64,000 bases of DNA from Botryllus schlosseri. Taxonomy: Eukaryota. The translations under genes were made by a program, and so were the position numbers. The stretch is from NCBI GenBank assembly GCA_051294905.1, contig CM119372.1, positions 40,178,001 through 40,242,000 on the forward strand, given 5' to 3'. Position 1 is the stretch's first letter. Each line of letters begins with the position of its first letter. Positions 1 to 64,000 of this stretch are shown here, piece after piece. The notes beneath the pieces are model-generated. The model was not told the DNA's origin, did not search any database, and saw only the letters and a program-made list of their open reading frames with translations.

Positions 1-166
1 GAAATAAGAAACTATAAGAAATAGCTTAATCAAGTCCATGCATTATTTCGATTTTTAGTACGCATTTTATCAATATTTAAAAAAAGTTTCTTTAGACTCT
101 CGCGGGCCGCACAGAACGGTGTTGCGGGCCGCATGCGTCCCGCGGGCCGTAGTTTGCCCACCCCTG
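1..166. mobile_element. Right end of a hAT (Charlie/MER1-like) non-autonomous element
   Basis: Repeated GCGGGCCGC subterminal motifs ending in ...gtttgcccacccctg (166). The left end is outside the window. Confidence 0.6.
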
Positions 167-675
167 GGCTACACGGTAATATTCACTAGTCATAACGACT
201 CGCCACCGCTACCTAAATGTTGAACTGTCTAACTAAATCCGACGCAACTTCGAGAAATACATGACGAATCGCCCTGAACGCCACAGAAACAAGCGCAGAG
301 CGATCCTGTTTTGGGTGCAGCCATCTGACCGTGACCATTCTGCCGGCTAACAATGGGAGAACAATCGAGTCGTCACTCCAGTCATACTCTGTAGTCTAAC
401 TATATTAGCAATTACGAGAGAAAGTATATTCGCGTTTGCGCTCGCAGAAAGATCGCCAACGATGAAATGTAGGCACAAAATGATTGTCGTATATTAGCGG
501 AAATCTCCGATATCGATATGTCCAGATGCCGAATAGTCCTGTCCTTGCACACTGAGCCCAGCGGGCGGTATACAGTCGACCCGCAATATACCCAAGCGGG
601 CCAAGTAATAATAATGTTACCTTTGAAAATTTTACGTGCCTGGCGCGGCTAGTGGGCAACGCACTCGTTCGTCAA

Positions 676-715
676 TTTCATGTGGCCCTTTAGCCGAAAA
701 GGTTGGCCACCTCTG
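676..715. mobile_element. Right terminus of a second hAT-like element
   Basis: gtggccct...aaaaggttggccacctctg is a typical hAT-Charlie terminal signature. The partner end was not found. Confidence 0.4.
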
Positions 716-1021
716 GTCTATTTAGATTACTAATTTACCCGTAAGTTAGTTATCTATGGTAATCTAGATTCTGTCAGCCGTCAGTAACATCGGATGCAGC
801 AACGAAGACATAGGTGCCACCGTGCCGGCTTGTGACGACATAATGAGTACTTGTCAATTGTCGATAACATCATAGTTGCACTAGAACGCACCATACTCCG
901 TGCCATTGCTGTGTACACTGTACAGCATCAAAATTCTGATGCGGCGTTTTAACACTGGCACTGTACTCGTTAACAGCCCTACAGTTCACTTCAATCTTTA
1001 AATGTGCGATATATTATTCAA

Positions 1022-1874
1022 CTCTAACATATTCAGTCCCTAGAAACTAAATTATCACCGAAGTGCGGCCTGTTCTACAGCCTTGGGCGCTTCATGCCAG
1101 CATGGGTTCTTCTGATACTCTTTAAATCCTTAATCCAATCGAAGTTACATTATGGCATCCTCTGGGGGCTGCCCTCTGGGGGGCTGCCAGTAAAACTGCA
1201 CTCAAGCCACTTCAGAAACTACAGCATAAAGTACTCCGAATCATAGCTAGGGCCCCAAAGGGGCCTGGCTGCCCATCCAATAAGTCGCTGCTGAAGAGAT
1301 TCGGCGTCCTGAACATAGAAGATATGCGGAAACTAGAAATCGCCTAGTTTATGTATCAGTTTCACTGCGGTCGTTGCCCCGAATATTTCAATGACTTCTT
1401 TACCTCTGAATCAAAAGCGCACAAGTACAACACACGTGCGTCCACGTCGTCCAAATATCATATGATCGACCGAAAAGATCATCGCTCCATCAAATATGCC
1501 GGACCTGATGTGTGGAACAGTATCCCGCCGGCCATACGACAGTCGACGAGCATGTCCACGTTCAAGTCGAAATACAAGCAATTACTACTAAATAAATACA
1601 GTCCATCCTCAAGATTACCGGACCACGACTGACCTATCGATCTCGCTTTCCATGACATGCCGCCCTATTTCTTGTCGCATTCTTTTTCTATACTATCTTC
1701 TTTACTTTCATTCAGTGTGCATGCCTCCTCTTTACATCGCCTAGGCCAAGGTGGGTGTCAGATTCCATAGACTACTCCTTGTCGCTTCGACATCTTCCTG
1801 TCTTTTCATTGTATCGCATTTTGTGGTGTATTGAACTGATAAAATTGCTAATAAACCAATGATGATGATGATGA
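1022..1874 (+). mobile_element. 5'-truncated CR1/L2-group LINE (degenerate ORF2 C-terminus plus 3' UTR)
   Basis: Translates to SLIQSKLHYGIL..WG..LQKLQHKVLRII...HKYNTR...SIKYAGPDVWNSIP...STFKSKYKQLLL with a stop and a frameshift. Ends in AATAAA followed by an (ATG)n tail at ~1850-1874. Confidence 0.8.
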
Positions 1875-2791
1875 ACTGTAGTAAGAGCAATATGGGCGGA
1901 TATAACGACGTGATCAATAGAAATTCGATTTGTACAAATGGCCAATGGTTTGACGTTCAACATTGGTGCACTCGTTACCAGTCCATCCGGTGTCGCTCAA
2001 GTTTATCTGAATATCATATCTTCCCGTTAAAACGAATCGAACAATCGAATTAAACACTGCGCCATGCACATTGCGCCTTGCCCATAACGAATTAAACTAT
2101 ACAGTATACACATTGCACATTTACAAGTTTACGAAACAGATGATTACAAATTGGAGATCGCATATCAAATCAATAATTTGTCTCCAACATAAAATACCAT
2201 GGTGTTTTGGGCTACTCTTCTGCCATCCCCTATTTACGCTCGAACATCCTTACTGGAGTGAATGACGATGATGCGCAGTAATGAATTCCAATTAGCATGC
2301 ATAATTGCATACTCAATAACACTGTCCAATTTCGCGTCCCGATTGAAGAACTATCACAAAAGAACGAGTGTTTGCTCATCCGATTCATAGCAACGATGAG
2401 ATGGAATTTCTCGGCTCGTGCTCGTCATATCGACATGTGCAACGAAATCACGTTTTTATCCTATCTCTCATTTCCCGTAATACATAGTGACCATTATTTC
2501 CGAACCGTATACCAACAAGGTTATGCTGATGATGAAATTGCGGATATGCCGAATACCCACAATATTCACAGGCATATTTCGCATACCGAGGTTCGGCACT
2601 AATGTATGAAAATTGAACATTGAACAATGAACATACCACTGCTCTGCTGTTAAATCCCCAGGAACATGGTTAGTCCGAAAAGGAAGCGCCAAAGAGGAAA
2701 AGATTCTTAATTTCGCGAAGGCCTGCTGTTGAATTATGTGAACTCAGCAGATATGGTTGTTGCACATATAATAGCATCTTATGAAATAGGT

Positions 2792-2920
2792 CGGAGCCGG
2801 AGCCACCCCTCAAATAACTGGCTCCAGCTCCGGCTCCGGCTGAATTTTATGTAGAGCTCCGGCTCCAGCTCCGGTAAAAATGCACGGCTCCGGGGCTCCG
2901 GCTCCGGCTCCGACGCCCTG
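2792..2920. mobile_element. hAT-type MITE end with GGCTCC/GGAGCC subterminal repeats
   Basis: Tandem ggctcc units ending in ...ccgacgccctg (CAGGGCG terminus on the - strand). Confidence 0.55.
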
Positions 2921-3289
2921 ACTGCAACCATTAGAGATGACATAAGAAAAACACCACGGCCTATATAACTAAACTGGCAGTCGAGGCGATAAAAATACGC
3001 TGGTCGTCATAATAATATAATGTTGGAAGTGAATGGAAATAAATGTTAAAAATAACAGCGGGAGAGACAGTGTAGGGGTTACGATAAGCGCCCACCAAGC
3101 AGAAAGCTTCAACAGTCCGCTCCGACAACTGGCCAGCCTTTCGAAACCATGCGCATTTGCGCAGCCAGTGGAAATCGTCTATAGTTTGTATAAAGTCTGA
3201 TCACTGACGACGGAAATGCTGCTGACTATTATTTTGTGTCTTACTCACTGAGCTTACTTCATAGCTTTGCACCTAACGGTGACAAGAAG

Positions 3290-3435
3290 CTGAGTATCGC
3301 GGCCGCGCGGCGTCGCTTTAAAAAACATCGATTGGCGCGCATGCGTCGCGAAAAGTTCGATCTTCATTCGTCGCTTGCTCACAGTCGCGTATAGTCGCGA
3401 AATTTTGCTCAGCCGTTTACTCGGAAAACACCAAA
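3290..3435 (+). promoter_or_regulatory. Probable SmB promoter / 5' region
   Basis: CpG-rich patch just upstream of the ATG, with an inverted CCAAT (ATTGG 3331-3335) and an NRF1-like GCGCATGCG (3337-3345). Confidence 0.4.
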
Positions 3436-3966
3436 ATGCCGCCCAAGGGAGGCTCGAAGCTCAACAACCACATTAATTTTCGCATGCGATGCATTCTCCA
3501 AGACGGCAGAACCTTCATCGGCACGTTTAAAGCATTCGATAAGCACATGAACCTCATCCTCGTGGATTGCGACGAGTTCCGAAGGATCCGACCCAAGAAA
3601 GGTTCGACTGACAGAGAAGAGAAGCGAACTCTAGGTCTCGTACTGCTACGCGGCGAACATTTGGTTTCTATGTCTGTTGAAGGGCCCCCACCTCAAGAAA
3701 AAGGCTTTGTGGGCAACCCAATGGCTGGAGGAGATCACGGCCCCGGTCAAAGTCGTGTTGCGGGCAGAGGTATGGCAGGACCAGGAGGTCCGGCGCCTGG
3801 CTTACGGGGTCCAGTACAGGGCGTTGGTGGGCCCGCACAGGGTTCCATGATGCCTCAGAGAGGGCCTGGAGGGTTTGGACCGCCTGGTATGAGAGGGCCG
3901 CCTCCTGGAATGGGCCCGCCACCCGGCATGGGTCGTGGATTTGGAGGATACGGGGGTGGATATTGA
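3436..3966 (+). CDS. SNRPB: Small nuclear ribonucleoprotein SmB/B' (Sm core protein), single coding exon, 176 aa
   Basis: Sm1/Sm2 motifs ([57 protein letters not shown]), followed by a Gly/Pro/RG-rich tail with [11 protein letters not shown] and [11 protein letters not shown]. Confidence 0.96.
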
Positions 3967-4767
3967 GACAAATGATGCAAACTAATTGGGTCAATTCTCG
4001 ACTTTAAACGCGTTATACAAATGACTGCACCTGTTGATTTCGTGAGTTTTGATCATGTTATTAAAAATGCTTAGTTTTCAAAATTTGCTACTCCATTATT
4101 TCACAAGCAGTTTTCAGTGTAATGCACCAATAGTTGTGGTTAGGCAGCTGCTAGAAGTGACTTGGAGCTGCATCGCTTTCCATGCTGTGAGATGGCAGAG
4201 GTTTTTCCTTGAACACCTGTATGTTTTTAGTCGAGTCCAGTTATACTTTTGTTTTCAACAACTTGTGACCTGATGTCCTAGACAACTATATCTTGACAAT
4301 ACCGAAGAAGCTGCATTTTACATTTGATCAATCACGATTTGCTGTCTATATTTCCTAATCGTCTGGTGTCCTTGGCACGCAGTCATCCCGACATAGTTGG
4401 CAATTACGGTTGCCAGGATTTTGTGGTCCGCAAAAAGTATGTATACTTTTGCATAGTGGCCAGAATCAATAGATAAAAATTGAAAAATGAAGTTAAACTC
4501 GTCAGCCAAAACAGTTAATTGTTACTGCCTTACTGGGAAACGCTTTACTGACCTTATCTGGTATTATAGGTCCAATCAATTTTCAACGTTGACAATTGTG
4601 TTTTTTGAAGAGCGGTCCATAGAGCAAAAAAGGTTGTGGATTCCTGTAATATTGCACACAATCAGCATGCAGTGTTGACTGCCTAATAAAAATCGTCTGT
4701 CCACCGCAAATGCTATAAATTGATTTCGGCCCGTCAATACTGTCACCAGACAGTCTATATATATAGC

Positions 4768-6008
4768 CAGGGTTGCCATACCGTCCTTATTTCTAAGATT
4801 TGTCCTTATTTTGAAGGGCCACGTCTTAGAAAACTCAACTGTCCTTATTTCTAAGAAATGTCCTTATTTTCGACTTGCGTCCTTATTTTGTCTTATTTTC
4901 AACCACTACTGAACTTCAATCGTTTTCCTCTGGTATCTGGGATGCATAATATTCTAAAATTATGCTTTTTCGTCGAGATTTTATGATATTATAACTGAAA
5001 GGAACTCTTGTGACGTACACACACACCACAAGATTTGACTTCTAAGTGGTGAGATAGCTAGGGCAGTGAGTGGTGGTATAGCAATTTCGTCTGTACCAAG
5101 CTACCACACCGGACGTCATTTTAGCAGTAAACAGCAGTGCCAGGTTCCTGCGGTTTGTTCTGCGGCAGAGTAAGCTCAAGCTGTGGGGAAAGCAGCATTT
5201 ATTGTGTAGTGAAAAAGGGCGCAGTGCAGTCGACACATTGGTTAAAAAGTAGTAAAGCTATAAATCATTGATCAATTTATCTAAATTATATTGCACTTGC
5301 GCATATAGTTTTAGCTACTGATGCTAAATCTGATTAGTTAAAATGAGCAGCCGTAAAAACGTTTTTCGTGACGATTATGAGAGAGCATCCTGAAGTATCT
5401 AACAAAGCTTGAAGGGCGAGTGTTTCCCACTTTGCAATATCTGCAATTGTGTCAATAACCTGGAGGGAGGCCATAGGAAAGACCGCTATTTCAACTCACA
5501 TTTATTGCCCAAAACACAAGAAGTGTAATTTGAGCTAGTCGATGAATAATTTTTCCACAAGTCGATCAGCACCAACGACCGCAGACTACAAGGCAGCTGC
5601 TGCAGTGGGTACCTGGGCATTCCATACTGTCAAAACCGGTGGTGTACGGCCTTTTTCCATCTTGGTTGACGCCACTAATTACAACGAGGTGAAGAAGTTT
5701 GGTTTATCACCGTATGAGGGGGGGCAAGACCAACGTAGGCATATGTTGTTGTTTTTTTTTGGGGGGGGGCTGACGAAGTGCTGTTTCAGCCCTGAGTATA
5801 GGTAAATCTAGACCTGAGCTGTCGTGACATCCATAAAGAACTTTCTAATAACAAGGATTTGCTAGAGCAGATTGTTTCTGGCGAAAAGTATGGAATGTGA
5901 TATGCCACGGCTCGTATAAATACAATGTATATGTACAAAAATGCTTTTTCATGCTAATCTCATTTTTCGAGTGTCCTTATTTTTGGGTCCATGTCGATGG
6001 CAACCCTG
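4768..6008 (+). mobile_element. Internally deleted hAT element, copy 1
   Basis: CAGGGTTGCC TIRs and a perfect 8-bp TSD TATATAGC (4760-4767/6009-6016). GTCCTTATTT subterminal repeats. Transposase remnants: BED-like CxxC..H..H near 5343-5525 and FSILVDAT. Confidence 0.88.
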
Positions 6009-7898
6009 TATATAGCACATGGTTCAAGCCTCGTCATACCCTAAAATCGATGTTCTTCACACGAGTAAACTCGAAAATCATCGAGTGTAGTAAATTTGGC
6101 AATGTGAATGTGTTGTTTGTTGCAAAAATTCCAATCATGCGCAATTAACTTGCAAAGAGCGGTCTAATATCCGCCCCGGATCTATGATGTGCAAGAGTTT
6201 TGAAAAAGATTTGTTGTGCCAATACCAGTACCGTAACTACATACTTGAGTGAGTTAAGGTGATGTGAAGAATCTTCCATTGCATAGTGCATCACAGCTTT
6301 TTCCGTTATTAGCATGTGCGATTTGTGCATCAAACTATTCATGTTCATGTTGCGCTTGCCAAAATTATTTACCGTTAAATTTACAACTCTAAAATTTCAA
6401 ATCAGCAGTACCAGTGTGATGACTACTCAAATTTCAATCATTTCTGACTGACACGCCTATTTCGTGCGTGGGGTTACCAAAGCTGATTAGTGTCATTGTT
6501 AACACTGGGTACATGGCAGACGTCTCCATTAGAATGAAGGAAATTTAGAAATAAACTCGAAGGCGGGACAGCTATCTGGTCACCGCGCTGGTTGGTTAAC
6601 TCCTGCTATTTCCATTACACTTGTTCAAGGTGGGCTACTGGATTTTCATTCATAACTCACTAGGACTATTTACTTTTCAATAACTACTCACTTTTAAAAT
6701 CTCGCAACTAGAACTGATGACTTTAAAAATCTACAATTAATTGGATTCAATTCTGAAGCAACTTTTAATCTTTATTTTATCGTAATCGGCATTCCACATG
6801 AAAGTCGGTACAAATTTGATGGGGAAGTCGTTTCAAGCTCAAACCCACTCCTTCGGTATGCCACTGTTAGTAGCGGTAACTCTGAGCTAGCGATGGCTGC
6901 AAGAACATTACACATCAGAGAATCGGTATTACGATTCACGTCAAACAAGGACGCACGTTTTATATTTGTTGGACAACTAATATATTTTTTATGCGCAAGT
7001 AGAACTAGAACCACTCACTTTTCAAAATCTGTAACTATAACCACTCAAAAACCAGTAGTGAGGTGAGTCAGGTGACCGCCAACCAACTGGATCGGCAGTT
7101 CGCACCAGTCTTAAAAGCATTTTAAATCAGTTGAATAATCAGAAAATGCCGACGACCACCATAAAATGTCACAAAGATAACGCGAAACTTTCACACCAGT
7201 TTTAAAGATTTTTATTGAATTAGAAAAGGTGAAAAGTGGTTACCCCGATATATTATCAGTACATCTCACAATGAGACCGTAGTGCATTCAAAAATATAGA
7301 TCGTGCATATGTTAGATACAGCAGAGCAGTAAGTTTTTACATAAGGATCGCAGCAAATTTCAGAAGCGTTTGAGGCATGGGCAGAATAAAATCACAAAAC
7401 CCTGAAATATACGTGGATCATGGATCGCATGGAAGGCTTCCACAATAACAGCCTTTATGAATTGCAGTTTGAATCTGAGCAAATCCCAAATCTATGGGGT
7501 TGTTGTTGCTATGGTAGGTCAAGACAGCCGAGCAACGAAGTGCTTGTACGTTTTTCCAGTTCTGCCTTGTTGCACTACTCACTCAAGTGCTTATATATGT
7601 TTTGACACCACTTCCACTCGACAGTTTGTAGGCAAAATAACTTGAAGTTTTGAAAACTACAAGGCAGTTATATCGCCAACCATAGTATCACGCTAACTGA
7701 ATATGTATTATAAAATTTCATCTATTCATAGTGTGAATATACATCTGTCAATTTTGAAAGTGGAGACCTATGATTACCTGCTAATACTATGCAACTCCAC
7801 GAGTAGTTTTGACATGTCGTAGAAATTGCTACTTGTTATTGAGCATATATTCATCATGTTACTTTTACAATGGTGCCTACATTAGCCAGCTCTTGGAT

Positions 7899-8466
7899 AT
7901 GCACATTAGGGCTGTTCAAAAATAAGTTTTCTCCCGGATTTCAGCCATTCACTGATTAAATTGTCAGGTTACTTAAAAAAACGCTGCACACCAAATTTGA
8001 TTCAATGCTAACAAATATACGACTCGGCAGATCCAATCAGGAAAAATTTTTCTGTCGACCCCACGAAATTGTTGAGCTGTCTTCAAAGACGATGTAAAAC
8101 AAATTTGAGTCAATTCAAACGAGCGGACTTATTCCAGTTTTTCGTTGATAATTCTCAGATTATCCTTGATCGTTGGATTATTAACGAAAAACTCAAATAA
8201 TTCCGCTTCTATTCGTTGAAATTGACTCAAATTTGTTTCGTATCGATTTTGAGGACAGCTCAACAATTTCGTGGGGTCGACAGAAAAATTTTGTTCAAAA
8301 TTTTTCCTATTAAATTAAAAATTTAAATTAGATCTGTGGAGTCGTATAATTTTTAGACTTGAATCAAATTTGGTATGCAGCGTTTTTTTGGGTAACCTGA
8401 CAATTCAATCAGTGAATGGCTTGAACCCGGGAAAAAAAGTTATTTTTGAACAGCCTTAATGTACAT
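7899..8466. mobile_element. Palindromic MITE (~570 bp); related ends at ~13069 and ~30635
   Basis: Ends are atgcacattagggctgttcaaaaataa / ttatttttgaacagccttaatgtacat. The two halves are inverted copies along most of their length. Confidence 0.75.
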
Positions 8467-8498
8467 ACTTGCTCACAGAGGTGGTCAATAACGAAGTA

Positions 8499-9787
8499 CC
8501 GTAAACCAGGGTGACTTTGGACTTAACGGTAACTTTGGACACTAAGCAGTAAAAGATTTACATGGTTATTGATGGAAAAGGGTGGCCGCTGGATGTCCAA
8601 ATCTTTTTCACGAGGCAACAGTACCACAAGTAGTCTCAATAAAAGGTGGATTCATTTCACTACCAGATAAACTTGCCCCAGCATTGATAAATTAATGGCA
8701 GGGGTCAATTTCATCAAGATTGATGGCCATTAAACTTCTTACAACCAAACATAGATAACATGTGTTTCATAGATTCAAAACTTGGCAGCAGATACCTTCA
8801 AGTAGTCTTAATCCATGGCAAAAATCTCAGTAGGCTCACCCTTAGATCAATACAAGAAAATGTGATGTCCAAAGTTACCCCGTCAAATTTTATCAGAACG
8901 GGGTAACTTTGGACAGTTGTAAATGTGATATTTAGAGCTCTGGAAAGTGGCTGCTTCATCTGTGTCAAAGTGTATCGTCAACTATATTCCTTATGACCGG
9001 CCTGATGGCTTTTTAAAATGGAACGAGAAGGTTAATAAATTAAGAGTTTGCCAAAATATGAAAAATGGGTAGGCACAATAAGCCGAGAGATTGTAATCGG
9101 GTGTCAGCTACTTCAAAAACTTATCACATACTCATAAAGATGTGCCTGCTGAATATGGGATATCGTAAATTACGGCAAATATATCCGTCAGAGGACATAG
9201 CAAAGGCAAAATGTATCTTTTAAAGAACAGTAGTATATTTGAAATAGGCAATAAATCACGGAAACATGCTTAATGTTTGGTGTCGATTGCTGTCACTGCC
9301 AGTGGGACACCCCTTATCACAATGTCTTATTTATAAGTCCCAATTGGTGAAGGCATGAGGGAAAATTGAGATAAGGGATGAAGAAGGGGGCATTAGCCTT
9401 CATAAACTACCTATTTTTTTTTGGTGGGGATTAGGTAAAAATCATGCAATAGGCCAGACATTTCCTATTTTGTTTCAGTTTTAGCCACTGCTCTCATCAA
9501 CACTTACCAAATAAGCCTCATTTACAAGGTTTCATAAACAATAGAGTGTAAAGGCATACAAAAGACAACATTGCCCAAAGTTACCCCACATGCCGGGGTA
9601 ACTTTGGACACGGATAATTTACAAAAATAAGGTACTGATTTGTGACCATGAAGATTTTGGATTAGTTAATTCTAATCTTTGCTCCATGACTCCTGAAAAA
9701 CACAAAACTTGCGTCCCCTTCACCCTAGCATTTCCATGATACAAAGCGGAATTGTTGAAAATTGTCCAAAGTTACCCTGGTTTACGG
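8499..9787. mobile_element. Tc1/mariner-pogo-type non-autonomous element
   Basis: TIR ccgtaaaccagggt(g/a)actttggac at both ends, flanked by TA. Internal copies of gtccaaagttacccc. Confidence 0.82.
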
Positions 9788-10495
9788 TACTTCTACTTCT
9801 ACTTGACAGTTTCCAGTTTTACAGGCAAAAGTAGGTGTAGATTGCCTGCCTACTTGCTTACTTGTGAACCAGCACTACTACTTCTACTCGAGTAGAAATT
9901 CCGGCATTACTTCTACTTTGACTTGAGTAGCAACATATCACAATGGGATATATAAATGTTTGTACAATTAAATAGTATATTGATATTGAAATGAACCCGA
10001 ATATTTTCGGCTGACACTCGTCAGGGGTAATCGTCAGCAACTAGTAGAGAATTGGAAAGAACATTGTATATCAACAATAAATGTTTGTCGTTGTTTTTTG
10101 GCTTTGTCAGTACTTCGCATGAAACCGGCCGCCGGTTGAATCTTCATCAATCTACACCAATTCAAGGTTGTAATGACTCTCTAGTGACAATCTTCAGAGA
10201 ATCTCATGCTACAAAGACCATAAATTAGGTAATTAATATCTCATAAGAGCCACACAAGAAAACCAGCCTCTACGAAGTGCGGTTTGAATTTAAAAACGTC
10301 GTGGCCATCAGCACCATGGCTGTATCAATTTCATCAATGTCACACAGAGTGCAATGGAATTTGTTTGGTCGAAAATACCAAATCATCTTTAATGCGATGT
10401 AGAATTGGCATTATCGTATTTGTAGTCGTATAAAATGTTCATAATTGAACTTTCCGCACCATCCATACTGTTATGACGTCATCATGATTCATGAG

Positions 10496-11000
10496 TAGGG
10501 CTGGGCAAAATCGAGTACCCGAGTGATTCGATTCTGAATCACGTAATATGCTTCGAGTCGAGTCGAGTATTCGAGTCTCACTCATTATGACGTAATAACA
10601 TATTCTAGTATGTCAGATTTCAAACATGTACCCTTTATACCGCCACAAAGAATATATTGCCTCTTTTAGGTCACATAAAGGACACTTTGGTATTTTTTCG
10701 ACCATACCGATTTCATTGCACTTTGTGACAATGTTGTGGGATGATAATGACTTCGGAAATGCGTTATTTCCATAACGTTCGTAGGTTTGTACTGTATGTT
10801 TCGTATGCTGCAATACGGTTAATCACGGTTTCGAGGCTTCCACAGTAAAAATAGTATTGGAACTATAATTTTCGTTCATAAATTAACATTCAGCGTATAA
10901 TTTCACTACTCGAAAAAATAGTCTTTTACTACTCGACTCGAATCATTAAAATTAATACTCGATTCAGATTCGAGTACTCGAATCATTGTGCCCAGCCCTA
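10496..11000 (+). mobile_element. hAT MITE (TAGGGCTGGGCA termini), copy 1
   Basis: TIRs plus a perfect 8-bp TSD TTCATGAG (10488-10495/11001-11008). ACTCGA subterminal repeats. Confidence 0.9.
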
Positions 11001-11780
11001 TTCATGAGTGATACTCAAGTCAAATGCTCGACTCCAAACTTTATACTCGATTCAGTCGGGCATATCATTTTTCTCAGTCCTAGTTGAGATAAATGATGAC
11101 ATTGACGCTACTCAAGTAAAACAATGATATAGTTTGTGAAGGAAACGAGATAGTAACCCACATTGGGTCTGAAGTAGAACAGTGAAATAGATCCAGGTAG
11201 GATCGACATAGTTGTTGATATCGATGCTACTCGGGTATATTTAGCGACATTGACAAGTTAGAAGTAGTAGAATGAAGTATTTCGTGGTAGATCCTGACAT
11301 TGATACTACTCAAGTAGAATAGTTGGCGACATTGACAAAATAGATACACCAAGCACCATGATATGACTTGCGGACAGGATACAGTGATGCGAGTGTTCGC
11401 ATTTGAATTGCGGATTCATTCTAATGATTCAAGTATAGAAGTGAAAGATGATTTTTTGGAGTACTCAAATTACATGTTCCTTGCCACAGAGTTTTGATGA
11501 TATCTATAAACCTAGATTGCTTACATCGCATCATACGAAACATGCAGTTTACGAAGCTACACGCATTAGTGGTCATGATACATCTGTGAAGTAGCGATCA
11601 ACCCACAGCATCATCACAAAGTGCAATGAAATAGGCTTGCTCGAAAAAATACCAAATCACCTTGAACTCTCCACATCATACTGTTGTGGTTGTGGTGTGA
11701 TAATCGGTGATACTCGATTTCCGAATGGAAGCACTCAGGTGCTCGATTTTGCCCAGCTTTGGTGATCGGCCTTGAAAATG

Positions 11781-14727
11781 TTACTCAATCAAAACTGGCT
11801 GATTATGCTCCAAAATCATTTCGCCATAATTGACGTCAGGTTCGTTGTGCTGCAATTCGGACGACATTCCCGTAGAGAACTTTGGAAGATTAAGTTGCAG
11901 TTCATCGGAAGTGGACCCCATTTTGGGCAAATTATGAGCTAACGTCTGTCTCAGTTTTGCCAGAATCGGAACGTTGTGTTTTAGGGAGAGTGTTCCGGCC
12001 TTTAAGAGGGCGCGATTCCATTCCAGAATGGATTTTCCGACGTTAATCATCGGAATGCTTTCAAGTAAAGACGATTCTCCGCAGTTGATTAACGGGTTGT
12101 TCTCCTGTAGCACGACTTCGTCGAAATTCTCGCTCATTATAGGCACGGCAATCTCTAAACTCGATTCACCTGTCACAATGAGACATTCGTTTTTTTCGAG
12201 CTCGGTTACATTCTCTCCTACAGCCATCAACGGTTCCCTCTTATCCAGAATAGCTTCGGTTTTCAAAACCATCCGAGGCTCGTTGTGCCTCAATTCCGTT
12301 TCGGCCGAGTCGATCATTCTCGGATAGTTGTTTGTGAATTCACGCGATTCGGCCTTTTCCGAAAACTTGGGGGTTGAATCTTCGAAAAGGAGAGTGTCAG
12401 AACCGGTAGAAATTCGCGGTTCTGTTTTGAAGAATAGAACGTGACCGGCGTCATTTATAATGGCGGGAGTAGGCGATTTGATCGAAAACTTTTCGGGTCG
12501 GTTGAAAATGACCGGGTCTTGCAATGAGAGCGACGTCCGGCCGAAGTTGATCTCTGGGTCTTCGTGAGTGAAAATGAAATCACCGCAGACTAGGGCCGGT
12601 GTCTCCATTGTCAGGTCAAAATCGACCTGCAAGAAAGAGGTACACGTGAAGCAGTTTAAATATGTCAGGGTTTTTAAACCGGGTCCACAGAAGTGACTAC
12701 GGTATTTGATGTTTTAGTCGTTAGGTAGGATAGCTTTCTGGGAAGCTGGTTTTAACAACCATACTGCCCGTATCAGCAGTTCTAGTTGTGCATTTTGAAA
12801 AATGAGTTGTGGTTCTAGTAGCGCATTTTCAAAAGTCAGTAGGCTAGTTCTAATTCTCGTGGCGGACCTTGAGAACCCAATAGTTCGAGTTAGATGACGG
12901 TGAACTATGAAGTAACTACTGCTTTTTGAGTAGTTCTATTTCTGGGTCTGATGATTGAGTAGTCTTAGTTCTAGTTTTCGGGCAGCGGATATTGGGTTAA
13001 TGAGACAGTTTTTTGTAGTTATCAGGTAGCTCTTCAGGCATAATAAAATAGCCCCAGTAAAGATTAGCATACATTAGGGCTGTACAAAAAAAAAAACTTC
13101 TCCTTCAGATTTCGCTGGCTTCCATGATAAAACTGTTAGGTTGGTTAAAAAAAACGTTGCACGCCAACTTTGGCTCAATTCCAACCAGTAAAAGCGAAAT
13201 TCCTGCAGTAGAAAGTTTTTAATTTGTCATTAACAAATAAATAGAAAAAATTCGAAATTTTTCGGACGACCCAATAAAATAGTTAGGCCGTCAGTAGAGA
13301 TGATGCACACCAAATTTTGGCTCAATTCCAACCACTAGAAGCGAAGTTATTGCAGTAAAAAAAATTTTAATTCCACGATTTCATAATAAATAACACTGTG
13401 CTGCGTTAATTTTGAGGTTACTAAAATATTGACAGTTCTTCAAAATTGCATGGAAAGCATAGAAGTCTTGATTACGAAGCACAGGTCAAGAGCTGCTTGA
13501 AAGCTTTCAATCCCTTTGAGCCCTGATGTCTGTGAAAATGCACTTTCTGACTTCTCATTAGGGTTACTTTGCCGTCAACTGCGGTGATTACAGCGAACAA
13601 CAAGGAGAGAGATTCCCCCAAGACCTTCGCCAGAGGGAAGAAGAGTATTAAGGATACAGGAAACATGTTTGTAGATAACCGTTGGTGCTTAAAGAGTGAT
13701 CCCCACATGACGCCAAACACGAAAGAGAATCTTTGAAGCGACATTTATAGTCAGCATAAATCATTTGTATCTTATATTGTTATTGTATTTATCGTTGGAA
13801 TATATGTTACATATTAACTTCTAGCCTACCTTCTTTTATTAGGTTGAGCGCCATTGAACAAAATTATAATTTCTTGGTTGGTTGTAACTTGTAAGCGCCT
13901 TCATTTCAACTTTGTTATTATATTTTAGTAGGCTAGTACGGTATTTAAAATGGCTGTGAATGCAAAATCTTGAATTCAGACAAAAATATCGTCTTGCAAA
14001 AATTGACAACATGCATGACCAATTAAGCTACCACAGAAATTAGTTTCTTTGTGTAGAATAACGACCAAAGGCTAGCATAATTGAATATGCCGCAGAGAAA
14101 AAAATTGACCTGATTGAGAAAAAACTGGTTGCATTGTTGAGTTCAGCGCAAAATATTGACTCAAAAACATTTTTCACCTTCGAAAATTAATTTTCAAATG
14201 CAGCACAGTGTTAATTGAAGAGTTGGGCACCATAAATGCTATTTTATTCAAATCCAAATTTTTCTACAGCAGTAACTTCGCTTCTAGTGGTTGGAATTGA
14301 GCCAAATTTTTGCGTGCATAATCTCTACTGACAGCCAAACAGTTTGAGAGCACTGGTCTAAGCAACCATTAAAAGACTATTTCAAGTTGTTTCATTTAAC
14401 TCCTTGCATCCTTTCATTGTTATAGTGATTGTACCGTATCGCAGTCTTGTGGTGTTTTGAAACAATGAAATTATCAATGAACTGAATCTGATACCACAAG
14501 AAAAAAAATAGGCTAATCTGAAAAGACTCACATGGTATTGACTTGACAACATTGCAACTTACCTCGCCCATCTTTGGTTCTGCATAGAAATGACTTGAAG
14601 TCCCGCATAGCAGCTCTGGATTTTCGGAGAAGAACGAATCGCTTCCTTTTCTCAAATCTGGAGGAAGATTGAGTTTCCAAACGTCTTTGCGATCCCCCCG
14701 GCCCTCGGTGGGGTCATAATTAGCCAT
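11781..14727 (-). CDS. Two-exon gene (14727-14563, 12626-11781) for a ~336-aa acidic protein of degenerate 14-16 aa repeats; function unknown
   Basis: Exon 1 is 55 codons ending GAG|gtaagt. Exon 2 follows tttcttgcag| in phase 0 and stays open for 281 codons. The [LF]xxxxPx[hydrophobic]xxG repeat register continues across the splice junction. Confidence 0.8.
13069..14350. mobile_element. MITE related to 7899-8466, in the intron of the repeat-protein gene and interrupted by a Chapaev3-like element; right boundary approximate
   Basis: Starts atacattagggctgtacaaaaa. Segment 13290-13365 is inverted at 14260-14335. Confidence 0.55.
13394..14210 (+). mobile_element. Chapaev3 (CMC)-like deleted element
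   Basis: CACTGTGCTGC TIRs flanked by TAA/TTA. The + strand remnant MSVKMHFLTSH..NCGDYSEQQGERFPQDL..WCLKSD resembles the Chapaev3 transposase C-terminal motif (HFLHSH..SDEQGERFHQD). Confidence 0.75.
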
Positions 14728-15073
14728 CGTAAGCAGATAAATATATAGACCTATGTATAGCCTGTTGAAGAATACAGGGGGGAGCTTGCATTATTTCTAT
14801 AGTTGTTTTAGATTTTACAAGTCTCAAAGTTTTCAAAGTGACATTTATTTAAAAAAAGTCTTATTTTCAAGCAATTTCGGACTTAATTTTGAGACGAAAT
14901 AATGAGAAATATATGGTTTCCAAGGCCAATCTAGGGAGAGAATTTCTATGTCTGGCATGGCAAGAATTCCAGCTGTAGCAGATAGTTTTTTACAAAAATT
15001 GGTAGGCTGGATAAGTCGGTCCTTAACGAACCGATATTTTACCGGTAACTCTGCGGTCATTGCTGCAGTGTTA

Positions 15074-16094
15074 TAGGGCCATTTAAAGTCATTAAAGTCA
15101 TATTTTTTTCTATGCATCAGTAAGTCGTGAAATCAATTTTAACGCAAAAATCGCATCCATATGGGGTCTACAGGCTATATTAAGAAAGTTATAAAGTCAT
15201 ATAACGTCATATTTTTCTTGTTAGGTCATATATGAGTTATAAAGTCATATTGTTGTATACTTTAAATAAAATGTGTCAATTGAAGCAAATTACGCACTAA
15301 GAAAGTAAGGCAATTTCTGATTGAACGAAGGCCAACTGTAAGGTTAGCCTACATAACATTACAGTCGCAGACCTATGAGGTCACACATTGCATTGTGTTG
15401 CCACACAATCTGTTTTACTTCTGTGCACTGAAGTGGGACGTAATTTAAAGTTCAGAGACTTCCACAAGTGAAAGAAATAGTCAACGCATGGCGCATGGGA
15501 AGCTGAAGGAGTTATTGTAAAGAGCGTCAAAGATTCAGTGAACGATCCAAAGTTGACGAGTCAGTTAACAGAAATATGCCTCCGCTACAATATTCCAAAC
15601 TTGATACTGAAAATGGAGTTGTACGTACACTATCAAAGAGGCTCATGCTGATCTAAATGGCCTTGATTTCGGAAAAGAACGGCTTGAGCTCAAAAATTAC
15701 ATTAAGAAGCGATTGGACAAACATGATGTGAAACAAATTATGGAGCTACAAAGACAAGACATTTCACCAACGCCGTATGCAAAACTGCAGAAGTGTCAAC
15801 AAACATCTGCGTCTGTAGAGCGCTCATTTTCCTTATCAAAGTCATTTTTACGTCCAAATAGTAACTTTAAAGACTCCAACATTCCACACTACATGAAACT
15901 GTACTACAAAAGTGGTTTAAAATAAAAATGGACGTGTATTACTGTTATGTTGTTCATGTTTTACTCGTCAGTTCCATGAGTGACGTTGGTTACATGTAAA
16001 AATACACGATTTTCGCATAAAGTCACATAAAGTCATATTTTCCCAAAAATAAAGTCATATAATTGATTTTTAAGGTCATATAAAAATGGCCCTA
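15074..16094 (+). mobile_element. DNA transposon remnant with a hAT-dimerisation-like C-terminal fragment
   Basis: TAGGGCCATTT inverted ends and AAAGTCATA subterminal repeats. ORF 15713-15925 contains TSASVERSFS..K..L. No clear TSD. Confidence 0.6.
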
Positions 16095-16123
16095 GTTATT
16101 AGCCTATCCCTATCCCATATGGG

Positions 16124-17360
16124 CAGGGTTGCCATCGACATGGACCCAAAAATAAGGACACTCGAAAAATAAGATTAGCATGAAAAAGCATTTTTGTACA
16201 TATACATTGTATTTATACGAGCCGTGGCACATCACATTCCATACTTTTCGCCAGAAACAATCTGCTCTAGCAAATCCTTGTTATTAAAAAGTTCTTTATG
16301 GATGTCACGACAGCTCAGGTCTAGATTTACCTATACTCAGGGCCGAAACAGAACTTCGTCAGCCCCCCCACCCCAAAAAAAAACATATGCCTACGTTGGT
16401 CTTGCCCCCCCTCATACGGTGATAAACCAAACTTCTTCACCTCGTTGTAATTAGTGGCGTCACCCAAGATGGAAAAAGGCCGTACACCACGGTTTTGACA
16501 GTATGGAATGCCCAGGTACCCACTGCAGCAGCTACCTTGTAGTCTGCGGTCGTTGGTGCTGATCGACTTGTGGAAAAATTATTCATTGACTAGCTCAAAT
16601 TACACTTCTTGTGTTTTGGGCAATAAATGTGAGTTGAAATAGCGGTCTTTCCTATGGCCTCCCTCCAGGTTATTGACACAATTGCAGATATTGCAAAGTG
16701 GGAAACACTCGCCCTTCAAGCTTTGTTAGATACTTCAGGATGCTCTCTCATAATCGTCACGAAAAACGTTTTTACGGCTGCTCATTTTAACTAATCAGAT
16801 TAAGCATCAGTAGCTAAATCTATATGCGCAAGTACAATATAATTTAGATAAATTGATCAATGATTTATAGCTTTACTACTTTTTAACCAATGTGTCGACT
16901 GCACTGCGCCCTTTTTCACTACACAATAAATGCTGCTTTCCCCACAGCTTGAGCTTACTCTGCCGCAGACCAAACCGCAGGAACCTGGCACTGCTGTTTA
17001 CTGCTAAAATGACGTCCGGTGTGGTAGCTTGGTACAGACGAAATTGCTATACAACCACTCACTGCCCTAGCTATCTCACCACTTAGAAGTCAAATCTTGT
17101 TGTGTGTGTGTACGTCACGAGAGTTCCTTTCAGTTATAATATCATAAAATCTCGACGAAAAAGCATAATTTTAGAATATTATGCATCCCAGATACCTGAG
17201 GAAAACGATTGAAGTTCAGTAGTGGTTGAAAATAAGACGAAATAAGGACGCAAGTCGAAAATAAGGACATTTCTTAGAAATAAGGACAGTTGAGTTTTCT
17301 AAGACGTGGCCCTTCAAAATAAGGACAAATCTTAGAAATAAGGACGGTACGGCAACCCTG
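16124..17360 (-). mobile_element. Internally deleted hAT element, copy 2 (inverted, near-identical to 4768-6008)
   Basis: Reverse complement of copy 1; the mirrored ORFs 5042-5236/16892-17086 differ by one residue. Flanks CATATGGG/AATATAGG form a degenerate TSD. Confidence 0.88.
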
Positions 17361-17532
17361 AATATAGGTGAAAGGCTCGCATTAATCGCCCGAGTTGAGC
17401 GTGATCTGCGACAATGCATAATGATTTTCAGGTTCATTGTTCATTAACATGCTATGCAGCATCGTCATAGACTAAATAGATTAGTAACGGTCATCTATGA
17501 CTGACCTATGACGGAAGGTAGAAACCTATATC

Positions 17533-18045
17533 TAGGGCTGGGCAAAATCGAGTACCTGAGTGATTCGATTCTGAATCACGTAATATTCTTCGAGTCGAGT
17601 AATCGAGTATCACTCATTATGACGTCATAACAGAATGTAATACGTCAAAGTTCAAACACGTACTGTTTAGGCCACCACAAAGAATATAATGTCTGTTATC
17701 CATCTCATAAATGATACTTTGGTATTTTTTCGACCATACCGATTTCATTCCACTTGGTGACAATGCTGTGGGATGATCATGCCTTCGGAAATATGCTACG
17801 TCCAGTAACCTTTGTAGCTTTGTACTATATGTTTCGTATGCTACGATACCGCCAATCAAGGTTTCCAAGGCTTCAACAGTGAAAATTAGTATCGAAACTA
17901 TAATTGTCGTTGATAAATTAACTTTCAGTGGCGATAAGCGTACAATTTCAGTACTCGAAAAAATCGTCTTTTACTACTCGACTTGAATTGTTAAAATGAA
18001 TACTCGATTCAGATTCGAGTACTCGAATCATCGTGCCCAGCCCTA
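17533..18045 (+). mobile_element. hAT MITE, copy 2 of the 10496-11000 family
   Basis: TAGGGCTGGGCA TIRs and a perfect TSD CCTATATC (17525-17532/18046-18053). Confidence 0.9.
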
Positions 18046-18599
18046 CCTATATCCATCCGCACCGGGATGCTAGAAAATATAACCACTGTGATGCTAATAG
18101 CACATCAGCAGAAATATCATGACCGGGTGAATCATTGTGAATGTACATGGAAATAACGTATTTTTTCCGTATATAAAATTTAGGAATAACTGGAACATGG
18201 GTTGCCAGATCTCAAAATTCTCTGGAAAACCAGTTGCCAGTTCTTGATGTTAAGAAACGAGAAATTTCAAAAATCAGATTTACCCCCTTGCAGTCTCAAA
18301 GGAAGAACTACACCGTGCTGCAAGTCGAGATGACTATCCCAACATTACCCAAAAAAATATTTAAATCTTCGGAACACAATAGATTACAGCTTTCAATACA
18401 ACATCCATTGTAGCAGTATATTCATTAAACTCAAAGACTTTTCGGGTGCCTCTTTTCAAGAGTTATCGGCACACTGAAGCCAAAAAGGCACAGTGACGCA
18501 ACAATCAAAATCACAGACCATAGACAATAGATTACCCACCAAAGTCCAATGAAAATGGATCATTTATCAGGAAATAGAAATTCCCGCACTGATATTATA

Positions 18600-20210
18600 A
18601 CGGAAATTTGAATATGATCTGCGGCGTCAAAGGCGTGACTACATATTGCTACAAGTCAAGAGGAGTATCCAAACATTACTCTAAAAAATATTTCAACCTT
18701 CGGAACACAATAGGGGATGCCCACCAGAATCAAATGAAATTGGCTGGATCATTGTTCAGGATATAAACATGCTCGCATTGATATTATAACGGAAATTTTA
18801 AAAATCATTTTCACTACCCTGCGGCGTCAAAGGCGTAAGTACATATTGCTACAAGTCGAGAGGAGTATCCCAACATTACCCCCCAAAATATTTCAGCCTT
18901 CGGAACACAATAGGGGACCCACCAGAATCCGATGAAAATGGATCATTTTTCAGGAAATAGACATACCAGTATTGGTATTATAACGGAATTCCAAAAATCA
19001 TTATTTTCACTACCCTGCGGCGTCAAAGGCGTAACTACATATTGCTACAAGTCGAGAGGAGTATCCCAACATTACCCCTAAAAATATTTCAGCCATCGGA
19101 ACAAAATAGGGGACCCACCAGAATCCAATGAAATTGGCTGGATCATTGTTCAGGATATAAACATGCTCGCATTGATATTATAACGGAAATTTTAAAAATC
19201 ATTTTCACTACCCTGCGGCGTCAAAGGCGTAAGTACATATTGCTACAAGTCGAGAGGAGTATCCCAACATTACCCCCCAAAATATTTCAGCCTTCGGAAC
19301 ACAATAGGGGACCCACCAAAATCTGATGAAAATGGATCACTTTTCAGGAAATAGACATACCAGTATTGGTATTATAACGGAATTCCAAAAATCATTATTT
19401 TCACTACCCTGCGGCGTCAAAGGCGTAACTACATATTGCTACAAGTCGAGAGGAGTATCCCAACATTACCCCTAAAAATATTTCAGCCATCGGAACACAA
19501 TAGGGGACCCACCAGAATCCAATGAAATTGGCTGGATCATTGTTCGGGATATAAACATGCTGGCATTGATATTATAACGGAAATTTTAAAAATCATTTTC
19601 ACTACCCTGCGGCGTCAAAGGCGTAAGTACATATTGCTACAAGTCGAGAGGAGTATCCCAACATTACCCCAAAAAATATTTCAGCCTTCGGAACACAATA
19701 GGGGACCCACCAGAATCCAATGAAAATGGATCAGTTTCAGGAAATAGACATACCAGTATTGATATTATAACGGAATTACAAACATAATTTTCACTACCCT
19801 GCGGCGTCAAAGGCGTAACTACATATTGTTAAAAGTCGAGAGGAGTATCCCAACATTACCCCCAAAAATATTTCAGCCTTCGGAACACAATAGGGGACCC
19901 ACCAGAATCCGATGAAAATGGATCATTTCTCAGGAAATAGACATACCAATATTGGTATTATAACGGAATTCCAAAAATCATTTTCACTACCCTGCGGCGT
20001 CAAAGGCGTAACTACATAATGCTACAAGTCGAGACGAGTATCCCAACATTACCCCCAAAAATATTTCAGCCTTCGGAACACCCACCAGAATCCGATGAAA
20101 ATGGATCATTTTCAGGAAATAGACATACCAGTATTGATATTATAACGGAATTACAAACATAATTTTCACTATACCCTGCGGCGTCAACGGCGTAACTACA
20201 TATTGCTACC
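18600..20210 (+). repeat. Tandem array of ~9 units of ~180-186 bp (partly alternating variants); 2-3 inverted units at ~21870-22330
   Basis: ctgcggcgtcaaaggcgtaa...gctacaagtcgagaggagtatcccaacattacccc recurs at ~18620, 18820, 19015, 19212, 19409, 19608, 19799, 19992 and 20176. Confidence 0.9.
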
Positions 20211-20520
20211 ATCATATTTACCCCCTTCTCCTGCGGCCTCACAGGCAGAACTACACTGTGCTACAGGTCGAAATGACTATCCCAATCATAAACTTTTCCG
20301 AAAAAAAAACAGGAATAATGTCGAGTCATGTCATGTTCGTTGATGTTCGACTAAAGTCAAACATTCACGTTAGATCGTAAATGCGAATGCAAACCAGGGT
20401 TATATAGAGTTCGTCGCAAATATATAGGATACATGTAAAAATCGGCGATCAATTATAATTATAAAAGCAATTTCATTCGAAATCAGTATTCGTTCATAGT
20501 ATAAATACAAAAATATCATA

Positions 20521-21830
20521 TTACGAGTCCATCATCGCTTTAGCTGCAATGTAGTTGAGGTTGCGTGTGTGCATTACATATTTAATGCAGACCTCTGTGA
20601 GTATAACGTGTCGGAAGTATTCATCTGCACGAAAATCGGGCTCCAACACTTTCATCAGTTCACAATCTTTTTTGATGACCGATGGATTGAACACATTCGT
20701 GATACGTGGTGCTGAGTACGCGTGCACAGTGACAGTCGAATTGACACATTTTCTGAAGAGTTTTTTATGCAGGCATAACTTCGACATCAAATACCAATAC
20801 AAGTTTCCAATTTGATCTTCTGGTAATAAGTCTGCCGGCGCTTTGGACGGAGTACGCTGAGCCAATCTGGATTGCATCATCATCAATTTCTTGTTGATAA
20901 GAAAAGATCTGTGAGTTTGATGATTTGGCTCCTGGCACGCGTTTCGAGGCCTTTCACACAAAGCTGTGAAGTACGAAACTAAACCGTCAGCAAAGATTTC
21001 GTCAAATTCTTGTGGTATTTTAAATATTATCATTTGGAACTCCGTTACATTTTCCATCCTGATTTCCACATTTTCAATTGGTCTCATTCTTTTTCTCTTC
21101 ACAATTTTTGGTTTTGGAGTCTCATCTTCGTCGGCGGTAGAATCATCGTCGCTTATAATCAGACGCTTATCTGGGCGTCTTACATAAAAAAATATGTATC
21201 CATTCTGAGTCTTCACAGTAGATGAAACGTCACGGCTTTCTCGATAAACGGTTTTGTCATCATAAACAACTGCGGTACCATCCTTTTTGAATACGTTGGT
21301 GACGTAGTGCCCCGCGTTGACCGATTCACCAAGCCTTGAAACTACGGCGCATAAATTAAAGCACTTGACTCCATATTTAATGTTTTCCGCTGCTGCGAGA
21401 CTGTAGGAAAGAATATTGCTGCGATCGTTCCTTGGTGCATGAACGACCAATAAAGTCGGAGTCGACAAGATCTGACGATGCATATTCACCATAGAGTTAC
21501 ATTTCAAACAATGTTCTGTCGTCGAATCATCGAATTGTTTTCGGATATTGTCCTCCAGTGACTCAGGTGCATTATCCCCGACAACAAGACGAATGACTGT
21601 TTTGTTTGTGGTCGATTGATTTATGAAGCCACAGGATTGGCAAGCTCCTCGTAATTCAATATGCGTGTCACAATTCAGTTTAACCTTTTCCAAAATTGTG
21701 GGAATATTGCTGAGCTCGAAAAATTCCATGGCATCTTGCTGTTGTCCCTCTGGAAACTTACAAGCCTCAGCAGATTCCCTGACGGCATTTTCAATTTCCT
21801 GATCCGTACTCTCCTTGCGGTTTACTAGAT
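20521..21830 (-). CDS. USP (peptidase C19)-like domain lacking the N-terminal Cys box, plus an unknown C-terminal domain; probably a truncated transposon ORF
   Basis: In frame: QQQDAMEFF, Zn-finger pairs CQSC/CLKC, PTLLVVH, His box NLCAVVSRLGESVNAGHYV...VYDDKTV, and GYIFFYVR. No GLxNxGNxC motif is seen before the repeat array. Confidence 0.72.
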
Positions 21831-23561
21831 TAGAAATGATTTTATTTGTAATTCCGTTCTGTCTGTGAGGCCGCAGGAGATGAGGATGAATATGATGTTT
21901 CTAACTTCCGTTATAATATAAATACTGGTATGTCTATTTCCTGAAAAATGATCCATTTCATCGGATTCTGGTGGGTCCCCTATTGTGTTCCGAAGGCTGA
22001 AATATTTTTGGGGGTAATGTTGGGATACTCCTCTCGACTTGTAGCAATATGTAGTTACGCCTTTGACGCCGCAGGGTAGTGAAAATGATTTTTGGAATTC
22101 CGTTATAATATCCGTACTGGCATATCTATTTCCCAAAAATGATCCATTTTCATTGGATTCTGGTGGGTCCCCTATTGTGTTCCGAAGGTTGAAATATTTT
22201 TTAGAGTAATGTTTGGATACTCCTCTTGACTTTTAGCAATATGTAGTCACGCCTTTGACGCCGCAGGGTAGTGAATATGATTTTTCAAATTTCCGTTATA
22301 ATATCAGTGCGGGAATTTCTATTTCCTGATAAATGATCCATTTTCATTGGACTTTGGTGGGTAATCTATTGTCTATGGTCTGTGATTTTGATTGTTGCGT
22401 CATACTGTGCCTTTTTGGCTTCAGTGTGCCGATAACTCTTGAAAAGAGGCACCCGAAAAGTCTTTGAGTTTAATAAATATACTGCTACAATGGATGTTGT
22501 ATTGAAAGCTGTAATCTATTGTGTTCCGAAGATTTAAATATTTTTTTGGGTAATGTTGGGATAGTCATCTCGACTTGCAGCACGGTGTAGTTCTTCCTTT
22601 GAGACTGCAAGGGGGTAAATCTGATTTTTGAAATTTCTCGTTTCTTAACATCAAGAACTGGCAACTGGTTTTCCAGAGAATTTTGAGATCTGGCAACCCA
22701 TGTTCCAGTTATTCCTAAATTTTATATACGGAAAAAATACGTTATTTCCATGTACATTCACAATGATTCACCCGGTCATGATATTTCTGCTGATGTGCTA
22801 TTAGCATCACAGTGGTAAAATATAAATCTATTATTGAGCAAATATTTGACAAACACTAAACCACAGATCTCGGACCAGCGGAACTTATGCTAGTAAACGG
22901 TGGACCCGTTGGGACTGGTTGGGACTACGGAGTACGGATCAGGGGTGAGGCCACTGAGCAGAGGTGGCCAAGAATCCCAAGCTCCGGTCCAGGAGATCAG
23001 GACTGGAATAGGTGCAGGACTTAATCGATCGTTTTTATGTAGCTGGACTGGAATAAAAATGCCAAATACCTTGGTGTTTTACTGGATTCGGACATAACAT
23101 AACATCATTGGGTTATATTTTTCATCTGAACAAGTCACACACAATGTACAATGCAATAATACACAATGCGATATCATGAACAGGATACAGATAGGGCTAG
23201 GCTCATTTGGCAAGGACCTGATTAATCGGTTCGGCATATTAATATCGAATATTTCGGGCTTCGGCAAATATGCGTCTATCATTTTGCGCAAATATTTTAT
23301 CGCCAACTATCTTTCTGCAATTGCAGACTAGAACAGTGGTTCTCATCCTTTTTCACCTCGCGGACCGGTAAAATTTCAAAAAATATTTGACGGACTGGTG
23401 GACTTTCAGCAATTGAAATCAACCCAAAATGTAGAGTATGAAGCCGTTTTTTGCAAGTATATGGCACTGAGCTATATAAACACTGGAGTGCGCTACTCGC
23501 GATATTTACGTTGTCACTAGAAATAGTTGCATTGTGGGTAGTAGGCTGGACGATTTAGTAC

Positions 23562-26500
23562 CACTGAGCTATATAAACACTGGAGTGCGCTACTCGCGAT
23601 ATTTACGTTGTCACTAGAAACAGTTGCATTGTGGGGGATAGGCTGGACGATTTAGTGCAGGAGCTTATGGAAAAACGTCCAGTTCTAAAATATATTTGAT
23701 TCGTATTGGGTTTGTAGTATTTTATACGAATGGAGCTTTGAATGAATAATCATCGTAACATTCAGGATTTATTTCAGCCCAATATCTCGTGTTTATATCT
23801 GTGTTATCGGTGTATTTCGACATGTCGAAGATATAAGTGGTTTCGACTGTTCGTGGTAAAATAAGGTTGTCTATGTGTCATCGTATGTATTTTTTTGTGG
23901 TTATATTCCTGATGTAGATTGCTTTACTCGTTGTATCCAGCATATTTTACGTGTACAGAAATAACCAAGCTGTCAAAAGATGTATAATGCCAGTTCAGTT
24001 ATCTTTCAGATATATGTATCTATAGGAAGTAAAAGCATCTACGATTGTCAGCTTGAAGTTATTATCGGAGCGTGCCTCGGAATTACCTATCCTGGATTCA
24101 AAATCTTCATACTTCAATGGAGCTGATGTGAATGCTATAACTGCCAGCTGTGAATATTGCTGATGGAGAAAATTCAGCATCATGGGACATATCAAAAGGC
24201 ACTGCTGAAATCAACTGAATGCCATTGTGGTTATTCTACGTATTTATTGGTTCAGCGTATTTAAATAAATCCAAAAAAGAGAAAGTAAAGATATGTCTGC
24301 TATGTGTGGCGATGGGGTAGTGATTTCTGTAGAAGTGACTGAATGAGAGAAACAAGAAATGCATGGGTCCTTATTCAGATGTAGCTAGAATTGCCCAATT
24401 CACAGTGAAATTGGGGCTATGTTGGTTGTAACAGCAATCTGTGCACTTTGGGAGTTCATAATAAATATTAATTTTATCGAATCAAAACGGCACAAGATAC
24501 AATCTAAACGGCGTACATGTATTTTATCATAATTACACCTATAGCTACCCATATACGTGTGTACATGAAGCTTGGCTCGTTTTGCACTTTCATGAAACCA
24601 GAAATTAGTTTGGATTCAAAACTAAACTGGAGATGTGAACTGTACTGCCTCGTCACACGAAATACCGCGCTGTACTGTCTCGTACCAAAATGCTGAACTC
24701 TCGTTTTCAGAAACACCAGCTTCGGTTATGAGAAACGAATTTTTCTATTAAAATAACAACATAAAAAATAAAAACAGAAATAAATTAATTGTTATCGACT
24801 TTACGTCGCCTTCGGCGTAATTAACGGTGATCTCAAAGTCAAATGTGGGATAAGTTAGGGCTTAATATCTGCGAACGAGGTATAATAAACGAACCGATTC
24901 TGATCTTAGTTCCAATTTAATGGAATTTCTTCTCTTCTTACGCGGCACAGGCACAGTCACATTGAAGGCCACCCCACTACGGGTCCTACGACGACGACGT
25001 CGTTTTGGGGCACTGTTCAAGATAAATGAACTAACATATGAGAAATTGTTCACCTGAAGACACATTGATAGAATTACTTGGATTTGATGATCGGGTAAAT
25101 ACGGATTAGTAAAACTAGACACAATGTTCCTGTAGGATATATTTGCCCCTAATGCAGAAAGCATTGCGAAGTGACATGAGGGTCCGTCACATGTCAATGA
25201 AGCAACAGTTGCACCCACTTCATTAAGCTTGTTTATGCAAATTCTGACCAAATTTGCTCGTTCCGATCCTGTTAAACCATTAATGAAAAAGTATCCAAGC
25301 GGGATCTTCCAGGATGAATTGATACAAACAGCCATAAAAACTAATGCATCTTTAGCAAGAGGCAAAGAATCATCATCCTCACAGTCAGTACCCATGTCTA
25401 CATATCCTCGGTATCGTTTTCCATCCCAAAAAACCTGTTTGCGGATCGACATTTCATCCATCATTATGGAGCATATTACAGGATTTGCTGATGCCTCTAC
25501 TTTTCCTCTGATGGCAGAAAAGGCAATACTAGTAAAGCCAGGCTCAGCGGGAAGTTTTCCATGCCAGCGTCTTATCACACTTGGATGGGGAAGAGCAAGT
25601 TGAAAATTCCGACGCACAAAATTGTATGCCTTAGTGGAATAATACTGAAGCATCATTGCAAATGATTGCAGTTCCTTAGAGTATTTGACTCCTCTTCCAC
25701 CAGCTTGTAGCTTCATACGTTGCAAGAGCTCACTTGGTAGACCACTGAATTTTTGTGACATTACCTCCACACACGAATCGCTTATCAAATTGTTCTTAAG
25801 AGATGCAATGACCTCATCCAGAGATTTCACTTTTTTTTGCAGACGGTATGTTCTCATTCTGGCTGCAACCAACCTCTTTTTAATTTCTGCGACCCTACGG
25901 CGTTGCTGTTGAACGACTTTTCGAGGAGACGTGTGCGCACAGTAGCTGTGGTCGCGAAGAACTACTTCAGGTTCAGCGGTTTGTGTTTCATAATGCCGTT
26001 TCTTATCTGGAACTGCAGAAGGTCTCACTCGTCGGTTGTTTGAAGCCTGAAATTTGTGAATTTTATGTTAACTAGGGCTAAAATAAAGGTAAGTAATTGG
26101 AACTCAAACTTCATAAATATATAGTCACTGTCTAGTGTCTACCGTACCTTTGGCCTCATATATTTTGGAAAATTCAGAAATCTTGTCGGCACCGCATTCG
26201 TCCTTAAACGAATTCTCCCGCCGACACGGTAAATATCACTTTCTGAAAAATGATCAGAACAGATGACCGACGATCTTGCTGGCTCCCAGTCTTTTCTTCT
26301 AATACATTCTATCCATCTTTCTTTCAGGGAATCATTGGTAGGAAAGCTGCGTTGTAGAGAACATTGTATCAGTTCACAAGTAATTCTATGATACGAAGCA
26401 CACCAAATTGACCATTTTTTGTTATGAACGATGATAAAAGTAGCAGGAACATATGTGAAATTATCTTGTTTGATTTAGATATATCTGTTACTTTCTACCC

Positions 26501-27498
26501 CAGAAGGATAAACTATTAGGTAACCTTTTAAATCCAAAGCCAAAGGTTAACCTAAAAAAAACATCTTACAAGACAAATCGAACGTCTCGTACGCACAAAG
26601 CTATAATGAACTCGACCACGGAATTAGCAATTTGAACTTTAGTGTGAGCATCTGGCACCAGAAATATAGAGTTATTACTCAACTATGCTGGACAAAACCG
26701 TGTGGCCCTCAATTATACCTTTCCTTCTAGTCCTACCTCCAACCTTCACGACAATTTTAAGCAAGGATTGAGTACTAAGCTAGTTATTGGCTGAACTGCC
26801 CATACAGAATACAAACAGTGACCTGGCTGGTCATGCTATTACAGGTATACTGATGAACTGACATGGTGCTGAGACTGCTGATATAGTCTGCTCTGATCAT
26901 ACCAACATCATTATACTTGTGACAAAATGTTCTGGTATAATGACACTTTAACATGGCCTATTCATTAATGCTGTGGCTTCTCTGGACATTGATTAACTGT
27001 GATGGTCAGGAAATATTAAAAATAGAAACTGATTCTTCAAAGATAGTCTTGCTGCCCTGCATATTCTGCCATTCACTCACCGGTGAAATGTTCTTGGATG
27101 CCGACGCTTTACCAAAGACTCTTCATCGCTACTACCATCGCTATTACTTCTCATATATGACTCCGTGGATATCTTTTTCTGCCTTTTACTGCACCCATAG
27201 GCGCAACAAACGCTACCACCAAAACGAGATGTCTTCGACATGTCGAAATACACAGATAACACAGATATAAACACGAGATATTGGGCTGAAACAAATCCTG
27301 AATGTTACGATGATTATTCATTCAAAGCTCCATTCGTATAAAATACTACAAACCCAATACGAATCAAATATATTTTAAAACTGGACGTTTTTCCATAAGC
27401 GCCTGTACTAAGTCGTCCAGCCTATCCCCCACAATGCAACTGTAACATGGTGACAACGCAAATTTGCTTAGCCGGAGATGGCAGTAGTTCGGGGCTTG
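23562..27498 (-). mobile_element. P-element/THAP9-like transposon copy A (3,937 bp), inserted in the left end of copy B
   Basis: Perfect 8-bp TSD TTTAGTAC (23554-23561/27499-27506). ~230-bp subterminal inverted repeats (~23601-23832 / ~27230-27463). Confidence 0.9.
24862..27241 (-). CDS. THAP9/P-type transposase, 3 exons (27241-27081, 26346-26148, 26046-24862), C-terminally truncated
   Basis: Spliced THAP domain (CCAYGC..FHR|FP..RWI..ICSDHF..AVPT) with GT-AG introns in frame. Then a coiled coil, LALPHPSVIR, MMDEM and TCDG. Transposase-like sequence stops near DHQIQVIL, and the ORF ends in a basic tail. Confidence 0.85.
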
Positions 27499-29115
27499 TT
27501 TAGTACAGGTGCTCATGGAAAAGCATACAGTGTTTAAATATATTTGATTCATAATGGGTCTGTAGTATTTTATACGAATGGAGCTTTGAATGAATAATCA
27601 TCGTAACATTCAGGATTTGTTTCAGCCCAACATCTCGTGTTTATATCGGTGTTATCTGTGCAGTTCGACATGTCGAAGATATAAGTGGTTTCGATTGTTC
27701 GTGGTAAAATAATGTTGTCTATGTGTCATCGTATGTATTTATTTGTGGTTATATTCCTGATGTAGATTGCTTTACTCGTTGTATGCAGCTAAATAAACGT
27801 ACTTATGTTCAGAAATTGCTATGGTCGTTCAGTGCCTTTATCACAATTACTTGGATAAGGTGATTGCCATGGCATTGACAATTTGACTTGGGTATGACAC
27901 CGTTTATCCTGAGGGAGTTTTCTGATGCTGTCTTCTTACTCCTTACCTTCAGTTTCAGGTCACCGTATATGCAATGATACAAATACACATTGCAGTTTGC
28001 TTTTATTACTAATGTTGGATAGCAACAAACTGGCATATTTTACGTGTGCAGAAATAACCAAGCTGTCAAAAGATGTATAATGCCAGTTCAGTTATCTTTC
28101 AGATATATGTATCTATAGGAAGTAAGAGCATTTACGATTGCCAGCTTGAAGTTATTATCGGAGCGTGCCTCGGAATTACCTATCCTGGATTCAAAATCTT
28201 CATACTGCAATGCAGCTGATGTGAATGCTGTAACTGCCAGCTACGTGGTGGCTGTGAATATTGCTGATGGAGAAAATTCAGCATCATGGGACATATCAGA
28301 AGGCACTGCTGAAATCAATTGAATGCCATTGTGGTTATTCTACGTCTTCATTGTTTCAGTGTATTTAAATAAATCCAAAAAAGAGAAAGTAAAGATATGT
28401 CTGCTATGTGTAGCGACAGGGTAGTGATTTCTGCAGAAGTGACTGAATGAGTTCATTGAATGAGAGAAACAACCCAGTAAACACAGTACAGACCAAAGAT
28501 GTAGAAAGCCGAGCCCGATATAGTAGATATTAGATCTCGGCAGGTCGTAGAAAGGGGGATTTTGTGTCGACTCAATTCAATGTCTTTTCCATGTTCTTCA
28601 ATAATGTAAATATTATGCAGATGCTACAGCCTTTAAACATGGTGAGTAGAATGTAGATCCTACATTAGAAGAAGATCCTGATATAATAACCTGTTTTCTA
28701 CCACTGGGCATAACCTGATCACGGCTGCGTACACACACCACATTATCTACTACATAATAATCACATTTGTGTTAATTTAATTGTAAACGAATTGGCAATA
28801 ATGCCATTGTAAAAAATGAAATGAACAAACGAATGAATGCCCGAAGAAAGAAACTGAAAACAGTCCGTATCATCAGGTTTCATCTTCTGATGAGCTGGAT
28901 AAATAACCCTGCGGCCTTTTCTTTTCAACATCCTGCAGAAATAAAATGAAAATGACGATTAATAGCTAAGACATTCGTACTGCGAAAATGGCAGAGGTAG
29001 CGAGTAACGAATGACTCCTACATTTTCTTCGCCCATACTTACTAAAATGGATTTGATTCTGAACTATTTCCACTCAAGTTTTCAAGTTTTATTATTATAT
29101 TTTTTAATATTATAT

Positions 29116-29431
29116 GACTAGAGAACTGACTTCAATCGCCACTTCTACTTGATTATCAAGATCAACGATGACTACTTCAGCACTCTTTGAAAACAGCCAC
29201 TAACACAAAAAGAATTCTTGACTAGAGAACTGACTTCAATCGCCACTTCTACTTGTTTATCAAGATCAACGATGACTACTTCAGCAATCTTTGAAAACAG
29301 CCACTAACACAAAAAGAATTCTTGACTAGAGAACTGACTTCAATCGCCACTTCTACTTGATTATCAAGATCAACGATGACTACTTCAGCAATCTTTGAAA
29401 ACAGCCACTAACACAAAAAGAATTCTTGACT
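29116..29431 (+). repeat. Tandem repeat, 3 x 104 bp
   Basis: gactagagaactgacttcaatcgccacttc... starts at 29116, 29220 and 29324. Confidence 0.92.
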
Positions 29432-31290
29432 AAAATTTCTTCACATTCTGTCAGAAATGATCAATTCAACAATCCAAATGAATCAGTTATTTGGCAGCTA
29501 GTTGGAGAGATACATACTCAAGTCTAGAAAGTGGAATGATACTCTGCCTGGAAAGCTGAAGACCTAACAATATTGTGTACAGAGAACAAAACATTTGAGT
29601 GGCGGCACTGGTATAGATATTAACAAATTATCAGAATTGACAGCAAGATAACCAGCAAGACATTAAAATGAGAATTAGTGCAGTTTCTTAGGCTGTAGTG
29701 ATACTCAGCCAGTAATTGACCTAGCAGAGAGCAAAACGTTGTAAAAAAAAGCGAGCGAAACCTCCGACAAATAATACGATAAAACATTAGAATCGACAGT
29801 CTTACTAGAAGCAGAATAACAATCATGAGGGGTTAGAGAACAGAAGCCCGGGAAGTGACCATCAGAAATTACTGCATACTGGCCGAACAAATCCATGACC
29901 ACTAACAAATGGTCTTTTAATAGTCAATATTGATACCAAATGACACCACTCCTATTTCACCGCAACATTTAGCAAATACAGCGCTGGAGTCAACCTTATA
30001 AAGCGCTAACCAAACGCCCATTAGTTTTCCCACCTACTACTTCGCGCTTCGCGGATGGAAATACGCATTAAAGCGAATGGACGCGACTTGTCACACTCTT
30101 GCTATTTCTGCTCCCTTTTTCTCTTCCTTCCTCTTGAGGAGAGAAACAGTCGGCCGCGTTTACGGATCGTGAATTCCCGGCTTAAGGGTGATTCTTCCTC
30201 CAATGGTCAGCACCTTGAAAACTGAGAACAATGTTGTTGCAAAATGCATGACAATTTGAAAGTTACATCATTCTAATTATTCCAGTTATGGCCGTGAATC
30301 GTTACAAGTGCGGTAACCATAAGAATTATTACTATACTTCAACTACAAATACAATATATTGTATAAAATAATTACTAATTCTTTTACGTTGATCGAGTCC
30401 CAAATGGATGAAATATGTCAAAGAATTTGCTAAATTTTTTTGTATAATTTGACAGATTCCGAATTCTTCTCAAAGTGCACCTTTCAAAAATTTGATATCA
30501 AGACTCCCAACATTTTACAATTCGAAGTTGGATGGCTTAACCAATACAAGCGAACAGTTTGTATCGCAATTGACAATTATGTAGAGAACGCTGCGAGACA
30601 TGTGAGTAGGCCTACCCTAAAACGTTTCTGACATGGACATTAAGGCTCTTAAAAAATGACTTTTTTTCTCAAATCGTTCTGGCTACTTGATAAAATTGTT
30701 AGGTTACCTAATTCAAGCCTACACACCAAATTTGGTTCAATTCCAACCAGTAACCGCATTGCTACAGGAAAAGAAACTTTCTATTTATTATATAAAAATA
30801 AATAGAGAAAATTTGAAAATTTTCTGTTCACCCCATGAAAGTGTTAGGTTATGTATAGAAACGATGTTCATCAAATTTGGTTCGATTCAAACAAGTGGAA
30901 GCGGAGTTATTGCCATCGAAAAATTCGGATTTTAATAAAATAGTATTTACGGTGGGCACCACTATAATAAATAATTAAAGAATTGTGTCACGCTGTCATA
31001 CTGTTTTACGCAACCGTTGTTATGCACTGCATTGTTGCTGTGTTCTGGCTCCATTGATGTTATTTCTAAATTCGACATTAATGCGTCATAATTCTCCATC
31101 TGGTTTTGAATTCAACTCTGTTTTGCTTCCTTTATCGTGCCGGTAGCTCTTTAATAGGCACGCGAAAAGTTCTTCGGGTTTCAATAACGTTTATCATGAA
31201 CGTACTTTTGAAAGCAGTATTACAATTTTGTACCACCAACCAGTTATTTAATTACTATTTATCTTCAAAGTAAATGCTCATTGCATGAAG

Positions 31291-31777
31291 CAGGGTTGTA
31301 AGACTCGAGTCAGGATTTTCTGTTGACTCGACTTGACTCAGGTCATCTTCTCAAAGTACTGAAATGACTCGACTCATTGCGCATGACTTGAGACTCAGAC
31401 GGCCAAGACCGACATTTCATGATTATTTCAAAGAATAGTACAGCAAATCGCTATTGGGATTTCGTCTATTGATACTGGTATTTGAAAATGCGGCCAGAAA
31501 CTGCTAAAAGCAAGGAAAATTCGTATATTAAAAATGCGACCCACTCGATATCACAAAAAATATATAAAAATTTGGTTTAACAAGACTTAAATTGGAAACT
31601 GAGCAGCTAACACAATGACTCTGGCTCGAGTCATAATACCATAACTCGGACTCGGCCCTCTGCTCGCTGACTTGGACTCGGACTTGACTCAGTGGTGAAT
31701 AAAAAATGACTCGAGTCAAAACTATAAAAGTGAGATTGACTTGCGACTCGGAGCCTTGTGACTTGGTTACAACCCTG
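31291..31777. mobile_element. hAT MITE with GACTCG/GACTTG repeats
   Basis: CAGGGTTGTAA TIRs and a perfect TSD GCATGAAG (31283-31290/31778-31785). Confidence 0.9.
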
Positions 31778-32649
31778 GCATGAAGCCTCAATAGTTACTT
31801 GAGTGGGGTGACTAGACAAAGAACACAGTGACATTTGCAGCATATCATGAATGTCTCTTACTATATGTGATCTTGTTCAAATGGAGGTTGATGAAAGCGT
31901 ATTTCCCATTCTTTCCGACTCTGCTATAATTTCACCAGACTGGCAACCTTCTTCATGATGCTTTTCGCTGACTGACCAATATTGTCGCCGCCAACGGTAC
32001 GAGTGCAAATGTCTGATATGTCAATATAGGAACAGAATTAGTTGACTGTTCATGACCGTCCACGTTCAGAGTTGCATTTCAAAGATGCTAAAATAAGCCT
32101 AAATATAATCCAAGCAATACGATCGTCCACTTTGACTGACTGAATTTCTAAAAATAATAAACATGACACCTTGATAGCTTCCACATCTTACGTTTATATA
32201 TACCGTCTGCTATCGGCAAGCATTTGAAAATAACAAAACAGATTCAACATACCACATCTCTTGCAAAGGCTTTTGCTTTCATTCAATATGTCATCAAACT
32301 TCTTTAAATCCTCCTTTGTGGTGAGTGGCTTCGTTTTATCATATACAATCTATGGTGGAATAAAAGTTTCGGATAAGTTCTAAAGCGAACACAATTTTCC
32401 ACACAAAAGTCAATTGCCACACGAAATGCCAAATGCTACGGTCCCATTTTACAAGGTATGGCGAAGTAACGTAGTGGTACCCTCCATTATAGCTAAACAC
32501 CAATGAATTGCGGGTTCGAGCCTGACACGTCGACTCCATAATTCCTACCGAAGTGTTGGCCGTTTATCTAGGCTCCTCCTCGCCATCTGATCCGCATAGC
32601 CATGTCTTAAAAAGCCTAGCAGTGGGCCGTGCTATAAGTGGGCAGATGG

Positions 32650-33500
32650 TTGCCGATGAACTCGGCACTTGGTGAATTCGGCCCTCGGGAAATTTTGTAA
32701 TGAAGTGTATTAACAGCTATTAATATGAATTATTAAACTAATAATAGTATTATCAAGTGATTCGTAAATCTTGTAAGGAGGTCAGGGAATCCGTAGATCA
32801 CGCAGTCACGGCGTGATTAGATCACGGATTGCGTAGCCGCGGGAAATAACGCAACGCTCATATACCGACCACGCGCGGTCTGCTTGGAATCGATGGCGTG
32901 AGTGACGGGCCTGTGTCGTGTAAGTTTTGAGAAGATGGATCTTGGCGTTGTATGTGAGATCGAAACTGTGGAAGATCAAGCGGCGCTTCTTCGTTTATCG
33001 ATCACGACAAGCCAGTGTTCCTCATGAACAAATGTTTCGCATGATCACGTCAAAATATTTTATTTTTTGCCTTTGAAGAGACGATTCCACTCTGGGGTGA
33101 GGGTGTCTCGATAACAGGGTTGAAGGATCCCAAGATTACGAGATCTAACGCGAGCCACGACACGTTTAAATTTCCTTTTTGATACTGTTCATTCATATTA
33201 AATGCATTTCTAATGCGAAGGTGTTCTAGTGCCAATTCCTCCAAGGGCCGAGTTCACCAAGTGAAGAGCGTCGCGTTATTTCCCGCGATTACGCAATCTG
33301 TGATCTAATCACGCCGTGACTGTGTGATCTACGCATGCCCTGACCCCCGTACAACATTGACAACCACTCAAAGTGCCAAGTTCATCGGCAAACATTCCAG
33401 TTACCAATCATGGTGACCGGTACCGCTACGAGATCTACCACGGCCGAATTCACCAAGTGCCGAGTTTGTGCGGCCGAATTCAATAAGAACCGAGTTCACT
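32650..33500. mobile_element. Probable MITE-like element with internal inverted repeats; boundaries approximate
   Basis: 32775-32860 is inverted at 33265-33355. ttgccgatgaact(c/t)ggcactt occurs at 32650 and inverted at ~33372. Repeated ggccga(a/g)ttcac motifs. Confidence 0.5.
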
Positions 33501-33757
33501 GGTAATCGGGCAGATACGGAATGATAATAATAAGAACCGGCCTGGTGTAAAATGACCAGTGTAGTCGAACCACCACCATGAACACCACAAACAAACAAAC
33601 ATCTAACATGAAAAAGAAATTACCTTTACAGCCTCTGACAAACACAGTTACCATTGAAATCAGCAATTTAGGTCTTATTCGAAAGCAGAATAACAGCTGT
33701 TTTAGCGGACATATCAAATCAAATGTTGGATAGTTCATGTAAATTAGCCCAAAATAT

Positions 33758-36700
33758 GAGGAAGGTTGGTTCGATTGGTTTGAAATAAGGACAGATTTGT
33801 TTGAAATGAGGAGAGTCTCATGTTTGAAATGAGGATAGTCATGTCAGAAATAAGGATAGTCATGTTTGAAATGAGGATAGTCGCTATATTCACTATAAAG
33901 TCAGTTACAGTACCAGGCACGACTTCCCAGTGGTAACCCAGTCCGAACACATCCCAGACATGATGTAAGAACACGCCCCAGACACGATGTCCGATTGGCA
34001 GCACAGGCCGAACACACCCCAGACATGATGTTCAAACACGCGCCAGACACGATGTACCAGTGTCAATACAGGCCCAACACGCCCAAGACACCATATATGA
34101 AGGGCAACACAGACCGAACACGCCCCAGACACCATGTCCGAGTGTCAACTCAGATCCGAAAACAACCCGGACACCATGCTTGAATGGCCGAACATGCCCC
34201 AGACACCATGTCCGAATGGCAACACAGGCCGAACACACCCCAGATATGATGTCCAAACACACCCCAGACACGATGCCCGAGTATCAACACAGGCCGAACA
34301 CGCCCAAGACACCATGTCCGAATGGCAACACGGACCGAACACGCCCCAGACACGATGTCCGATTGGCAGCACAGGCCGAACACACCACAGACATGATGTC
34401 CAAATACGTCCCAGACACGAAGTCCGATTGGCAGCACAGGCCGAACACACCCCAGACATGATGTTCAAACACGCGCCAGACACGATGTACGAGTGTCGAT
34501 ACAGGCCTAACACGCCCAAGACACCATGTCTGAATGGCAACACAGACCGAACACGCCTCAGACACCATGTCTTAGTGTCAACTCAGATCCGAAAACCACC
34601 CAGACACCGTGTTTGAATGACCGAACATGCCCCAGACACGATGTCCGATTGGCAGCACAGGCCGAACACACCCCAGACACGATGTCCGATTGGAAGCACA
34701 GGCCGAACACACCCCTGACATAATGTCCAAACACGCGCAAGCCACGATGTCCGAGTGTCAATACTGGCCTAACACGCCCAAGACACCATGTGTGAATGAC
34801 AACACAGACCGAGCACGCCCGAGACACAATGTCCGAGTGTCAACTCTGTCCGAACACAACCCAGATACCATGTTTGAATGGCCGAACACGCTCCAGACAC
34901 GATGTCCGATTGGCAGCACAGGCCGAACACACCCCGGACATGTTGTCCAAACACGCCTCAGACAAGATGTCCGAGTATCAACACAGGCCAAACACGCCCA
35001 AGACACCATGTCCGAATGACAATACAGACCGAACACGCCCCAGACACGATATCCGAGTGTCAACTCAGTCCGAACACAACCCAAACACCATGTTTTAATG
35101 GCCGAACCCGCCCCAGACACGATATCCGATTGGAAGCACATGCCGAACACACCCCAGACATGATGTCCAAACACGCCCCAGACACGATGTCCAATTGCCA
35201 GCACAGGCCGAACACACCCCTGACATGATGTCCAAACACGCGCCAGACACGATGTCCGAGTGTCAACACAGGCCGACACGCCCCAGACATAATGTCTGAA
35301 TGGCAGCACATGCCGAACACAACCCAGACATGATGTCGGAACACGCCCAGAAACGATGTGCGATTGGCAACACAGTCCCAACCCCCCCCCCCAACCCCCA
35401 GACACGATGATAATAAGGTTGGTCATGTTTGAAATAAGGTCAGTGTCGTGTTTGAAATAAGGATAGTCATGTTAGAAATGAGGATAGTCATGTTTGATAT
35501 AAGGATAGTCATGTTTGAAATAAGGTTAGTCTCATGTTTCAAATGAGGATAGTCATGTTAGAAATGAGGATAGTCATGTTTGAAATAAGGATAGTCGCTA
35601 TATATTCACTATGAGGTCAGTTGTAGTACCAGGCACGATTTCCCAGTGGTAACCCAGTCCGAACACATCCCAGATCTTGTCCGAACACATCCCAGACATG
35701 ATGTCCGAACTCGCCGCAGACACAATGTCCGAGTGTCAACCCAGTCCGAACACAACCCAGACACCATGTTTGAATGGCAGATCTCGACCCAGACATGATA
35801 TCCGAACACGCGCCAGACACGATGTCCGAGTATCAACACAGGCCGAACACGCCCAAGACACCATGTCCGAATGACAACACAGACCGAACACGCCCCACAC
35901 ACGATATCTGATTGGCAACACAGGCCGAACACACCCCGGACATGATGTCCGAACACGCTCCAGACACGATGTCCGAGTGTCAACATAGGCCTAACACGCC
36001 CAAGACACCATGTCTGAATGGCAACACAGACCGAACACGCTCCAGACACGATGTCCGATGAGTGTCAACTCAGTGCGAACACAACCCAGACACCATGTTT
36101 GAATGGCCGATCTCACCCCGTTACATGATGTCCGACCACGCACCAGACACGCCGAAGACACCATGTCCGAATGACAACACAGACCCAACACGCTCCAGAC
36201 ACGATGTCCGATGAGTGTCAACTCAGTGCGAACACAACCCAGACACCATGTTTGAATGGCCGATCTCACCCCTGACATAATGTCCGACCACGCCCCAGAC
36301 ACGCCGAAGACACCATGTCCGAATGACAACACAGACCCAACACGCCCCAGACACGATGTCTGATTGGCAACACAGGCCGAACAAACCCCGGACATGATGT
36401 CGGAACACGATCCAGACACGATGTCCGAGTGTCAAGACAGGCCTAACACGCCCAAGACACCATGTCTGAATGGCAACACAGACCGAGCACGCTCCAGACA
36501 CAATGTCCGAGTGTCAACTCAGTCCGAACACAACCCAGATACCATGTTTGAATGGCCGAACACGCCCCAGACACGATGTCCGATAGGCAGCACAGGCCGA
36601 ACACACCCCAGACATGATGTCCAAACATGCCTCAGACACGATGTCCGAGTATCAACACAGGCCGAACACGCCCAAGACACCATGTCCGATAGGCAGCACA

Positions 36701-38530
36701 GGCCGAACACACCCTAGACATGATGTCCAAACACGCCTCAGACACGATGTCCGAGTATCAACACAGGCCGAACACGCCCAAGACACCATGTCCGAATGAA
36801 TAATTGACCAGGATAATGGGAATTTTATCGAGCGATCATTCGGAACAATGCCGATTTTCAGATTTCAGACTTGGACGGCTATATTTCTGGGTGGTTCCGT
36901 TGACCTGCCAGCTTTAAAATTGTATTTCCGGAATAGCTTTTGATCAAGATCGGTATTGTTAAATTGGGGTTTCAAAGTTAATGTATGAGTTCGGCCAATA
37001 CTAATGTCCCTTGCATTTATTGCGGGTCGCCTGTGTTTGCCGCTGGGCTCATTTGACAAGGACCGTATTTCAAACATGACCAACCTTGTTAACATCGTGT
37101 CTGGGGGGGGGGGTGTTGGGACTGTGTTGCCAATCGCACATCGTGACTGGGACGTGTTCGGCATGTGCTGCCATTCAGACATTATGTCTGGGGCGTGTCG
37201 GTCTGTGTTGACACTCGGACATCGTGTCTGCGGCGAGTTCGGACATCATGTCTGGGGCGTGTTCAGCCTGTGCTATTGCCATTCAAACATGGTGTCTGGG
37301 GCGTGTTCGGCCTGTGTTGCCATTCGGACATGGTGTCTTGGGCGTGTTCGGCCTGTGTTGATACTCGGACATCGTGTCTGAGGCGTGTTTGGACATCATG
37401 TCTGGAGTATGTTCGGCCTGTGCTGCCAATCGGACTTCGTGTCTGGGCCGTGTTCGGCCATTCAAACATGGTATCTGGGTTGTGTTCGGTCTGAGTTGAC
37501 ACTCCGATATCGTGTCTGGGGCGTGTTCGGTCTGTATTGTCATTCGGACATGGTGTCTAGGGCGTGTTCGGCCTGTGTTGATACTCGGACATCGTGTCTG
37601 GGGCATGTTTGGACATCATGTCTGGGGTGTGTTCGGCCTGTGCTGCCAATCGGACATCGTGTCTGGGGCATGTTCGGCCATTCAAACATGGTGTCTGGGT
37701 TGTTTTCGGATCTATGAGTTGACTCTAGGACATCGTGTCTGGGGAGTGTTCGGTCTGTGTTGCCATTCAGAATAGTGTCTTGGGCGTGTTAGGCCTGTAA
37801 TGACACTCGTACATCGTGTCTGGCGCGTGTTTGAACATCATGTCTGGGGTGTGTTCGGCCTGTGCTGCCAATCGGTCATCGTGTCTTGGGCGTGTTTGGA
37901 CATCATGTCTAGGGTGTGTTCGGCCTGTGTTGCCAATAATCGGACATCGTGTCTGGGGCGTGTTTGGACATCATGTCTGGGGTGTGCTCGGCCTGTGCTG
38001 CCAGTCGGAAATCTTGTCTGGGGCATGTTTGGCCATTCAAACATGGTGTCTGGGTTGTTTTCGGATCTGAGCTGACACTAGGACATCGTGTCTGGGGCCT
38101 GTTCGGTCTGTGTTGCCATTCTGACATGGTGTCTTGGGCGTGATGTTAGGCCTGTATTGACACTCGTACATCGTGTCTTGCACGTGTTTGAACATCATGT
38201 CTGGGGTGTGTTCGGCCTGTGCTGCTATTCGGACATCGTGTCTGGGGCGTGTTCGGACATCATGTCTGGGGTATGTTAGGACTGTGTTGACGCTAGGACA
38301 TCGTGTCTGGGGCGTGTTCGGACATCATGTCTGGGATGTATTCGGACTGGGTTACCACTGGGAAGTCGTGCCTGGTACTGCAACTGACTTTATAGTGAAT
38401 ATAGCGACTATCCTTATTTCAAACATGACTATCCTTATTTCTGACATGACTATCCTCATTTCAAACATGAGACTCTCCTCATTTCAAACAAATCTGTCCT
38501 TATTTCAAACCAATCGAACCAACCCTGTAG
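33758..38530. mobile_element. Foldback-type element (4,773 bp) made of inverted minisatellite arrays
   Basis: 8-bp TSD CAAAATAT (33750-33757/38531-38538). The inverted match starts 6 bp inside each end (GGTTGGTTCGATTGG). ccgaacacgccccagacacgatgt-type arrays run on + to ~36798 and inverted from ~37040. Confidence 0.85.
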
Positions 38531-39222
38531 CAAAATATTATCTTACTGTGACCATATTCTATCAATATGGTCTGGCTAGCCAAATTCTCTGGGCCAACAT
38601 AAACAAGCTGCGTTTGGTTTCAACGATCAATAATCTTGTCACTATATTCGAGGTATAATTGCACTCAAATACCAAATTTTGCTCCATTAATCAACATCAA
38701 GTTGAAAATGTCCATTCTTGCACCAACTTGTATAAAATCACGAATCAGTGTTCTACAGGTATGTATCTATATGACTTATATACATAGAAAATACAAGCAT
38801 AAATATTATGATATACCGTAGGTATAGGTACCGGTAATTCAGATGTTTGAAGCGACTTGGAAAACTAGATAATTATAGTGGTCCAATTTCACTAAATTAG
38901 AGCGAAATGCCAGCAATATAATTGTAATCTAATTCGGGAAAAACGGTTTAGCTCTAATTCTAGCCTGGAAAAGCTGAAACTTTTCTATACCGTAGTTGTC
39001 TATCGTAGAGATCACGTTAACCCTTTATATTATAATTTAAAAATCCTGAAAATTGATGATATTTACAGATTTGAAGTCGGCATTCTGATGCATAAGTTCT
39101 ACAATAACACCCTACCTGACATTTTCTCGAACTACTTTACACCTATCAGTGAACACCATTCTCATTTTACAAGAGGTTCTGTTATGAATCTGTATTTACC
39201 TAAGGCCCATCACAAAACCATT

Positions 39223-42200
39223 AGTAGTTAGTATGATCGGTCGTGACGGGCTATGGGCTCTTATGGGTGCGGTCGCACATCGTATGGAAAACTCGTGGTG
39301 GCACATCGTACTTTTTGACCCCCCTCTCGGTCGCACATCGTAATGCGTTCTTATGGGTGCGCTCGCACATCGTACTTTCAGGTATAGGCATCTGTCGCAT
39401 ATCGTATTGAAAACTCGTGTTGGCACATCGTACTTTTAGGTATAGGCATCTGTCGCACGTCGTACTTTCGCATGTCGTATTTCGCGTATAGGCAGTGGTG
39501 GTGATTCGCCATGTGTTCTTATGGGTGCGTCGGCATATCGTACTTTCGGGTATAGGCGGCGGCGGCACGGTGTTGAATATGTATCGGGTATGGTAAATAG
39601 TCACGTGATTGCTCCTTAGTTAATGTGTATATCCCAAATTATTATATATGACCGGTCCGAGTTGATCCTAGCGTTTACGGTGAGTGCGACTTCGATATAT
39701 CGTTATTCTTATGGGCGCGGCGATGATTCGTACTTTCGTTGATAGAATGCTAGCGGCATGTCATACTTTCAACAAAAAGGGTGTGAAATAGTTTGCTAAA
39801 TCTAGGAATCAGTCGCTTGGTAATTAGTTTACCACGGAGCCGGCGTAGACGGCGATTCCAATACCAACAATAGCCGCGTTCACATATTAACACTCCAAAT
39901 AGGTGTGAAATAGTTTGCAAACCCGGCGATCGCTGACAAGATAATGTCTCAGACATACGCGACTTGATGTTACAGGCATATCGATCGCTCACGCGGTGAA
40001 ATTCTCGTAAGCAGTTTGTCACAGAACTTGATTTCACTCGTAAAGATTTAATAAGTAACGAATAACAGACCGCCAGTGTCGGTAACTTGAATAGCGACAA
40101 ATTGTCACTTATTTCTACTCTAACCCTAATCCTTTGTGAAGTGTACGCTTATTCAAAAAAGTGCGACATAATTCTAAAATCCTACGATCGCTCACAAGAT
40201 AACACCTATAAGACATAACCATCTCTCGTGACTTGTGGTTACATACATCGCAATCGCTACAATGTAATATGTTGGTAGTTTGGTGCAGAACTGGATTTCA
40301 CGAGTCTGATACAATAAGAATATTACCTATTAAGTAATAAGCACCGAATAACAGAACCGTCGCAGACGGTGACTTGAATGTCCAAGATTTGATACTTTTC
40401 GCGATCGCTATATGTTTCACGTTGACTTTGGTTGCGTGATGCGAATCATGAGAATATTCAATCAATGTGTCAATTTGTCAACTTGAAATGAAACTCACTA
40501 CACAAACCAAGTTGATTCATATTTGAATGTGTTGATCCGGTACAACTCTAATCCTTTGAGAAATCCATTTACCGCGATCAGTTGATTCGAACGTAACTTG
40601 AATATTGCTGACTCCAACTTCAGTCGCATCGAATTATTCACACATTCCACGCTGCTGTTTTCACACCTATAGAATCAATACCAACTAACTAAACAAGAAT
40701 CAAGAGTCACAAGTATGTGCATTATACAGTTATTATCTTTATAAACATGAATTTAAACTCTTAACAAAAACACACAACTAATCATTCGCCAGCTCTAACA
40801 TTATCAAAAAAATTCCAGTATTGTTGATTGAAAATCCTTGAACCTGTATTATTAAGAGTATTATAGCACGACGTCGGAATCCACTCGCGAGGTGTACTAA
40901 AGGTAAATTCAGATAATCCAGAATGAAATATTTTGACTTTGACATAGTGTGAATTGAAATAGGATTGACAAACATGAGTAACAACTTTCAACCCGGTCAT
41001 ATTTAGAGATTATACGCACATTGATTCGAAACAAGTAATGAAACATTACAACTCTATTCGCGACCTGTCTTTACGTTTGTCAAAGAGAGTTTCAGAAATA
41101 TTATCACTATGACATCTCAACATTTTAACATCTTGCCATCAACAAAAGAGTAAAATACAAAAACCTTGTCAAGTCAATCCGTTTGTAACTCACCGAACCA
41201 AAGCAAAAAGTGTCCATACGAAAAGTAGACAAGACTACGCAAGTAATCACTACAACCCACAAACATAGCAAGTTCGGTTTTAGGCATATGCCACCAACTC
41301 GTCTTTTTTGTTCAACTGTAAAAGTCGTTACTATGCCGCAAGACCAAGAAATTACTATGCGGTATATTTTGTAAGACAAAAGTAATTACTTCTCGGTGTC
41401 GGCGACTTGAGATTAACATAATATATTTGAGTATACGACATTTGAAAGTATGGCCATCGTAGTTTCTTACAATCGAACGCAGGTGTTATATCGAAAATTA
41501 TCGTGATGTAAACATAAGGATTGTCACATCGATTTAACATATGAGATTTTGTAATGGTCTATCATGACTTGATTATTAAATTATTCGCGTTAATTAGACC
41601 CGGCGTTGTTGTTGTAAAGGTTATTATGACAGCAACAAACTTTTCAGTACCGTTGTTATTAACATATTGAGTTGTAAAACTATGCGTGTCTGAAATGTTC
41701 TTGAATGGAAAATTATTCCACCTTGGTACATATCACCCTGCGTATCGCGGATATCAGAAAATATTTTACAAATGTAATTGTCTCCACTAACCGAGACTAA
41801 AGATGAAACAACAATTTCCTTTGTTAAACAATAACCGGTACAATACTTTATCATCGTAAACAGCAGTGAGAATTGAAACACTTTCGCACATTATCCGGTG
41901 TCAAGATATCGCACTAGGTGAATTGACATACCGCCGCTTGATTAATACCTAATCCATTCGCGCCATTTCACATACTTTGATCATTACAAAAGTAAATTGG
42001 AATATGTTTGCTAGATGCATTCAATTCAGTTAGAAATGTCTGGTACACAACAATCGTAATATCAAGGAAGTACTTGCTACGCTGTAATTCACTTAACGTG
42101 TTTTGTATTGTTGTTCATTTGTAGTATTGATTGTTTTTGAACCCCCAAATAATAATTCCCGACATGAAACCAAACCGCCGAAAGTCGTTACCATCACAAC

Positions 42201-45200
42201 GAAACAATCTGTACAATGTTTGCCAAATGTATCCTATAGTTAGGTGTACTAGAATTATTTGTCTAACACATACACCGACAATGCAACCGAAAATTTTTCC
42301 GTTATCATTCGCTAAAGTAAATGTCGTCACAATACTCATCAAGCTGTCATCTGTAAATCAAGATTACATCCAACTTGTAACTGTATCGTTTAACTACTGG
42401 GTTGCATCAGTTTGCTATTTTTGTCATTTAGTGACTGCTGAACATACCAAACGATACACATTCACTTACGAAATACTGTGTTGATCGTAATTTCAATCAT
42501 CGTGATAATCGAAGTACATTTGTTTCGAGTTCATAACAACCGACTACTTCTCTATGACATGACGAATTTTTGAAAAGTTATGCTTAGAAGATTGGTTGCA
42601 TATCGCGAAAAATAATATACCACTCATATTGATACTGTTACTCCATTGATCGATATTTTCAAACGAGTAAAATTTATTACTTGAGTTTCTCCGCTTAATG
42701 TAAATGAAAACTCAGCCGTCTTTTAACATCACAAAGACATTGATAAAAAGTAGGCAATCAAACACAACACTTTGTACGACACTAATTATTGTTCCACACA
42801 TCTCATTTCATACTAAGTGTATACGAAAGATATTCACGACACATGAAAATATTCCCATGCTACAAACCTGTACAATGATTGGTGGTGCTTTCAAACTGTT
42901 TCGATATCACAAGAACTTTATTGTCTGAACGGGTGTTCATGTATCTTAATAATCAACACAGAACTAGTACTAACAGAAACATCAGAGTTGTTTACACAAA
43001 AGTTTGTATGTGTACAGTATGCGAATACCATGTGTAAGTCCAGCACAATTGCGGTATCCATCCGAGTTTAGTTAACACAAATTTATTACAACGGAACCAC
43101 GTAAACTTTCGTGAAAGAAAAGCATACTCACTTCCAGAGGGTTATGTCAATACCATAGCAGTAAATCAGCTACTCCAACAAGAAAGTACATATGTTTTCT
43201 AGTCACGGTCCTTCCATCTTTCACATTGATCAATCTACTTTGCTAACGAAAAGTGCTGAGTCATCACATGATTGCCCTCACAACAAAACAGCTAGTAGAT
43301 ATTATCATACAAAAATATTCCTAACCCTTTGAGCACCTGTGACAAATCATACAACGAATATGTTTTGTGGGTCGAATTGTTGTTCAGTGTCAAGTCTACC
43401 TGTTGAAACGTACATTAAAACAACACAGTCACAATTCAATTAAAACCACGAATCTATTTTCATTTCGTCACATACAGAAAAATAAATTTTCTTTCCCAAC
43501 ACATACTTGTAACCAATCGCTTTCATTAAACACACAACTTCATAAAAGTATTTACTTTCTACAACATAGACATTCCGATGTAGTCAAGAAATATTTTTAT
43601 TAATCAAAATCATCGATTTCTGTTTACGGCGTTAGTGTGTGCATGTCATATATGTGGGATCCGTATTAAAATGGACACGACGCGACTGAATGTAAGGAGA
43701 TAGAAGTCTATCGCATAGATTTACATGTGGTCTTCGCTACGGTTTCAAAAAACTAATCATCGCTTTTGCATTGATCGAGACCGAGCAAGTTAGTTAATGG
43801 CCATGATTGTGTTTGTCATATGCGAATGATAGGGTTACTGTCAAATCTACATACAACAACCTTCTGGCACTCATAATAGCAATTTCATTCTCTCCTTTCG
43901 TAATTGTAGACTCACGACAAGTATATTGTACAACTCGACAGCTACGTTTAACAACACCAACGACACTAAACATACGATACCTACCCAAGTAAAATTACCA
44001 TTTTCACCTAGAGGTCAGCCGTTACCTGAGTAAAAATACCATTATTCTTTGGAGATTTATCGTTTAATCAGAGTAACAAAACATTTTCACTTGGGGGTCC
44101 ATCGTTTCCCAGAGTAACAAGCCCCCTTTCCTTTGGGAATCTATTTTGTTCCGTGGGTAACAAATCTTTTTCACTTGGAAATATCTTTTTTCCTCGGGTA
44201 ACAAACCTTTTTCGCTTGGAAACATATTTTTTCCTTGAGCAACAGACCATTTTTACTTGGAAATATAATTTTTCCTTGAGCAACAGACCATTTTTACTTG
44301 GAAATATAATTTTTCCTTGAGCAACAGACCATTTTCACTTGGAAATATATTTTTTCCCTGAGCAACAAACCATTTCACTCGGCGGGTCGTCGTTTACCTG
44401 AGTAAAATATCATTTTTCTTTGGAGATCTGGCGTTTACCCATTGTAACAATACATTTTCACTTGGAAATCTGTCGTTTACCTGAGTACCAATACCGTTTT
44501 CACTTGGAAATCTATCTTTTCCCTGGGTAACAATACCCTTTTCGTTTTTGAAAACTGACAACCACACCGGTCAATTTGATATTTTTTGTATATTGTTACA
44601 ACAGACAGCGACAAAATATACACCAACAACGACTCCGATACATGTGTCTAATCAAATATTCACTTGCTCTGATGCATCCCATCAAAATCATTGGTTACTC
44701 ACATACAATAACAATGTGCTGTTGTACATCGACATGTATGTTTTCGGAATTGGTGAATAAAGGGGTTTCCGATATGTCCGTGATGTCCGGGTTTGTGCTT
44801 TGGATTTTCCAGAGTCAAAATGTCTGAATAAAACACCTCCTTGACGATGGTTGGTATGTGGATAATGGTGTTCGGAAAACGGATGAATTTATGTTCCCCA
44901 TCGCGCTGACAGCATCGGGTTACTTGTGAGTTTCCTCGGGTCAGTTTACTATATTGTGTCTTTACTGGTCAATACATGTCGCTCCAGTCAGCTGAAACCG
45001 GATCACCAATATGAGAAAGTGTGGGGGCCGGATCCGGATATTCACTCATGACCCAACGACCGATATTCAAGTAAACATGTTACAGACCGTGTTTTGTCTC
45101 CATGAAAAATACCAATGCATACACCATCACATCAAGTACGTCACGATTGTTCACAAGTATTCGCGTAAACCAGGTGTACATACAATGTGTCGGTGTACAA

Positions 45201-48200
45201 ACATCACGGAAAACAAATTCATGTTCTCAAGTCTCATCATGCGACGACTCTGGACATTCAATGTGGGCATAGATGACACACGATATGATACAATGGATAG
45301 TGCATTATGCATACCGATATATTCTCAGTCAAATATGCGAACCATACACAACCATATACCCTGATTTTCGCTGAATATCCACAACACCAACAAATCTGTA
45401 CATTTCTTTTCCCTTGACCTCGATGATAGAGTTGTCATCCCAATGTACCAATCGAGTGTATGGTTCATCAGGTGTAAAATCCAAATCAAATGTCACCAAG
45501 GTATCGTTTTTCATTTTCAATATTTCCACCGCTGCATCTTGTCTGTGTCGTAAAACCACGGTGTGGGGCCAGAGGAATCTGTGGAACGTTACGCATAGTC
45601 CCATATTCACTCGTGGATATAGTCAGGTAACGACAACGTTTTCTCAATGGTCTGTGTGGGTACACCGTTTCAATACGTAGCTGGATCAACTAGACCAAAA
45701 GTTTCCAACCGCGGTTTATGTTGACCTGTAGAATTACGAGACATCGCCCTCTTGTGGCGTGATTAACACGAAATCAGTCTTCGACTCGCAGAGATTCACC
45801 TTGGATTACATTATCAAATCGTAATCGAACTCGAGATTCACACACACACAGAGTCCATGTTTACGATTTCAATGCGGAGTCACTGCTCACGATGTTTATC
45901 TGTAGTCGTTATGTGGGAGTAGCGACATCTGACATATTCATCGCGTGAAAGATTGATACGATGGTGATCGACAAATACATTATGTCGGGTGAAACACTGC
46001 GGTCTCGGCGAAAAAGTTAGCAGGTTATGACCAACAATGCGCAGGGATTGAGTGAGTTACGCAACACGATTATATCGAGGTCTTGATCACGATGCAAGTC
46101 TACCTGAGAATCCGAACAATCTTGCAAAATCAAGATGTGAACCCGTGAAAGGGTTGCACTCGTGTGAGATTGATTTTTCACAAGTTGGGTGGAGGTCGGT
46201 TCATACTAAGACCATGTTACGTCCAAATATGGCTGCTTACCTGTCTCCAAGTCATCTATGCCCATATTGAATGTACAGAGTCGTCGCATGATGAGACTTG
46301 AGAACATGAATTTGTTTTCCGTGATGTTTGTACACCGACACCTTGTATGTACACCTGGTTTACGCGAATACTTGTGAACAATCGTGACGTACTTGATGTG
46401 ATGGTGTATGCATTGGTATTTTTCATGGAGACAAAACACGGTCTGTAACATGTTTACTTGAATATCGGTCGTTGGGTCATGAGTGAATATCCGGATCCGG
46501 CCCCCACACTTTCTCATATTGGTGATCCGGTTTCAGCTGACTGGAGCGACATGTATTGACCAGTAAAGACACAATATAGTAAACTGACCCGAGGAAACTC
46601 ACAAGTAACCCGATGCTGTCAGCGCGATGGGGAACATAAATTCATCCGTTTTCCGAACACCATTATCCACATACCAACCATCGTCAAGGAGGTGTTTTAT
46701 TCAGACATTTTGACTCTGGAAAATCCAAAGCACAAACCCGGACATCACGGACATATCGGAAACCCCTTTATTCACCAATTCCGAAAACATACATGTCGAT
46801 GTACAACAGCACATTGTTATTGTATGTGAGTAACCAATGATTTTGATGGGATGCATCAGAGCAAGTGAATATTTGATTAGACACATGTATCGGAGTCGTT
46901 GTTGGTGTATATTTTGTCGCTGTCTGTTGTAACAATATACAAAAAATATCAAATTGACCGGTGTGGTTGTCAGTTTTCAAAAACGAAAAGGGTATTGTTA
47001 CCCAGGGAAAAGATAGATTTCCAAGTGAAAACGGTATTGGTACTCAGGTAAACGACAGATTTCCAAGTGAAAATGTATTGTTACAATGGGTAAACGCCAG
47101 ATCTCCAAAGAAAAATGATATTTTACTCAGGTAAACGACGACCCGCCGAGTGAAATGGTTTGTTGCTCAGGGAAAAAATATATTTCCAAGTGAAAATGGT
47201 CTGTTGCTCAAGGAAAAATTATATTTCCAAGTAAAAATGGTCTGTTGCTCAAGGAAAAATTATATTTCCAAGTAAAAATGGTCTGTTGCTCAAGGAAAAA
47301 ATATGTTTCCAAGCGAAAAAGGTTTGTTACCCGAGGAAAAAAGATATTTCCAAGTGAAAAAGATTTGTTACCCACGGAACAAAATAGATTCCCAAAGGAA
47401 AGGGGGCTTGTTACTCTGGGAAACGATGGACCCCCAAGTGAAAATGTTTTGTTACTCTGATTAAACGATAAATCTCCAAAGAATAATGGTATTTTTACTC
47501 AGGTAACGGCTGACCTCTAGGTGAAAATGGTAATTTTACTTGGGTAGGTATCGTATGTTTAGTGTCGTTGGTGTTGTTAAACGTAGCTGTCGAGTTGTAC
47601 AATATACTTGTCGTGAGTCTACAATTACGAAAGGAGAGAATGAAATTGCTATTATGAGTGCCAGAAGGTTGTTGTATGTAGATTTGACAGTAACCCTATC
47701 ATTCGCATATGACAAACACAATCATGGCCATTAACTAACTTGCTCGGTCTCGATCAATGCAAAAGCGATGATTAGTTTTTTGAAACCGTAGCGAAGACCA
47801 CATGTAAATCTATGCGATAGACTTCTATCTCCTTACATTCAGTCGCGTCGTGTCCATTTTAATACGGATCCCACATATATGACATGCACACACTAACGCC
47901 GTAAACAGAAATCGATGATTTTGATTAATAAAAATATTTCTTGACTACATCGGAATGTCTATGTTGTAGAAAGTAAATACTTTTATGAAGTTGTGTGTTT
48001 AATGAAAGCGATTGGTTACAAGTATGTGTTGGGAAAGAAAATTTATTTTTCTGTATGTGACGAAATGAAAATAGATTCGTGGTTTTAATTGAATTGTGAC
48101 TGTGTTGTTTTAATGTACGTTTCAACAGGTAGACTTGACACTGAACAACAATTCGACCCACAAAACATATTCGTTGTATGATTTGTCACAGGTGCTCAAA

Positions 48201-51200
48201 GGGTTAGGAATATTTTTGTATGATAATATCTACTAGCTGTTTTGTTGTGAGGGCAATCATGTGATGACTCAGCACTTTTCGTTAGCAAAGTAGATTGATC
48301 AATGTGAAAGATGGAAGGACCGTGACTAGAAAACATATGTACTTTCTTGTTGGAGTAGCTGATTTACTGCTATGGTATTGACATAACCCTCTGGAAGTGA
48401 GTATGCTTTTCTTTCACGAAAGTTTACGTGGTTCCGTTGTAATAAATTTGTGTTAACTAAACTCGGATGGATACCGCAATTGTGCTGGACTTACACATGG
48501 TATTCGCATACTGTACACATACAAACTTTTGTGTAAACAACTCTGATGTTTCTGTTAGTACTAGTTCTGTGTTGATTATTAAGATACATGAACACCCGTT
48601 CAGACAATAAAGTTCTTGTGATATCGAAACAGTTTGAAAGCACCACCAATCATTGTACAGGTTTGTAGCATGGGAATATTTTCATGTGTCGTGAATATCT
48701 TTCGTATACACTTAGTATGAAATGAGATGTGTGGAACAATAATTAGTGTCGTACAAAGTGTTGTGTTTGATTGCCTACTTTTTATCAATGTCTTTGTGAT
48801 GTTAAAAGACGGCTGAGTTTTCATTTACATTAAGCGGAGAAACTCAAGTAATAAATTTTACTCGTTTGAAAATATCGATCAATGGAGTAACAGTATCAAT
48901 ATGAGTGGTATATTATTTTTCGCGATATGCAACCAATCTTCTAAGCATAACTTTTCAAAAATTCGTCATGTCATAGAGAAGTAGTCGGTTGTTATGAACT
49001 CGAAACAAATGTACTTCGATTATCACGATGATTGAAATTACGATCAACACAGTATTTCGTAAGTGAATGTGTATCGTTTGGTATGTTCAGCAGTCACTAA
49101 ATGACAAAAATAGCAAACTGATGCAACCCAGTAGTTAAACGATACAGTTACAAGTTGGATGTAATCTTGATTTACAGATGACAGCTTGATGAGTATTGTG
49201 ACGACATTTACTTTAGCGAATGATAACGGAAAAATTTTCGGTTGCATTGTCGGTGTATGTGTTAGACGAATAATTCTAGTACACCTAACTATAGGATACA
49301 TTTGGCAAACATTGTACAGATTGTTTCGTTGTGATGGTAACGACTTTCGGCGGTTTGGTTTCATGTCGGGAATTATTATTTGGGGGTTCAAAAACAATCA
49401 ATACTACAAATGAACAACAATACAAAACACGTTAAGTGAATTACAGCGTAGCAAGTACTTCCTTGATATTACGATTGTTGTGTACCAGCCATTTCTAACT
49501 GAATTGAATGCATCTAGCAAACATATTCCAATTTACTTTTGTAATGATCAAAGTATGTGAAATGGCGCGAATGGATTAGGTATTAATCAAGCGGCGGTAT
49601 GTCAATTCACCTAGTGCGATATCTTGACACCGGATAATGTGCGAAAGTGTTTCAATTCTCACTGCTGTTTACGATGATAAAGTATTGTACCGGTTATTGT
49701 TTAACAAAGGAAATTGTTGTTTCATCTTTAGTCTCGGTTAGTGGAGACAATTACATTTGTAAAATATTTTCTGATATCCGCGATACGCAGGGTGATATGT
49801 ACCAAGGTGGAATAATTTTCCATTCAAGAACATTTCAGACACGCATAGTTTTACAACTCAATATGTTAATAACAACGGTACTGAAAAGTTTGTTGCTGTC
49901 ATAATAACCTTTACAACAACAACGCCGGGTCTAATTAACGCGAATAATTTAATAATCAAGTCATGATAGACCATTACAAAATCTCATATGTTAAATCGAT
50001 GTGACAATCCTTATGTTTACATCACGATAATTTTCGATATAACACCTGCGTTCGATTGTAAGAAACTACGATGGCCATACTTTCAAATGTCGTATACTCA
50101 AATATATTATGTTAATCTCAAGTCGCCGACACCGAGAAGTAATTACTTTTGTCTTACAAAATATACCGCATAGTAATTTCTTGGTCTTGCGGCATAGTAA
50201 CGACTTTTACAGTTGAACAAAAAAGACGAGTTGGTGGCATATGCCTAAAACCGAACTTGCTATGTTTGTGGGTTGTAGTGATTACTTGCGTAGTCTTGTC
50301 TACTTTTCGTATGGACACTTTTTGCTTTGGTTCGGTGAGTTACAAACGGATTGACTTGACAAGGTTTTTGTATTTTACTCTTTTGTTGATGGCAAGATGT
50401 TAAAATGTTGAGATGTCATAGTGATAATATTTCTGAAACTCTCTTTGACAAACGTAAAGACAGGTCGCGAATAGAGTTGTAATGTTTCATTACTTGTTTC
50501 GAATCAATGTGCGTATAATCTCTAAATATGACCGGGTTGAAAGTTGTTACTCATGTTTGTCAATCCTATTTCAATTCACACTATGTCAAAGTCAAAATAT
50601 TTCATTCTGGATTATCTGAATTTACCTTTAGTACACCTCGCGAGTGGATTCCGACGTCGTGCTATAATACTCTTAATAATACAGGTTCAAGGATTTTCAA
50701 TCAACAATACTGGAATTTTTTTGATAATGTTAGAGCTGGCGAATGATTAGTTGTGTGTTTTTGTTAAGAGTTTAAATTCATGTTTATAAAGATAATAACT
50801 GTATAATGCACATACTTGTGACTCTTGATTCTTGTTTAGTTAGTTGGTATTGATTCTATAGGTGTGAAAACAGCAGCGTGGAATGTGTGAATAATTCGAT
50901 GCGACTGAAGTTGGAGTCAGCAATATTCAAGTTACGTTCGAATCAACTGATCGCGGTAAATGGATTTCTCAAAGGATTAGAGTTGTACCGGATCAACACA
51001 TTCAAATATGAATCAACTTGGTTTGTGTAGTGAGTTTCATTTCAAGTTGACAAATTGACACATTGATTGAATATTCTCATGATTCGCATCACGCAACCAA
51101 AGTCAACGTGAAACATATAGCGATCGCGAAAAGTATCAAATCTTGGACATTCAAGTCACCGTCTGCGACGGTTCTGTTATTCGGTGCTTATTACTTAATA

Positions 51201-52305
51201 GGTAATATTCTTATTGTATCAGACTCGTGAAATCCAGTTCTGCACCAAACTACCAACATATTACATTGTAGCGATTGCGATGTATGTAACCACAAGTCAC
51301 GAGAGATGGTTATGTCTTATAGGTGTTATCTTGTGAGCGATCGTAGGATTTTAGAATTATGTCGCACTTTTTTGAATAAGCGTACACTTCACAAAGGATT
51401 AGGGTTAGAGTAGAAATAAGTGACAATTTGTCGCTATTCAAGTTACCGACACTGGCGGTCTGTTATTCGTTACTTATTAAATCTTTACGAGTGAAATCAA
51501 GTTCTGTGACAAACTGCTTACGAGAATTTCACCGCGTGAGCGATCGATATGCCTGTAACATCAAGTCGCGTATGTCTGAGACATTATCTTGTCAGCGATC
51601 GCCGGGTTTGCAAACTATTTCACACCTATTTGGAGTGTTAATATGTGAACGCGGCTATTGTTGGTATTGGAATCGCCGTCTACGCCGGCTCCGTGGTAAA
51701 CTAATTACCAAGCGACTGATTCCTAGATTTAGCAAACTATTTCACACCCTTTTTGTTGAAAGTATGACATGCCGCTAGCATTCTATCAACGAAAGTACGA
51801 ATCATCGCCGCGCCCATAAGAATAACGATATATCGAAGTCGCACTCACCGTAAACGCTAGGATCAACTCGGACCGGTCATATATAATAATTTGGGATATA
51901 CACATTAACTAAGGAGCAATCACGTGACTATTTACCATACCCGATACATATTCAACACCGTGCCGCCGCCGCCTATACCCGAAAGTACGATATGCCGACG
52001 CACCCATAAGAACACATGGCGAATCACCACCACTGCCTATACGCGAAATACGACATGCGAAAGTACGACGTGCGACAGATGCCTATACCTAAAAGTACGA
52101 TGTGCCAACACGAGTTTTCAATACGATATGCGACAGATGCCTATACCTGAAAGTACGATGTGCGAGCGCACCCATAAGAACGCATTACGATGTGCGACCG
52201 AGAGGGGGGTCAAAAAGTACGATGTGCCACCACGAGTTTTCCATACGATGTGCGACCGCACCCATAAGAGCCCATAGCCCGTCACGACCGATCATACTAA
52301 CTACT
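39223..52305. mobile_element. Non-autonomous Polinton/Maverick-type element forming a 13,083-bp palindrome (arms 39223-45277 and 46251-52305; spacer 45278-46250)
   Basis: Termini AGTAGTTAGT.../...ACTAACTACT and a perfect 6-bp TSD ACCATT (39217-39222/52306-52311). All mirrored ORF coordinates sum to 91528. Confidence 0.85.
44010..44545 (+). repeat. Degenerate ~43-bp minisatellite in the left arm (mirrored at ~46985-47520)
   Basis: ttttcacttggaaatat..ttttcc.tgag(c/t)aaca.acca units, about 12 copies. Confidence 0.85.
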
Positions 52306-54958
52306 ACCATTGCCTATCAAGGTCCTCTAATATGGAACTCCATTCCTCGCATATTAGGAGCAATTCTTTATATGTATTTAAAACCATGTATCGTGCCTTC
52401 CTTAATGAGTCATACAAAAGCTAAAATGTATTTTCAGTGGTAACTAGTACCGGTCAACATATCTTGTTTGCTTCAGACCAGTACACTTTATATTCTTTTC
52501 CTCCGTTTTTCCTAACATGTGCTCTTACATTTATTCTGTCAATCTTACAATTCACTGTTGCAGTACGATGTATGCAATTTATAGCCAATCTACTTCGATC
52601 AGCTGCAGCAGACTCGATGATCAACAGATCACTTCGCTGCAGCTTCATCTTGCAACCGTAAAACATAATGGCCAATCCTATGAACTGTAAATCGTATTCG
52701 TACACATCTCATTTACTTTGAAATTGACACTGTAACCATTTTTTTGTATGTGTCCAGTTTATGCTACTTTGTTGTCTGTTTTGTTATTTTGCGATGATGA
52801 ATAAAAAAAATTCTCTCTCTCTCTCTACACCTGTTTGCAGAAAGTCAAACAGCTCTAGGCGTCATATACTACAGGCAATTCGAAATACCCCATAAGCTAT
52901 ATGCTACTGCGTATATACCTTTAACCCGCTACCTCAGTCAGTCACAATTCCTATATATTTACGGCATTTACCATACAGAAAGAGCGAACTATGCCTGGCT
53001 GCGACCTGTTGCGCGTCAAATCTTTGTCCGGCGCGATGACGTAAAATTTGAATCGCCGAAATATTCTAGAAGTCACGCATCGATAATCATATTCCTAAAC
53101 GTACAACATCTCACTTATTTAGTTATTCTCTGAATAAAACTATTAGCCATACTCGTTGAACATGCGAGATTACCGAAAGAGCGAATATATATATAATGAA
53201 GATCATATATATCAGAAGAAAACAAAACTGATCGACCTTAGAGCAACAACACGAATATACAACACCGGTGACATCCTCACGCAATAAAACGAAGGGAGAA
53301 CATTGTTTTCTAATGGATAGAACGAAGCTACCGCATGAGATCGAACAAAACCGGATAGGAATTCATCGTGATTGAATGTACCGACAAAGTCATCCTTTCT
53401 ACGTATTTTAGTCATACCAGCGAGAGATAGAAAATTTGCATTATTAGGTTAACTACCGGATATAACGAAGCCTAATGCATGAGATGGAACAACACCGAGT
53501 ATGAATTTATTCTGATTGAATATAACCACAATACCATCCTACTACGTATTTTAGACATTCCCTCGACACTTAGAAAATCAGAACCTAATCGAGATGATCC
53601 CGGATGATCCTTTTACGGTTTTGTGTTTGCTGGGAATAGATGCATGGGTCCTACCCTGAATATATTCAGATGTAGCTAGAATTGCCTAATTCACACTGAA
53701 ATTGAGGCTATGTTGGTTACAGCAATCTGTGCACTGTGGGAGTTCATAATAAATATTTATTTTATCGGATCAATACGGCACAAGATACAATCTAGATGAC
53801 GTACGTGTATTTGATCATAATTACACCTATAGCTACCCATATATGTGTGTACATGAAGCTTGGCTCGTTTTGCACTTTCATGAAACCAGAAATAAGATTA
53901 GATTCAAAACTGACTGGACACGTGAACATTTCACACGCAGTTTTTCTGCCTACGATACTTGCCTACCCTACTAGATGAAGCACTCCAACCTGGCTTTAGA
54001 TCAACCATTTCTGTGATCACACGAAATAACGGGTTGTGCTGCCTCGTACCAAAATACTGAACTTTCCTTTACAGAAACAACAGCTTTAGTTATAAGAAAC
54101 GCAAGGTTTTGAATGATTGAATGATATTAAAATGACATGAAAAAATAAAGACAGAATTAATTAATTATTGGTAATTGACTTCACGTCGCCCTCGACGTAA
54201 TTGAGGGTGATCTGAAAATAAAAAGTGGGATAAGTTAGGGCTTAGTATCTGCGAACGAGGTATTATAAACATACCGTTTCATATTTCAGTTCCAGTGTAA
54301 TTGAATTAACACATTTACTCCCGTCCTACGGCTACGGCGGTGCCGACGACGTGTGTGTCGTAGATGGGGGTTTGGCGAGTTCACACTGTTCACGATGTAT
54401 GAATTAAAATTCGAGAAATTTTTGACTCAACACATTGATCGACATACCTTGGAGTTGCGTCGACCTCCCTCCCTTCTTTGTTTTCTTTCGGTAGGGGAGG
54501 GAGGTCATAGACGATCGGAGTCCTGAACAATATAGATAATTGTTTGTAAAATGATAATGACATTGGCGTCATATTCATTGGGATACCTTTTGACCGTTGC
54601 ATCTTCCGGTGCTGGTTCTTCCACAGCCAAATCAATTTGATCTTTTTCAACCTCTTCAAAAATGAAGGATATCTTATCCATAATTATTTACTGAAGCTTA
54701 TTATCTGTAAAGATACCAAAAACGGTTAGTACAGAATTACAATAACGAAAATTCTACGGCATACGAAGAAAGTGGCCTCACCTCATTCAGTGGGTTAGCC
54801 GGTGTCTTCCGTGGGTTTGAAGTACGAGTTGGGTATGTAAACATTCTTTCTGGCGACGCAGGATTGGCTTTACAGCTTAACGATGGTCGATTCCAGAACC
54901 TTTGAATGAAAAAGAAAAGAGAACAGCCACGAGCAAGTATGGAATATAGCGATAGTTA

Positions 54959-56851
54959 CTATGTGTGTACTAATGCATCTTTAGCAAGAGGCAAAGAATC
55001 ATCATCCTCACAGTCAGTACTCATGTCTACATATCCTCGGTATCGTTTTCCATCCCAAAAAACCTGTTTGCGGATCGACATTTCATCCATCATTATGGAG
55101 CATATTACAGGATTTGCTGATGCCTCTACTTTTCCTCTGATAGCAGAAAAGGCAATACCAGTAAAGCCAGGCTCAGCGGGAAGTTTTCCATACCAGTGTC
55201 TTATCACACTTGGATGGGGAAGAGCAAGTTGAAAATTCTGACGCACAAAATCGTATGCCTTAGCGGAATAATACTGAGGCGTCATTGCAAATGATTGCAG
55301 TTCCTGAGAATATTTGACTCCTCTTTCACCAGCTTGTAGCTTCATACGTTGCAAGAGCTCACTTGGTAGACTACTGAATTTTTGTGACATTACCTCTACA
55401 CACGAATCGCTTATCAAATTGTTCTTCTTAAGAGATGCAATGACCTCATCCAGAGTCTTCACTTTTTTTGCAGACGGTATGTTCTCATTCTGGCTGCATG
55501 CAACCTCTTTTCAATATCTGCCATCCTACGGCGTTGCTGTTGAACGACTTTTCGAGGAGACGTATGCGCACAGTAGCTGTGGTCTTGAAGAACTACTTCA
55601 GGTTCAGCGGATTGTGCTTCATAATGCCGTTTCTTATCTGGAACTGCAGAAGGTCTCACTCGTCGGGTGTTCGAAGCCTGAAATTTGCGAATTTTACGTT
55701 AACTAGGGCTAAAATAAAGGTATAGTAATTAGAACTCAAACTTTATAAATATATAGTCACTGTCTAGTGTTTACCGTACCTTTGTCCTCATATATTTTGA
55801 AAAATTCAGAAATCTTGTCGGCACCGCCGTCCTTAAACCAATTCTCCCGTCAACACGTTTAATATCACTTTCTGAAAAATGATCAGGGCAAATGACCGAG
55901 TATCTTGCTGGCACCCAGTCTTTTCTTCTAATACATTCTATCCATCTTTCTTTCAGGGAATCATTGGTAGGAAAGCCCCGTTGTACAGAACATTGTATCA
56001 GTTCACAAGTAATTCTATGATACAAAGCACACCAAATTGACCATTCTTTGTTATGAACGACGATTAAAGTAGCAGGAACATATGTGAAATTATCTTGTTC
56101 GATTTAAAATATCTGTTACTTTCTACCCCAGAAGGATAGACTATTAGGTAACCTTTTAAATCTAAAGCCAAAGGTGATCCTAAAAACATCTTACGAGACA
56201 AATCGAACGTCTCGCACGCACGAAGCTATAATGAACTCGACCACGGAGTTAGCAATTTGAACTGTAGTGTGGGCATCTGGCACCAGAAATCAACTATGCT
56301 GGGCAAAACCGTGTGGCCGTTAATTATACCTTTCCTTCTAGTCCTACCTCCAACCTTCACGACAATTTTAAGCAAGGATTGAGTACTAAGCTAGTTATTG
56401 GCTGAACTGCCCATACAGAATACAAACAGTGACCTGGTCATGCTATTACAGGTATACTGATGAACTGACATGTTGCTGGGACTGATGATATAGTCTGCTC
56501 TGATCATACCAACATCCATATACTTGTGACAAAATGTTCTGGTATAATGACACTTTAACATGGGCCTATTCATTATTGCTGTGGCTTATCTGGACATTGA
56601 TTGACTGTGATGGTCAGGAGATATTAAAAATAGAAACAGATTCTTCAAATATAGTCTTGCTGCCCTGCTTATTCTGCCATTCACTCACCGGTGAAATGTT
56701 CTTGGATGCCGACGCTTTACCAAAGACTCTTCATCGCTACTACCATCGCTATAACTTCTCATATATATGACTCCGTGGATATCTTTTTCTGCCTTTTACT
56801 GCACTCATAGACGCAACAATCACTACCATCAAAACGAGATGTCTTCGTCAT
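54959..56851 (-). pseudogene. THAP9/P-type transposase pseudogene of copy B
   Basis: Same exon layout as copy A, but the exon-2 acceptor AG is lost (caacggggctttcc). There is a frameshift near 55462, and the sequence is truncated after PLAKDALV. Confidence 0.85.
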
Positions 56852-57719
56852 GTCGAAATACACAGATAACACAGATATAAACACGAGATATTGGGCTGAA
56901 ACAAATCCTGAATGTTACGATGATTATTCATTCAAAGCTCCATTCGTATAAAATACTACAAACCCATTACGAATCAAATATATTTTAACACTGGACGTTT
57001 TTCCATAAGCGCCTGTACTAAATCGTCCAGCCTACTACCCATAATGCATCTGTAAGATGGTGACCACACAATGGACGATTTTCATTTTTGCTTTCGGGCG
57101 CCGCCATCTTGGCCTATGGTTGGCCAGAGCTGAATCGAGCTTCATAGGCGAAGGTGGCTGTTTTGGAGTAGGTTACGTTATTTAACGCCGTGCGTTTTCG
57201 CTTTATGGTGGTTCCGCGTTTTGGTGCAAATTAAGTATTGATAAAATACTCATCAATACTATGCAATGTTTTTGAGCGAAAAACCGAGCTGGTTTACAGT
57301 CGTTTTACAAAGCTTTCTTGTACCGGTGTGTGACAACTTTTCACTCACAAAAGTCGGGGAACAAGTAAGGCCCTGTGGATATGCAGCTGTATCACAGCTG
57401 TTTCAGTTGTATCACCCAAGTATCAGGTGTATCACTCAGGTATTAGCTGTATCACAGCCAATGCGGCAATGACTCTAGTCATGATTTTCTGATGACTCGA
57501 CTCGACTCGACAGCTGTATATCCACAGGACCAACAAGTAATACCAGATAGACTTTGAGGCCATAGCATAACCCTATCTGTGAAATAATTGGTCATAACGC
57601 ATATAAAGTGATGAATTTATTCGACTAATAATCTTTATGTTTTATCTGTACAGGTTGATTTGCAAAGTACCGTTAAAAAAATCTATAGCCTATTTTATAT
57701 AGCTTATAGGAAATCGGAT

Positions 57720-57857
57720 ATGAATGCAGATAAGGGACCGCGGACTGTGAAAGGAAGATCCCATTTGCACTGTTGCGTTCGAAAATGCAACAATGACTCA
57801 AGAATGACGATGAATTTATCTTTTCACAGGTTTCCTGTTAAAGAAGAAACAAGGTAA
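57720..57857 (+). pseudogene. THAP-domain N-terminus of the ISL2EU-type transposase
   Basis: HCCVRKCNNDSR..LSFHRFP. No DDE domain was recognised downstream. Confidence 0.7.
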
Positions 57858-58159
57858 AATGGGTATTGCTAATCAGTTGGTGTGTGGCATGTCTTCTCAC
57901 TAACTTCAGGGGCCCGTTGTTTTGAATATTCCTACCATGTAACTTTTCGCCATTACTTTCATGTAGTTTCTAAGGAATCTGGAACTAGGTCCTTTGTTGT
58001 TCCTAATATGCTATTATAGTTTTCTGATTGACGTTCTATCTGCGCTGCTCTGTCTGCACTGCCAATCGTCTCTCTCTTCGCAGCTAGCGATCGCAAGGTC
58101 TGAACGAAACGTTATTACAAGGTTCAATGACGATGCGTATATTCACAAATCCTCTAGCA

Positions 58160-60765
58160 CAGTGGTTCTCAACCTTTTTGACCTCGCGGACCGGTAAAAT
58201 TTCGAAAAATATTGGGCGGACCGGTGGACTTTCAAAAATTGAAATCAGCCCAATGTAAAGTATACAATCATTTTATTGCAAGTATATAGTGCTAGAGAGT
58301 GAAATTTGGAGGGTTTTGACCGTAAATAATTATGTTCACGAGGTAAAATTGCCTTGCCCAGATAAACGTGCTACCGCCGAGAGTCGTTTACAGTCTTTCT
58401 CGCCGAAGGCCGTGGATTTAATCGACCACGCTAACTAGAATAATATTAATCTATTCGACAATATCGAGAGAAGAAGTGTTCCGGAGACGAACCAAGTATC
58501 TTGTCATGCTACCTTGCTTATTGCCCACTGCCACACACAGACGTAGGCTAGCTGCTCTGGCTACTCGCTACCAGTGTTGGGATCAAGTCACTACCTTCGA
58601 GTCACAAGTCATCTCGAGTCATTGCCCATTTTGACTCGAGTCAAGTCAAGTCAAGTCACTTGATTTTCAAAAGTGACTCGAGTCAAGTCAAGTCACTCGA
58701 CTTTTGGTGGTGACTCGAGTCAAGTCAGTAATCAAGTCAAGTTGAATTCTTAAAGTCCGAGACATGATTCAAAGTCATTGCATTTTGCTAACTGTTTCAA
58801 ATACAGATGAAGTTTCCATCTATTCGTGATCGAGGAACGAATAAAGAATTGATTATACGCGCAAAAGGGCGCTGTATCGCTCACGCATACGTAGAACTGA
58901 TTAACTACTCAAGCGGTATAGCCTCAGTCTATAATAATTATCAGTCAAAATGCAGGATAACACACGAAGCCTAAAGAAAGTTAAAAAAGTGATATGGTGC
59001 AATACCCTTCCCACCTACATGTCCATGATATACAATTATAACAATATTCGTTCGATTTAAATCACACAAGTAGGTTATAAAGGTGAGGCTAAGGTGAGCA
59101 AAGTTTACGACAACGTAAGCTGTTAGCTATCGTCACTGCGTTTGCGATCAATTTAGTTGTGATATAACAATGGAGGCTTGGTAAAATCAAATCATTGAAA
59201 AAATCATTGAGTGATTGGTTAGCAATACGAACTTATACAGGATACAGCGATTTAGTCGACATCGATTACTTATGACTTGAAATTGACTCGTAAATTTGGC
59301 TTCGAGTCACGAGTCAATCGGCATTTCTGAAGCGTCGAGTCAAGTCAAGTCAAGTCATTTTCGCAAAGTGACTCGAGTCAAGTCAAGTCATACGAAAAAG
59401 GTGACTCGAGTCACGTCATGACTCGAGTCATCCTAACACTGCTCGCTACTACAAATAGAGCCCGTCGCACGAAAACACCCGACAACAGCCATCCACAAAA
59501 TCAGGGCCAGAAAAGCACTTCTTCAGCCCACCCCTAAAGAAACACTGGTCTTGGGTCATCCACATGGTGATAAACCAAACTTCTGGGGATTTCTCCGCCA
59601 ATACCCCACAGTTTGATGGACTTGTGGACACCAGGACTTGTGAGAAGTGAGCACATTCATTCTGCTCAGTGTATCCAGAGAGTTAATGTAACCTAAACGC
59701 GCCAAGCTCGAAAATTTTCGATATTTTGTGACTGCATATTTATTGCTATAAATTTTTTATCCTATCATAATTATCAGATTTTCCGGTGGAGCTGAGTGAG
59801 GTGTCGTCTTGAAAATTTAAACGTAAATAATAGTTAAACATATTCAGGTGGGCCTGTTGGAATAATTTACTCGGTTACATGTCAATATTTCGTGACCAAC
59901 TGTCTCTCATATAGTGAACGAATATTGAAATCGCCCCAGCGTATTAAACTAAAAGACGCATACAATTCCAAATTGCTATTTCTTCACTCGTAAATAATTT
60001 GTCCTGTGGGGTACAGATTGTCAGAACAGCGAGATTCGGCGGCAGCTATTAGGCGCTCATGAACAATTAGACATATAGGTATCGAAGATTTCGGTCACCA
60101 AAGTGCTGTCGTTTTCGGCCAAGGTTTTCTCGCTGACGAATGTTTTGACACACTTTTCGGAGCCCCGTGTTAGCCTAAACTTAATTATGTGTTGGTGCGT
60201 TGTGGCGCAGTAATGACTGACGCTGAAATGCCTATTTCTATAAATCACGCGTATTACTTGATGGAATGGCACCTAATAAGCAAGACATTTATAGTGATGC
60301 ACAATCGCGCAAGGCTCGGAAAAATGTGAAAAAGGTTGAATAAAATAAAATAAAATACACTCAATAATTTATGTTCATTCACGAAATAATTTTGGGCTCG
60401 GCCCCGTTCCAATTGCGGGGTTTGGGATGTGGCAGATACGGTCCCGCGCAAAATGAATTAATCGAAAACGAATGATCGCGTAAACCATGCTGTTTAGTGA
60501 GTCAGTTTGTACTTGTCGCTCGCATGTCGTCAAATGACACGGCTGTAACTTCAAGTCAAATCGAACATGTTTCTAGGCCTAATGTTACCTCACGAAGTTC
60601 TGAATCTGTATAAAATTTAATGTTATATTTATTTTATCAATGGCAATCCTTCAACATATTGCATTTCGAAATTAGGGTATATTAAATTGTAATTCACCTC
60701 GCGGACCGGCAGTAACGTCGTCGCGGACCGGCACCGGTCCGCGGACCGGCGGTTGAGAACCACTG
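58160..60765 (+). mobile_element. hAT-Charlie-type non-autonomous element (complete copy)
   Basis: CAGTGGTTCTCAAC TIRs, GCGGACCGG subterminal motifs and a perfect TSD CTCTAGCA (58152-58159/60766-60773). Confidence 0.92.
58572..59441. mobile_element. hAT MITE with TCAAG/GACTCGAGTC repeats, nested in 58160-60765
   Basis: CAGTGTT(G/A)GGAT TIRs and a perfect TSD CTCGCTAC (58564-58571/59442-59449). Confidence 0.9.
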
Positions 60766-61299
60766 CTCTAGCACACGGAAGGGAGGATACACACAAGTCT
60801 TGAGGCATGGTTGACTGCTATTCTATCATAGCATGCAATCCTTTCATTTCCCATCTGTTCAATAAATGATCAACTTTTGACAGTTCTGTGCGTTATTTAT
60901 ATTGACGAATTAGGCACGTAGACAATGACGTAGCCAGTTATGCAGAGCTATCCGGGGCACAACTGGAAGTGGGGGGTTTGGTGCATGAGAACACCATGGA
61001 GACCGAAGTATAAACCCGGTTAAAATGAAAGATCTCCGGGTCGCCATGACCCTTTCATATCCAGCAAATGGGTTGGGTGCCACTGACAGTTTTAGGCAGT
61101 TCGTCATCAGATCTTGAAATAATGTCCATCGTTTCATGGTCCACGGCGTTGTGGTTGGTTAATATGGCACATCTGCACATGGAAAATAAGAATATGCGGC
61201 AGTATTTTGCACTCGTATTTGAAGCTTCGTATAATTCGTTATTATTTGTGAACAATTTCACTGCTTATACTTAGCTCTACAAGTTATTGCTTTACCAAT

Positions 61300-62010
61300 A
61301 TCACGCATTGACGGCAGCGAGAGGCAAAATAAATTTGAAATAAAATATTTCAAGTTTGGAGAATATTTCTTTGAACACAATCTCATCAGCATAAATTCGG
61401 TTTATGTAGACCTTTTTAGAAGGTGTGTAGACCACGAAATCACACCATGACAGTCCTGTTAAAGCTAGTTGGCCCATGACCTGATAAAAGTAATTGCCAT
61501 TCTCTTTGATAAAATAGTCTATTGATTGTCAATTTCAAATTGTCAAGAGGGCTGTTTCTCGACATGGTATGATAGCTCTTCGCCTGCACGTAGAAAATTG
61601 CAGTGTCGTGACATGCTGAAAATACAACTGCCTAAAAATTTTGATTCAACATTATATAACATCACACTGTCTGCAAAGTGCTGTACATCGCTCAACACTG
61701 TGCAGATACCGAGATGATCAAACTCATTACTGATGCTACTTGCGAAGTCATTACTACTAGTTCTCAAATAAAAAATACGGAAAGGCAGGTGAGAGCCAAC
61801 GACTGAACTGCATGATAATATCTACCAACGACCTATGATGGTGTAAATTTCTACATACCTCTAAAATCTGTTATATAAGCTCAGCGAATAATTTATATCC
61901 TTTATCTTTGTTATTTCCACTGACCCTCGATTCACTGGCAATCCTGTCTACGTCAGCAAAACTGAACGTGGGTAAACCCATCATCAACTTAGAATATACT
62001 AGTTCCATAC
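61300..62010 (-). pseudogene. YqaJ/lambda-exonuclease-like gene remnant of the ISL2EU-type element
   Basis: The - strand at ~61520-61370 reads YFIKENGNYFYQVMGQLALTGLSWCDFVVYT, the YqaJ C-terminal motif. A putative N-terminal exon LPTFSFADV..KGYKLFAE lies near 61880-62008. Confidence 0.72.
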
Positions 62011-62394
62011 TCTCGGTTCACTTACTGACTAAAATGTTCCTACCATCATTTGTGACATTGGAGATAAACATTGGCATCAGTGCATTTTGGCAAAATGCAA
62101 TTCAACAGATAAGGATTCTCAAACAACTAGTGAACAAATAGGGACCTGATTTTGCTAGCAATGACATGAAATCAGACATGAGGGCTGTAGCAATAACTAA
62201 GAACTCGTACGCTCGCAGTAAAGCGTCGCCAGAAGGGCAAAATAATGAGATTGCCTTTGCTGACAATGCTAGCCTTATGGAGGCCAAAGTCACTCTGGCC
62301 AACCGTCCACAAGGAAACGGTAAAGCGGTGAGAATCGTCCATTTTGCTTAGCCGGAGATGGCAGTAGTTCGGGGCTTGGTATATGGTGCTAGAA

Positions 62395-63315
62395 CAGTGG
62401 TCGGGAACCTTTTTTGTCCGAAGATAAAATTGGCCCTATTTCTTACATCTTAACTGCCAAAGAGCCATATATGCCAATCAACTGTTACGTCACAATTGAA
62501 AATTCGTGACGTCATGGTAGCACTAATTCGATCTGACTACATGGGATTGCTCGTGTGCGTCATATTTTCTCTGTAAAAACTGGTATTTATTGTTCGAAAA
62601 TAAAGTTTGAAACGAGAGGTAAGGCACAGACAGGCTATGCAAGCCTCACCATTGATAACGCAATTCATCGTAAGTAGCTTAGAATTTATTATAACTGATT
62701 TTAATCGAATGTGACTGTCACACTGATTCCAAAAATCTAAATACTTATCGACTTCTCAAAGTCTTCGGCGGTATAACGTAACGTCGCGCTACAGGCATAT
62801 ATTTTACCGCCTGTACTACACAGAGCTATACTTACCAATCAAGAACGTGGATGGCTATGGCGTTGTTTGTAATTCGAGTTTGTAATTGTGAATGTCACAT
62901 CCACACCAGTTCATTTCGCGCCGTGGATCAAAAAGACAAGGTGCATTTGAAAACTGCGTTTTGAAATGGGCGCCGCCATGTTCTTTGATTAATCAACGTA
63001 TCGCACAATGCAAGATTTCGAGTCGGGTACACATAATTCGCAAGTGATATTGGCCGACGGCGTGACAGTAACTTAAATTAGATAATTTTGAAATGAGGGG
63101 CTCGAGCCCCTAAACTTGAAGATGGCATTTTCTTTACCTCTCAAGGACATGTTTATACTGCCACGAGAATAATTATTCTGGCCGTGATGAAAATTTACCA
63201 AAAAGTCGCTGCAATATTGAACAATTCAGCACAAAAATAAATATTTGGCAAAGAGCCATATCTTATACCCAAAAGAGCCATATATGGCTCGCGAGCCATA
63301 GGTTCCCGACCACTG
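62395..63315. mobile_element. hAT-Charlie-type MITE inserted in the outer hAT copy
   Basis: CAGTGGTCGGGAACCT TIRs, TSD TGCTAGAA/TGCTAGAG and AAGAGCCATAT subterminal motifs. Confidence 0.88.
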
Positions 63316-64000
63316 TGCTAGAGAGTGACATTTTAGGGTTTCGATCGTAATTAATTATGTTCATGATGGTGTATATCCATGAGATTTTTCGGTAGTGAGT
63401 CTGCTGAGTCGAGGTAAAATTGCCTTGTCCAGATAAACGTGCTACCACAGAGAGTCGTTGACAGTCTTTCGCCCCGTATGCCGTGGATTTAACCGACCAT
63501 GTCAAGTCAAATAATATTATTCTCTTCGACAATATCGAGAGAAGGAGTGTTTGGGAGTCGAACCAAGCACCTTGTCGTGCTACCTTCCTGAATGCTGATT
63601 GTTCACTACCACCAGACGTAGGCTACTCTGGCTACTACGGATACAATGCGCCGCATGAAAACACCTGGAACAGCTATACCTGGCCAATGGCCATACACAA
63701 AACCAGTGCCGAAAAGGCACTTCGTCAGTCAACCCCCCGAAAAACGTTAGTCTTGGGCCCCACAGCTAGATGGATGCTTTCACCACTGCTTGAGAGCACA
63801 TCCGTTCTACTAAGTGCCGGCAGAGAGTTTACGTAGCCTAATCGCTAGAAGCGTGGAAATTTTCTATAATTCATGACCGAATCCGTCAATAATATTGGTG
63901 ATTGCGTAGACATTGCTACATTTTATCCTATCAGAATCAGATTCTCCGGTAGAGCTGAGTGAGGTGTCGTGTTGGAAAATTTATGGCATGTAATCAAATG

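Follow-up and report, generated by a model that had tools for sequence, protein, structure and literature searches.

The element under study occupies positions 39223 to 52305 (13,083 bp) of the window, the 64,000-nucleotide stretch of Botryllus schlosseri DNA that was analysed as a whole. It consists of a left arm of 6,055 bp on the plus strand (39223 to 45277), a central loop of 973 bp (45278 to 46250), which is its sole single-copy part, and a right arm on the minus strand (46251 to 52305) that is the exact reverse complement of the left. Inverted-arm detection returned a marginally longer match of 6,056 nt (39222 to 45277 and 46251 to 52306; 100% complementary, 973 nt between). As one base at each end of this match belongs to the target duplication, the element proper was delimited at 39223 to 52305. 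The two 6,055-bp arms and the 973-bp spacer of the original prediction were thus recovered with fully complementary arms, and its share of 93% inverted repeat corresponds to 92.6% of the length. The element begins with AGTAGTTAGT and ends with ACTAACTACT, i.e. AGTAGT..ACTACT, and is flanked on both sides by ACCATT (39217 to 39222 and 52306 to 52311), a perfect 6-bp target site duplication (TSD).

When one ACCATT is removed, the interrupted flanking frame can be read directly from ..PKAHHKTI into AYQGPLIWNSIP; both the duplication and this exact rejoining had been anticipated. In L043, which carries a paralogue of the flanking repeat, the homologue of the left flank runs straight into that of the right flank and the 6-mer occurs once (ACGATT). 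This uninterrupted paralogue is the equivalent of an empty site. The left (38996 to 39222, plus strand) and right part (52306 to 52705, plus strand; 95.8% identity to L043 over 401 aligned columns, or 400 bp of the query) belong to a host repeat with at least 30 copies in the genome at 89-99% identity. The flank had been labelled a LINE, a classification not confirmed by Pfam, which gave no match for the flanking ORFs. Elsewhere in the window, P-transposase-like ORFs are located at 24865 to 26067 and 54962 to 55510, and a tandem-repeat foldback element adjoins the element on its upstream side.

The coding capacity of the element is small. Its longest stop-to-stop ORF comprises 132 aa and exceeds the predicted limit of ~120 aa, whereas the predicted lack of core genes held in tblastn searches with all ORFs of at least 80 aa from a helper Polinton of the same genome (see below). 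No Polinton core gene was detected: the helper polymerase ORFs had no match in the element, capsid, packaging ATPase and protease are not encoded by it, and the sole match of the rve integrase was at chance level (E 0.98). Scanning the element for Rfam families and tRNAs was likewise without match. The arms carry no conserved long ORF, their reading frames (at most 132 aa) having gained stops or showing no coding signature in diverged copies. The only tandem content of each 6,055-bp arm is a 515-bp array of ~12 copies of a 41-mer (44022 to 44536, plus strand; mirrored in the right arm according to repeat and inverted-arm detection) and a subterminal array of ~200 bp. The latter contains eight copies of a 12-mer (TCGCACATCGTA, at most two mismatches; 39273 to 39479, plus strand) in one orientation, with starts 15-32 nt apart; a 32-nt period was found by tandem-repeat detection. 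With eight sites per element end, the 12-mer occurs 45 times in the window compared to 4.65 expected, 29 of the 45 lying outside the element ends and mostly in the neighbouring tandem-repeat element. The subterminal copies form a candidate protein-binding array.

The termini link the element to an autonomous partner. Its first ~524 bp, beginning with the AGTAGT trinucleotide repeat (39223 to 39746, plus strand), and the corresponding stretch at the other end match C15 at both of its termini (L039:501-1019 and L040:4833-4315) with 90% identity over 524 bp. C15 is a Polinton of 14,319 bp in the same genome with a 743-bp terminal inverted repeat (TIR), the arms of which are 95.3% identical. This match, together with the (AGT)2//(ACT)2 motif and the 6-bp TSD, bears out the proposed Polinton/Maverick nature of the ends. 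Mavericks have been described with (AGT)2//(ACT)2 or (AG)3//(CT)3 ends, a 6-bp TSD, TIRs of 46-1,447 bp and a constrained genome size (PMC8097293). The end homology stops at ~524 bp; further inside, similarity between arm and helper amounts to one weak 144-bp match (71.5%) to the left end of the helper. Of the full Polinton expected to share a 6-kb end, C15 provides the ends but only ~524 bp and the weak match in terms of length. Judged by sequence comparison, the arm interior beyond these two stretches is not recognisably Polinton-derived.

An element that encodes an integrase and a pPolB-like protein and shares these termini, as the original prediction had called for, was found in C15. Its integrase combines an rve domain (E 1.7e-16) with a chromodomain, and its A32/FtsK ATPase has 367 relatives, many with PF04665 and one named FtsK of adintovirus. 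For the pPolB-like ORF, 25 of 30 language-model look-alikes fall into PF03175 clusters (up to 0.95), and a 432-aa ORF resembles DJR capsid clusters at 0.98 by the same kind of comparison. The helper polymerase ORFs had no match in Pfam, PHROGs or PDB, and the PF03175 profile found only one sub-threshold place in the genome, elsewhere. As the assignments to pPolB and capsid are based on language-model look-alikes and on sequence motifs, they are treated as leads. The pPolB-like ORF is present in at least 74 scored genomic copies, with an open frame of more than 1,000 aa in 55, 52 of which have no stop inside the match. A second terminus of the helper type lies on C10, 10 kb from a pPolB match.

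The element at 39223 to 52305 belongs to a large family. Scoring of 40 among 2,612 first-look candidates yielded at least 48 genome matches to the terminal 600 bp, mostly in plus/minus pairs, and for the loop, where 40 of 1,082 candidates were scored, at least 41 matches were full-length, with 92-100% identity. All 150 scored of 1,199 candidates for the loop ORF had at least 89% amino acid identity, and the family accounts for at least 150 loops in the genome. Arm and/or loop sequence was common to 10 of 11 other examined loci carrying the family interior, and eight had long inverted arms that were more than 99% alike. Among 12 end-pairs under examination, both ends could be placed for seven, all of these with perfect and mutually different 6-bp TSDs (ACCATT, TACGTA, CCCGGC, GGGGTG, TACGTC, GATGAC and AACGTT), as expected from the suggestion that further copies should carry different duplications. 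The arm-loop-arm layout with homologous arms recurs in many copies differing by 2-29%, the arm/loop junctions are identical in copies C1 and C13, and a ~7-kb unit, when doubled, comes to 12.5-13.8 kb, close to the 14.3 kb of the helper. The same architecture in many copies 2-29% apart and the presence of at least 150 loops indicate that the palindrome is an inherited family design, which is shared across diverged subfamilies.

Contrary to the initial impression that the element has no genes, the loop contains a conserved ORF of 91 aa on the minus strand (45332 to 45604; stop codon 45329 to 45331, stop-to-stop frame 45329 to 45622), which had been overlooked. Of 150 genomic copies scored, 149 had no stop in this ORF, and it was open without indels in diverged subfamilies, at a dN/dS of 0.17-0.54. 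In a comparison of all frames among seven sequences, frame 0 had no stops and a dN/dS of 0.19-0.47 versus 7-32 stops and 0.27-8.9 in the five other frames; the antisense frame rc+1, in which third positions match, had a similarly low dN/dS (0.27-0.50) but 7 stops. Differences by codon position followed the order 3>1>2, for example 25/14/34 between subfamilies. Arm ORFs used as controls had dN/dS values of 0.42-1.5, so that the contrast between the loop ORF (0.3-0.4) and arm pseudo-ORFs (typically 0.5-0.9) is moderate. By these comparative measures purifying selection acts on the loop ORF, and the description as gene-free was thus incomplete. Five of 12 family loci examined (C14, C8, C13, C7b and C7a) lack the ORF or carry a truncated form of it.

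Its product resembles no protein family in the collections searched. Pfam gave only a sub-threshold match to TriTu (E 0.11), PHROGs nothing below E 0.025 and PDB sequences a best E of 0.88. Matches among 1.84 billion representative proteins were confined to one true cluster and a spurious WD40 hit, and a search of 5.8 billion proteins restricted to forms of near-equal length returned five clusters, all on contigs of ~1 kb. By these searches, the loop ORF is an orphan family without detectable homologue outside the satellite family. The AlphaFold2 model built from 11 sequences had a mean pLDDT of 37.6. A relationship to the packaging ATPase was considered, as a fragment of this gene was suggested by tblastn (E 0.003) and BLASTP (E 2e-5, 28% identity over 79 aa). 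The match was given by the subfamily of the window type only, and the reading was ruled out by hhalign (0.4% probability against 30 Polinton ATPases) and hmmsearch (E 0.59).

Taken together, the shared ends, TSDs, copy number and missing core genes make it likely that these palindromes are a non-autonomous Polinton/Maverick satellite family mobilised in trans, and that 39223 to 52305 is one young insertion of this abundant family. The fallback idea of the original prediction, a satellite family parasitising Polinton enzymes, fits the inherited palindromic design. Helper integrase and protein-primed polymerase would act in trans on the common ends. In the course of strand-displacement replication, the displaced single strand might fold back on itself as a hairpin of 6 kb, which would take to an extreme the racket or panhandle suggested for Polintons and adenoviruses; for Polintons, a racket-like single-strand model has been put forward (PMC4196379). 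Mismatches in the stem could then be corrected, or the second arm copied from the first, and through either process the arms would stay identical during repeated rounds of transposition. The loop protein would serve the satellite's own propagation.

Comparison of arms within and between copies is consistent with such a resetting step. The two arms of a copy were 99.2-100% identical, versus 71-98% between copies, which argues that they evolve in concert. Within-copy identity was 100% in the window copy, 99.97% in C2sib, 99.88-99.95% in C1, 99.75-100% in C9b, 99.5-99.9% in C6, 99.4-99.97% in C7a, 99.4-99.8% in C13, 99.3-99.6% in C14 and 99.2-99.9% in C9a. In a nearest-neighbour test, the own partner was the closest sequence in three of three inverted pairs for one arm segment and in seven of eight for another. 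Outside the C8 locus, an arm has its closest relative in the opposite arm of its own copy. The kinship between copies is mosaic: the closest relative varies by arm segment, always symmetrically in both arms. One-sided nested insertions are present in C14, C9a and C9b, the arms of which are only marginally more diverged than those of clean copies, a difference that favours neither view of how the arms are kept alike.

The same observations can equally be accommodated without a replicative role of the palindrome. Family and helper would be the same, the double-stranded form would be moved by integrase-mediated cut-and-paste or copy-and-paste, and the arms would be kept alike by intrachromosomal gene conversion between close inverted repeats, the process at work in large genomic palindromes. 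Concerted evolution by itself is silent on where homogenisation happens, and arms are 99.2-100% alike in all well-formed copies, including old ones with insertions in one arm (C14, C9a and C9b). On the other hand, the nested insertions of 1.2-3 kb in one arm have been neither erased nor copied across, and symmetrical mosaics would need very efficient conversion after each exchange, although neither point is decisive. Gene conversion retains a considerable, if less than even, probability; as it concerns the homogenisation step only, it is compatible with the core claim of a satellite family. For the resetting of arms in a hairpin, taken alone, we regard the chances as evenly balanced.

The original prediction favoured a single accident, in which a copy-back or snap-back defective Polinton genome arose by template switching and was integrated once. 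Linear replicons with protein-primed replication are known to give rise to palindromic derivatives, and the 100% identical arms of the window copy are what a fresh product would show. However, copy-back defective genomes would be sporadic by-products, whereas the satellite architecture is inherited across subfamilies with at least 150 copies; homologous arms, loop and junctions recur at many loci 2-29% apart, each with its own TSD. Moreover, apart from the first ~524 bp and the 144-bp stretch, the arm is unrelated to this helper, leaving room at most for an ancient founding event. A one-off origin of the window copy is therefore very improbable, while the family as a whole may have originated from copy-back long ago.

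Just as improbable is a classical foldback cut-and-paste transposon of the FB or Galileo/P-like type that resembles Polintons at its tips only. As in Drosophila FB and Galileo elements, the element consists mostly of long inverted arms, is nearly non-coding and has a high copy number, and both the P-transposase-like ORFs and the foldback element just upstream lie in the same window. Yet 90% identity over 524 bp to the ends of an integrase/pPolB element goes beyond mere tip likeness, and the partner is such an element instead of a P-type or other DDE transposase. The TSDs measure 6 bp in all seven copies, in contrast to 7-9 bp in P and FB elements. FB arms are built from tandem subrepeats, whereas the satellite arms are mostly unique sequence with a tandem array of 515 of 6,055 bp. 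An assembly artefact, for which the perfect 6,055-bp identity might speak as a product of a fold-back read or of consensus polishing, is scarcely credible given that the flanks represent the two separate halves of a single host repeat and rejoin exactly across a 6-bp duplication, unlike a fold-back chimera, that the same architecture is found at many other loci with small arm differences that escaped polishing, and that one contig from a public DNA run, possibly of the same sample as the assembly, crosses the loop/right-arm junction (45277/46245, opposite strands).

Considered as a trans-mobilised satellite, the element shares with Mavericks the (AGT)2//(ACT)2 ends, the perfect 6-bp TSD and the inverted ends, and its length falls within the 12.7-24.6 kb given for intact vertebrate Mavericks (PMC8097293). 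It differs in the lack of core genes and the presence of one orphan ORF of its own, in the extent of its inverted repeat (6,055 bp, or 93%, versus 46-1,447 bp) and in abundance, the satellite having at least 150 copies versus a median of 8 per vertebrate genome (PMC8097293) for Mavericks, which are mostly low-copy. Another parallel is provided by gutted adenovirus vectors, which likewise retain terminal cis elements only, depend on a helper and, when undersized, grow to packageable size; helper-dependent genomes below ~27 kb have been reported to multimerise or rearrange accordingly (PMC3717718). The satellite unit of ~7 kb doubled to about helper size would be expected if a capsid-size constraint acted on a packaged helper-dependent genome. 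This packaging idea is tentative and less likely than not, the size argument being drawn from one fully delimited helper copy. In contrast to the vectors, which are products of the laboratory or arise within an infection, the satellites are a germline-integrated, long-lived and diversified family with a conserved ORF. In its most far-reaching form, the proposal casts the palindromes as genuine satellites of a Polinton virus that is endogenous to the genome, replicated as hairpins by the helper polymerase with both arms reset in each cycle, packaged in helper capsids at helper size, and encoding a loop protein that diverts or interferes with the helper. This combination appears rather unlikely at present.

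In the literature covered, with subscription journals and Repbase entries outside its scope, no description of a palindromic or foldback non-autonomous Polinton was found. To our knowledge, Mavericks/Polintons have hardly been seen in any form other than autonomous or decayed copies. The family described here would be a gene-poor Maverick parasite that outnumbers its helper, is 93% hairpin, remains homogeneous through divergence of up to ~29% and keeps one private protein. To the palindromic family, our analysis adds an autonomous partner with common ends and the conserved loop ORF. The latter offers a concrete candidate, open to testing, for a factor through which satellite and helper interact in an animal. 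Provided that arm resetting takes place at replication, this family would serve as a naturally occurring read-out of the single-strand racket intermediate that has long been proposed for self-synthesising transposons but, as far as we know, never observed. If satellite length tracks that of the helper, this would be indirect evidence for continued passage through capsids. Should the palindromes be true satellites, they would represent an animal counterpart of phage satellites and of parasitism in the manner of virophages, with hundreds of copies fixed in the germline.

Two RNA runs were compared with the element. One, under another organism label, contained no matching reads. In the other, a single-cell run of which ~3% of reads were sampled, 130 reads matched the element, 64 of them only in part; depth over the loop ORF was at most 1.9 in this ~3% sample, and most matches fell on one arm stretch of ~250 bp.

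An inverted-repeat search of the window identified as its dominant repeat the pair 39222-45277 and 46251-52306 (6,056 nt, 100% complementary, 973 nt between). The outermost base at either end is part of the target duplication, which leaves 39223-52305 as the element itself. It measures 13,083 bp, 92.6% of which is made up by the two 6,055-bp arms. The termini read AGTAGTTAGT...ACTAACTACT, ACCATT abuts both sides, and each end carries eight same-orientation copies of a 12-mer in its first 260 bp. When one ACCATT is dropped, the interrupted flank frame rejoins as ..PKAHHKTI followed by AYQGPLIWNSIP. In a paralogue of the flank on the genome piece L043, the left-flank homologue is continuous with the right-flank homologue with no insertion between them; exactly six bases are common to both alignments and the 6-mer occurs once, representing the equivalent of an empty site. 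The element thus inserted cleanly, duplicating 6 bp of its target (target-site duplication, TSD). The repeat search and the flank reading bear out the arms, spacer and ACCATT duplication described in the original prediction, and its single clean insertion site is borne out by the rejoining frame and the L043 paralogue. That prediction had also called the interrupted frame a LINE. The frame does belong to a host repeat with at least 30 further genomic copies, but its LINE identity is unsupported, a Pfam scan of the flank ORFs having given no hit.

Mavericks are described in PMC8097293 as having an (AGT)2//(ACT)2 end motif, a perfect 6-bp duplication and terminal inverted repeats of 46-1,447 bp, and as measuring 12.7-24.6 kb, with a size spread of about 10%. 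The window element resembles them in end motif and 6-bp duplication, as had been proposed. It cannot pass as an autonomous Polinton, because core genes are absent and its inverted repeat is four times as long as the longest one reported. It carries the end and integration signature of Polintons and has the features of a non-autonomous derivative. A resident Polinton sharing its termini, whose existence had been anticipated, was found as the 14,319-bp C15 element (the helper). Common to both are only the first approx. 524 bp, at 90% identity and on both sides; the helper's own inverted ends comprise 743 bp and are 95.3% identical. The helper encodes an rve integrase core (E 1.7e-16) and a chromodomain (E 2.3e-9) in Pfam. 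Its ATPase gives weak matches to Pfam A32 and AAA, and has 367 public relatives, many with PF04665 and one named FtsK of an adintovirus. Two long frames (591 and 634 aa) overlap each other, and for their second half 25 of 30 language-model hits were clusters with PF03175 (protein-primed polymerase), scoring up to 0.95. A 432-aa ORF reached a language-model likeness of 0.98 to clusters in which 14-30% of the members carry a double-jelly-roll capsid domain. The Pfam search recognised neither the polymerase ORF nor the capsid ORF, and the polymerase-like frames contain what we take to be polymerase motifs. Resting on language-model likeness and, for the polymerase, on these motifs, the names polymerase and capsid are leads. 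At least 74 places in the genome match the polymerase-like protein, and among the 55 with an open frame of more than 1,000 aa, 52 are stop-free inside the match. When the helper's terminal 1 kb was searched for, additional ends of helper type came up; on C10, such an end lies 10 kb away from a polymerase match. The Polinton-type ends of the window element are shared with a resident integrase/polymerase element.

The element belongs to a family in the 495-Mb assembly that contains the window. A first look with the terminal 600 bp listed 2,612 candidates; the 40 that were scored yielded 48 matches, most of them in +/- pairs separated by 8-24 kb. A 2-kb arm segment has 78 genome matches, many of them +/- paired at approx. 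9.2 kb, the spacing predicted by the palindrome, and the loop has at least 41 (92-100% identity). We compared ten paired loci, two loci with the closest loops and the two ends of the 60-kb C4 pair. Arm and/or loop homology to the window element was present in 10 of the 11 other loci carrying family interior, and long inverted arms more than 99% alike at eight (C14, C1, C6, C13, C9a, C9b, C7a and C2sib). The arm/loop junctions of the window element recur in C1 and in C13, the latter additionally deleted for about 1 kb. C7b is a rearranged or deleted form of 7.8 kb and C11 a fragment. At C8 (G000:C8:8233816-8252444; L023, L024) the ends lie 18.6 kb apart, inverted matches are just 72-88% identical, and the arm segments, some of them directly oriented, belong to different subfamilies; the locus is rearranged or compound and does not form a simple palindrome. 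At C4 (G000:C4:13105075-13165301; L042, L043) family ends about 60 kb apart have the perfect TSD TACGTC in common; judged from its ends only, the locus is a copy enlarged by nested insertions or else a very large composite. Copies with other target duplications, as had been expected, were readily found: 7 of 12 end-pairs were locatable through the 24-base terminus, and all seven have perfect 6-bp TSDs, all different. The palindromic design is inherited, with copies bearing 6-bp duplications at many sites. The earlier proposal that the window copy arose as a one-off copy-back accident is contradicted by the existence of this family, by the arm-loop-arm design shared at many loci and by the differing TSDs.

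The family copy closest to the window element at the tips, C14 (G000:C14:21448628-21464112; L003, L004, L021, L022), is inserted precisely at the centre of symmetry of a different palindrome that has no spacer. The flanks of the C14 copy form a 757-bp inverted repeat (99.7%) and its TSD, TACGTA, is itself palindromic, a site that hints at an insertion preference for palindrome centres. In public runs (X1-X20), contigs with 35-72% of the loop's sampled words occur under four organism labels (A-D), and the family or close relatives may perhaps extend beyond one species label.

Arm-to-arm identity is 100% in the window element, 99.97% in C2sib (2 mismatches in 5,745 bp), 99.88-99.95% in C1, 99.75-100% in C9b, 99.5-99.9% in C6, 99.4-99.97% in C7a, 99.4-99.8% in C13, 99.2-99.9% in C9a and 99.3-99.6% in C14. 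The same arm segments compared between copies are 71-98% identical. In alignments of two arm segments, an arm's own partner was the nearest sequence in all 3 inverted pairs for one segment and in 7 of 8 for the other, C8 being the one that deviates; the other non-matching rows are arms without a partner in the alignment set. The closest relative of the window arm is C14 at the tip (98.6%), C9a in segment 1129-3048 (92.8%), C6 further in (86%) and C2sib near the centre (93-97%). Since the closest relatives differ along the arm, the family is a mosaic, and every such mosaic is mirrored exactly across both arms. Foreign insertions sit in one arm only: 2 kb in C14, and in C9a one of 2 kb and, at a different position in the opposite arm, one of 1.2 kb. 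The family arms evolve in concert.

Helper enzymes probably act in trans on the ends shared with the window family. In the Polinton model of Kapitonov and Jurka, as reported in PMC4196379, the inverted ends of a single-stranded copy pair to form a racket, for which the protein-primed polymerase then makes the second strand. In the palindromic family, such a racket would have a 6-kb hairpin stem and a loop of 1 kb, and correction of stem mismatches, or copying of one arm from the other, could keep the arms identical as lineages diverge. Gene conversion within the chromosome explains the same pattern. Clean copies measure 12.5-13.8 kb compared to 14.3 kb for the one delimited helper copy. According to PMC3717718, undersized helper-dependent adenovirus genomes form multimers or rearrange until they are large enough to be packaged, and Maverick sizes appear constrained (PMC8097293). 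A packaging-size constraint, for which the one delimited helper copy is the size basis, would favour a doubled half-length genome. The literature searched (Repbase and subscription journals being outside its scope) contained no description of a palindromic, ORF-bearing Polinton satellite.

The prediction that the element lacks core genes and long ORFs held in that the longest stop-to-stop ORF is 132 aa and core genes are absent, but it overlooked a conserved ORF in the loop, to which a tblastn search of helper ORFs against the element first pointed. The minus-strand frame runs from stop to stop at 45329-45622 and encodes 91 aa from a conserved Met (45332-45604). It is open without indels in a subfamily 69-72% identical in DNA (C6, C9a, C9b) and in the closer C1, C2sib and C11. 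Over seven sequences this frame has no stops, the five other frames 7-32. Nei-Gojobori dN/dS is 0.17-0.54, and differences are most frequent at the third codon position and least at the second (e.g. 25/14/34). Control arm ORFs treated in the same way gave 0.42-1.5, diverged copies usually having stops; the contrast is real but moderate. Genome-wide, 1,199 candidate copies were listed and 150 scored; all of the scored ones have at least 89% protein identity and 149 are stop-free. Public databases hold five further versions of 90-93 aa, down to 62% identity, each on a contig of about 1 kb. Among 12 family loci, the ORF is complete in seven, truncated in C7a and absent from C14, C8, C13 and C7b. 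Judged from its sequence, the loop ORF is conserved, and its substitution pattern and open frame are evidence for protein coding. It has a single true cluster among 1.84 billion representative proteins and no homologue in Pfam, PHROGs or PDB, and is an orphan. Its AlphaFold model (pLDDT 37.6) is too poor for use. A relationship to the helper ATPase, suggested by an initial match (E 2e-5), failed profile tests. Inside the ORF, 132 nt at 45425-45556 on the minus strand (alignment A1, columns 145-276) are invariant between window-type copies and C1, while their flanks differ by about 7-10%; this could be chance, very strong constraint or an overlapping cis element.

No RNA run with matching loop sequence was listed among public sequencing runs. 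In about 3% of a single-cell RNA run, 130 reads matched. Most of them fell on a single short segment of the arm, many matched over part of their length only, and depth over the loop ORF was at most 1.9. Contigs from one DNA run leave no part of the examined stretch uncovered; their summed depth is very high, and one spans the loop/right-arm junction.

About 700 bp upstream of the window element lies a separate foldback-like element of approx. 4.8 kb (33764-38524). Its GC content is high (50-55%), and its two halves, strongly skewed in opposite strand senses, consist of 41-, 65-, 106- and 220-bp tandem repeats in inverted orientation, the arms matching at 80-93%. Such an architecture is classical for FB-type elements, from which the window element differs in TSD length and arm composition, its arms being unique sequence instead. 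Two minus-strand ORFs (24865-26067 and 54962-55510) carry P-element transposase HTH and RNase-H-like domains (four matches, E 1.8e-16 to 2.6e-48), and P-like transposons are therefore present within the window. A 459-aa open frame at 20524-21900, also on the minus strand, has a ubiquitin C-terminal hydrolase (UCH) domain (E 2.3e-12) and probably stems from an exon-rich portion of a host gene or was captured as a fragment.
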